From the NCBI GenBank assembly GCA_964106915.2, contig OZ066915.1: a DNA stretch of 64,000 bases, one strand, 5' to 3'. Shown here piece by piece: positions 1 through 64,000 of the stretch. The position numbers and the translations under genes were made by a program. A model generated the notes under the pieces. That model did no database searches. It saw only the letters and a program-made list of their open reading frames with translations, and was not told the origin of the DNA. Within the stretch, counting starts at the first letter, position 1; every line of letters begins with the position of its first letter. Source of the DNA: Podarcis gaigeae (lineage: Eukaryota).

Positions 1-2276
1 CAGGCAATATTTACTATGATTTACTGTGACATGCAGATGAGGCCCAGTGTAATTTTTACCTGAAGGTCTAGCTTCCTCCTTATTCAGTGATGAAAGCAAA
101 GTAAACAGATGGAGAAGCCATCCTGACTGCCATACATTTGATGGGCTGCTACTCAAACCAAGACTTTAAGCATAGTGACCACCAGCATTTTAGAATATAT
201 TTCCTATTGAAATTAAACAGGCACCTACAATTCTCACATTTTGTCCTTTAATGAAAAGGTTATTCTTCTGTCAAGCATTTTTAGAGAAATGATTTTATTC
301 ATTGTAGGTCACTTGACACTGTACTTTGTAATTTTATGATGCTATAGTGGATTTTTATTGTTTTGTTCATTTGTTTAATTTGGTACACATCATGATACAT
401 GCTAATCTCACACCTGGTATATGCAAACTGAGATCCAACCTGCAATAACTAGACTCATTCATAGGTTTGTTGACACCCTGTGACCAAATCATTTTTGCTT
501 CAAATCATTGGTTCATGCTTAGCAGTTCTGCTTTTTGCATGTGTTCATTCCTGTTATAATTTCACCTTGCAAGATAGTCCCCTTCACTCATTCGCTGGTC
601 CTATGTATGGGTGGATTATCTATTTACCTCCCGACTCACATGCACACACAACAAACTCATCTATTTCCACATCCTTAAGGATGCTTACAAAAAGTTCATG
701 TCACAATCAATTTATTAGTCTTAAAGGAGCCACAAAACTTGTTATTTTTACAGCCACATACCAACGCATCTACTTCTCTAGAATTTGTTTCTAATAGTTG
801 CAGATGTTCATGTAATGTTTTTCACCTGTACTGCAGAGAAGAGATGGTCCCAAGAGTCCTTGTATGCCCCTCCAGGAACCAAGGCTATACAAGGAACAAT
901 GTCTGCAGGTTTTGATTTGATTAGTCACATTCTGCATCTTCTGGGTGCCCAGAGGCCTTGTTCCTTCCTAATGGATGCTCTGTGCAATCTCTCTAACTGC
1001 ACTTGATGGAGTTGAAGGAGATGCCTGTCAGCTTGCAGTTTACTTCTTTGGAATCAGCTATATGTATGTGTTGTTCTGTGTGCTCAGGAGCTGCACCTGA
1101 ATTTACATAAGTCTGGCTGTATGCCCCTGTTCTAACTGTGGGTATTCATTGGCAAGCAGAGATACAGGGATAACTTAGCCTCATCCGTCTATCCAGCTCC
1201 AAACTGCAGCTGATTTTTCTCCTGTTTTACCCCCACCCATTCCTTTTAACTAACGTTTTCTAAATGGCCTCCATGGCCTAGGAAAGAGCAACATTCATTA
1301 GAGTGCTGCCTCTTTATAATTTGAGGCCAATAGGACAATTTCTCTCCTTCCTTAGGAATCTCTAAAGGGAATATATAGAAGCAGAAATCATCCACTTGAA
1401 ACCGAGCACAGGATATAGCTCTGTCTTTGGAAAAAAAGGGAAATTTCTCTCTCTCTCTCTCGGCTAACAATGCACACTGAATAGCTGGAGATAATCCACT
1501 TGCTAATGCTGGGCTTACCAGTCTGGGCTGGCTACCCATGAAGACCCACAGAAAATTCTGAATGACTTCTGAAAATTCTGAAGGAGTCTAAAGCAAGGGA
1601 ACGGAAGGGCATGCATGGCAAAATGACAAGATTTAGCCCCCCCCTGTGATTTCATGCTTCACAATACACAGACATTGGGGTTGTGCTGGATAAAAACCAC
1701 AACATGACAAACTCACACAGCAACCTGGTATGCCATAGCATTTCCCCTCACTCCACCACCTCCATTCCAGCCTCTACATGGAGTGGAGGTGAATTTCTAT
1801 AGGTCACTCCAGGGGCTTCCTACTGGGATTGAGGGGGGGGGAGCCACTGCTGTCAACAGGAGCGTCCCTCCCATAAGGTAATTGCCTTATGGGGGGATTT
1901 TTAAGGGGACCACACTGGATGAAGTGTTAAATAAACCTCCCCTCACTGCATGCTGCAGTCCCAGTGAAAATTACGCCTTTCACAGAAAGCGTTGTGTGCT
2001 ACTCACTTAACATAATGTGTAATCAGGGCCTCAGATCCTGTGCACATCTTACATTGGGCTGCTATGGCTTCCCTTGATTAAACACTTTCCGTTCCAGTGA
2101 CTGAAGGAGACATGGCCCCCAATGGATTCCTTACTTGACAAACATGGATTCCAGTGATGTTTTGTGCTCATTAAAAAAACCCCACACCCAACAATTAAAC
2201 AAAGAAAAAGCAGAACTTTCACCTCTCTTCTAAACCCTTTGAAGCAAAGGGTCTAGGCGTGCTGGCTGTCACTTAC

Positions 2277-2723
2277 CAAGTTGCCTTCATCATCCATATC
2301 GTCACATTCAGGAAGTGGATCTTCCAAATGAAGCTGCTGTATCAGAACTCTGGAGGTTGTTTTACCATTGCAATCTTGGTGCTCTGATGCAGAGGTGTGG
2401 CTACTGTGTATGCTGCTGGTCCGGTATAGAGAAGGCACCTGAAGGGTATCTTGGAAGTCAAAAGAGCCTTTGGTTTCCAGTGACTCAATGCGGTGAGGTA
2501 TAGTGCCATTAATGCTCCCAGTCCGACTGGACTGCTCTTCATCAGAGCTTTCCCCTTCCTCTGAACTCTGCTTCCCATCCCCGGATAAAAGTGACTTGCG
2601 CTCTCCACTTTGGTTGCGACGTTTCAAGCTGGGAGCCCGCCCTATGCTGTTCCAGCTTGACCTGCGGCTGTTCCAGCTACCTCCGGCACTCCAAGGACTG
2701 TGTGGGGAACTCCGGGCGCTCAC
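2277..2723 (-). CDS. CACNA1G: CACNA1G exon 17 (447 nt): [36 protein letters not shown]...[14 protein letters not shown] loop
   Basis: ORF 2253..2723; acceptor ttgccctag|GTG, donor TTG|gtaagt; 149 codons. Confidence 0.95.
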
Positions 2724-2915
2724 CTAGGGCAAAGCAGCGAAGAACAGGTAAGAAAACCAAGCCAGGTGCTAAACAATAGCCACCTGGGGCCTGCACTCAA
2801 TTAGCAAGGCCTCAAGCCATCAAACTTCGCAGTAGGTGCTCTGGTATGTCACACCCTTGGAAACAACAACTAAGACAAGAAACAAACAGCGTGACAAGAA
2901 AGACAACTCACGTAC

Positions 2916-3100
2916 CGGAGATTTGAGATCATATGTATTAGGATCCATGGAGATGCTACTAGCTCTTCGGGAATCATAGCCTTGAGCCGCTTCCCCATAG
3001 ATGGCACTTTTCGGCATGGGCATTGGTGTAGCGGCGGTGTGGATGATGAGCGGAGGTGTTAAGCTCTTCTTTAGCTCTGGGTGGTCACAAAGAGCCATCA
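2916..3100 (-). CDS. CACNA1G: CACNA1G exon 16 (185 nt): (L)MALCDHPELKKSLTPPLIIHTAATPMPMPKS...TYDLKSP
   Basis: Inside ORF 2820..3113; acceptor tttctcag|TG, donor CCG|gtacgt; conserved PPLIIHTAATPM motif. Confidence 0.93.
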
Positions 3101-3823
3101 CTGAGAAAAACAAAGGACATTTAAGTCATACCCTAAGGGTGGAGGCACGTGAATGCATGTGTCAAGGTCTTGATGCCAACTTGATGCCATGTGCTTCTGA
3201 GCTAAAGGGGTTTCTCCTCCTCATCTCTTCCACCCTTGTATGAGTTTCACGTTTTTCTGTTTGTACACTTCTTGTACTCTACTCTCTTTCATTTACCTCT
3301 GATCACTTTTCCTAAATACACATGAATTACAAGTAGCTGTGCTCTGCTTCTTCCATTCCCATTGAGAGATACCAACAAGGCCAGTCTCCCTTTTCTGGTG
3401 GATAGTCTTTAACAGCACCCTTAAAGGTAAGCAGCTTGGGCAAGGGGAAGGAGCAACATAATGTGCAGTAGGCTTCTCCAACCTGATGTCATGATGAGGT
3501 TGGACTACAATACCCATCGATCCCAGCTGATATACAGCAGTATCAAGTCTTGTTCCCTACACCACCCCCCACCATGAGAAGGGAAAGAGACCGGCCCATT
3601 AAGCTAATGGTCTGTAAGTCATGTATGAAATTTTTAAGGCCACCAAACAGGACTTTCCTTTCTGAATTCTTTTGATTACAATCATTCAATTATGTTCTCT
3701 TGAATCAAAATCACGTTAGTTCAAAGTGAGACTATTCTGGAGTTAGAAGTTCAAGAAAAACAACACCCGCTATTCATACTAAAATGAAAAACAGTTCTCC
3801 TTGAAGGAGCAGCAGCTACTTAC

Positions 3824-3914
3824 AGGCTGGATTTGAGAAGTTCTTAAGCCCACAGTCTTCTTCCAGACTACGTGGGAAAAGCTCCCCTTCAGAATCAGAT
3901 TTAGTAGCATCACC
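3824..3914 (-). CDS. CACNA1G: CACNA1G exon 15 (91 nt): GDATKSDSEGELFPRSLEEDCGLKNFSNPA(L)
   Basis: Acceptor ttgatctag|GGT, donor GCCT|gtaagt; resembles mammalian GDANKSESEPDFFSPSLD; 30 codons +1 links in frame to exon 16. Confidence 0.92.
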
Positions 3915-4399
3915 CTAGATCAAAACAAAGTGCTTTAGCAAGCAGGATGAAAAGCGATAGTTAACTCAGGATTCCCCTTCTGAATAAAAGGGTCCTTTCA
4001 CCCAACAAGATATCCACTGTTCCACTGAAATTGTTACCACAATGGGACATCACCTTCCACAAAATGATGCATGCATATATTGATAGCACATCAATTCACT
4101 ATGCAGTAATCCTTCAGGAAGGGCAGAGAGGCTACATTTGATTCAAAAGCAGCTAAAGACTTGAATGGGGCAGGAACAAACTGTTTAACCTCCATCAGTT
4201 GGAATCTCAGACCGAAACACAGCTACCAGTAAATGCTCTATTGGCCAAGTAAAATTAGACTCTATTCTTAACTTACTTTCCTAGCTATTCAGACGAATTC
4301 CTCATACACCTACATTCACAGGAAGTCAAAATGCTTCTTGCTGAAATTGATTTTAAAAAAAAGATGATTGCAAATTGCATTGAGACATATACATGGAAG

Positions 4400-5300
4400 G
4401 CGATTCACTAATTATTATCATTATTGATAATATACAAAATAATCGAGATTTTAACCAGGAATCTGAAAATGTATCTTGGTGATTACAGTGGGTAAGGGAA
4501 TATGGGTGACGATACTGGAAAATGGGAATATATAGAAGAAAGTCCAACTAAGTGGGCAGCCCCTAATCTGATTGCTGCATGCAGCTTTTTCAAAAATAGT
4601 TAGCAATACAAAAATCTGCAGTCAAAACCTTTTTGGGAGGACACTTTCTATTGTTTGGCTATCCTTTGGGAGGAAGGGTAGAATACAAGTTCAATAATAA
4701 AGATAGACTTTTACAAAATTTAGACTGGTACAATCTATTGATTAGTAGTGTGAATTCATTTATTTGAATGGCTTGAAGTAAATATATATATCCTATCTGG
4801 TTGCCAATGAAGAGCAGTGACATGGGTCTACATGACTGAAATGGTAAGATCTGGGTCATTTGGCTATAGGCAACGGGGTTTTACCACATGGGCAAGTCCT
4901 GTCTAACAAATTAGAAGCTTGAAGCTGACAAAAAGCTTGTCCCTATTAGAGGTTGGTCTAGAGCTTCTTCCAATTCCATGTTAAATAATTCACTTGCTCA
5001 TTAGCCTCTGCCATTTGCTTCACTGATAGGTTTCTAAGATCAGGCATCATAAACAAAGGGCCCTCAATACCTTCCCCTTCAGTCCTCTGATCCAATTCAC
5101 TGGCACTTGTGGTGGTAGATGGGAGAGTGTTATAACCCAAAAATATAAGCCATGAATAGCATATACAATAATTATTCCAGTCTGATTTCCTGAAGAAATC
5201 ATAATTCCAGAGAAGAGTAGTCTCCAGGGAGTTTGATGTGGTCAGTGGAAGAAGTTGATACAGCGATAACAGAGAAGCCAAGCAAATTTTTACTTTCCTA
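4400..5300 (-). mobile_element. Possible highly decayed L1/Tx1-like LINE ORF2 remnant
   Basis: Broken minus-strand frames contain IFLGY and YIYLLQAIQI, reminiscent of the L1-type KYLG and LYLFQAIPI motifs; boundaries approximate. Confidence 0.3.
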
Positions 5301-6048
5301 ATTTTCTAGCTAAAGTAAGGCAACTACCACAGCAAAGTACAACAAAGTCTACATTGCTGTTCTAAAAAGCCTTGGCTCACCCTGATGACATTTGGTGCTT
5401 GGGCAAAACATGAAAAGCAGAATGGGCAGTAGTTGGGAGGATAATGCTAAATGGCTGGCTTTTGAAAACAAATTTTGCCTGATTAAAGAGTACAGGACAC
5501 ATCATCAACATAAATGACCTTTATTTTCTCTAATTAAGTGCCTGTGTCTGTTTATCTATGTAGCTGAGCACGTAACGTATTTTTTCTCCAATCAAGCTTT
5601 GAACTTTTTCTCAAAGATGCTTCTTGATCAAAATAGAGAGTGCACATAAACACAAAATCCTACATCTTCACCAGGTCTGTATGTAGGGCATTAGGTCTAT
5701 TTAGAAATACTCAGTCTCCCCCTATTATGGTAGGTGAGGATTGTTGAGGAATGTATTCTGTTAAAAAGGACTTAAACTAATTAGTTTTTTTGTGACACAG
5801 AATCAACCTGACTTCTCCTCTTGGAAAGTTTCCCAACAGTATACTAAAGATGAACTGATTTATTTAAGACAATAATTAAAACAGGATTAGAAGCAGTAAT
5901 CTATTAATCTCCACAATTAATGGATCAATTCATTAGTGGTTTAGACATGATTTAACCATGCTTTCACAGATAACAAGAGGCATAGCAATAGGAAAGGACA
6001 GGGTGATGTTTCTTACTTGATCAAATGCTTATTACTTTAAGGCAGGGC

Positions 6049-6216
6049 AGGGTGGTGAATCTCAAACCTTTCAGATTTTGTTGGGCTTTAATTCACATCA
6101 GCCCTAGCAAGCATGGCCAATAGTCAGCGATAATAGGAGTTTTACCTCTCCCCCTTTTTTTCTTTACTCTGCAGCCTTCCGGTAACTTCCAGAGGGCTAC
6201 AGGTTCTTCATCCCCA
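6049..6216. mobile_element. Short non-autonomous DNA element (MITE, probably hAT-type) with internal hairpin; related copies at ~28893-29023, 34550-34670, 35636-35755, 47595-47730, 53562-53625, 60900-61010
   Basis: Recurrent motif ttgttggactacaactcccatca...catggccaatggtcagggatgatgggag...caacaacatctggaggg seen in several degraded copies in the window. Confidence 0.6.
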
Positions 6217-7143
6217 GTTTAAATGCAGAGGTATCACAAAGCTTCATGATCAACTGATCTCTTAACACCAAAAGAATTTGGTCCAGCATAAGGTATCATC
6301 TTTTATCTATTTTGTATCTCTTGAGATTTAAAGCGTGGAGTCTTAACTGAAGCTGCCCCCTGCTGAGATGATGCCCAGAATTAATAGCGTAGCTGTAAAA
6401 TAGCTGCATTGCTTCTTTCAATCAGCCAATGCATTAAATACGTTTCCTCAACAGTAAATTATTATGCTATTTAGTGGAGATAAATGGCTCACTTAATTAC
6501 CCCTAAAAGGTCAGTTGTGTTTATATGCTTCAAAATGAATATGATACAGGAGTATGATGGGCTGGGTTTAAACCTGGGAAACTCCTGAAATAACTCCATG
6601 GAGGGTTTCTTCAGTTTGGCAGTCCATTTTTCTGCAATTCTAATTTCTCACTAATGTTTCAAGCAAAAATGAGAGAAATTCCTGTTCAGATATGTGCCTT
6701 TATAAGACTTGCTGCTTCAGAAAAATAAAGTGTTTTCGATGAGGAAATGTGCCAAAGCACGTTATGACATTGCATAAAATATCATATGGCAAGCAACTAT
6801 GTTAGCACAAACGTCCAAAGCCAAACTACTATGTATGTGGAAAAGTATGAATAAAAGAGAGGTTAATTAATTAACTACTTGGTGGTTTTTAGAGTGAAGC
6901 TGGATTAAGATCCTCAGATTGAAATTTGTTATCTCTTTTCATGATTTAGTTTGAGTTCCTAAAATTATAAATAAAGAACAGTGGGAAGATACTTTTATCC
7001 TCCAGCCCTGCAGCACCAAACCCCATGTTTTCTTTGAAATAAAGCACCCCTGCCAAATAATATACCAGCACCTTTGTCAGTACACTAAGCACTAAGTTTA
7101 GCCGCAGACAAGCATCACCCACCAGGGCTCCAATAGAAATTAC

Positions 7144-7170
7144 CTGTTTTTGCACTCCCAGTTTGCCTTT
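7144..7170 (-). CDS. Candidate 27-nt in-frame microexon (KGKLGVQKQ) between exons 14 and 15
   Basis: gcctttttcatccag|AAAGGCAAACTGGGAGTGCAAAAACAG|gtaatt: canonical sites, 9 sense codons, phase 0/0 matching the flanking exons. No transcript evidence. Confidence 0.4.
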
Positions 7171-8600
7171 CTGGATGAAAAAGGCATCGTATGAGTGAAT
7201 GCAGAGTTTAAATCTTTTTTTCCTAGAAGCACAAGTATTTTGAGATGGCCTATAGGGTATTAGAGATATACAAATGTAGGGGAAGCAGTATCTGGCTATA
7301 ACACAAGAGGCTTTTCATCTAAATAAAAGCTGCTGCTTCCAATGCTGAATGGAAATGGAGAAAAAATGGGAAAGGATAGGCACATGGCAGGAATAGGCTA
7401 TGGAAAGGGAAGCACAATTTATGAAGTGCTTGATTTCATGGAAATAAATGGAGCCTTGTAGACCTTTAGTATGTCAACATTTGACATAGCTTTTGTGTCA
7501 TCATTCTGGGTTGTTTTTTTTAATATAAAGAAAACATTGTTAGCATACAGAACATTGTTAGGATTAGGTCCATCAGCACATCATAACTCTACGAAAGAGT
7601 AGGAGTATTAAAACTTTTTTTGACCTTTCCTACATACCCTAGACTGGGGGATTTTGCTCAGAGATTATTGCCCAAGTTATCTGCAGTTTTGTTTTTTTTT
7701 GTTTTAAAGACACCAGCATTTATTGCAGCTGCCTCGATTTTAGCACTGACTTTTCCAGAACAGAGTTGTCTCACACATGAGCATCCACAAAACGTGCTTG
7801 ATTTTAGGTCTCTTCTGTCTTTGAGGGGTTTCTTTAATCTCTCTCTCTCTCTTTTAACAAGAACTGGGTGTGGTATGCAAAGCAGTTAACAGCCTGTTTG
7901 TAAACCCTGTGCAAGGTCAAGAATACGCTGAAAACAATATGGGTCACGTTATCTTAGAATTCACTTTAATCCAATGGGCAGTCTCTCAGTGACTTGAATG
8001 GTCTCTGGGCCTAAGCTAGTACAGCCCTGCCATTGGTAGTAAGTAGATAAAACAATTTTATATTGAGAAAGTAGATATAACAATTTGTATCTCTCCATGA
8101 ACATGAAACCAATCTACATGCATAAGAGCAAGTGCATTAGCGTAGTAAATGCAAGCAAATCCCAGTGATCCTGATGGAAATCAAAACCTGGATCCATGGA
8201 GTCACAGGCAGCATGTTGCTCAAGCATATTGAGAGCTTGGAGAGCACTGGCCAAGGCATGAAACTGAACTTCCATATGCAAATATTATTTTAAATGGCAT
8301 CTATCTTTTAGGGAGAAACCAGAAACTTGTGAAGAAAAATCTCACTAGGGAGGAAGGAAGGAATCCAGAACAGGTTCTCAATTATTAAGGGGACTCTGTT
8401 AATTCCCTCAAAGAAGGAAGAGACTTTAAATCAAGGCTAACTTGACAACAACAACAAGTCCAAAACCAAACAGCTACCATGATGAGAACAGTGGCAATGA
8501 TGTGATTGTTCACCACAGAGGGAGAGAATGAGAGAAAAAGAGAGAGAGAGAGACAACTATCAGACGAAGTTTGGGGTGTTCATGCCAAGGTCTTACATAC

Positions 8601-8669
8601 CACTGACGAGTCGACAGGCAGCTGAATACAGCTTAACTGCCTACTCGCTGCTTCCCGTTTGGTGATTTC
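8601..8669 (-). CDS. CACNA1G: CACNA1G cassette exon 14 (69 nt): [23 protein letters not shown]
   Basis: Acceptor ttttacttcag|GAA, donor GTG|gtatgt; 23 codons, phase 0/0. Closely resembles the mammalian alternatively spliced exon 14 peptide [23 protein letters not shown] (recalled). Confidence 0.93.
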
Positions 8670-10844
8670 CTGAAGTAAAAATGAGGAAGGAGGGTGAGGA
8701 AAGGGGCAGGGAAGGAAGGGAAGGCGGGTTTACAGGTTTTACAAATTTCAACATCAAAATTGAGAGAGTGGATCAAAGGGGGAACGATATCGGTATAAAA
8801 AGGATGGAAACAAAAAGGGAAAAGTGAGAGAAAAGGGAAGGCACCCATTGGGGTCAATTTCGTATCAAGGAGAAGCAGTGGAACAGGTCAGACTACACCT
8901 GAGTCGTCTGATGCCTTCATATTTGCTCTGTACAAAGGATAGTTCAAGCTGTTGAACATCCTTCATTGGGGGGGGGGGGGATCAACCTTACCTTCAAATT
9001 AAGAGTTCCAAAGAATTCTTCTTTCATTTATTGCTTGTTTGTATATAGCACAGTATTAACAGTAATGTGTTTTATATCTGTTTCATAAGATCAAGTGTGT
9101 TTCTCAAGCAGAAGCCCCCACCTCCACTCCCCAATGCCACATAGTAAACCACCTTTAAGGTTTTGATATAGAAAGGGGTATGTGTCTGCTGTTCAAGGGG
9201 GAGAAAATATGTTGGAAATAATCAGTCTGACTTTGTTGTACAAAAAGGCAAGGTTTTCATGCAAGTTTCAATTTGTTAGCTAAGGATTTAATTTTCTCTT
9301 GCCTGCCATATTTGGTGACAGTACGGTTAATTTCCAGGGTAATGATGTCAGTAAATTAGAACCAATTGAAAGGATGACTGGTCAAAAATTTGGACCTAAG
9401 CAGAATAGTAAAATATACATATATCAGCTGCTCAATTTAAACTATTATCAAACTCACTTGCAGAAAGGAAAGCACAAGGATAAGCCAGAAAATGCTAAAA
9501 TGTGGGTGTTTTTTTTAAAGGACAATTTTGTGATAGAAGTGTTTTTTAAGTATAAGGCATGGTCAACCCATTCCAAAAGCGCTACCAAGAGATGTTGTAA
9601 AATAGCTCATAATTTCCTTCCTCCTTTCTCAGGCTCTGTTCCCACACATAGTTTAGGCACGGTATGACTACTATTATGAATCTTAATTATTTACACACAG
9701 CTACCATTCCCTTGCTCATAGGTTGTTTTGTGGTAGGGTTCAAGTTTGAAGAATAACTGACACAAAAGAGGGATATGAGATGAGCCAGCCACTAAGGATT
9801 GCCTGAGACAAGCGCAGAAACTGTAGGTAACATGAAAAGATTACCAATGGAATAATATGCTTCATAGATAATATTATCATGAAGTCCCTCAGGAGAGAAG
9901 CTTTATCTCCGACAGAAAGCTCTCTCACCAGAAGCCAATGTCCCCCCCCCCCCCGATATATCCCCCAGGGTACAGACCTGACAGCTCAGTCAGTAATTTT
10001 TGCATTACCAGCTCTGTCAAACAGAGTCGCACTCCTCTTATTGCACAACTTACAACTGCTTCAAATTCAGACACAAAATTCAGACTGAGCATAAGTAAAT
10101 AAATAAGCCACTTGCATGCTGCAGGGAACGTGTTATGTGTGCATCTTGCATGAGGCACCAGCTAGGCTTATGTTTTAAAGTTTGTGTGTGTGTATGTGTG
10201 TTTTAGAGCAGCCCCATTCTTTTGTATGTTTGCCTGCTGCTTAGCAACAAAAGGGTCCTGCACAGTCAGGCACTAAAATTAACAAAGTGTTTCCAGAGTT
10301 GAAGAAAGGCACTTGAGGATCACAAAGATAAAACCAACCGCAACACCGAGAGAAGTTTCCAGAGAGAAATCTCAAATAAGTGGGTGGGTTGGGGCACTTA
10401 AAGGAGCAAAAAGTATTTGAGTTTTTTTCTTTTCTTTTCTTTTTAAAAAAAGGTTCACGTGACAAGACAGCAGTAAACCTTGCTACTTTATTTGCTACTT
10501 TATTTGCAAAAAGGGTTACTTGTATGCAAAGCACGTTGTAAGGAAGGAAAAGAACGATTGAAACTTGAAGGCTGTTTGATTTTAAATAGAACAAAAATTA
10601 AGAAAGAAGGAAACATCCTAAATCTGTGTAAGAATTCATAGAGTTTTGCTGACTCACTTCAGGGGACACCCTGACCACAAAGAAATAGCAAACCTGTTTG
10701 TGTTCTGTACATGTCCTTTCATGGGTGTAGCCGGTATTTTTGGTGGGAGGGAGAGAACCTCATATTTGTTTTTATTTTGACTGATTTAGGGGGGCAACTG
10801 CCCCCGGGCTACACTCATGTGTCCTTTAGACATAAGGGTACCAT

Positions 10845-10979
10845 CTGGGCTTTTTTCCAGCTGCAATTCACCGGACCTCAGTTTTGGCACCTCTCAGGTG
10901 GGTGCCATTGCCATTAGAAGAGAACAAAGGAGGTGTTCATCGTGATTTCTGGCATCTCTTTTTCTAGAAAATAGTACTG
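10845..10979. mobile_element. hAT-type MITE, copy 1
   Basis: Termini c(t)gggctttttt ... aaaatagtactg; flanked by an 8-bp duplication ggtaccat / ggcaccat (1 mismatch); a second copy lies at 12779. Confidence 0.7.
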
Positions 10980-12312
10980 GGCACCATATTAATTTCAGGC
11001 CATTCATACCAAACCAACAGCAAACGTTCATACCAAACCAAACCAGTAACTAGCAGCAAGAGACATTCTAGGCAGGTAGACTTGCTAGGACCCAACACAA
11101 GAGTAAAGAATCCTGTAACCATTTGGGCAAGAGCCAGGAGGTAGTTGTGCATTTACTGCCTGAAGTGTGATATATCTCCCACTCCTTGAGAAAGAAAGGA
11201 CTGGTGCAATGACCCCTTCCTAGGTTATCGAAGATGAAAAAAATACTTTTACATGGAGACATGGGCATTATACCAAGCAGAAACGACATAAATGAAATAA
11301 AAGCACTTGGGAAAGATATGATTAAAAACAAATAAACAGCTACTCCAGCTGCATTGCCCTAAGAGGCCCCCATAAATCATCTCCTTAAACTGTACTTGAA
11401 AGAAAGAAATAAAAAGCATAGCAGCGTTTCTAAATGGGTTTTTATAGTGTGAATGAATATGATGGCAAAAAAGGTGACAGACCTCAATGGTTGTTATTCT
11501 CCTGTCACACCTATATTATCAACAACACTTTAATTTAGAACCCATGCTACCACTAGACGCTGCTGAACAAAGCCCAAAATCAAAAGGCATGCTTGGGAAG
11601 TCATGCAGAATAATGTTGCCTTTAGACCTTCACAATGACAGTTTACTGCTCTGAGACTAGATTTTTGTCCACCAGCCCCAGCTGCAGGGAGAACTGCTTG
11701 GGGGCTAGTTTTAAGAGGACTCAGCTACGTTATAAAGCAGCCTGCCAGTAAAACATGGAGGCCAATCTCTGTTCAAAGATTTGCTCTGCAGATGGTGGCA
11801 GAGAGGAAGTTTAGTTAGCAAAAGATCCAGCTTCTAGCAAATCGGTCCATAGAGATGGGGGCGGGGGGGGGGGATTGGAACTGAAAAAATATATGCCAAA
11901 GTGTTGCACTTAAGGAGGAAGAAAGACATTCACTAAGGAACAACAGCAAGAAAGGCAGCAACACCACTCCTCTTCCAACTTTGTCCATGCTTTTATGGGG
12001 TTGCTTTTAATTTGGCTCCTAAATGCAACAAAGCCTGGTTCAAAGGCACTGGCATTGCATTCATTCCATCCAGTACTTATTGCATAAATTCTGCATCTAT
12101 AATAATGCTGGCTATTTTCAGTTTAGCCTTTGATAGAAGCTAAAGCGTTTGGTTTATATTGTACTGAAGTATTTGTTAAGGAAGGCAATGTTAGTGCTAC
12201 ATGTTCCCTTTTGTTCTGTTTGCCAGATCTACTCATAAGATAATGGGGGTTCTAAATCCTCCGTACTACCTAATAGCAAGCATGAAGATAAATAAGTTAT
12301 TCAAGGCATTAC

Positions 12313-12468
12313 CTCTGTTTGAAAACCTTCCACCAAGATGGCAACCAACAAGTTAAAGAGAACGTAGTTTCCGAATGTCATGAGGGCAATGAAGTAGAGG
12401 GCAGCCCAGGAAGAGGTAGAAGCCATGCCGTTGTACAGGACTTTATTCCAGTCTTCCTGAGTCAGTAT
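12313..12468 (-). CDS. CACNA1G: CACNA1G exon 13 (156 nt): [52 protein letters not shown], domain II pore and S6
   Basis: Translated by hand; acceptor ccaatctag|ATA, donor GAG|gtaatg; QEDW filter motif. Confidence 0.96.
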
Positions 12469-12778
12469 CTAGATTGGGGGGCGGGAAGGGGAGGGCACGT
12501 TAAGGGAGATAGAAGCACAGATCATTTGCACTCTCTTAAAGTTAGTTTGTCCTGCTCAGTTGAAGTGAACAAGCATATTGTTATTTGAATAAATTATTTC
12601 AATTCTTTGCCATTTTAAAGCTTCTCATTCACATCAGCATTTCAGACAACAAAAACATAAATTCTGCAAAGACACTGGTTTCTAAAAACTGCATCTGGAA
12701 AACCAAAACTTAAGTAGGTTCTGTATTTTATGAGCAGGCATTCCCCACTCCTACCCCCAAAATGCTTATAGATCTCTC

Positions 12779-12922
12779 CAGGGCTTTTTTCCCAGCCGGA
12801 ACTCAGTGGGTGCCATTGCCATTTTAGCCTCTCAGGTGGGCACCATTGACATTATAAGAGAATGAGGGAGGCGTTCATGGTGAGTTCCGGCACCTCTTTT
12901 TCAAGAAAAAAAATAGCACATG
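12779..12922. mobile_element. hAT-type MITE, copy 2 (same orientation as 10845-10979)
   Basis: Shares cagggctttttt, cctctcaggtggg, gttcatggtgagttccggcacctcttttt and aaaatagcac with copy 1. Confidence 0.7.
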
Positions 12923-13113
12923 CTCTCTCTTAGCATTCAGTATGACATTTTGGAGAATCTCAAGCTGTTATCTCTTCAAGGGATGGGTGCTTGCTTATTC
13001 TTTCTGTAAATCAATTTGAATTTTTTTAAAAAACCTCTTTGATATTTGATTACCATCAACCAATATATAAATGCTGTGAAATAAATAACTGTTAGCCATA
13101 ATGGTTGCATTAC

Positions 13114-13228
13114 CTGGAAAACAGTAACGATGGCCCAGAGCAAGGAATCAAAGTTCTTCCTGTCGGGAAGAGTGTCTCCATCTCTCTCCGAAGCAAATTT
13201 ACAGCCAAAGAGATGCATCCCAAGAATA
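13114..13228 (-). CDS. CACNA1G: CACNA1G exon 12 (115 nt): [38 protein letters not shown]
   Basis: Overlaps ORF 12976..13218; acceptor ttcattcag|TATT, donor CAG|gtaatg. Confidence 0.96.
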
Positions 13229-13808
13229 CTGAATGAAAGGGGGAAAAGAGTATATTAAGAAGAACAAGATTGTATTGGAAAAGAGACTCTTCCACTTAGC
13301 AAATAATGTTTGGAGTGAAGTTCCTTACTCCTGCACCCCGCCACTCATGGAAGGACAAAGAAAAAAAAGAAATGAAATGGGAATTCAGCTTTTAGTAAGC
13401 TACTTTCTCTGAGCTCTGACACCATGCCCTGTGGTGACTAGCAGTTGAAGGCTCATATATGATAAGGCTTCGTTTGTTGGAACGAAAAAGTTTGAAGACT
13501 CTCACATTATGAAGACTGTTGGACTCTTGAGGGTTCACAAACTAAAAACCAAAGTGTTGCTCAGCCTGGGGAGTTTCAGGGTTAAAGCCATCAGAAGTAG
13601 AAGCATACTACACCACTCAGGTGGGGGAAAGAAATAACTACCATTTTCAAAAGATGCAGAGTTGTAGCACTGTACATTAAATCACTTTCCATCTTAGCAA
13701 CTTGTACTGTTTTGCCATGGCACATAAATTAATATTGGCCGATTCCACCTCAAAGCACAGAAACAACAGGCTTCAAAAGGGAATGAAGGGGCTCATTTAA
13801 GTACCCAC

Positions 13809-13994
13809 CTGAAGATAAATATGAAAAGCATCAGCAACATGCAGAATGTGGCGACATTGTCCATTGTTTTCATGAGCACCACCAGCTGGCGCTGGAGAGC
13901 AGGCATGAAACGGACCAGTTTCAGGACTCTCATAAGGCGAAAGGTCCGTAGAACAGACAAGCCTCCACCCTGCTGTCCCACTATCTCCCAGACA
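13809..13994 (-). CDS. CACNA1G: CACNA1G exon 11 (186 nt): [61 protein letters not shown](S), IIS4 voltage sensor and IIS5
   Basis: Inside ORF 13793..14047; acceptor tcttcttag|TGTC, donor TTCAG|gtgggt. Confidence 0.96.
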
Positions 13995-15305
13995 CTAAGA
14001 AGATAAAAGAATAATGTTAAATGGGTTCTTGTGAGGAAGAAGTACATCCATGCATAGAGTGCTTATAGCAAAAGTGGGGAAGGCCTATAGTACAAACTAG
14101 CTAGTAGAGCTCAGTGGTGTGAAACAGGGATGCTCACAGGATGCTGCATACTACATGAGACAAGAACTTCAGGCAATACAGACCTACAAGTATCTGCTGC
14201 AGAAATATGGAGGCCCAGGGGCAAATGGAGAAACATACATTTTCCTGGGTTTTGTTTTTTTAATGACTCAGTATTATCACCCACTGAAAATGTTGTTATA
14301 AACTGGGAAGGGGGAGGGGACCTCATATTTTCCTATTGCAAAGTTATCTGTGAAATTTAATTACATCACAAGAATTGTGCTGTTCTGAGCTTTCTCTCTG
14401 GAAAAATCAATTTGTTCTCTTTCTGTAGTATATTCTTCCGTATGTATACTGCTTCCAGATGCAAACAATCTCATTTTGTTTATTATAACGTTGATACACG
14501 TTTTGAGACTGGGTACATATGCAATTATGATTTGGGGAAAAAATATTTCATAAATACACCAAATGCTCCTGTTTGGTGTGTTAACAGCTAATAAAGTTAT
14601 ATACCCAACACTTTTCATTTTCTTAAACTGTTAATGTTTAAGGTGGACAAAGTTACTGAGTACTGCATATATTTCAGCTCCCCCCCCCCAGACCTTAGGA
14701 TTTCTGAAAATTTTAAATTTCTAGCCAGAACTTGCATTTGAATTAAAAAGAATTATGCCAGCATACACTCCTAACATATTTTGCATGTGCCTGAAAACTG
14801 AACAAGCAGCCAGATAGGTATAAGCCCACTTTGAGGATACTTTACTTAATGGATGAGTGGTAAATGTTGAACGATCTCTTCAACTGGAAAGTTCTGCAGA
14901 TAGAAATATCTTTTTTTTGGTCATGCACTTTTTAAAGATAATATGTGCTAAAGGAAACAGGTACATTCTTGGTTGCCATTCCCAGTGTGTGGCTGCCACA
15001 AGGAAGGAAAATAGCATTTAAGTAGCTGCTGTTCAGTGCTTCCCCTATGTAGGAAATTCCCCTGAAGAAGTTATCAAAATGGTGCTGTTGCACATAATCA
15101 CGAGAGACGGGAGACAGCGCTGGTTTTTAGGAAGTTTTCACAGCAGTTCTGGAGCACATATTCTAACAGAGAGAGCAAAAGAACCGAGACCTCCATAAAC
15201 ATTTCAGACGTTCCTTACTATTTTCCCGCAGCTTTATTTTAAACAGCCCAGTTGGGAGAAATCACTTTACCTGCTCACATAAAATGACAACTCCAGGCCA
15301 GTTAC

Positions 15306-15457
15306 CTGATCACTACGATGATCCCATCAAATATATTGTATGGATTTTTGATGTAGCCAAAAGGGCCGTACACGAGCAGTTTCAGAAGCATTTCTAGGGC
15401 AAAGAGACTAGTGAAGACAATATTGCTGATTTCCAGTGCATTGGTGAGTTCTTCAGG
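15306..15457 (-). CDS. CACNA1G: CACNA1G exon 10 (152 nt): [50 protein letters not shown](S), IIS2-S3
   Basis: Inside ORF 15302..15595; acceptor tttctccag|CCT, donor ATCAG|gtaact. Confidence 0.96.
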
Positions 15458-16405
15458 CTGGAGAAATGAAGAAAAAGGAGAAAGAAAAATATATATGTCA
15501 AGATGAACAAAATTTGTGCTCTGATAGGCCAGGCGGTTCCAAGAGATGCGAGTAAATGTCAACTCAGTAATTACTGTATTCGTACAAGTCAGCAAGACAA
15601 TGCTGGTGAATCTCTGGCCTATAAGTTATTTGTTGGCTCCTACAGTGCTTTTTTGTAACTCCCGAAACTGACCCTAGCACACTATGAACAGCAGCTATGA
15701 GGGGGAATTTGGTATTTGATATCACCCCCGGCTCCCTATCTTCTGGTGACAAGACGAGCAATAAATTAGCAAGAGATTTTAAATTAGTCTTTATGGCATT
15801 ATATGTTTCACAGGTAATTAGTACACATTAAATACTGCAAGATAGTTATTAAAAGACATTGAGATGTGTATCATAATCTCACAAATAAAGTAGCACAGGG
15901 AGCTCAAGGGCACATTATCCTCGATCCTTATATACACTCACTAATTAAGGAACTTTGGGAAATTAACTGCAACATGAAATCAATATTTTAAATAATGAGG
16001 AGTGATCTTCAGAACCCTCTTTGTTTTTGAGCATGCAGTGTGAGACTTAGTCTCAAATTCTTAAGCATATACGGTATATACACCGCTTCAGTTAAATTGG
16101 TTCCATGGAAATATGCACTATTAAAGTATCAAAACCGAGATACCTATACCATAATTTTGAAAACCCAGCAGACAAAAACAGAACAATCAGCAACATTTCA
16201 AAATGCCTAAAAGGTTTAAAAACAATAACACACACATAGGAGACAAAAGGGTTCTACTTGGTATCTAAAAGAAAATAAAGTTGGCAACAGGCAAGCCGCT
16301 CTGAGGAGCAAATTTCATAGGTGAGGCACAATGGCTGAAAAGGCCACCTCTCTGGTTATCGCCTGCTTAAACTCTTAACAAGGAGGAAACAAACAGTAGA
16401 GTAAT

Positions 16406-17190
16406 ATAAGAACAGAAGAAGAGTCCAATTGGATCAGACCAAAGGCCTATCTGGTCCAGTATCCTGCTTCCCACAATGGTCAAACAGGAGGCCACTGTAA
16501 GGTCACGAGGGCCATGGCACTGCCTCACATTTGCTCCCCAGTCTAATCCTCCATGCATTTACTTAATCCTCTTTTAAAGCCTTGCCATTGGAAAAAAAAA
16601 GCCACCTAAGGGCTGATGCAGACCATGCATTTAAAGCACATGACCACCTTCAAAGATTTCTGGGAACAGTAGTTAAGAGTGATGGGAAAATGTAGCCCTG
16701 TGAGGAGGAAACTACATGCATAATTGTATACGCTTCTATTTTGTTCCTGATCCCCTTAACTTGCCAGTTTTTCTAAATTAAAAAAAACCCAAAAATAAAT
16801 GTTGGAACCTTTCCTTGTAACAGTTGCTCCAGCTCTCTAAGCATCTATGCTGCCATTTTCGGCACTTTTCCTGGTTCTACAATATCCTTTTGAAATACAG
16901 CAACCAAAACAGTAAGTACACAAAGTATAGTCATGCCATAGATTTTTTAAATAAATACTTCATGATATTGGCTGTTTTATTTTTAATCCCTTTTTCTAAT
17001 AATCCCTAACATGGATGTTGCTGCCTCCCCCCCCCTTTTTTTTTTACAGCTGCCACACATAGGTCAACTTTTTCATAATGTTATTCACCACGTCCCAAGA
17101 TCTCTTTCCCGGTCAGTCAAACCAGCTCAGACCCAATCAGTTTATATTTTATGCCCAAATGTTCATCACTTTTCATTTAACTTAATGCGC
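16406..17190 (-). mobile_element. Degraded CR1 LINE fragments (3' end at ~16406-16500, ORF2 piece at ~17040-17190)
   Basis: ataagaac...ggatcagaccaaaggcctatctggtccagtatcctg resembles a CR1 3' end; the reverse complement of 17040-17190 reads ...GGGTCTGAGCTGG...GACCGGGAAAGAGATCTTGGGACGTGG..., as in CR1 ORF2 (ERDLG). Confidence 0.6.
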
Positions 17191-17762
17191 CGGGCAGCAC
17201 TGGACATGCTACGCCCCTGACAGAAACAACTGCCTTGGGCACTTGCTATGTCCTCCTACCCAGCCACTCACTATGCACATCCTCAGCTTTGTCCCCTAGT
17301 CTTTGGGAAAACTATAGTCATGAGCATGTTCTGATCCTCTCACCAATGTTACATGTGCAACTTTTACAATTAAGATGGCTCAAGAAAACACCACTGCCAA
17401 AAATCAATCTTTTTTTCTTTTTTGGTTTCATGATTTTCCTGCAAGAAATGCAAGCTATAATTTAGAAACAGACCCTTAACCAACTCTCTGTGCAATTCCC
17501 TGGGGTTTTTTTGGTTTATGTTTTTATTAAAGGACTTTTCATGAGTTGCAAAAGTACATTCGGCGCCTCTGTTTTCAAATCGTACTCTTTTCTTCACTGA
17601 GAGTGGGGAGGAAGAAGCAAGGTGGGCCTAATTAATACGTTGGTTTACTTTTTCGCACGTGTCTTTAAAACATGTAAGATATTAAACACATTTTTCATCT
17701 AAAGCAAATAAACCTTGACACACACATATCCACTTAATGTATACTACATACACATACATACA

Positions 17763-17767
<5 letters not shown>

Positions 17768-17819
<52 letters not shown>
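17768..17819. repeat. (CT)n microsatellite
   Basis: Direct reading. Confidence 0.97.
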
Positions 17820-17821
<2 letters not shown>

Positions 17822-18882
17822 GTGGTAGGAGAGCTGTCCTATAAAGCAGTTTCAAATTGCCTTATTAAAACATGTGCTTTGAATGGAAAAATATCTTATT
17901 TACAATCTCAATGGCACTGAGGGAGTTGGCATATAGTCATTTTCATCCTGGAGGCCATATTATTTGAGAAGCAAATACTGAAGGCTCTCACAGTAGAAAT
18001 ACTAATCTTCTCTTTAATCTAGTATCCCACACTAATTTTTCATGCAGTTTTCTTCTTGAAATGTCACCCAGTGCAGCACTTGCAGCTCTGTATTTCCTAC
18101 CAGAAAATGATATATTAGAACTGTCCGAGCTTAATTCACAGTCTGTGAAAGAAAAAGACCCCTTCATTACTGTCAGTTGAAACAAACTAAGAATTTATGG
18201 TTAAATTGATTCTAATAATGATATGGCTTCCATATCCATATCCGACTGTAATTCTATTTTGCTCCAGTTGAAAAAAACAAAGTACTCAAACTGCCCCAGT
18301 AGTAAGTAGTTACTTACTACTTACTATAGTAAGTGACTACAGTACCTTTAATAGCAGGGCATGTTTTGCAGAAATGTATTTTGTAGACGGATAGAATTAT
18401 CTAACCAGAGCAGAAATGCTGTTAACAGAATATTTTTTTTTAAAAGACAGCCTTTTCTAACTAGTCATATTATGAAGACTTTCAGGAGTTCCCCTCTTTT
18501 TCCTTAGCAAAATGGCTTGTAAAATGTTGCCTTTTCTTTACTATTCAGTCTTCACTGCAGTACATGTTCAGGACAATATATGCAGAGTAAAGATCGCAAC
18601 AGTAAACTGCTCCTTTAAGAGGCCACAAAGAGGGCGTATAACTAACAAGAAAATTAAAAACAAGTTTTTTCAAGCAGAAACAATGCAGCTTCAAAGACAG
18701 GATCAAAACAAAGCACAGTTTTGGTACGGCAAACCAGAAGGGCCAATATACTACAGATAGTATGCAGCTATGCCTGAAAATCAATTCTGCATCAGAATCA
18801 CAGCTGGACTTCTACGATCATAGCAGGGAGGCAGCTGGTGCTCGCTAGATCTGATGAGGCTGCTAGGGTCACATCAGATGGT

Positions 18883-19020
18883 CGTACCCGCCAACATTTC
18901 CCTGATGAAAATAGGGACGTCCTAAGGAAAAGCTGGACATTCCGGGATAAAATCAGAAACCGGGATGGCTTCTGTAAATCTGGGACGGTCTCTGGGAAAT
19001 AGGAACACTTGGAGGGTCTG
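18883..19020. mobile_element. Short MITE with imperfect terminal inverted repeats
   Basis: Left cgtacccgccaa against the reverse complement of the right end cagaccctccaa; internal aatagggac/ccggga repeats. Confidence 0.6.
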
Positions 19021-20669
19021 TGAGGTCACAAGTACATGGCAAAGTTATGCCCCCCCTCCTTCTCCCTTGCAAACATAAAGTAGATACTTAAGCAAGGCAA
19101 TTTCACAAACAGCGCATAACTAAATGAACGTGTGTTTTACTTTGGTTCAGAAGGTGTCCCTGCTGTCACAGTTCCTTCTCTGGGATGGGAGAAATGTTGT
19201 GTGGCCTCCACCTCACTCTGAAGAAGAACCTTACATTGCGACTTAGGTTCTTTGCAGAGTTTGGCTCTGTGGACAGGCCCCAAAGAACACATGAAATTGT
19301 ATACTGGTTTGCTGCTGTACTGTCAAATTTTGATTCAAGTCAAACATTGGTAAACTGTTAAACTATAAAATTTTAAATTTGCCCATTCACAAATTTTGCC
19401 AGGGGTGGCAAAGTGACAGCAGCACAGGTGCTCTTCAGAGCCACCTTGTCCACCTACCTCACTCTGAGGAAGGATCCTGCAAAGTGCTCTGTTGATGCAG
19501 CAAAGACACTCCTAAAGTGGCAGGGCATGTTGAATTTTCCAACTTTCCAACTCCAAAAATGAGGGATGCTAAAAAGTTTTAGGATAACTTGAGAATCCAA
19601 TATATGTTTGGGTTAATGAATACAATTTAATGTTGCTTGGTAAATAAGTACTTTAAAATATTGATGTTTTAACATTTTTGTGGAATTTCTAATAATTTTA
19701 AACTTGTCTGATTATTTTTTTGTGGAGGAAAATGTGTGCAAAATTACATCAAAATCATCAAAAATGATAGGACATCAGATTGGCTTGCCAGATTTGGAAG
19801 TGGCAGGAAGATAAGAAAAGAAGGCTTGCTGAATATAAGCAGAGAAGTAAGCAGGATGCTTGATTATAATCAAATGAAATAAATCTTCTGTGATGATGAA
19901 AATGAAGAGCAAATAGCTGATGCCCAAAATGGAAATGATGGAAGTTAACGAATTGACTTTAGGAAAACAAAGTACGCCTTCTACTTCTAATAAAAAAGAA
20001 GAATACAGCACATTAAAAATACATAATGTTGCTATGTAGAACCTCAAATACGGTGTGTTCACCTGCATACCACAGCTGCCATCACCACTGCTGCCTTTAT
20101 AGACCCCTATCTGAAGAAATTTGCCAAAATTAAGCTTCACTCCCTAAAATAATATGCCCTACATCACAGGCCAGGGTGTGGGTGTGGGTGTGGTTGAATT
20201 GCCCCTCCTGATGTGCCACCTCAGACAAATGGCTCACTTTGGCTCATATAAGGGCTATATTTGGAGAGGAAACAAAAACCACTAAACCCAAGGATGTCCT
20301 TCCAACTCTATGTTCTCCTTTCAGTCACTTGATACCTAGGATTCCTGTGGAGTTTTCTCTTACCCCAAAGCAGATAAAGTCTTCTCAAAAGTCTTGCTCC
20401 CTTATAATGATGTAGAGCCTCAAAAAATGGAAACTTTCCCTCAATCTGAAAGTAAAATCAAGGTCACTTCTAGCTGTCAGGGTATGCATTCAGAACATGG
20501 TGAAAGAAAAGTAACCTCATCCTCAAAAATAATCTATGGTAATTTGAACTTTACAAGCAGATGTCTAACCTCAATTACTCCATGCACAGCTTTGTCCATC
20601 TCAAATAAATGTTATATGACAGTGTTCAACAACTTTGTCTCTGTGTAAATCAGGACAAGACCTGGCCTT

Positions 20670-20869
20670 NNNNNNNNNNNNNNNNNNNNNNNNNNNNNNN
20701 NNNNNNNNNNNNNNNNNNNNNNNNNNNNNNNNNNNNNNNNNNNNNNNNNNNNNNNNNNNNNNNNNNNNNNNNNNNNNNNNNNNNNNNNNNNNNNNNNNNN
20801 NNNNNNNNNNNNNNNNNNNNNNNNNNNNNNNNNNNNNNNNNNNNNNNNNNNNNNNNNNNNNNNNNNNNN
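20670..20869. other. Assembly gap (200 N) inside intron 9
   Basis: Exactly 200 N; a round number suggests a scaffold join of unknown true size. Confidence 0.98.
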
Positions 20870-21403
20870 AGGGTTACCGCTCGGGGGCGCGCTTTAGGCC
20901 CTAGGCCCTCCGGAGGTTTCGGACGAGGCGTCGCCCCTCGGAGTCCCTTTAACGAACTACCCCTCAAGCATTGGGGGAGGTGATGGCGTTCCTCCCCCCC
21001 AACCTCATCTGCATGATAATACCCCGGCCAATGCCTACCGCCAAAACCGAGGGAGTTGTGACGATTTGCTACGAGGTAGGCGAAAAAACCAAGTGGCTCA
21101 CAAAACCAGCCAATTAACCAAATGGAAAAACTCCTACCAGCCCCTTGCGGCGACCAGCCGAAGCCCATAGCAAGGTCAGTGGCAAAAATTAAAGGGCGGG
21201 GTGGGTGGGAAACCGCGTCGTCTCCAGGGAAGAAAGGGGGCGAGCCAGGGGCTGCCCTGACCTTAAGTGGCCCTACGAAGGCCTGCCCCTGCCACCAGCC
21301 GATTGGCTGGCGCCACAGGGTATGCTAAATGGGGGAATCCCTGTCTCTCGCGAGGCTGACGCCAGCCTCGCGAGAGCGAGTGTGGGCAGGTCGTGATCCC
21401 ACA
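20870..21403 (-). mobile_element. Young CpG-rich LTR-like retroelement terminus (LTR or DIRS/Ngaro-type), truncated by the gap
   Basis: Abrupt GC/CpG-rich block in AT-rich intron. The minus strand starts TGTGGG and carries an octamer-like box, CCAAT, a TATA-like element and a GC box in LTR-like order. No TSD recognised. Confidence 0.55.
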
Positions 21404-23952
21404 ACCCCCCCTCCTCCTGAAGATCGGAAGGGGCATTCTAAGTAAACAAGGGTAGAATTGGGTTGTTAGTCATCTAACCACATAGTGCTGCTTTGGTAGT
21501 GACTGGATAGCATTTCCTTTTCCAATCCGCCGCAATATGTCCTGGAATTTGGCTATGGCATACGTAATACGATCAGAACCCCACAAAGAATTATGACTCT
21601 GCACAAGGCAGCTAAGGGCATTTTCTCACAGGAATTTATATTAATTCAGAACATGTGCATTCAGTGTGCCATAACCGCTCTAGGCACCTGTCCATAATCT
21701 GCCATATCTTCCTCCTGTATTCATGGCAGACACAGAAAACTGTAGGATGTGTTCAGGCTTTCTAGCTGAAGCTGGGAAATGAACTCTGCTGTTGGGTTTT
21801 ACCCAGTTATTGCTTTTTGGTGTGTCTCCAGGTTAGCTTTGCCTGGGAGTTTGAAGGACATGCCATCAGCAGTGAGATGGTCTGGAGAAAGGAAGCATGA
21901 AAACTCACCAAAATGAAATAACTGGTATTTCCAACATCCTGAGAGTTTCTACTCTGTTGTTTTCTCTCTCCTGCTTCCTATGTATTTTGTGCTCGACCCG
22001 TTTATGAAACAGCAGAACATAAATAAATAAAAATAAGCCAGTGGGGATACCTGCTCCAGGCTGTGTCTAATCCTGGTATGTCATGGACACCACTTCTTTC
22101 TTTTCTCTTACACTAGCCCTTCCAACCACAGAAAACAACAGGGACTTGTCAGTAGGAAATAAATCAGCCAGCTCATTGCCTGAAATCATTGTTAATAAGC
22201 ACATCTCCTGCCATCCAACCACTAGCTCCGAAGGGGCTTCACCTTCCAGTTGCCCCTACAAAACTACCTGAAATAACCTTCTGAGGTAACTGGAATCTAC
22301 AATGGATTGATAATGCTTAGGTTCATTTGAAGGGATAGAAAGAGTTCTTCCTCAGAACTGGTGGCGGTGGGCTCAGGAATGAGGTCAGCTTATATGGTTT
22401 ATCTGACAGGAAAGCCATTTGTTACAAAGTGAATTTGAAAGTAAACTACAGCACTGTATTACACAATTTGACCCTGCAGCTGCAGTCTTCACTAGGTCAC
22501 TGTAGCCTCAAGCACATTAAAAGCTTAGGGTGGAAGGGTTGTATAGACTGTGTGCTCTACGCTCACCCAGGGAAGTACCCTCAGTTCAATGGCAGACTTT
22601 TTATTCCTCATTTTTATCACACAGTGCCTGAGGAGAACTAATAATTCCCATTTCTCTCCTGTACAAAATCTACACAGGCCACAGCAATTCAGGACAAAAG
22701 GCGAATACACTTCTGACAAATGCAATGCAAGGTGAAGCCAAGAGTTTTGTAGTCCTGGAAGCAGCACAATACTCTATCTCCCTTCCCAACTCAATTTCAA
22801 ACTGTAGGGTAACCAGCCTCATATACCACTGTACTTGAATCTAATTAAAGCATGAAAGGGTCAATGCCATAGAGCAAGCTGTATTTTGGCGAAGGAACCA
22901 CTAGGCTAAGCTGGCCCTGTCCTGCCAGGCTTAGCCTATGTCACTTTCCCTCACCTTGGACAACCAATGGACAACCGATATTTTTGTTGTCACCACTCTA
23001 ATGAGAATTTAGTGTATGAGGATTCCTGACCTGCTCTGGCTCAGCCACATGGCTTTAATCAGTCTCTTTTCTTTCAGACAAGAATGGAGTCTGAAATTAG
23101 TATTTTCCCTGTTTTGTAACAAAGCAATGTTTTACTGCCTGTGCAACCTCTTCTAACTGCTGTATGGAAAAGCACATGAATTTAACCTGTGAAGAGTTTT
23201 GTAAGTAAACAACTTTATGAGTTAGTAAATGTGTGGTCTCTCTTTGTACTAGATAAATGGGATATATTAGGATTCACTGGAAAGGGTCCATTTTAAAGGC
23301 TTTACAGCCTCTATTTCCACGCTTTTCTTTGAGGCATGCTTTGCCATGTTTAATCTTTATTGGGGTTCTCTCACCCAAGATTACTTGCCCCAGAATTTCC
23401 AACACAAACCATGCCAAAGAGATGTCCTATCCCCTGGTGCTAGCATGCATTCAGGAACTATGAACATCAGCCAGGAAAGCTCAAGGCAGCAGTCATTTGC
23501 AAATGCTGGCAGATAGGTCTCAAATGATGAGCTAGCTTTGCAACCAATACATTCTGCCCTAATTTCCTTGATTAAAGACATGCCTATCAGTGCTGCATAG
23601 CTTAGAGCATCCAAGCCCAGCAGTACGCTCATCAGCAAAGCGCACCCTCACAGCTTCAGTTACTCAGGCTATGACTGTGTGTGCCATATTTCATTACTTT
23701 ATACTTTTCGTTACTTGTGGCAGTAATGCTACTTACCTTTGCATTCTTCGCATTCATATGTGTTTCCTTCCTCATGGCATTGCAGGCTTCAGGTTTTAAG
23801 CAACTGAAATAACAGTGATTCATTTCCCCTGAAATAACGAATTTGTGCAATTTCACTTTCCCCCCAATAAATAAAGGTGCAGCGTGCTCCAAAAGATTAG
23901 GAAGGACAAACACATTGAGAAGGGACTGGTTTTAAAAGTTTAGCTTAAAAAT

Positions 23953-24132
23953 CAGAGCTGTTCAACAGTGGAACAGGCTCCCACGAGAGGTTGTGGACTC
24001 TCCTTGTAAGTTTTTAAGCAGAGGTTGAATGACCATTTGTCATGTATGATCTAGCTGAGATTCCTGCATTGCAGGAGGTGGACTAGATGACTGCCGTGGT
24101 CCCTTCCAACTCTACAGTTCTACAATTCAATG
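23953..24132 (+). mobile_element. CR1 LINE 3' end fragment
   Basis: agagctgttcaacagtggaacagg...gattcctgcattgcagg...ggtcccttccaactctac; same family as 46981-47522. Confidence 0.85.
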
Positions 24133-24526
24133 AGCAGCAGATGTAACCGGCAAAGTGTCTAGGGAAACACAACAGTCCAATGCTGCAAATTAAGCACAAT
24201 CAAAAAGGAGAAGGATCTGATAATGAATGCATGCCGAGGAAAGGTTGGGACGAGGAACTGTGTAAGATTTGCATCCACCCAACATTGTTTTTTATAGCCC
24301 CTTCAATGAAGCAAAGCTTTTGCATGGGAAAACCTAAAAGCAGTGTGTGCAGAAACTAGGGTGGTATATGGACTGTGTTTCATTTTTGTATGACGATCAG
24401 CAGCAAATCATGCAACAACAAAAACATAGTCTGGTGGACTTTCATTTACTCAACCATGTTCCTTTGGTAGGATTTAAATGCTAAAAATAAAGAGATAGAC
24501 CATTTGACATGTCCTTTTAGACAAAA

Positions 24527-24608
24527 TCATCCATCCAACCAACCAACCAACCAACAACCAACCAACCAACCAACCAACCAACCAACCAACCAACCAACAA
24601 CAAACCAA
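24527..24608. repeat. (CCAA)n tetranucleotide repeat, imperfect
   Basis: Direct reading. Confidence 0.95.
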
Positions 24609-27600
24609 TTCCAGGAAGCCCAACTGAATCAGGGCCATGCTTCCTTCCCTCCTTCCCGACGCACAGTACTTCCCTGATCAAAATTACTCTCCGCACAGAA
24701 AAAAATGCTTTTATTTTTGTAACAGTGAAGGGAAAGAGAGAGTTGTGCGTGGCATTTTAACTGGATGCGGCAGAGTTTCACCCTTTCCCCAGCAATGTTT
24801 TTCGGATAGCAAATTGTTCACTACCACCAAAGCTGCTATTTGTTCTGTTAGGGGAAAACATACAACCTGCCATTTCCTAGGCAGCATAAATTTAGCAGCT
24901 ATCAGCATGAAGCAGATAAGGTTTCTAAAATATGTGGCATACAGTCATTGCCATGTAAAAGAATATGAGTTAGGTTAACTGGTAATGCACAGCCTGGAAT
25001 TTGACACAGCATTCACAACTTTATTCTAATATGGAAAACCTAGGAAGCAGTCCCACGCTATGGGTGATATTCAACTAAATAATTGTTGAGAGGAATGACT
25101 TCATTAAGAGAAGGCCACACAGAAGGTGAGAGGCTTAAAAGAACATTAATAACCAGAGGACTATGGAAGTAAAAAGCCATACAGCAGAATCCTATTCACC
25201 AAAAAGAACTGAAAGCACAATGCCTGAGAGTTGACTCAAGCACCCCATGGTATGGCAAGCTGGAGATGCCAATATACTATAGAACACATCTTGCTGGTCT
25301 TGCAACAACTATGCTGCCTCCTGGTTAATTTTTGAATGCAATCAAAGTGTTGGTTCTTAAAACGACAAAGCACCGAAAAGTTTATTCCCCTCAATGGCTT
25401 TTGGGGGGGGGGGTTGGGGGCTCTCCAAAACTGTGTGTGAGCATGTGTTTAGTGACACAAGCTTCTTCTGAAAGGTTTCAGGGGGCATTTTTTGAGGGGT
25501 TTTTTTTTAAAGTAGTAGTCTTTTTTTAAAATCTTTAAATTGCATTCTTGACAAAACTGCAGTGGCACATATAGAATCATATAGAAAAAGCAGGAAAAGG
25601 TAGGGTTAGGGTGCAGAAGTGGTGTATCTCCGTTGGGCTTTGTCACCACAGAGTTCCCCATTATGCTTGCCAAAAAGCACAGGTAACTGGAGGTTACTGC
25701 TGGTGGCATTCCTGTCGGCTATAGCCAGCATAAGCTCCCAAAATGGGGGGATTTCAGGGGTAGGGTAGAGGTGGGTTGGCCAAAGATCAGTTGGATCCTC
25801 AGTCACTCCAGCTACTGGTGATGAACCCAATCCGGGTCTCTCTGCCATGCCGGCTTGGAGCTTCCATAGCAGAAAACCTAATTTTTTTCTTTATTATTTT
25901 CTTTATTAATTTTATATACCACCCTTCATCCAAGGATCACAAAGCAGTTCACAATATAAAAGCACAAAAATGCATAACATAGTAACAAACAAAAACAATA
26001 CTCCCCCCATCAGTGCCTCCCACATCGTCTGTTCTGACCCAGTGCAGGTGGCAAGGCTTTGACTATGGTGGTCACTCCCCTGCTCATTTCAGCCCTGCTG
26101 GTTTTGGTTGGAGTTAGGATTGCTTTCGCAGTCACAGAACTTTGTGCTCCTTTCCGCATGCTTTTGTATGGTGCATCTTATTGACCTGAAAAGGCCTTGA
26201 GACTGCTTTGTTAATTGCAGGAATTATGCATCTAGAAACTCCCAAGTTAGCAAAAACCCATGACTCAAAAGGGCAGTTAATGATCTCTTTAATTTAGAAT
26301 TAAGATTATTACTTGGAAACCATTGCCGGCATTGAAAATATAGGTCCCACTGAACTCTGTGATCTAGCATCTTTGTATTAAGAAGCTGAAGGGTTTGAAG
26401 CAAACTCTCCATGGGCAATTTTCTGCAGAGTTGTACAAGAAGCTTTTATTACACAAAATGGCTTGTAATTCCAGAATGGTACAGTGGGCAAAACATTCAC
26501 GAGAGCCTTATTCATAAGAACCATACACTTCAACTTGTAAACTCTTAGCGTGGGTGGTTTGAAATATTGCTTGATATGCAATCTTAATGTTATCCAAAAT
26601 AAATTAAGAAGTAAGCCCTGATCAGCCAAGACCTCCCCATGCCTATTCAGTGCTTCTGGACAGATTTAGTGAAATGATCATGCTTGTTATTAATATGTGC
26701 TGTGCATGGTTAGCCAGCTAATGGGTCTGTAGAGGACAGTGGGTTGTATCCAAAGCTTCTGTTCCATTTGCTCAGCAGACTTCCATTTGTGCAACGGAGC
26801 TTCCCTCTTCTCTCTTCACTCTCCTCAAAATCTGCTCCAGAGGGTTGGGAGCTACCAGTGGTGGACGTTAAAATTTGTGACATGCTAAAATTTAGTGCCT
26901 TCCTGCCTCTTGTACTCTGTTCTACAGCACTGCTGTGGTGTCCCCTGCACCACGGCACCCAGTGTGGCTGAACTGGTCATGCCACCATAAAACCAGCTCT
27001 GGAGCAGATTGAGAGCACCGGGAGAAAAGAGGAAATAGAAGTCCCACTGTGCACAGTGCTGAATACAACACAGTATTTTTAAACTCATTCCATTTATAAT
27101 ACTCCATGCCTGCCTGCCTTTCTTTCCGCTTTGACAAATCTAACTGAATTGGGACAGCCTAAAATAAAAAAAATAAATTTGGGCAGTAGAACCATGTTAA
27201 TTCTGCTCTTTGGGCAACCCATGGCAAATTCATTTTCTTCTAGACTTCTAGGTCTTTCTTAACAGAGTGTAATAAGGATATAAAATTGCTGTACCAAATT
27301 ACAAATCAGACCAATGTTTAGTGATTTAAATGGCAGTATCTCTCCAGGGTCTGTACTGTTCACTTCAACAGAGAAAAGACTTGGAGACATTGAGCTGTCA
27401 TCAGCTGAGAGGTTCTGTATCATAGTTCCGAATCTACTGAAACCGATTTGAAACCTAGAAACACACCCAATTCACTCAGTTTTGATTCTGGTTCAGACAA
27501 CAAGATAAAGTAAAAAAAAGTACCTGTGAACAGATTTATAAAATGTCAGGGATCCCCTAAAGGCGTAGGCACAAGCTCCTAGGAGCTAAGGCAGCCCCCT

Positions 27601-27884
27601 CCTGTATTTTTTGAGGGGTCAGGACATTGCGCCGAGCCCCCTGAATCAACTAGAGAAGGTGGCACCTCTGCTTAAGGGCAAGACAATCCTATGCATGTTT
27701 ACTCAGTTTAATGGAGATTACTTCTGCAGTGGACACTAAGTCTATAAATGAGTTTGGGGCTGCAATCCTTTTAAGTTCACATACAGAGGCAAGTCATCTA
27801 GGGCTGAAGTTCCATACAGAAGGCAAAAGGCTTCTCACAATTGCAGAATGGACATTATGTGGCACTTGTAAAAGTGCAAGTTCT

Positions 27885-28560
27885 GCGGAATGAATAACTG
27901 AATAGGCATGTTTGGGGCAAGGTGAAGTATTAAGTAAACTGGTCTCAAGCCATTAAAGGCTTTATATACCAATGGTAAAACTTGGCCTGGTAGCAAATGG
28001 GCAGCCAGTGAGCACAGGTATAACATGCTGACAGATGCTCACTAGTATCAGTAATTACTTTGCAGAATTTGCAGTAACTGGAAGCTCCACATGGAGTCCA
28101 TTGCAACCTACCAATGCCTGAATTACTGTAGTTAAGCTATCCCAGTTCAGGAATTATCACAGATGTCATACCAGCTGAAAAATGTGCTTCTAGTCATTGA
28201 GGCCACTAGGGCCTCTAGTGGCAAATATGGATCCAACAGCACCTAGATTGTGTACCTGCTCCTTCACAGGGAATGCAACACCATCCAGAGCAAGCAACTG
28301 GCCAATTCCATTAACACAAGGACCACTCATCCTTACAGTCTCTGTATTTCCAGCATTCAAGCTCAGTATATTTTCCCTCACTGACGCACCACTGCATCCA
28401 GGCCTTGGTCAAGCTTCTGCATGTCTTCTCCTTATTCAGATGTCAAGGAGAAATTGAGCAAATGTCTGATCCCAATGGCTACATGTAGATGTTAAACAGC
28501 ATTGGGGACAAAATAATGCCCTACGGCACCCCATGGCATAACTACTGAAGATCAGAAAGG
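27885..28560 (-). mobile_element. Degraded L2-type LINE ORF2 fragment
   Basis: ORF 28190..28381 (LSLNAGNTETV...LALDGVAFPVKEQVHNLG) resembles the L2 post-RT region LKLNPDKTE...LDGVxLPLKDQVRSLG; ORF 27835..28026 has PLVYKAFNGLRPVYL. Confidence 0.7.
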
Positions 28561-28652
28561 GACTCTCTGAATCCAGCCCACTAAGTAGGGAATGGGACCA
28601 CTGTAAGACTGTGTCCCCGATAGCCAGACCAGGAAGACATCATCACCAAAAG

Positions 28653-28654
<2 letters not shown>

Positions 28655-28698
<44 letters not shown>
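28655..28698. repeat. (GA)n microsatellite
   Basis: Direct reading. Confidence 0.97.
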
Positions 28699-28702
<4 letters not shown>

Positions 28703-30447
28703 AACGTTGAACTCCCCTTATCACATTCCCAGTAAAGGTCACCTTGCTTAATTGTGTCTTGGCACGGTGTTTGAACTGGGCCTTTGACATGTTGTCACTT
28801 AAAGGGCTTAAACCAGGCAATGTGCTTTAATCACAAAAATGTTTTGTATGAGCCTGTGGAAGTTTGGATGAGGGCCAGATGAAGGTTTAAAGCAGAGGTG
28901 GGCAACCCATGGCTCTCCTGAGCTTGTTGGACTCCCATCAGTTCAAGCCCAAATAGTCAGTGGTCACGAATGATGGGACCTATAGCCCAACAACATCTGG
29001 AGCTCTACAGGGTCCTCATCCTAGTTCTAAATGTATGGGGGGGGGAAAGGGGGGGGAGTTCTAAGGAATATAGCTGCTTGCCAATGTGGAGGTGATTCAT
29101 ATTCCGAATGAAGGTAAGATAAGTGATACTGAAATACTGCAGGATGAGAAGCTTAGGGAAATGAGAACACCCTTGGAGCATCAGAATGAAACACCACAAT
29201 TATTCTGTGTATCTGTGAGATAAATTCCATCCATATAACATAGAGGAATGCAGCTCCCTATCAACACCACTCCGAACTCTTGACTTAAAGATTCTCTTTC
29301 TGTAAATAGCTTATTACCAAGACATATTCAGAGCCAAGGTACTTATGTAACAAGATAAACTGCCCACAGAAAATGTTGTTTCCATGCTAATGTTTTTTCT
29401 CGTCTGCATATCATTTAATACCAAGCATTGTTATATTTACTAATAGCAAGCTCATTCTCCAAGTATGGATCCTTCTGTAGAAAAAAAACCAGCAGGACCC
29501 ACACACCACCCAGGCTAAAAATATATACATTAGTTGGGGGACCCTAGGGAGAGGGAAACACAAAAAGCCCAATATGGATTGAGCATGCTCAGTGATCATG
29601 GAATGCTGACTGACTGCTGGGGCGGCAGTGGTGAGAGGAGAATAGAATAGAGTATCCTGGAATAGAACAGGGGCGAAGGGTGTGTGTGTGTTGCTGGGGC
29701 GCTTTTTCTCAGTGGCGGTGTGAGGTGGACACAACAGCCACGTACCCTTCCAATCAGTCTGATCAGTTTGTTACATGGTTCAGTTTTGCATAGCTGCTCT
29801 TTGTTCAAGAAATAACGGATGAGGAAATGGGGGAGAGCCAGGACCACGGAACAGGGAGTATGCCCATGGTCTCAATTAGACTCAGAGCCAGCTATTCACA
29901 AGGAGCAAAGCTCTAGTCTACCTTGGTCCTGCGTCACTACAAGGCTAAAATATGTGCATATCCCATGCCCACAGACAAACCCAGATATATGTGTTGGCAG
30001 TGCACATGGTAGGGATACTGCAGTAATCCATCAGGTTTGATTTCTGATGCAGATATTGCTGTTTTGCTAGTGCACAGACAATTATCCTAACTCTTCTTGT
30101 GTCCAATTCTCCCTGATTTACTTTCTGTCCAGGGAAAATAAAAAATTGGCAGCTACATGCACAAACCCTTGTGTAAGCTATGCAGAGATTGGGCAGGAGG
30201 ACAGAGGCTGAAAGTCCATTAGAATTTGCAAGGCAGTGAACTGCATTGCTCCCCATGGAATGCAAGTTCTTTTCCACTAATGCAACTATTTGGTGCTCAT
30301 GAATGGCTGTAACACACATCAATTTGAGAAACTTTCTTTTCATTGAGGGGAGCAGATGAGGATTCTGCAAAGCTAGATGTTGTTTGAGAAAGCAAAGGAA
30401 ATCCAGAACACTTTACTGACTTTTTGTAGATATCTAATAACGTGGGT

Positions 30448-30794
30448 GGCGCTGTGGGTAAAACCTCAGCGCCTAGGACTTGCCGATTGTCAGGTCGGCG
30501 GTTCGAATCCCCGCGGCAGGGTGCGCTCTCGTTGCTCGGTCCCAGCGCCTACCAACCTAGCAGTTTGAAAGCACCCCCAGGTGCAAGTAGATAAATAGGA
30601 ACCACTTACTAGCAGGAAGGTAAACGGCGTTTCTGTGTGCTGCGCTGGCTCGCCAGATGCAGCTTGTCGCGCTGGCCACGTGACCCGGAAGTGTCTGCGG
30701 ACAGTGTTGGCTCCCGGCCTCTTAAGTGAGATGGGCGCACAAACCTAGAGTCAGACACAACTGGCTCGTATGGGCAGGGGTACCTTTACCTTTT
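30448..30794 (+). mobile_element. Sauria SINE, near full length, with 13-bp target-site duplication
   Basis: tRNA-like head ggcgctgtgggtaaaacc...ggttcgaatccc, core gtgcaagtagataaatagg, tail ggggtacctttaccttt; TAATAACGTGGGT at 30435-30447 and 30795-30807. Confidence 0.92.
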
Positions 30795-32504
30795 TAATAA
30801 CGTGGGTTAGGACTTGATAAAAATATCTAAAGTCTCATTGCATACATAGTTGCACCAACCCCCCCCCCAAAAAAATGTACCAGGACAGGGTACTCTGCTA
30901 TCCAGGCGTGGTGCAAAATGGAAACTGCTGTCCTGCCACTGTTGCCTGCACTGCCCACCCCAATGCCTCTGGTGGTGCTGGCATTGGTGCTGATTTCTGG
31001 AGATATCTCACCGAAAGTCGGTGGCGGGGTGGGCAAGGTATCCTGACTGGCTGCACCTCAGCGGCTTCCACAGCCTGGCCTGACCCTGCTAGCATCGTAA
31101 GCAGACGCAGGATATGTAACCACCATATGCGGTGTGTCATTTAGAACAGCCATCACCACTACACAGAGCATCAATTAACCTAGTCATGCAACACCTGTTG
31201 GCATGCCGTATGTCGGAAATGGGATCATCACCAGAACATCATGCCCAGGGGGTCTCCAATCTTTTGGGGCCCATTTGCAAAAAAAAAACAAAAACCCACA
31301 AGGAGCTATCATGGGCACCACACACACTGCAATCATGCACACACCACCACCACCTTGGCTACAACGGAATGCTTATTTCAGTCATAATTTCAGTGGGAGG
31401 AGGGGACACCGTGGGTGCCAAGGAAGACCTCTGTGGGTGTATGTCCACATGCGCCACTTTGGCGGCCCCTACTATAGCCGATAAAGTTCTATCTATGGCA
31501 CATCATTGATCCCCATCATTGTTCACCCCAAACAGCAGGCACAATTAATAATTTTGGAGTGAAGAGTTCCAGTTATTTCAACAAAGCTTCACTTCTTAAT
31601 ATTTTGAGGTTGTCTGCAGTGTCATCTGGCTTTTAGGGGTTTCTAGGGAAGCTGCAACCAAAGTTTCAAAATTCTGTTCTGTTACTTTGCAGATCTAAAT
31701 GGCAAAAGAATGAAAACGCCACTTAGTTATATCTGGGGATTTTATTAGTTTCTCCGAAATTTAAACTTGCTCCCCTCCCCACCTTCCATCCAACAGTGTG
31801 TTGATAAGAATAGCTGGAATCAGGCAGCCTAAACTGACTCTATTGCCCAGCTCCACCTCTTCCCCTTCCTCCTAAGATGTTTCAATAAAGAACACCAAGT
31901 CCCAAAGAGGATTTTATTCTTATCCCTTTAACATTAACAAAATTGGCCCTGCCACAAAGCAGAGAGATGAACGAGGATGATCAGACAGAAAGCCCCCAGT
32001 GACCCAAATGATTCTGCCCGCTTTGCACCCGGAACTTCCCAGTTATTAAAAAACACTGAAACGCAAACACGGCCTGAAACCATTACCATGGTAACGAAGG
32101 ATTCTGAAGGAAAGATACAAAAGAAGGAAGGGGCGGGTGAGGAGGAATTTCAACTATTCCTAAGGAAATACCAAACAACATTTTACTGACTCATCATTTA
32201 GCGATATTTGATTTTAAAGAAAGAAGTTAACAAGCACCAGAAAGAAACAGATTTCATTTTATGTTACTAGGGCTGACACTGATCCCTGAAAATGCTCATG
32301 ATAAGCTATTTTTTTTAATTATGAAAATATAATTTAAAAAAAAAAACTGTTTATTTTTAATTCAATGGACACACAATACAGTATTTTTTTTAAGAAAGGA
32401 AAAAGGGAAAGACCAAAAAATAAAACAAAAATGCATCATGGACATAGTAGGTGTAAAAAGGAAAAAAGTAACGTAGATATAGATTTTACAATACTGAATA
32501 GACA

Positions 32505-32510
32505 AATACA

Positions 32511-32556
<46 letters not shown>
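32505..32556. repeat. (AC)n microsatellite
   Basis: Direct reading. Confidence 0.95.
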
Positions 32557-32561
<5 letters not shown>

Positions 32562-35139
32562 GTAAAACCTACCATCAATGAAAGAGCATTAGCATATTAT
32601 TGTAAGGGGGAAGGAATAGACAAATGAGGTAAGTCATGGATTAGAAAGGCAAATGAGGAAAATACCAGTGAAAGCTACTTCCAAATGAATTCATACTTTG
32701 CAGGGACAATGTTAAGATGGGGTGATTATTAAGATATGCAAAAAAGGTCCACTAAATATCCACACAGTCCTCAGGCTCTGCAGTTCACTGCAGCACACGC
32801 TGATGTCAAGTTTTTCCATGACAGCAATATGTACAACCTTCTCCTATAAAATTATTTCTATTACAGTTTCAAGTATATAAGAACAAGAAACCAACAACAT
32901 ATACAAAACTCTAAATCTCTTTCCAACATGGAATAGGTATAAGGTCTTGGATAAAGCATGAGGGAGACACAAAAGAATAACTCCTGGTGAACTATTCAAA
33001 AATTGAATTACGGACAGCAAGGAAGCAATGATAATTTGTGAAGGGTTATCCATGGAAATAACAGGACCAGTGATTTACTTTTAGCTAAAAGCGCAAAACA
33101 ACTCTGCCAGAAACAATTCAAGCACTGCTGAGAAAGACCCTCCATTCACACAGAAAACTGCGGTTTTATTTTTTCCAGATGGGTGATTTCTGCCCCCTTC
33201 CTAAATCAGTATGTAGGGTATTTGTTGTAATTTACTTTGCAGAATAAATTTAGAGTTAACCTCATGTCAAAGTCTGGACCAGTAAAGCCCAGACCTTTGA
33301 AAAATGGTAGTCCAACTTCTTTACAGGACTGGGGCTGGATAAAAGGGATTAGTAGGATCCACTTCTAGAAAGGAACAGGTCCAAAAAAGAGGCAATATCA
33401 ATATTTGGGCTGCGGCCATTTGGCAGAGAGGTACCACAAAAACTTCCATTACAGCTGTACAAGCTAAACCTGTTCTAAGGTTAAAAAGAATAGACCTCAA
33501 TCTCCACAACCGTCCATCTGGCATCTTCTGACAGCACTGAGCTTGCTTAATGTTCCCACCTGATTGCAAAGCTACACAGGGGTGCCATAACCCTCTAGGC
33601 TTGTTCTCATCTAAACTCATTAAATCATCCTGATGGAGAGACTGGTGCTTAGTCACTAGGACCTTCTTAAAGCTAATTCCCTGCTACTGTTGCATCTTAT
33701 TTGGTTCTGGCATTAATTTAATCAGCCATTCCTACAATTCAATCAGGCCTGCACGATGACGAAAAGCCATTTCCAACCACTAAGTTGGAGGAAAGTAATC
33801 CTGCATCTCGCTTAGATGTCAGCCCAGGCCACAGATGGTGGTTGGAGCTGTTCAGAGGCTGAGGGAATAAGTCATGCAGCCACTGGGGTGGGGGTGGGAA
33901 CTGTCACTCACTATCTTTTCAAGATCCTGCCTCCAAAAGGGCTTTGCAACTCCAAGCTCTCATTTTGATTTTTGGCTTCAATCTCTCTCCCTCCCTAATT
34001 GGGACAAACAAGGAGCTGAAGCGCTCCAACTCTATTTCCCAATTAAAAAGGCATTCAGACACATAGACACACTAGAAATGATCAACATTTTTATTTTTTC
34101 GTCTTCTTCCATTTTATTTAAGATGCCAGACTTTCTATTGGTATCACTTCCCCTCCAGCCAAGTGATGATATGTCTTCTGAATATCCTTTTTTCTCCTTA
34201 TCACACCCATATGGTTGGTCATTTGCAGTGTGCTTTTGGGTTTTTACAGAGTTCTCAAATGTCTTTGGAGTACAGATTGAAAGTACACTTTCAGCATTTC
34301 TATAGGGTTCTTCTAGTTTAACTTCAGAGAGGGTTCAGACAATCGTCTGCAGAGCAATGGTCATTTGCATAAACTCTTCCCTTCCTTCCATTATAGAAAG
34401 CTCTGCAGGAATTAAAAAATGTGTCTTGCTATTCTTGTAATAGAAGCCACATCCTCAAATATGACTTCCATTGTCTCCTAGCTTCTTCTCTGTAGGATTT
34501 ATACTATTTGGGGTGTGTCTTTCAACAATTTTCAATCTATCTCAGCCTTTAGCAACCTGGTCCCACCCAGCAGTTGTTGGACTACAACTCCCATCATCCT
34601 TAACCATTAGCCATGCTGGCTAGTATTGAAGGAGTCAAAAAATATCTAGAGGGTACCAGGTCACAGAAGGCTGAGCTATCTGACTGAATCCATAACTTTT
34701 CTGGTTGGTTCTCCTTTTTTCTTTTTTACAGAATCAGTTGCAAATGACATTCACGATAATTAATTTTGGAAAATAAAAGGCATCTTCACTGGGCTTTTTC
34801 TTTGGTGTCTTCTGGGATCTTTCACTCCCCGCCACCCGCCCTCAGCATCCTGCTAAGAATACCACTTCCTAAACTGTTGACATGTGTGTTTTCAGAACAG
34901 TCTGCTCTGTGTGAAAATAAAAGCTTCCCTAAGGCTCAGCCCTGGACCTCTTTCTCAGAACCTCTTCAAGGGATGGTCACACTCAAAGTGGGACAAACAA
35001 GTTTCTCCATCAACAGATGGGAATGGAGAGGAGAGAAGGATGGTGCTAAGCTCATGTTGCTCAATACTGGCATCTTGTCACTAAAAGAATTGTAAAAGAA
35101 TTGCTTTTTTATGTATTCATAATCTGAGCCTGTTTTAAA

Positions 35140-35406
35140 GATGATGATGATGATGATAATGAAAATAATAATAATGATGATGACGATGATGATGATGATA
35201 ATAATAATAATAATTTATTTGTACACTGCCCATCTGGCTGGGCTTCCCAACCACTCTGGGCGGCTTCCAAAAAAATATTAAAATACTGTAATACATCAAA
35301 CATTAAAAGCTTCCCTAAACAGGCCTGCCTTCAGATGTCTTCTAAAAGTCTGGTAGTTGTTGTTGTCTTTGACATCTGGTGGGAGGGCGTTCCACAGGGA
35401 GGGCGC
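35140..35406 (-). mobile_element. L2-type LINE 3' end with (AAT/GAT)n tail; second copy of the family at 38384-38555
   Basis: (aat)n then gcccatctggctggg...ccactctgggcggcttcca...gccttcagatgtct, shared with 38384-38555. Confidence 0.7.
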
Positions 35407-37231
35407 CCTGTTTTCCTCCTCTCAGCAATCCCTCATCCTTCTTCAGGAAAGCTGAGACCAGTTCCAGGTGGTTTTGAGTGAGACTTCCTTTATTAAAGAT
35501 TTCCTTCTTTCGGTCTGAGAATCAGCAGGCTTACCCACAACATGGCCGCACTAGAACGCACCCAGGTCTTCTCATTGCCTTGCTTTCCTACAAGATAATG
35601 CAGGCTAGAGTGGCTCTTTAAAGCAAGGCTACAGAGCAGGGGTGGGGGAATGTGCGGCATCTCCCCCTGACCACTGACCAAGCTGGCTGAAGCAGATGGA
35701 AATTTGATTTCCAGTGTATCCATAACATCTGGAGGACACTGGGCTGGCCACCCCTGCTGTATCAAAGCATTCATTACATAAGTAAATATGCTTCTCTTCT
35801 CAAATCTTAGTACAGGAGCCTTCAATGGTTCACATTCTGGACCGCCAGTATTGTTCTGAGCCTATATTATAAAATGTGCTTTCTGCAGGCCAGCACAAAA
35901 GCTGAAGTTGACACTTTCTATCTTACCTGGGTTGGTAAGAGCATGCCACAGAATCTCTTTGGCAATAACTTGCTCACTCAGTACAGCAACCCAGTCCATT
36001 TATTTAAACCCTGTTTATTTTGACCTGCTGAACACTGAAAATCTTTTTTCTTTCTTTCACCATCTGCCAAAAATATTTTGCTAGGGCAAAATCTATTAGA
36101 TGCTCCGTGTCTGGATTTGTAGAACGAGAGGCTCCAGGGCTCATATAGGAAGCCATTCCTACCGATGCAGAAGCTCTGCCTCCTAATGCCAAATGTATGT
36201 AGCTGCCTGGGACAACTTGGGTTGGTGGTGAAAGCAATGGATTCTAGACATGCTGAAAGCCAGGGTCAATCGCCCTCATTGTTGCAAACATCCTGGAGGA
36301 AACACTGCCTCTGTCACAAAGGAGTAGGTCTGAAATCAAGCTCTGAACTGCATATCAGTGTGCCACAGCTAACGTTGGGCCAGTGCCTTTGGCCTTTGTT
36401 TAAATGGATACCTCATTCTGCAGAAGCAGAGATCCACATTTGAGTGGCCCAGTCAATGCAGACTCTGATTTTCACCTTGGCTCCCAGGAAAGCATATTTG
36501 GATGCCCTTCTCCAAAACTTCATCAAAAGTGCACAGCAATGTATTCTGTTGCTAGAAGGCAGATGGAACAGCACACAACTGGATATGACGGGTGGCATGC
36601 TCCATCCCTCCAGGGCCTTCTCCGCACCACAACAGCTCTTGTAGCATAAATTTGAGCCTTAATTCATGATTTTTTTACTGAGACTTCAGGAATAATATTA
36701 CCCTAGCAATATAACAAAAATGGCAACCAATGCAGACCTATCCCCATAGACCTGGAAGGAGCGTAAGCTTCTTTAATGTCATTGGTTTCTGGTTAATCTA
36801 AACTATATTTCAAACTTAGCTCTCCTTTTCTTACTGTGTATCTCCTGCTGAAACCGGTTTGGAAATACAGGTAAAGCTTCCTCTAATGCTGACTGCTTTC
36901 TACATCGGAAATGCCTGGAGTCAGCAAGAAACAGCGAGGCTCTATCATGCATGTGTGTGAGATACAGAGGGATGGGTGCTTTTAAAGTTCTGTTCCATCA
37001 TGCTATTTTTCTCTCTGGAAGGGATCAATGGGATGCTGGTGGCATACTGTGTATGTAGCTCTGTTGAACAAGGCAGGGGGTGGGGTGGGGTGGAGGGCAG
37101 GAGGGGAAAAGATGACAGCACAAAGTGCTTTCAAAGGAGGATCACACAAAGCCAGCTTCTCAGCTGCATCACCTGCAACAGCACCACTAAGACCTGGTAA
37201 AGAAAAGGAGATGGAGGCTTGTTTTTAAGCA

Positions 37232-37586
37232 GTAAAGGTAAAGGTACCCCTGCCCGTACAGGCCAGTCTTGACAGACTCTGGGGTTGTGCGCCCATCTCA
37301 CTCAAGAGGCCAGGGGCCAGCGCTGTCCGGAGACACTTCCGGGTCACGTGGCCAGTGTGACATCGCTGCTCTGGCGAGCCAGAGCCGCACACGGAAACGC
37401 CGTTTACCTTCCCGCTGGTAAGCGGTCCCTATTTATCTACTTGCACCCGGAGGTGCTTTCGAACTGCTAGGTTGGCAGGCGCTGGGACCGAGCAGCGGGA
37501 GCACACCCCGCCGCAGGGATTCGAACCGCCGACCTTTCGATCGGCAAGTCCTAGGCGCTGAGGCTTTAACCCACAGCGCCACCTGC
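37232..37586 (-). mobile_element. Sauria SINE, near full length, opposite orientation to the 30448 copy
   Basis: Begins gtaaaggtaaaggtacccc (reverse complement of the tail), contains cctatttatctacttgcac and gggattcgaacc (B box), ends cccacagcgccacc. Confidence 0.92.
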
Positions 37587-38172
37587 AACCTGCATCCTAA
37601 ACAGAGGTGTGAAGTTGAAAAACAGGCAAACAGGTTCTTGTATACTTTCCCTCACCAGAATGCATGTCTACACTGAAAGCGACCTCATCTGTTTATGGCA
37701 TAATATTGGATAGCTGCATTTGGTTTTTTGATGAGAGATGTACCGTATATTGTTTGCATCCTCTTTGAACCATGCCTCAAGCTCCCTGCCCCCAGCTGGT
37801 TTTGGCGGCAGTGAGATTTAGGGCAACTGGGCTGTCCCTCTGGAGATGCATAACCATAGATTCTAATCCATCATGCTTTTAAATTCTACCAATGTAGCCT
37901 GGCATCAGTGGCAAACCCCATATGCTGCCAGCGCAATATCACATGCACCTAAGATGTCTCAAATTAGCACTGACTTGCTGTCAAGTTTTATGAACGGCAG
38001 AGGCAACCAAGCCTTCCTCTCGTAGGAACTCGGTGTGCAAAGGGAATAACACAAGACGCAAGGGGAATTATATGAGAAGAATGAAAAGCACAGACACCAG
38101 AAAAACAAAGTAGTCTGTAAGAAAACCATATGCCTAAGGAGCTTCATGGAAAATGTAAGAGCAGATATTATT

Positions 38173-38315
38173 TGAGACGGATAGCTCAGTTGTGTAGAGA
38201 GCTGATAAAACCAAGGTTGCAGGTTGGATCCCCCATATGAGACAGCTACATATTCCTGCACTGCAAAGGGTTGGACTCGATGATTCTCAGGGTCCCTTCC
38301 AACTATATGATTCTG
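38173..38315 (+). mobile_element. tRNA-derived SINE with CR1-type 3' tail
   Basis: A box tagctcagttg, B box-like ggttggatccc, then attcctgcactgc...gggtcccttccaact matching the CR1 tails in this window. Confidence 0.75.
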
Positions 38316-38384
38316 AGTCTATAACCCTCTGTCTAACAAATGCCTTCCAAGCCAGGCTCGTGGCTTGTGAAAGCCAAGCCCATA

Positions 38385-38426
<42 letters not shown>

Positions 38427-38607
38427 TAATTATATTTGCCTTCCATCTGACTGGGTTGCCCCAGCCACTCTAGGTGGTTCCCAACAAAATACTAAAAACA
38501 CAGTAAAACATCAACCATTAAAAACTTCCCTGTACAGGGCTACCTTCAGATGTCTGAAGCAGAGGTTTCATAAGCCCCCAAATTGTTCTGCAACTTGGAG
38601 TGGCATT

Positions 38608-38612
38608 GCGCG

Positions 38613-38694
<82 letters not shown>
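38608..38694. repeat. Compound microsatellite (GC)n-(CT)n-(GT)n
   Basis: Direct reading. Confidence 0.95.
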
Positions 38695-38696
<2 letters not shown>

Positions 38697-40007
38697 TGGG
38701 GAGAAAAATTTGATCAGGGAGTGGGTGTTAGCTACTCCTGACTTAGAGGCTAAATGGTGCAATTTGAGCTAGTCAATTACCATTTTGTTCTTGATTCTAA
38801 TAGCCAGTTCTAGGAGTTTTAGAAAAGTACTGGGAGGCAAAATAAGCATATATAAATGATAGTGGAAAAATTACTGTATCAGACATCACCAGTTACTACT
38901 GGTGTGTATTATCATACAATGTCTTACATGTGAATTTGCTAAACAAAGCTCTGACTCCAACCACTCCCCACCCCAACTGTATAGCAAATTCTTCAATAGA
39001 AGTTCCTAATCCCTTTGTAAAAGCCCAAACCAAGACTTCTTTGACCAGGAAGCCCCCTTACCTAAACAAGGTTGAAACTTGCTTATTTTAAATATGGGTG
39101 TCCACTGATTTCTTTGCCATTACAGTATATGCATTCTTTATATCTCTTATTTCTTTATATCTTACACACCAGAACCATATCCACTAATTTTGGCTTTGTG
39201 TTGACATGCTCTCATTAGAGTCTTATTAAGCTAATTACTCCCAATACAAAACAGGAAGTACATTTTGAAAATCAGCTATCATGATGATGAATCATTCCAA
39301 CAGCTACCATTAACATTGATTTAATTCCATTAGGGTTCCAGCAGCAAATCTTTAATAAGAATAACTCCTGTTTAAACAGCAAGTAAATTGAGTGTTGGTA
39401 ATACAAAATCTATAGAGCACTGTGTTCCCTTCTCCCCCATATCAGTCTAATTTATTCAGCTGTTCTTGCTCAGGGGTTTAAATGGATAATTCACACAAGC
39501 TCTTTGGTAGGTAAAGAGAAAATGCAGGAATAGATGGGGAGGTGACAAAAATGATGCCAGACTTTTGATCACTTGGCAAAAGAATGCTGGCACATAGCAG
39601 GAAAGGTGGCAGTAAACTCACATGCAGCAAAATGGGATTCATGCGCCAAGCCATAAATGGGAATGCATCATTATTTAAAGATGGGGCTTTATGGTAGGCT
39701 CATTCCTGCAAAATAGGCAGAAGATAAATGCATAGAGAAAACAAGAAGAAGATAGTTTGAAGCCAGCAGGAGGATCATAGAATCGTATGCTTCATAGTTG
39801 CACAGACCAGTGAGCAAACCCAAGTTAAACATTTAAAAGTGGTTAGGGAAGCTCATCGGATCAACTCAGGTCTATCTTTCAATTGCTCCCTCCTTCAATA
39901 TAGCAAGGAATGGGGAAATGGGGAATGTCCATTTTGATCTTTCTTGGTTTCTCATTTATAAAATCTTAAAGTCAGTTTTCTGAGTTTTCACATCAGTTTG
40001 CATTTAA

Positions 40008-40458
40008 AATAATAATAATAAATTTTATTTATATCCCGCCCTCCCCGGCCGAAGCCGGGCTCAGGGCGGCTAAAAACACTAAAACAGTACAACATTATAA
40101 AAACATTATAAAAAGTAATTAAAATCAAAATTGATGGCAACCATAAACTAAAGTTTTGTAAAGATTGCCAAAGGAGGGAGTCAGGCTGCGCCCTGACCAA
40201 AGGCCAGGTGGAACAGCTCTGTCTTGCAGGCCCTGCGGAAAGATGTCAAGTCCTGCAGGGCCCTTGTCTCTTGTGACAGAGCGTTCCACCAGGTTGGAGC
40301 CGCAGCTGAAAAAGCCCTGGCTCTAGTTGAGGCCAGCCTAACCTCTCAGTGGCCTGGGACCTTCAAGGTGTTTTTAAGACCGTAAGTTCCTCTGTGGGGC
40401 ATACCAGGAGAGGCGGTCCCGTAGGTACGAGACCGCCTCTCCTGGTATGCCCCACAGA
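40008..40458 (-). mobile_element. 5'-truncated L2-type LINE (3' end with (AAT)n tail) ending in a fold-back palindrome, apparently nested in an older element (~39905-40807)
   Basis: aataataat...tttatatcccgccctcc...gagcgttccacc...gaaaaagccctg...gagaggcggtccc is typical of L2 3' regions; CpGs retained; palindrome at 40391-40458. Confidence 0.7.
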
Positions 40459-42032
40459 TAAATAAAATAAATAAATAAAAGTCCTCATGAAAGTTCATGA
40501 TTTTAGTACAAATCTCTCCTAATCCTTTTGTATGCAATTTCCCCTAATACATGTCTTGCAAAGCCTATTTTCTTAATTTAATGCATTTTTTATGTTAATT
40601 GCAATAATATATGAATTTTTATGCAGTTTACCTTAGTACATGCATTTCTGTACACATTACTCGGTTGGAGAAGTGCATTGCAAAATTCACCAAAGTGTGA
40701 CTTTCAAGAGAATGTCAATGTTTCAGTTTGCATAGTGTTTTGGAATGTGCAAATTAGGTAGGTTCACCTTTAAATGAGAAATAAATTTACTTTCTCTCCT
40801 GTCCCTACATCTAAGACTTTGGGACATCCTCATTAGCAGCCCATGGATCGCCATCTCAAAACTCACTACTACTTGACTTCTGACGCTATTAGAGTAAGCT
40901 GAAAACACTCAAATGAGGCTTATTCAACAGCATGTTTGCGAGAATTTTTGGGGAAAAGGGGGGTTTCCTTTAAAAAGCTTAACAATTTTGAGGTCTTCTT
41001 AATAAAAGCTCAACAACTTTTGGGGTGTCCTGGTTATTACATTTTGGAATATGGCAAACCTATTTAAATCCCACAATCATGGAAGATCTGCAGTATTTGT
41101 TGATTCACAAATCCTCATGCACAATCTCCACCTGAAACTCTGGGCCATCCTTCACAATGGCATAGCACCACATGGCTCCAGAGAATTTGATGTGTTTACA
41201 AGTAGCCGAGATTAGTGATACCAGAAAGTGAATCCTTCCTACTCTGAGTCATGTACCATACAAGCATCTGCTTCAGAACCATTAGGGTTTAGAAACCATC
41301 ATAAAGATGAAAAATGCACACAGGGCATTTAGCTCACAGCTTTTGCTAATCTTTGATATATACACTGATTTCTTTAAAATTAATACATGTCTTGCTTAGC
41401 GAGGTGGGCTGAGCAAAAACGGATAAGGGCCCTGCATGGAGTATAACCAGAGTTGCACAGAAAGCAACACTCTTGACTTTTCCCTGTCCTCAAAATACTT
41501 GCTGTTGTGAAAACAACTCAAGATGGCACCTGCCCCTTTTGTACCTGATTTCCATGAGCAAGCAATAATTGTAAAAGAAAACCCACCTACTGCGAAAAGA
41601 GCCATATTGCGCTCAGTGGTGATATTGCACATCATCACTAATGACAATCCTTGAATCCAAGCACATTGACTAGAGTGGATCCAGGCAGGAGCAGACACAA
41701 ATATATACTAAAAATAGTACCTGCACGCCCACACACGAAACCACTGACCCCCAACAACCTGACACGAAAGCACAACTATGTCCAGAAAATCCAGAATGAA
41801 TATCCACAGCAAGGGACAGAGAACGGGTGAGCTGCAGAATCCCACATTCAGTCAGCAGCATTTTAATGACGCAGTCAGCAAAAGAGAACAAAATAACACT
41901 ACTATAAATTACCACTCTGTTATTATTGTAAGTGACAGCATAATCAATGAAAAGACAACGTGTGGCCAAAATACTTGTTTGTAATTTTTTAAAAAGTGCT
42001 TATTCATAGTGGGGAGGAAATAAATACAGTGT

Positions 42033-42135
42033 GAATTGTAGAACTGTAGTTGGAAGGGACCCACTGCAACATAGGAATCGAACTCACAACACTGCGATTA
42101 AGAGTCTCCTGCTCTACCAACTGAGCTATGGCCCA
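42033..42135 (-). mobile_element. tRNA-Lys(CTT)-derived SINE with CR1-type tail
   Basis: Reverse complement gggccatagctcagttggtagagcaggagactcttaatcgcagtgttgtgagttcgattcc resembles tRNA-Lys-CTT, then gggtcccttccaactacagttcta (CR1 tail). Confidence 0.8.
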
Positions 42136-44094
42136 TTGGGGGGGTGGGGGTGTCCTCACATAGCACAGTGACCTTGATTTGACTTTCAAAGTTCTGAAAT
42201 GGAGAAATACTACCACATCTGAACCCTGTTCTTCTGCCTCCTGGTTTCCAGTCAGAGCCAATTCATAGAACCCTTGGTGTGTCATAAGGGACATGAGGGC
42301 CAGGTGGAAGCATATTGTAGTTGTGTCCCAGTCAAAGCAGCCGTTTAATTCCCTTGCCACTTGCCCACAATATCGTTCTGAATGCCTGAGGAAGGGCAGG
42401 GAAAACTATGACTTGTCATCAGCTGGACCGTCTCCACCCACAGAAACTTGTTTTTATGTTTTGATCACCATCTGAAGTCCTGCTCAGTGTTGCTCTGCTT
42501 TTCTTTGGGCCACATCAGCAAGGCCGTGTGTGTGTGTGTGTGTGTGGGCTATTGTTGTCTGGAAGGGCACTTCGGTGCTGCTAATACAGCGTTTTGACTT
42601 CACCACTGGAGGTGCACTCCACTGAGACAGATGTTATCCTCCAAACTGCTGGACTCCAAACTTCCATCAGTCCCATCCAGTACAGTCAATAATTTACAGT
42701 CTCTATCCCTTTCTAAAGTGAAAGAAGTTGAAACTAGTTTAGCTTTCACCTCCTCTTCCTGTAAAGGAACACAGCAGACCCAGTATCATCTTGCTTAGGA
42801 TGGGTAAATGAAAGAACAAAGGCACCGTAAGCTCTGGGATCACTCTGTCCCAGCCCCCTGCGAATTATCGCATGTTTCCCTCAGATGAAGAGGTCCTTCT
42901 TTTCTTTAATTAGCTGTTGGCTCCACAGGAGGTAGAGAAGCAAACAAAATCACAAATCGGAGGAAAAAAGACTAGATCAAGGAAGTGAACCAGTAAGTTA
43001 GTGATACTTGCTACAGTCCTAGCACCTTAATCCACACTTCTTCACAAATGAATACTGCGCCAAAAGGATACATTTCTACAAGGAACTATCCTGCATTTGC
43101 CCGTAGACCTTTTAGTTTCCGATCCTTTCTGCAGGCACATTTTCCTTACATACCGTGGCACAGATGGGTGATATTTTCATGCTGCAATGGTTATTGGGTT
43201 TTAATGTTACTTAGTGACAACTTTACAACATTTGTACAGTCACCTGTTCAAGCCCCCTGCTGTTTGATGCACTAAGGATTAAGCTTTAAAACTCTTAAAT
43301 GAGCTTTAAAAGTGCCTGAAAAGGTTACACTGGTATTTTGCAAACTGAGTGTGCACATTAGCTACTTTTTTGAGAGGTTCTTCCTTTGTAGACTTTTTTT
43401 TTTAAGAATGTCCTCCTATTGAATTACTTCCTTTTCTAAGCTTTCAAACAATTGCGTACCAGTAGTTTTATCACAGCAGGCCAGTCTACAGCTCCTGCCA
43501 CAACCACAGATTTTTGTTTCATTTGCTCTCCCCCCTCCCATCTTTCAGGCTTGACTATCTCTGGGAACTTTTTGACTTAGACGCAGCTAAACACCTGGCT
43601 GCATAATTCTTATGTTCCTGCTGCCTTTGTTCCTATGGACCTACGGTGATCTCATACACATATTTAACATTCCAGCCTTGGCTGACTTTGTGCTGCCAAC
43701 ACCACAGTGAGAGAGGTAATGAATGAATTAGAAGCAAAAGCCTCAATGGATGGAAATTAATATCCAGATACTTGTTAGAGGAAACCAGTGCTGTGCCTTC
43801 TTTCAACTGAAGCAAGAAGAAACTGCATGATGCGTTTAGAGTCAGTGTGTGCCTTGGCAAGAGGGAAACCAAAGAAAGGATCCCAATGGATCAGCTTCAT
43901 TGGAAATGTTAATTGCTCTATACTGCATTGCATTGTAGCTTGTATTCTAGGGCTGCCATATGTCTAGACATTACCAGGATTACAAAGGTGGAAATTGACA
44001 TTGGGGGGAATTTCCGAAAGTTCAGATTCCCCACATTCAAACCATGGTTGCTCTCATTCCCCCAATGATCATAGGCTGTTCCTTCAGGACCCTA

Positions 44095-44194
44095 GTCAAA
44101 ACAAAAAAAATTCCTTCCAGTAGCACCTTAAAGACCAACTAAGTCAGTTCTTGGTATGAGCTTTCGTGTGCATGCACACTTCTTCAGATACACA
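44095..44194 (-). mobile_element. 100-bp Penelope-like element fragment with 14-bp flanking duplication
   Basis: gtagcaccttaaagaccaac...agctttcgtg...cacttcttcagat is the Penelope-like terminal motif as recalled; CCTTCAGGACCCTA at 44081-44094 and 44195-44208. Confidence 0.8.
44154..44191 (-). ncRNA. Minimal type I hammerhead ribozyme motif (Penelope-type)
   Basis: Minus strand GUAU-CUGAAGA-A-GUGUG(CAUG)CACAC-GAAA-GC-UC^AUAC: stem I GUAU/AUAC, core CUGANGA and GAAA, stem II, palindromic AGCU in place of stem III, UH cleavage site. Confidence 0.7.
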
Positions 44195-44555
44195 CCTTCA
44201 GGACCCTAATTATCTCTTTGCTTGGTTATTTATGATTAAATAGGAAGAGACTTGTTTCTTTGCTGCTTTTACAGTTGTTTGCTATAACCACTCAGCCTGC
44301 CCTCATGGGATCTTTGCTATGCAATCAATAATGTTTCAGCTAATTCTTAGGCTACTACAGAAGACTAACTTTTGCTCTGGCTGTGATAATTGTGTCTTCA
44401 GATCAACTGATTTCCAGCATGTTGGGGGTGGTGGTCTTCTGCTCATAATAATTGGTGGGGGTCTAGTTCCTTAATCTCTAAGGGTAGCAAAGCAGTTGAA
44501 CATGATGTGAACTAATGTGACAGCACTGGGATAACAGTGATACTAATTTTATGTA

Positions 44556-44780
44556 CAGTGGTACCTCGGGTTACGTACGCTTCAGATTACATACGCTTCA
44601 GGTTACAGACACCGCTAACCCAGAAATAGTACCTTGGGTTAAGAACTTTGCTTCAGGATGAGAACAGAAATCGTGCTCTGGCGGTGCAGCGGCAGCAGGA
44701 GGCCCCATTAGCTAAAGTGGTGCTTCAGGTTAAGAACGGATCTCCGGAACAAATTAAGTACTTAACCCGAGGTACCACTG
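44556..44780. mobile_element. Tc1/mariner-superfamily (pogo/Tigger-like) MITE, 225 bp
   Basis: 23-bp TIRs cagtggtacctcgggttacgtac / gtacttaacccgaggtaccactg (1 mismatch), TA on both sides. Confidence 0.92.
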
Positions 44781-45477
44781 TACTAGATGATGTACAGTGT
44801 ACCATTAATCTTCACAGAATGGGCTTGGCACTGCAGTTGTATCCATTCACATCTCCTCCTGCTAGCATGGCCCTTAAAAATTTTCAGTATGTTACAACCC
44901 CATTTTTTAAAACAGACTGTAAATCTGATATGTGAGGGATGTGTGCCATTTATTTCTATTAATAACAAAGCTTCCAGTTTCTCATTATTATGGAAACCTG
45001 GTTAAGGGTGACATATATGATGCTTTAAGCAATTATGACAGCTCCTTCTTTCCAAAGAATAGCTGGTTTTCCTTAAAATGAATGTGCTGAGATTTCTGCT
45101 TTTAATTTTTTAAAGTATGATGTTCATGAGAATGACTCATTAGGAACACATATTCAGAAATAATGGGCAAAACTTCCCAGAGCTGTTAAGTCCAATTTTG
45201 TTTTAACATAGAGAAAGAATTGGTTATCATGAGCATTTAATGGGGACTCTAAACTTTACACTGCTCTCTTTCTCTCTTTGTTCTTGTGAAAGAGTTTGAA
45301 GGAGGAACTAGTGTCAGAGTCCCTTAACCCAAGCGTGATTACAGGGTGACCTCATCCAAAGAAGTTGGGAGTGGGGAATCCTGCTCCTACTTACAGGGCC
45401 ATATCTAGAGAGCAGCACTGGGTGGCTATACTTAGCCGCCCTGGCACTAGCTGTAATCTTGTCCCCAATGCTCTTTA

Positions 45478-46240
45478 AGCCATTAGGAATGGCCATCGCA
45501 GGATTTGGAGCACTGTGTCATCAGTATAGTGATGATATCCAGCTCCATTTCTCTATTAGCATATCCTGGACTAGTCTCTGGATGAAGTGGTAGGTTGGAG
45601 GAGGCAAAATAAACAGGAGACTGAATCCTGAAAAGACAGAAGTCCGGTGGTGGGTGGCTCCTGGGTCTGGGAATTTCATAGCTGCCCGCCCTCCATTTGA
45701 AGGAGGAAGTGCGCAGCTTGGGGTGTGGGTATGTGTGTGCACCCCTGAGGATGTTCTTAGATCTACCTTTCTCACTGGAGGCCCAAGTGGGTACAGCAAC
45801 TACTTTTGGCTGGTTCTCCAGCTACAAATGTGTCTGGCCAGGGAGAGCCTCACCCCTTTGACTCATGCATAGGGAAACTTAAGGCTGGATGACTGTAATA
45901 CACTATCTGTGGGGCTGGCCTTACAGCTAGTGCAGAATGTTGCAGCTAGATTGCTTCCTGGAGACCTTTTCATGCACATGTTAACATCTCTCTTACATTT
46001 GTTGCTATACTAGCTCCCAATATGCTGCTAAAGCTCTCAAGATCTCGAGAGCAGGCTATTTTAAGGAAAATCTTCTCCCACATCATCTGACACCATCACT
46101 GAGGTCAGCTAGAGGCCTGCATGGCTGTGCTGCTGCCTTGAAAGGTTCATCTTGCAATTACCAGGGATATGGCCTTTTCCATTGTGACACTATCTCTGTG
46201 GAACCATCTCCCCTCTAGGTTATGGCAGGCACCCACATTA
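45478..46240 (+). mobile_element. Degraded L2-type LINE RT/3' fragment
   Basis: catcagtatagtgatgatatccagctc encodes HQYSDDIQL (decayed YADD motif); ctgaatcctgaaaagacagaa encodes LNPEKTE; L2-like 3' region ggccttttcc...tggaac. Confidence 0.75.
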
Positions 46241-46980
46241 ATCCCTGCTGCTTATGGAGATTCAGGGGGGTTGGTTAATTTCTAACTTTTTCCCTAGTTC
46301 CAGGAATTTAGGGGAGTCTTGCTCCCCCTCCAAACTTATAACAATATCAACATTTCTGATACCAAATTATTCCACTTCATAGAACTGACAAAGCCAGGGT
46401 TCAGTGTGTATGGAAATACTTGTGTTCTATATTAGGCAAAACAGCCTCATATAAAAACTAATAAAGTCAATTGCTCATAAGGTCCTTCATTTCTTTTTAA
46501 ACAACCTATCCATGCAGATACATTTGGTGACATTGATTTGTTTGTTCTTAAGGGTTTTTTTTTGGGGGGGGGAAAGGTCACATTCACCATTTATAATCTC
46601 AGCAGAAGGGCCAGAGCTATCAATTCTCAGCTCTAATTCCCTATCTCATAACTGTCAGATTATGAAACTGCAAACTGTAAGCCTCAGGAGTTTACAGAAA
46701 AACATCTCCTTATTCTCTCCTGCCGCTTTAATCAGATGAATTAATAAAAGCAGGATTCAACATTTGCTATTCACTCCAATATTGAGGGGAGCGGGAGTGG
46801 AGGGAAATAGGACATTGGAATCTCTAATCTTTTCTTAAAAAGAAAAGAAAAAGAAGATAGCACACTGAAACTCACTGAGTACTCACTTACCAATCACCTT
46901 TCTACCCCAGTCCCAGGTTTTTCCAACTATGACATCTTTTAAGCCTCTCTGAGTGCATCACATAATTACATTCTGTCCAT

Positions 46981-47522
46981 AAGGCAACAGTCCTACTCTA
47001 TTTTGCCTTGACCACAACTGGAATACTGTGTCCAATTCTGGGCACCACAATTTTAGAAGGATGTAGCCAAGCTGGAACGTGTGCAGATGAGGGCAAGGTG
47101 ATCAAGGGTCTGGAAACCAAGCCTTATGAGGAGCGCTTGGATGAGCTGGGTATGTTTAGCCTGGAAAAGAGGAGACTGAGAGAAGGTATGATAGCCATCT
47201 TCAAAATATCCTAAAGGCTGTCACATGGAAGAGGGAGCAGGCTTGTTTTCTCCTGACCTGGAGGGTAGGACGTGAACCAATGGCTTCAAGTTACAAGAAA
47301 GGAGATTCCGACTAAACACACAGAAAAGCTTTCTGGCAGTAAGAGCTGTCTGACAGTGGAACAGTCTCCCTTGGGAGGTTGTAGACTCTCCTTCCTTGGA
47401 GGCTTTTAAGCAGCTGTTGGATGGCTATCTGAGAGGGATGCTTTAGCTGAGATTCCTGCATTGCAGGGAGTTGGACTTGATGACCCTTGAGTCCCTTACA
47501 ACTCTACGGTTCTATGATTCTA
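46981..47522 (+). mobile_element. CR1 LINE 3' fragment (ORF2 C-terminus and 3' UTR)
   Basis: ORF 47008..47214 contains [35 protein letters not shown] (CR1 ORF2 C-terminus); ends ttctatgattcta. Confidence 0.93.
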
Positions 47523-49986
47523 TATTCCTAGGGACACTGGTGCTACAGGTTCTACTGCCTAGCAGACCCACCTCTCTCTCTTATCAACTGCAACCTTTCC
47601 CCAGCCTGGTATGCTGAAAATGCTGTTGGATTCCAACTCCCAACAACCCTTCCCAGCATGACCAATGTCAGTTGAGCAGTGAGGGTTGCAGTCCAACAAC
47701 ATCAGGAGGACCACATGCTCCCCACCCTTTCCTGGTGGCAAACTCTTTCCCATGGGTGTTCCCAAAGATAGTTTATTTTTTAATCACCATGAGAAAAGCA
47801 CAGCAAGCAACATGATTGCTTCTCTTGCATGCCCTTGGTGGGTTTTCTGTTATGGTAAGAGGGGTAATGGGAAGGGCAGAGGAACTGCTAAGGTTGTCTC
47901 CCCATCACAGGAAGCAATACCTGAATTAGACAGAGATGACATTTCCCTCTGTGATTCAAACTATCAAAAATGAAGAATGTGAACTTTGCATCAACTTTTC
48001 TAGTTTCCCCTCCAGACTCCAAAGGAATGATCCACTTGGTACTATTATTAAAAGAATAACGAATTTCAAAAGCAATCCATCAATCCTTATTTCAGCTATG
48101 GAGACAAATTTTGAGTAAGGTCAAGAAAGGAAGGTCAAACAGCATGTGACAGATCCTAAGAGGACCTAAGTGTGCCTTTCCATTTAAGGCATAACGAAAA
48201 CAAAGGTTAATCAGCCACATTGCATTAAGATTTCAGAAAACATGCTTGCTTGAAAGGACACATTTAGCACACCAAAGGGGCCTCAGCCACTATAATGTAC
48301 AACCACTGATGCATTAATACACCAGGATGGCACTAGGATCTACAATTATACCTGCAGAATTTGGTTTGCAGCTACTATTCTGACACAGGGAGCTACAAAA
48401 TGAGAAGTAAAGCAACTGCATTAAACAGTAAGCGACTATGCCAATAGGGAAGGGGGAGCTAGAAAAGAAGAAAAATGAGCACATCTGAAGGACAGCTTGT
48501 TTAATAGGTTCAATTATGTTCAGTACGTTCAATGCAACTTGTTTCCAAGGGGCAGAGTAATCCTAACCAAGGTGTGCCTGATCAGCGTAGCCACTGCTGC
48601 ATTTGCAACCCCACTGCTTATGCTGGCTGAGGCATAAGATAGTAGCAGAGGAAACTCTGCTCAGTGCGAGAAGAGTCTGGAGCAGGTGCAGTGATCGGTC
48701 CCAATGCTGGATTGGGTGGAATGTCGTCAAGTGTCAGCCGTGTACCCAGCTCAGGATACATTGGATTCCAGGCCAGCAAAACCATTCCTCCTCTCCTGAA
48801 TGCTCTGTTGGGGGGCTTTCCTTGGATTACTGCTGATGAGAATATAACCTACAGGAACTCCACCTGCCCATGCTTTCTTTAGGTGGGACAGAGAGCTCCA
48901 TATGGGAGGAGTGACACTGACATCACTAGGGGTGGAGCTCTTTATGAAGATGCCACCAGGTCGGTGATGTCTCTAACCACCTTATGAGACTTTATTCCTT
49001 TTTTATATTATGTTGAAAAACATATTTAAAATTTTCCATGACCTCTGAAATTAAATGGAATGACAAGAATTTAGGACTCTGTATGGGAAGTGGGGGACAA
49101 AGTCAACCTGATGTTTCAGGGGGAAAGTTGGGTTTCACAGAACTAGAAGCCAAAGTATTTGATCGACCCTTTGACACTGAACAACACTGACACAGACCTA
49201 TGGGAACTGGAGTAGGTCTTAAATCAGCAACTGTACATAACAACCATGTACCACATGCCAGTAAGGGAATGTAATCAGTGCTGGCATTTTTAGTTTGGTC
49301 ACATCAACTGTGCACCAAAGCAGACACATTTCTAAATAAAGGGCACCCCACAATATGACTGACTGGAGCAAAATCATGTTTAAGTATTAGAATACACCAT
49401 AACCCAAATTGTATGGGGAAGCCTGCATTAAAAAACACAAAACACCACCAAGCATGCAATTACAGTACTTATTTCACGAAACAGCTTGCATATTTCATGA
49501 CATGTTGTTTGCAAGTTAGCTATTATAAAATCAAATGTAAATGATTTATTGAGGTAAGCAAATAGTCTTGTGGCGTTTGGAGAATTACTGTGAAAATGCA
49601 AAAAAAGAAAGAGAGAGAGCAAAGCATTGTAAAGACGGCTTCACTTGCTTACATCCTTAGACCAACAAGTGTCACTGAACTCTATTCACCAGTGTGCAGT
49701 TCTCCACACTAAGTAGCACAACCAGAAGTGCTCCCCCAAGATCTGCAGCTTTGTTGCCCTTGCAGAGCTTCAGAGCTTCATTTAACAACAGACCAGAACA
49801 AACACAGCTAAACAGAGCAAGGCATGAAAGTAAGAGGTCAGCATGAATCGATGCTGTGTGGTACGAAATCCCACTCAAGGGGCTAAGAGCAGAACCAGGA
49901 TGGAGCTAATGAGGCCACCATTTGGGGTGCCTTGGCTGCAGGGAGAGTCTAACTATAACTACTAAAGTACAGAGGGCTCTGCTTAC

Positions 49987-50348
49987 CTGTTCGTGGTACT
50001 CAATCCCCATGCTGAGGGTATTGATCAGGATAGCTATCATGATCCCACGGCCAAAGTACTTGCTATCTACAATCTTCCGAAACGTCTCACAAACCACCTT
50101 CCAGAAGGCTAGGAATTTTAAGGTGTTTCTTCCCCGAGCTTTCCAACGCTGAGGGTCCCTCTGATCTCTGTAGTGAGCGTCCTGAGTAAACTCATATACC
50201 CCGTCGCTGTCAGAATCTCCCATTTCATTGTCCACCAGCTCTGGATCGTTAGCCAAGGTCTTCATGCAGTATGGACAACTATCTGGGTTGCAAGTATTGT
50301 TGGGTTTCCCAGACTGGCTGGAAATCTTGCAGGAACTTTGACAAGCAC
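49987..50348 (-). CDS. CACNA1G: CACNA1G exon 9 (362 nt): (G)[10 protein letters not shown]...[32 protein letters not shown], end of I-II loop and IIS1
   Basis: Inside ORF 49906..50472; acceptor ctgtttcag|GT, donor CAG|gtaagc. Confidence 0.96.
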
Positions 50349-52071
50349 CTGAAACAGGGACAAAGAAAACCATACCCTCTGTTATTTCACTAAAGATCTT
50401 GGAAATCTCTTTCTGGAGCAGCCGAAGAATGTCGGTGTCCAACTGCAGTTTTTGTAAGTTCAATAATTTCACACCAGATGTATGTGGAGAACGTCTGCCC
50501 CGTTTGAGTGGTTATCTCCAACCAATGCAAAAACAGTATGCGTGTATAACTTTTACCATGGCTAGAACAACATTTGAACCATAATTTTTGACTATCTACT
50601 GAACCTGAATCAAGACCCTTACTAAGAGATTGATAAGAGGGAGGATACATTAGATTCTAAAAACCTGGTGATTTTTTATGCTAAGCATCAGCCTGCCCCC
50701 TGCATTCTCCAGCATGTTGTCAGAAAGGTCAGTCCCAATTTAATGAGAAGAGAATTGAAGGGCACAAGTCAAAGAGAGCAAGAGGTGGGAGGATGGGAAA
50801 ACACAGAAGTGGGACATCAAATGAGCCAGAGGGGCCCTTTCAGGAATGGCTTAAACAGTCTCTGTTGAGAAAACTAGATCAAGTGCTGCATATATGCTGC
50901 AACTGAAAAAGGAGCTACATTCCAGTTTCTCCTTCCTCTTCCATAGCTTCTAGAACTCACTGCCAGGTATGAGATCCCAAGGGACCTTGTTTCCCTGTCA
51001 TTCCCTCCCCAGCAATTGTCAGCCAATGATTTGGAGGGCTGTGACACAAGTTAAGTTCTGCTAGATATTACAGGTAGGGGAACTACCAGACACAATTTCA
51101 CTTGCAGGCAATGTGTTTGCTGTCACTTCTGCTTACATCCCGGGGTTCCGCCACTAGCGAGGAAACATGCACCAGCCAGTAAGCTATTATAATGAATGCA
51201 GGCAAGGTTTCATTTGAAAGAAGCTTTGTGCAGAAATTAGGCCTGTTCTGCTGCTTCTTTAAAAATCTCCATCGGTCAGAATTCAGAAGCAACTCATGCA
51301 ACACATAGCAAGAGACCCATAAATGGCTACCATCCTACCTATGGGGATGCTTTAGGTGTATCAGCCTGATTCAGCACAAATAGTAGGATTACGTTGTAGA
51401 ATTTAGGTATCACAGTGAAGTGTGTGCGTGCATGTGAGCTGCCAGAGATGATGGCCCAGTAACAACTAGCCCAGCATGCTAGCAGAAGCCTGTGCAGGGG
51501 CTCACACTAACACAACAGGGCTCGCCTCCTCTCCTCCCCCCATGCACCACCACACCTCCCCCAGATCTGGTCTGGAGGCTTGGGAGAACCCTGAGAAGAG
51601 AGCACAGGGCTAGGAGAAGGAAAGATCATCGCACCTGGCAAGCAGAATTCTTGCACTGATGTAACAATCATAAGAGTATGATGTTAAATTCCTCCCAGTG
51701 GTCTGGACACCATTTTCCCATAGGACCATTGTTTTTGAAAAGAATCTTCAAAAATACAATTCTGCAAGAGGAATCTGGAAACTCCTCAAAATGTTGAAAC
51801 TTAAAAATGCTCTCCAACCTAATTTCTGTTGCGTTTTCTTCAAACAGAAGCTTCAGTGGTGTACATATAACCTGGGCAAGTATTTCTCTATGGAGCAAGA
51901 CCTATGAGGTCAGAATTGTCAGCTCTCATCACTGCAACCCAACACCCTTCATAACAACACAGCATGCTCTATGTTTTGTGATATGCTGATTTAAGACGGC
52001 CTTTCGTTTTTCATACTCTAAAGCTGAGAGGAGGAGGTAAAGACACTAAAACATTTATGTGTTTATATATA

Positions 52072-52151
52072 CAGGGTGAGTCCTTTAAAAGAGGCCCCAT
52101 GGATACAGAGTACATGTGTTCCACGGGGCCCCTTTTAAAAGACTCAGCCTA
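52072..52151. mobile_element. ~80-bp palindromic Tc1/mariner-type MITE in a TA run
   Basis: 33-nt arms acagggtgagtcctttaaaagaggccccatgga / tccacggggccccttttaaaagactcagcctat with 5 mismatches; tatata on both flanks. Confidence 0.65.
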
Positions 52152-52252
52152 TATATAGCTATAGGACATGCACACACACACACAGTTGACACAGTTTATC
52201 CTATTATATCTCACCTCCTTAAGCTCATGACCTAAGAGCAGATAGGATACTT

Positions 52253-52254
<2 letters not shown>

Positions 52255-52284
<30 letters not shown>
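52255..52284. repeat. (GT)n microsatellite
   Basis: Direct reading. Confidence 0.95.
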
Positions 52285-52289
<5 letters not shown>

Positions 52290-52367
52290 CCTTTGAATTT
52301 CTTCACTTTATCACCTATACAAAAGAAGAAAATCCATGATACTTCTCATTTCCACACCCTAATTTAT

Positions 52368-52628
52368 TGGAAGGACAGATCCTGAAGCTGAGCCTCCAAT
52401 ACTCTGGCCACCTCATGAGAAGAGAAGACTCCCTGGAAAAGACCCTGATGTTGGGAAAGATTGAGGGCACAAGAAGAAGGGGACGACAGAGGATGAGATG
52501 GTTGGACAGTGTTATCGAAGCTACTAATATGAGTTTGACCGAACTGCAGGAGGCAGTGGAAGACAGGTGTGCTCTGGTCCATGGGGTCACGAAGAGTCGG
52601 ACACGACTAAACAACTAAACAACAACAA
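52368..52628 (+). mobile_element. BovB (RTE-clade LINE) 3' fragment
   Basis: ORF 52367..52618 EGQILKLSLQYSGHLMRREDSLEKTLMLGKIEGTRRRGRQRMRWLDSV; terminal gtccatggggtcacgaagagtcggacacgact and (caa)n tail are BovB hallmarks. Confidence 0.93.
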
Positions 52629-53300
52629 TTGCTAAGCCACGAATGTCTGCTAACTAACTTTGAAGATGAAAAAGAGAGAGAAAAGAATGAGTGACAGCTG
52701 TCCACTGCCAAGAGTTCACAGTCACCTCATTACACATTTGGCTATTAAGTTAAAACAAAAAGCAATCAGCTCTTCTGGCACCTGGAATATTAGGAGCTGT
52801 AATTAGAGACAAGCACTGCAGCCAGCAAGCTGCTTGGGAGTTCCTGCTGTTTGCTGATACTTCAGCATTAACAACTTCCCCCTAAACATATCATTCTCAA
52901 ATCATTTCTCGCAATGGCTGAGGCCAGCTGACAGATGGTACCCCACCAGACAACAAGGATACAAAGAGTCTCCCCTTTGTGCTGGCTATGGTGGAATGAA
53001 GAGTTTGTCTCCAGAATGCACCTCTGACCCAGTTGTAATGTCTCTCTCATTTTGAAGCCAGCAGGGGAAACTCCCATGGCTGATATAAGGCAGATAATAA
53101 GATTTTGGCTACCTGGCCCTACACAGCATCATATTCAGACAGTTTTTCTTATGGATCTCTCTAATGGCAAACATCATGTTCTGCTCATGTGTTAAAGGGG
53201 AAAGCATCATACACATCTGCATATATACTCACAGGTGTGTGGCTGCCTACCAAAACATATCATGTTCAGAAAGAGCAGCTCTTACAAGTTACATAATGTG

Positions 53301-53402
53301 CAGCCTGATCCTATGCATGCTTGTTTGAAAGCAAGTCCCACTGTGCTCAGTTGGGTTGGCTGCAGTGCACTCCCAGGTAAGTGTGCTTAAGACTGCAGCC
53401 TA
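53301..53402. mobile_element. Short squamate interspersed repeat (gcaatccta...agtcccactg...gattgcagcc family); related copy at ~27682-27790
   Basis: atcctatgcatg...aagtcccactg...actcccaggtaagtgtg...actgcagcct with a loosely inverted structure. Confidence 0.5.
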
Positions 53403-54427
53403 AGAGGTCACCTTCCTAAGAAGTTAAGGAAGAATGACCAAGTCATCAGACTGTTCTTCACTGTTATGAAAGAAAATGGACATAGGCAGGAAACAGATGC
53501 AAAGACAAATTCACTTTCTGAGTACAAAGCCCTGAATATCTGCACATTTGAATTGATGTACATCAGGGATTGGGAGCCTGTAGCCTACAGGTGTTGTTGG
53601 ACTCCAGTAACCATCGGTCCCAGCCAGCATACATACATGAAGAAAATTCTTGCTTTCCTCTCTCATTGGTTTTAGACAAATATTAAGGCAATGGCAACTC
53701 TCAGAATGATGGAATGACTGCTCCAACTAAATAGGAGGCCTACCAGTCACCACCTTGACATAATGTGTCCTGCAGATGGAGAAAGTATGGAAACAGCACT
53801 TCTGTCTCTAACACATAGGCCCAGAGAAGGATGTTTAGAGCACTGGTCTTTAACTGGTGGCTTAGGGCCTGGTTTTAGGTGGGTCATAACAGCAGCATGG
53901 CCCCCATACAAATATGTGGTTAAAAATTAATTAAGAAGGTCCTCAAATGAATATTTGGGTTAAAGGTGGGTCCCTCGTCTGAAAAGGCTGAAGACTGCTG
54001 ACTTAGAGCAGGTGGGTAGGTCTGGAATGATTTCTTCATAACATTCATTTTTCTCTCCATCTTATTGAGGGGCACAGAACAGCCGACTTGCTATCAACAC
54101 AAATTTGCTTAACATGCTACTTTGTTACAACCAATTTGAAAAAATAAAGCTCTATCTTTTCATTCTCTGCCCCCATTTCATGTTTTCCAGTGGGGCAGGT
54201 TGGGAGGAGGTAATCAACACACCCAAAACGAATTATTTCCGATGAACGGGTTTTGTTAGGACCTTATAAACTAACTTCTGTCTTAGTTCTGAACTGAGGA
54301 CAACCCGAATCTCACCTGACCCTAATCAATGGCAGCCCTGCCTGGAAAGGTAAGTTAGGGATGAACAGCGGCTTTGCCTTCCATCTAGGTGATATCTTAG
54401 TGGCTGACACTCTACCCAAACACTTAC

Positions 54428-55226
54428 CAGTGCTCTGTGTCTCCAGTAGCTTCTGCATTGGACTATACGGTCCCGGGGGGATATTAAGGTTCATCAGGGT
54501 GCTGGCCCCAGGGTTCAATGTGGGCTCTGCTAAACCTTTTTCTTTCAGCAATTCATGGGAGTTACTTGGGTGTACAGTAGGGTAGACCTTGCTGCCAACC
54601 ACAGTCCTGGGAAGCACCTCTGGCCCCGGTAAGCTGAGACCAGGCTGAGGCGGGAGAGATGATCTGCAGCGAATGGGCTCAAAATGACAGTCTGCATGGT
54701 AGATGCTGTGAACGGACTCAGCGTTGCTGGCAGTGGGGTGAGGATTGGCTGTTGGAGGGAGCATCAGCCTATTTGCACCATTGTGAAGCGAGCTGGTTTC
54801 AACGTCGCTGATTTCAGGGCTGGCGCGCGGTGCCTGAAGGCTTCCATTGCCCAGGTGATAGTGGTGGTGGTGGTGATGGTGGTGGTGAATGAGATGATGC
54901 ACCGAGGACCTTTTCCGCGGCCGGTGTTTACACGGCTGCCGCTCTGCACTGCTCTTGCTACCCGGGCTGGAGAGAAACCCCATCCTCACCCCTGTGGTTC
55001 GGTAGAGCTCCACCAGTTGCTTGCTGGCCTTACGGAGGACGTAGACGAGATATTTGAGGAGTTCGTCATAGCAGCTCCCCGGCTCTGAGAAGCTGGCCAG
55101 AGTGCTAGCATTGGAGAGGTAGCGGATTCGCTGTTCCTTCATCAGCTGGCTCTCCCGCTGCTTAGTCTCCGAGAACTGAGTTGCTATGACCACTAAGCAG
55201 AGGTTTATCATGAAGAAAGAGCCCAC
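54428..55226 (-). CDS. CACNA1G: CACNA1G exon 8 (799 nt): [29 protein letters not shown]...[19 protein letters not shown]...KLLETQST(G), IS6, gating brake and I-II loop
   Basis: Inside ORF 54312..55388; acceptor cccttacag|GTG, donor ACTG|gtaagt; 266 codons +1. Confidence 0.96.
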
Positions 55227-57830
55227 CTGTAAGGGAAGGAGGGATGTGTCAGTATTCCTACCACCAGGGAGGAAGCCTGAAGCAAGTGTATCTGAGAGAG
55301 AACTAGTCATTAAAAAAAATATCTTCAAAACTAGAGCTGAGCTAGCGTTTCTCTGAAGACTCCCTCCCCCCTGCCTCCCCAGGAACATTTCTAAGATATT
55401 TTCTTTTTCTGAACCCCCTAGTAAAAGAGAAACACTTCATGGAATTTCCCACCACCATTTATTTTGGTAGCATCCACTATTCCTACGTCCACCACCCCAG
55501 CAAACCACCACCATTGCTCTGATACAACACTAGGTCATGTCGTCCAATATGGTTGGTGATGCTGCCACTGACAGTGGCAGAGCCAGTGCTAATGGGAAAC
55601 CCCAAGAAACTGTTGGAAAACTTGTCACCTTGGAAAAATTGTCCTCTTCTCTCTCCCCCCCCCATCAGTATGCAAATAGTGGGCAATTTCAAGCGACACT
55701 CTGCTCACAGTTCTATTCAAAACCAACTTAAAAAGACCAAACAAGTATTATCTCATCACACGATGAAAAACAAAACTCTGACATCAAATCTCTTAATCAT
55801 CTGCCCTCAATACTATGGTCTGAAGGGCACAGGATAATCCGGCATGGGGTCTGGTCAGTGCCTGGAAGGAAGACTTATTGGGACTAACAAGGGGACAAAC
55901 TTAATAGGTTTGGATCCAGATTTAAGTTGATTCCCTTTGATTTCAATGGGAGTTGAAGTCATGAATAACTGGTCCCATTGACTAACTGGTTCCTGCCTCC
56001 ATGACTGCCTGCCTGCACTGCTCATTTGCTTCCCCACACTGCTTCTGGGTCCAGGCCGCTCCATTACATGGAGGAGAGGTCAAGGCAAGTGGAGGTTGCT
56101 CCTCCTTCTCTTCCCTCTTGTAACTGCTCCTATGCTTGGTGAGGGCAGGTGAACAGAGGATAGTGACACCAGAAAGCAGACACACGGTGAAGGTGTTGCA
56201 GGGACCATCAGGGAGCCCTTTGCTAGGCTACAGGCCTTGGCAACTGCCCAATAATGCCAACTCCTGACACCGATCCAAGCTGTCTCCTTTTGTAAGTCTA
56301 CAGCTCTGTTCTCCAGAGGTGGTGTGCTAATGTATACGAAACTACACTGATGTTCTCAGCCTCAGGAGTCACTCAGGAAGTGCACCTGTGTCTAAAAATC
56401 ACAATATGGGAAGTAGCTGACAACAAAGGCTAGTGTCATGTAATACAAAACATAGCCCCAAACCCCGTCCCAGTCAAGAGCAGTCATCATCACATTCTGT
56501 GTGTGACTCACACGGGGTGGATATTCCCTGCCCTGTTCTTTTCTTTCCTTCCACGTCAAAGACTCTCAAGCTTCCTCACCTCAGGGACACCCACTCCTCA
56601 GTCCCGCAGATGACACAAAGAGCTCAAAGAAGAAGGGAGATTTATTGTGACTTAGAAGGGTTTCTCTAATTTTTGCTTCCCGGTAGTCAGCGCTTACTTA
56701 TTATCACAATTAAGTAGCATTTCTTTCTCCCATGCATTTACTTTTCAGGACAGATTTTTCCCTTGCAGAGAGGATTGGCAGCTTTGCAAACAGATCTCCC
56801 GCTTTGTTAACTGGAATTGCGGAGAGGCTGTAACCCAACTACAGCAGCTGTCTGCAGCAAAAGATTGGATATTTTACTCTGAAACAGTCTTTTCATCAGG
56901 CTGCATTTTCAGGAGACCATGATCATCATTCAGCTTTGAAAAGGACTTAGTAACTAGCCTCCTCTCCTGGCTACCGTATACCTTCAGATATACGATCCAT
57001 GCATGTCACCTGAGCAGCAGGAAGATGCTGATTTATTTTCTCTTTCATTGTCATCAAGGAGGAAAGGAAACATACAATCTGTTCATACCCCACATGCTTA
57101 TGAGACCGCAAGTCAGTGCACCTTGCAGCCATTTAGGTATGATTAAATATCCATCTCAGCCTAAGGAATCTAGAATGATCTTAGCAAGCTAACCTCTAAG
57201 TGTGTTTACGGTGCCTAAGACCAAGTCACTTTGTTTCTGATCAAAACAGAACAAATTGTTCCGGGGTTTATAAACATATAAATGTTCTTTATCCATGTGT
57301 GCTATCACCTGTAATACTATGGGGTGTATCTGTGTATCTGGGCCACTGCCCAGCTAAAGTTAAGCATTTTTCTGTTCCACTGATTTCAACGCGAGTTAAA
57401 CATGTGCTAACTCCTGTCACTGAAATCATATGACAAAAGTACTTAGCCTTGGCTGAATCATGTAAATAATGTTTATGCTGGCCTCAGATGTTGCAAAATG
57501 CCTTTTGAAGCAGAATGCCATGTGTATGCTATGCTGCAAATCAACAAACACCTCATGCCTCATTGCTTTCCATTACTTTCTTCTTACTACCCGTAGACCT
57601 TCACTATCACTTTAGTCAGTCGGTGCTCTCATTTGCCACATCTCTCTCTTGCGCACAAGAGACACAGGGAGGGAAGTTGGAACGCATCCTTTGCTAATGG
57701 GCTACCATCTCTCCCAGGCTTCGCTTATAACTCTCCTTTCCTCTGTCCGCCCCCCCACGCCCGTTTCTTTCCCTTATAACTCTTGAGTGCAACACCTCTG
57801 GTTGCCATGAAGACTAGAGAGATAACTCAC

Positions 57831-57923
57831 AATGATCAGGAGAATGAAATATATGAAGTTGTAGAACGAATGAGCATCCATGACAAAGTACATAATATCT
57901 ACCCAGCCCTCCAGAGTGATGAC
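57831..57923 (-). CDS. CACNA1G: CACNA1G exon 7 (93 nt): [31 protein letters not shown], domain I pore loop and start of S6
   Basis: Acceptor cttgcctacag|GTC, donor ATT|gtgagt; 31 codons; selectivity-filter Glu in LEGW. Confidence 0.96.
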
Positions 57924-58332
57924 CTGTAGGCAAGAGAAAAGGAAAAGGAAAAGGAAGGCATCAGTTAGCTTGTACCAGTGGATGCAGGACTCTCAAGGAT
58001 AGGAAGCACAGGCAAGCATCTATGGATGTTCAAGAAGATACACCAGTGCTATTACTTATACTAGGTCATCTGTTAGATCTCTTAACACAAAGGCTATGAA
58101 ATCACTAAAGAATGACAAAACCCCAAAGTAAAAAATCATTTCATACCAGTGTCAACCCCATGCTTGATAGAACTGAAGAATAACAACTGGCGATTCTCAC
58201 CCACAAATTATTATTCTTTGCATATAAAAAAATACTTCCGGACAAGAATAAAGGTTGACCTAGCTTTCCCTGTCACTGAAGGATAGCCTGTTGATACAGC
58301 AAGCTTGGAGTCAGTTGAGTCCCTTTGTTCAC

Positions 58333-58624
58333 CTGAAATATTGCAATCCATGCATATCCAATGTTATCGAAATTGATTGCTCCTTTGAAAGGGTTGTGCT
58401 CCCCTGCAGAGCAGTTTGTGTAATACTGGTTCCAGTTGACACAAGAGGTGTTTGTGGTGTCGTTGTAGGAATAATAGTCCAAGGTGCATTGCAGACCTTC
58501 TTCCCTCCTTGTTGGGATGTCGCGACAGTAACGCATCCCATTCTCTCGAGGCTGAGAGCAGATAAAAGGGCTTTCATCTTCATTCTCTGTCTGGTAATAG
58601 GGTTCCACCTCGATTGTGTAAGGG
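58333..58624 (-). CDS. CACNA1G: CACNA1G exon 6 (292 nt): [33 protein letters not shown]...[14 protein letters not shown], domain I extracellular turret
   Basis: Inside ORF 58273..58806; acceptor tcctttaag|C, donor TTTCAG|gtgaac; phase 2 to phase 0 fits exons 5 and 7. Confidence 0.95.
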
Positions 58625-58667
58625 CTTAAAGGAAACAGAAAAGTGCAGGTTAAATACGCAGTATCAG

Positions 58668-58669
<2 letters not shown>

Positions 58670-58702
<33 letters not shown>
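58670..58702. repeat. (GT)n/(AC)n microsatellite just upstream of the exon 6 acceptor
   Basis: Direct reading. Confidence 0.96.
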
Positions 58703-58704
<2 letters not shown>

Positions 58705-61293
58705 GGAAATGAAGGGATGCATAGTGGTGTTAAAGGGCAACAGACTGGAAAATGTAAGAGGAAAGTACTCATTCACAAAGTTAACAGGGTAACCTGTGGA
58801 ACTCATGGCCCTAAGATGTTACAAGGGTGAATAGGATAATTGGGTTCAGAAAAAGCCTTTACACAAATTAATTGAGGGTTAGGGCATTTTGACTGTCTGG
58901 GAGTACAATTTCATTTTTCCAGATGTCTTTAAACTGTGGATATTTTGAAGTTCATAATGAATAGCATATCACTCCAAAATGGCTCTTTCTTGAACAATTT
59001 CATCTAAACTGCTGGGGATCAGCTATCAGAGACTGGGATGAATGGTTGAAATTTTCTGATTCTAGTACATCCATTATTACGCCCTTGTGGACTGCATACA
59101 GCAACTGAAGTTATTTGAGGGAAACCAAAATAATAATAATAACAAATCTGGTTTGCATAATTATTGAAATACTGTACAGTATTTAAGTAAGAGCGAAAAA
59201 TGCTCAAAGTCATGACCATTAGTAATCTAGCCTTAAGTGCTCAGGATAAACATTAGTCAAGATGGTCATGAACTTCTCTTACCATCCCAAGGTAGGGAAG
59301 AGAGGGTGCAAGAAAGCAGGCAACAGCCTGGTCTATCTAAGCTTGCTTTTAATGAGTTTACATTTTAAAATCTTGTGTGTTCTATTGGCTCAACAGCTTG
59401 CAGCTTTCAAACTAGTGTTGCCCTTAAAAATAAAGAAATAGATTTGTTTATACCTTGTCCATTTTTTTCAGTCAACTAATGCCCTCCCACCCCAACCTCC
59501 CAGGATTGGGTTAGGTAAATAATGGGATTTATAATGTGATATATTGATGTCTTCCCACCCCACTCTCAATATTTTCATTGTGCATTCTCAAACGTCAATT
59601 TAGATGAATAATGATATTTAAAAAAGGACTGACTAGGCAGGCGTTTTTCAGACTAGAAGTAGATGGTGAAAAACCCTTACTGGGATTCAGAATATCTGTA
59701 AAAATGCTACTGTTGCTTTCTAAATACTTCCCTTCCCATGGCAAGCACCACTCGTGTTTCTGGCATTAGAAATGAACATTACTTCAGAAGATGCTACTGG
59801 TATAATAAGCCAATTCAATGCATTCGCCCTGATATGGAAAGGGAAGCAAGTGCTGACTTGTTGGGAATTAGCATACTCCTGCCTCAATAAATGGCTACTT
59901 CGCTGATGCCACAAGGACTCATTGCAAAAAGCTGGTGGAGCTATATTTAAGGCGAGTTCAGCCCGGTTAATTCCCGAAGTATTGCTTTTAATGCCACTGG
60001 AAGCTTAGCTGAAATCCTGGCATTCTGGTTCAATTAAACTCAGACCAGTAGCTGCTGTGTTGGATATACCCAGAATTGATCAGCAATTCATTTACTTTAT
60101 TGCCAATTTACCTAGAGGGATTTTGCATGTTAATGAAATCCCAGCTCCCTTTGATAGAGGGAGTGGAAGCAAAAAAACAACAACAAAAAACGACAGAAGA
60201 CTTGCACAAGTTTGGGAGCCAGGAAAACACATGCGTACACACATGTATACACCTAACTTCTGCACTATTTTGAGAGCCACTTCTGATCTAGCTTAACGCT
60301 GCTTACATCTTAAAAACATAACTGGGGAATAGACTGGAAAGTTCATCTCCATAACACCTGGAAAATTATGGGCTTCCTGTGCATTATCAGGAGAATGTTG
60401 TGTTCAAACCTGCTTAGACTGTTCAAAAGTTACCAATATGCACATTTTCCCCACTCCAGCCCACTTCTCCTTGCTTGAAAACAGCCTTGAGATTCACTAC
60501 GGAAATCATCACACCAATTCAGAGTAAGTTAGTAATCTATAAGTAACATTGAAATTAATGAGACATCAGTGTGACTTTTGGATCAGGCTCAACAAAGGTG
60601 TAACCACTTGAACACGCTAAGGTCCAATGTAAATATATTCTTAACGTGCCATGAAAGTATTTCTTATCATTCACTATTTGGGAACATTGCCTACTAATAA
60701 TGTCTGACACAGTACCGATAATCATAAATCACAACAATCATAAATCAACAAGACAGCCTCTACACACTTCAAAGGTGTATTTTGTTAACAGGTACCAACA
60801 TTATTAATAGTGATTTGCTTATATTTTTTATGGAATTACCCTTGCGTGGGGTGTGGGTTGCTACTCTTAAAAAATCCTGTTGCTAAGAAGTATAGTCAAA
60901 ATGGTGCCCTCCCTATGTTGTTGTGACTTCTAACTCGCATCAGCCTCAGCCAGCATGACCAATGGTCAGGGATGACGGGAGCCAAAGTCTGGAAGGCAAC
61001 ATGTTGTCTATTCCTGCTCTCCAAAAAGGAAAACTAGGAAAAGAACCTGTGAATCTTGCGCCAAAAAACATACCACAGCAAGAAAGTTGAAGCGATAATA
61101 TGCAAACTGAGTGTTCCCCCACAAAGGCAAGCAAACAGAATGGAGGAAACAGCGGCAGCATGACGCAGACTCCTCAGATCTTGTTGGGATTAGCATGTTT
61201 ATCTAAAGAAACTCCTTGCCTCACCACCATGCACATATAAAACCCCTATGCAAGCATATCCTAAGAACGTTTAGGTGCCTCATTCATACTTAC

Positions 61294-61453
61294 AAACTGA
61301 AGTTTTCTGGAAGGAAGCAGCGGTTCCTGAGCAGCCCTGCCCAAAGCTGGACTCCAACAATACCAAAGATGAAGAAGACAAAAAAGCAGAGGAGGAGAAC
61401 GTTCCCCAACATGGGAAGCGTGTCCAAAAGCAGCGTGACCAGGATGCGCATAC
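61294..61453 (-). CDS. CACNA1G: CACNA1G exon 5 (160 nt): (S)[52 protein letters not shown](F), domain I S4-S5 linker and S5
   Basis: Acceptor ctccctcag|GTATGCG, donor CAGTTT|gtaagt; length and peptide match Cav3 exon 5. The correct frame is not in the ORF track. Confidence 0.95.
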
Positions 61454-63924
61454 CTGAGGGAGCAAAGGGAAAGCAGCCACTAAATGGGAGAAGTCCTACT
61501 AAGTTGGGTTCTTCTTGCTTCGAAAGCTAGGCAGAAGGGTCAAACTTGCCATCTGTGAGCTCGGTTCCAACCTTATTTTTTTTCTATTACTGCACCATAT
61601 TAATTCCTGGCAGTGGTTATAGTCCGTCTTACTGTCCACCACACATTGCAGAGAAAATGACATTTCCCCTCAGGAATCTAAATTCTTCAACAGCTAATCT
61701 AAACTCATGGAAAACTATTGTCATGGCCCACGTAACACGGTGACTGTGAAACTATAGATGGTACGGTGGTGGTTTCCAACACCAGACCACGGTACCCAAT
61801 GGTGCCGCCTGGAACGTGAAAGATGGGGGTGATGCCAACCTAGAACATGTACAATGCCACCAAACTTCTGGGCCTCTTAGAAAGTAAAGGATTGCAATTC
61901 AGTTGAGGCCCATGCGAAAGTCAGCAAGAAAGTCACTCTATGCACGGTGACTGTTTGAATGCCCTATGCCATATGTTTCAATCTACAGATGCACTCTATG
62001 GCGGGAGAGCAATGCTAACACAGAAGGGCTCCACATGATGAGGGAAAGTCACGTAAAAATCGGCTTTCAGCCATTACAGTCACCGCACAGAACACAGCCA
62101 TGTGGAAGCGATTTTCATGCTGAGACTCACTAGCAGCCGGTATATGGTGGGACTCAGTTGCAAAGCCATCAGTGCATCTGCCCCATCTAAACTCATGGCT
62201 GTCCTGCCCTACCGGTGTTGGGAAGGCACCTCTCCAGCTCTGCCCTTCCACACCACCTACTGCTGTTGGGAATAAAGCATGTAAAGCAGACCTGGGGCCA
62301 GCCCTACCATTAGACAGGGTGAGAAAACATCTCTAGGGTGGCAGCTTTACTATTACAGGGCAGCGCAATGTCAAACTATTTAGGTTTTCACCACAATGGA
62401 GTAACACACCCTGCCTCTGTGTTGCCACACATATGCATGTCTATTCTAGGGGTCCCCCCCCCAACTTCCCTTCCTGAACTTCTTGCACCTCTCATGTTTC
62501 AGCTGAACTGCAGTGGCCACCTTTCTTCTAGCAATTATCCTGTTCCTTCAGCATCAACCAGCAAAGTGTTTAACCAGTTAAAGTTTCTCTTTGCTTGGAA
62601 AATTCACCTGTGAATTTCTGTCTGCCATGGAAAAATCACAGGAAGGAAGGTAGCAACCCTAGATTCTCATACGTCCTGGCCATTCTACACTCCTTTTGCA
62701 AGCTCAGAACCACCCTATTCCCTTCTATCTCAATACAATATAAATTAAAATCTCCTTCCCCATCCTAATTCATTCCCTGCAAACATGCAGAACTTTACAA
62801 GGCAGTTAATTCGTACAACGTTAGGAACATTCGGTTCTGTAACAGAAAGACAAATTGATGGCGACTTAACTTGACATTTGCCAAAAAAAAAAAAAAAATT
62901 GATTTCACCCGACATCTCTGTAATATTCTGTTCATCCTCCATCTCTTTTTGTTCTCTCTCTCTTCTTTCTTGTCTCTTTCATCCACAACGCGGTTCATAT
63001 TGATCTTATTTAAAGAAACCTTTAAAGCCATTTCTTTTACCTTTATACCTCAGCAAGAATTTTTCATTGTTATGTCATCAGATCGCCTCTTTTTTTTTAC
63101 TTCCTTCCTCCCATAACAAAATAATAGCCTGCCTTCCATATACTCACATATACCCCATCACCACCAGCACCTCCAGCCTATTGTTAAATGTCTTGTATTT
63201 GGTCCCTGCGTTTATTATTGATTCATACTTGTTCCTTGCCTTGCTTCCTTATGCTTCTGTGTGGTCCTAGCTTTGCTGCACAGGAGCGAAGATGAATTAC
63301 CCGGGATTTGCAAACACATTAAATGAATTACACCCGCAGTTAGACAGTGGCAGATAAATTCAGCCATCCATCAGCTCTGCTAGGTGGGAAAAAAAATTAT
63401 GAGCAAGATACTTGAGCTATAAAATGATAAAAGCGACAACAATAACAACAGGGAACATCCTGCCAGATTAAGTTTAATTTAATGGGATTAGAAAAGCAAA
63501 TAGAGCCTAGGAATTTCCGGCTTCTGACAGATGGATCACAGTCTGAGTACCTCATGTTGTCAAGGTAACTGGCTAATTTGACAAGATGGGTCCTTTCTTT
63601 TGCACTACAAAGCTTTGCACTCATGCATAGTGTTAAAGAGAGGGGAAGGATTGAGACCCCAAATTTATCTAGATGCTCTGGTCGATTGGATACACTGGAC
63701 TTCAGATGAAAATGAAATTTCCTCAGAATATTTAGGTGCTGTTACTGTATTGATATCACTAGCACAAAGCATCTTGTTTTAAGTTTTATGGTTGTTGGTT
63801 TTTTAAAAAAAATAATCTGGAAATTATTAGGAAGATATACAGATAAGAGAAGAGCAATTCATAATGTCCTAAATTATTTGACCAGTAACATGCTGTCAAG
63901 GAACCACAATCAACCTTTGGGAGT

Positions 63925-63926
<2 letters not shown>

Positions 63927-63960
<34 letters not shown>
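63927..63960. repeat. (GA)n microsatellite
   Basis: Direct reading. Confidence 0.97.
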
Positions 63961-63968
<8 letters not shown>

Positions 63969-64000
63969 TGTACATACCATCGAAAGCCTGAAATCATTTT

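What the first reader, a model, noticed from the sequence alone, without database searches (positions are those of the whole stretch)
44081..44208. Sense-strand minimal hammerhead ribozyme in a 100-bp Penelope-derived insertion inside CACNA1G intron 9
Seen: a 100-bp insert (44095-44194) bracketed by an exact 14-bp duplication CCTTCAGGACCCTA. On the minus strand, the strand transcribed as CACNA1G pre-mRNA, it reads GUAU CUGAAGA A GUGUG CAUG CACAC GAAA GC UC^AUAC. All core nucleotides are present, stems I and II pair, and the predicted cut lies between 44158 and 44157. Known: Penelope-like retroelements carry minimal type I hammerheads in which stem III is replaced by a short palindrome (here AGCU) and which cleave mainly as dimers. 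Inference: the insert begins only about 3 nt upstream of stem I, so it is essentially a ribozyme-only mobile unit. If active, it could cut the nascent 34-kb intron co-transcriptionally. I found no second copy in the window, so monomer activity may be low.
Basis: partly seen in the sequence, partly recalled or inferred. Interest (0 to 1): 0.7.

Follow-up and report, generated by a model that had tools for sequence, protein, structure and literature searches.

The report
Penelope start-to-tail stub in CACNA1G
This 100-base insert in a calcium-channel intron is real and recent, but it is one of about ten thousand copies of a jumping gene's ribozyme-bearing end, likely made by copying just the first 100 letters of the element's uncut RNA, and on its own it probably does not cut the channel's RNA.

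Summary
The 100-bp insert, the 14-bp duplication, the minimal hammerhead and its sense orientation in a 34.5-kb CACNA1G intron are all there. Contigs of two related organisms show the empty site with one 14-mer, so the duplication is a true target-site duplication. The insert is not special: its 37-nt core has 9,816 exact genomic copies and is the terminal repeat (pLTR) of a young RT + GIY-YIG Penelope-like element of Neptune type. Copies end at two sites about 35 nt apart (the PLE tail) and pile up at a 5' start 1-4 nt before stem I, 30 nt behind a TATA-like box, often with an extra G, and not at the cut site. Best reading: reverse transcription starts internally and runs off the capped, uncleaved RNA end, leaving a dead stub. 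Cleavage of the host pre-mRNA is unlikely: no helix III, stem I rarely predicted in context, nearest sense partner 70 kb away; this was not tested. Earlier AI notes of this scan reached the same start-to-tail reading in other genomes. Template-jump dimers seen here may show how vertebrate retrozymes arise.

The parts
44195..44208 (.). Target-site duplication, copy on the element's 5' side (14 nt)
   Evidence: single copy at the empty site in X4 and X8
44081..44094 (.). Target-site duplication, copy on the element's 3' side; its TA at 44093-44094 also matches the element's continuation (2-nt microhomology)
44095..44194 (-). 100-nt stub of the pLTR of a Neptune-type Penelope-like element, from the inferred transcript start (44193, with one extra T at 44194) to the proximal 3' end site
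44154..44191 (-). Minimal type I hammerhead: 4-bp stem I, CUGAAGA core, bulged A, 5-bp stem II, GAAA, AGCU palindrome instead of helix III; predicted cut between 44158 and 44157
44166..44179 (-). Stem II; the whole 14 nt is a perfect palindrome (hairpin -4.1, intermolecular duplex -25.2 kcal/mol)
44095..44153 (-). pLTR leader downstream of the cut site, ending in the U-rich tract at the proximal end site (+90 to +98); the 35-nt tail to +130 is absent in this copy
15458..49986 (-). Host intron of CACNA1G (34.5 kb); the insert lies about 5.8 kb after the donor, in sense orientation

Best explanation
The insert is a recent, TSD-flanked 100-nt copy of the hammerhead-bearing terminal repeat of a high-copy Penelope-like retrotransposon, likely made when the element's reverse transcriptase started inside its RNA at the tail site and ran off the capped, uncut 5' end, and it is probably an inert stub in the CACNA1G intron. 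Steps. Shown: identity with the pLTR of an RT + GIY-YIG element, copy number, true TSD, two preferred 3' ends, one preferred 5' start just before stem I, no pile-up at the cut site. Inferred: a TATA-like box at -30 and an Inr-like TCAGT start transcription 1-4 nt before stem I; the endonuclease makes a staggered cut (9-16 nt); target-primed reverse transcription starts about 95 or 130 nt into the RNA, as shown in vitro for the anole Poseidon element; the cDNA ends at the RNA 5' end and is joined to the target (solo stub, this case), copied on the other strand (inverted pair) or jumps to a new template (tandem). Inferred: lacking helix III, a nearby partner and the element's protein, the motif cleaves the host pre-mRNA little or not at all.
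For: 9,816 exact copies of the 37-nt core, control 0; 18,700 of a 28-nt anchor. Upstream of longer copies lies a GIY-YIG domain at the end of an 813-aa frame with RVT_1 and a CX4CxxC linker. The window's 101 nt are found letter for letter in 35 fetched loci (some are the same place fetched twice), including long-ORF copies. 3' ends of 101 copies: 45 at +86..98 and 42 at +126..134, the two-site tail of PMC11167929. 5' ends: 40 of the 78 that lie in -35..+45 fall in -7..+3 (binomial p 2.5e-15), 2 at the cut site. Only 2,903 of the 9,816 cores continue 8 nt upstream; 1,679 have the window's TGTG start. Before a start at -1, G occurs 1,606 times against at most 880 for A plus C, as a copied cap would give. 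TATA-like box 30 nt before the A of TCAGT. 18 of 20 loci that run into the ORF start (17 of 19 distinct insertions) are joined to a new unit beginning at -4..-1. Of 85 insertions of the window's class 26 are solo and 19 of those have a 9-16 nt TSD, chance 1 of 300. Empty site in two related organisms. Against cleavage: P(stem I) 0.06 or less in five contexts beyond the bare core, the stem I + II fold 2.6-4.6 kcal/mol above the minimum, AGCU duplex -3.9 kcal/mol; a single S. mansoni min-HHR gave no cleavage and dimers little (PMC4209133); the anole HHR cut only with protein, and unprocessed RNA was the template (PMC11167929); 1 of 9 Xenopus dimers cleaved (10.64898/2026.07.22.740005).
Against: No transcript start was mapped; TATA and Inr are motif resemblances, and the D. 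virilis Penelope promoter is TATA-less (PMC2377424 abstract). Starts are spread over -4 to 0 and the extra T of the window's class is unexplained. 4 of 20 inspected extra-G junctions take their G from the inverted arm. 33 of 101 copies start downstream of +3, 24 of them with an inverted partner, so ordinary truncation also occurs. Internal initiation was shown for a Poseidon element, not a Neptune one. PMC3846280 argues for self-priming on an antisense template for inverted copies. The samples come from the start of one contig. Folding energies ignore tertiary contacts and proteins, the bare 38-nt core folds stem I well (P about 0.7), and no cleavage assay exists for this sequence.
Confidence: 0.8

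Rival explanations
1. The motif cleaves nascent CACNA1G pre-mRNA to a measurable extent, helped by the element's protein, by a partner RNA in trans, or by the second sense copy in the same gene, and so lowers or reshapes channel mRNA as the Cpeb3 ribozyme does.
For: Core intact and in sense; stems show compensatory changes against an older family, 3 of 10 pairs in 5 sequences; a second intact sense copy lies in the same gene; 28.7 kb of intron follow, which leaves minutes before splicing (inference); protein-assisted cleavage is known (PMC11167929); intronic ribozymes can act on mRNA maturation (PMC10919898, abstract).
Against: No helix III; stem I competed out in predicted folds; the partner is 70.3 kb downstream, beyond the end of this intron; the copy is identical to the youngest family members and absent in two relatives, so there is no sign of selection; compensatory changes speak to function in the element, not at this locus.
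Confidence: 0.1
2. The stub belongs to a separate non-autonomous family (a SINE-like or retrozyme-like unit) that spreads from its own transcripts or circles.
For: Thousands of short copies share a start; tandem dimers and trimers of about 160-200 nt exist, close to the 176-bp reptile retrozyme average (10.64898/2026.07.22.740005); trimers repeat one junction within a locus.
Against: No sequence of its own: the stub is identical to the autonomous pLTR; the TATA-like box is missing; short and long copies share both 3' ends; tandem junctions differ from locus to locus; 2 of 85 insertions of this class are tandem; ends do not sit at the cut site.
Confidence: 0.06
3. The shared 5' end is a truncation hotspot or a splice acceptor (TTTCAG|TG), not a transcript start: reverse transcription from the 3' pLTR of full-length RNA stalls or re-primes at the hammerhead fold.
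For: The sequence at -2 fits a 3' splice site, and in D. virilis an intron ends at helix I (PMC4209133); many junctions reuse letters of the hammerhead itself.
Against: No common upstream exon among short copies; stalling at a stem would stop the cDNA 3' of it, not just past its 5' edge (inference); excess G before the start; new units in tandems begin at the same place.
Confidence: 0.04

Closest known systems
Minimal hammerheads in pLTRs of metazoan PLEs (Cervera and De la Pena 2014, PMC4209133; parts 1-2 of 4 read, one of the supplements searched)
   Same: 4-bp helix I, bulged nucleotide before helix II, G10.1-C11.1, palindromic short helix III, mostly dispersed single copies in thousands, predicted dimer requirement
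   Different: This family was not found in the text or the supplement searched (file 1 not searchable); here the ends, TSDs and an empty site of the single copies are mapped
Poseidon_Ac of Anolis carolinensis (Frangieh et al. 2024, PMC11167929; parts 1-2 of 4 read)
   Same: Two 3' ends about 35 nt apart (tail), uncleaved RNA as template, hammerhead in the pLTR
   Different: Neptune-type linker here; the hammerhead lies before the first ORF codons instead of overlapping the start codon; the paper's parts read do not describe start-to-tail stubs
EN+ PLE insertions with pLTR, tail and TSD (Arkhipova 2013, PMC3846280; Craig 2021, PMC8557442; passages read)
   Same: Direct and inverted pLTRs, optional 30-40 bp tail, 8-10 bp TSDs, TATA plus Inr-like motifs in the pLTR
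   Different: Solo pLTRs there lacked TSDs and were put down to recombination; here 19 of 26 solo stubs have TSDs and start at one point inside the pLTR
Animal non-LTR retrozymes (Cervera 2020, PMC7229834, passages; Li 2026, 10.64898/2026.07.22.740005, parts 1-3 of 5)
   Same: Short pLTR-related units with type I hammerheads; monomers are dispersed and 42-44% of Xenopus copies lie in introns
   Different: The window copy is a monomer with a minimal, not canonical, hammerhead; no circle shown
Intronic ribozymes of RECK, C10orf118 and CPEB3 (PMC6765202 and PMC10761166, passages; PMC10919898, abstract)
   Same: Sense ribozyme motif in a long intron of a vertebrate gene
   Different: Those are conserved, isolated and shown to cleave; this one is lineage-specific, one of thousands, and untested

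Membership tests
EN+ Penelope-like element (parent family) | Single ORF with RT and C-terminal GIY-YIG | tested here: met
   813-aa frame in L141 with RVT_1 and GIY-YIG above Pfam cut-offs
EN+ Penelope-like element (parent family) | pLTR with hammerhead, direct or inverted, and optional 30-40 nt tail | tested here: met
EN+ Penelope-like element (parent family) | Target-site duplication on insertion | tested here: met
   empty site; 19 of 26 solo copies
Neptune clade | CX2-5CxxC linker between RT and EN (shared with Nematis) | tested here: met
   CX4CxxC in the L141 protein; definition from PMC8557442
Neptune clade | RT phylogeny groups with Neptune, not Nematis | not tested
   no reference sequences in hand; no tree built
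Minimal type I hammerhead | Core CUGANGA, GAAA, UH | tested here: met
Minimal type I hammerhead | Stems I and II supported by compensatory change | tested here: met
   3 of 10 pairs change on both sides, 92% of cells paired, covariation 2 of 500 shuffles; only 5 related sequences, so weak
Minimal type I hammerhead | Self-cleavage as dimer or with protein | not testable with these tools
   needs an assay
Canonical hammerhead (Rfam) | Match to an Rfam hammerhead model, stable helix III | tested here: not met
   no hammerhead family at E<=10; no helix III
Non-LTR retrozyme | Two or more tandem units each with a hammerhead | tested here: not met
   window copy is a monomer; tandems exist elsewhere in the family
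Non-LTR retrozyme | Expressed as unit-length linear and circular RNA | not testable with these tools
   no raw RNA reads available
Domesticated intronic ribozyme (RECK or CPEB3 type) | Conserved at the orthologous site across species | tested here: not met
   empty in both other organisms laid

The most novel reading that the evidence does not exclude
Penelope-like elements routinely copy only the first 95-130 nt of their capped, uncleaved RNA. The stubs are a genome-wide fossil map of the transcript start and both RT start sites, and template jumps at that capped end build the 160-200 nt head-to-tail hammerhead dimers from which vertebrate non-LTR retrozymes are born, with no ribozyme cut or RNA circle needed for the first step. 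Thousands of sense intronic stubs, two in CACNA1G alone, would then be latent cut sites only where the element's protein or RNA is present.
Probability: 0.5. Interest if true: 0.55.

Novelty: new member of a known kind. Interest (0 to 1): 0.3.

Why it matters
For CACNA1G it most likely does not matter: this is an ordinary young transposon stub. For PLE biology the family is a useful record. How PLEs prime, what the hammerhead is for and where retrozymes come from are open questions; here thousands of young copies point to an uncleaved capped template, two internal RT starts and template jumping, each testable with the family's protein. A filled and an empty allele in related organisms also give a ready pair for asking whether a minimal hammerhead does anything inside a pre-mRNA.

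Tried and rejected
DNA similarity search of the own genome with the insert found nothing because very common words are skipped; pattern searches replaced it. Rfam: no hammerhead match. Unconstrained folding of the insert is no better than shuffles, z 1.07, and is not the hammerhead fold. Cut-site starts: 484 copies have a non-C before the cut-site ATAC; 5 of 30 inspected really begin there, all at inverted junctions, 2 explained by ATAC microhomology; most of the rest are point changes; scaled up, about 0.5% of copies, the same as neighbouring positions. Orientation bias by T-over-A skew of flanks (CACNA1G introns give +0.033 to +0.068): -0.004 +/- 0.006 for 60 single-orientation insertions, +0.002 +/- 0.009 for 26 solos, +0.016 +/- 0.009 for 25 two-orientation controls; underpowered and inconclusive. 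No RNA holder listed for the locus. Contigs of four runs guessed to be RNA from another organism, laid on a pLTR copy, showed no GT..AG joint to the -2 position and higher summed depth from about -8 onward, but contigs cannot show a start or a level, so this is not used. Runs X1 and X2 (organism A) reach 24 nt into the insert at both junctions and list no empty joint, short of the 31-letter bridging rule, and one may be the window's source. One alignment had a copy on the wrong strand and was redone. Lunse et al. 2017 on PLE hammerhead dimers could not be read; only its title was seen. No earlier scan note by sequence or in this genome. Literature searches showed no paper describing start-to-tail stubs or template-jump dimers; subscription journals, Repbase and Dfam were not searchable, and the bioRxiv supplements of Li 2026 could not be seen and may hold this family.

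Full report
Observation. An exact 14-nt direct repeat sits at 44081-44094 and 44195-44208 with 100 nt between. The minus strand carries a minimal type I hammerhead at 44191-44154: 4-bp stem I, CUGAAGA, a bulged A, 5-bp stem II, GAAA, GC, U and C17, with the cut predicted between 44158 and 44157. The motif does not occur in 100 shuffles of the window. No Rfam hammerhead model matches at E<=10, as expected without helix III. The host gene is CACNA1G on the minus strand (50 of 51 residues to human Cav3.1); the intron runs from 49986 to 15458. Contigs of two other organisms (X4, X8) join 44080 to 44195, leaving one 14-mer, so the repeat is a true TSD and the insertion is younger than those splits.

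What it is. Positions below count from the T of TATCTG (window 44190) as 0; the cut is between +32 and +33. The 37-nt core has 9,816 exact copies in the 1.51-Gb assembly, reversed control 0; a 28-nt anchor behind the cut has 18,700. Longer copies continue upstream into a GIY-YIG domain. The protein search gave 5,430 candidates, the 150 scored at 97-100% identity. The longest open frame among them, 813 aa in L141, has RVT_1, a CX4CxxC linker and GIY-YIG: an endonuclease-positive Penelope-like element of Neptune type by motif (PMC8557442, passages); no tree was built. The hammerhead lies in the pLTR, on the coding strand, about 190 nt after the stop codon, and the ORF start follows the tail. The window's 101 nt from -3 to +97 occur letter for letter in 35 fetched loci, some of them duplicates, among them long-ORF copies. 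Three copies of an older family in the same genome keep the core and change both sides of 3 of 10 stem pairs (five sequences, weak), so the fold was under selection in the element's history.

How it was likely made. In 101 copies from the first 4.1 Mb of contig C1, picked by the anchor alone, 3' ends are bimodal: 45 at +86..98 and 42 at +126..134. This is the PLE tail, which in the anole Poseidon element marks two internal RT start sites (PMC11167929, parts 1-2). The window copy ends at the proximal site, with 2 nt of microhomology to the target. Of the 78 5' ends in -35..+45, 40 fall in -7..+3 (p 2.5e-15) and 2 at the cut. Genome-wide only 2,903 of the 9,816 cores continue to -8, and 1,679 begin as the window copy does. 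That point lies 30 nt behind a TATA-like box, at an Inr-like TCAGT; a similar TATA plus Inr pair was noted in rotifer pLTRs (PMC3846280, passages), whereas the D. virilis promoter is TATA-less (PMC2377424, abstract and one section). Before a start at -1 the next letter is G 1,606 times against at most 880 for A plus C, as copying of a cap would give, though 4 of 20 inspected take the G from an inverted arm. Of 164 copies that run into the ORF start, 18 of 20 loci inspected are joined, at varied places early in the ORF, to a new unit that begins at -4..-1, which fits template jumping at a physical RNA end. Copies that truly begin at the cut are rare: 5 of 30 inspected among 484 candidates. Of 85 insertions in the window's class, 57 are inverted pairs, 26 solo and 2 tandem; 19 of the 26 solos have 9-16 nt TSDs, chance 1 of 300. 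So solos like this one should number about 500 in this start class alone (inference). The reading is: internal start at the tail site, run-off at the capped uncut 5' end, a dead stub without the TATA-like box. The transcript start itself is inferred, not mapped.

Does it cut the channel RNA? Not tested; probably little. Helix III is absent and the AGCU duplex is worth -3.9 kcal/mol; in five contexts beyond the bare core stem I has probability 0.06 or less, although the bare core folds it well. A single S. mansoni minimal hammerhead did not cleave and dimers cleaved weakly (PMC4209133, parts 1-2); the anole one cleaved only with protein, and no RNA-seq ends were found at its cut site (PMC11167929); 1 of 9 Xenopus dimers cleaved (10.64898/2026.07.22.740005, parts 1-3). 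There is no partner in the window. In 100 kb fetched on each side there is one more intact sense copy inside CACNA1G, 70.3 kb downstream in a domain III intron, and one antisense copy; the sense partner lies beyond the end of this intron, so a cis dimer is unlikely but not excluded. A test for loss of sense intronic copies by strand skew was inconclusive.

Comparison and novelty. It works like the known PLE pLTR hammerheads and is a member of that kind; it fails the tests for a canonical Rfam hammerhead, for a tandem retrozyme and for a conserved intronic ribozyme of the RECK or CPEB3 type. My searches found no paper that describes start-to-tail stubs or template-jump dimers, within the limits of the library. 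Earlier AI notes of this scan on other genomes give the same start-to-tail reading; I had written it down before looking and they are not independent support. They led me to PMC3846280.

Verdict. Observation confirmed; interpretation partly supported; new member of a known kind; interest 0.3. The locus is ordinary. The value lies in the family-wide end pattern, above all the excess G and the tandem junctions, which make PLE priming and the origin of retrozymes testable.

Noticed in passing
L149-L168 (for example L155, L159, L162/L163): Head-to-tail dimers and trimers of about 160-200 nt join the first ORF codons to a new unit at the inferred transcript start. Junctions differ between loci but repeat within a trimer: candidates for newborn non-LTR retrozymes and natural dimers for a cleavage assay.
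   Followed up: partly
L314:3741-4521 (minus) and L316:1891-1983 (plus), outside the window: Two more family copies inside CACNA1G: a sense copy of about 780 nt with GIY-YIG end, TATA-like box, hammerhead and full tail, and an antisense stub.
   Followed up: partly
window 44166-44179: Stem II is a perfect 14-nt palindrome that could pair two RNAs (-25.2 kcal/mol); it is not a palindrome in the older family (L214, L222, L224), so it may help dimer formation or fold-back junctions in this family only.
   Followed up: partly
window 691-735 (+): Remnant of an older Penelope pLTR family (82% over 45 nt to L222), antisense to the gene, with no hammerhead core left.
   Followed up: no
L163, L183-L185, L191, L295-L296: Micro-tandems of parts of the hammerhead (about 15-75 nt units) at 5' junctions, like repeated re-priming by a telomerase-related RT.
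   Followed up: no
L169-L198, L229-L286: 57 of 85 insertions that share the window's start are head-to-head inverted pairs, often with the short 3' end on one arm and the tailed end on the other.
   Followed up: partly
window about 43940-44060: Part of another dispersed repeat just 3' of the insert (raised contig depth at 43952-44015; short inverted repeats).
   Followed up: no
window about 44555-44780: A different short repeat beginning and ending with CAGTGGTACCTC-like ends (also seen in L103 and L156), probably a non-autonomous DNA transposon; label from recall.
   Followed up: no
window 44250-44363: Run X8 has a contig that skips 114 nt here, next to the empty site; probably an unrelated deletion allele in organism E.
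   Followed up: no
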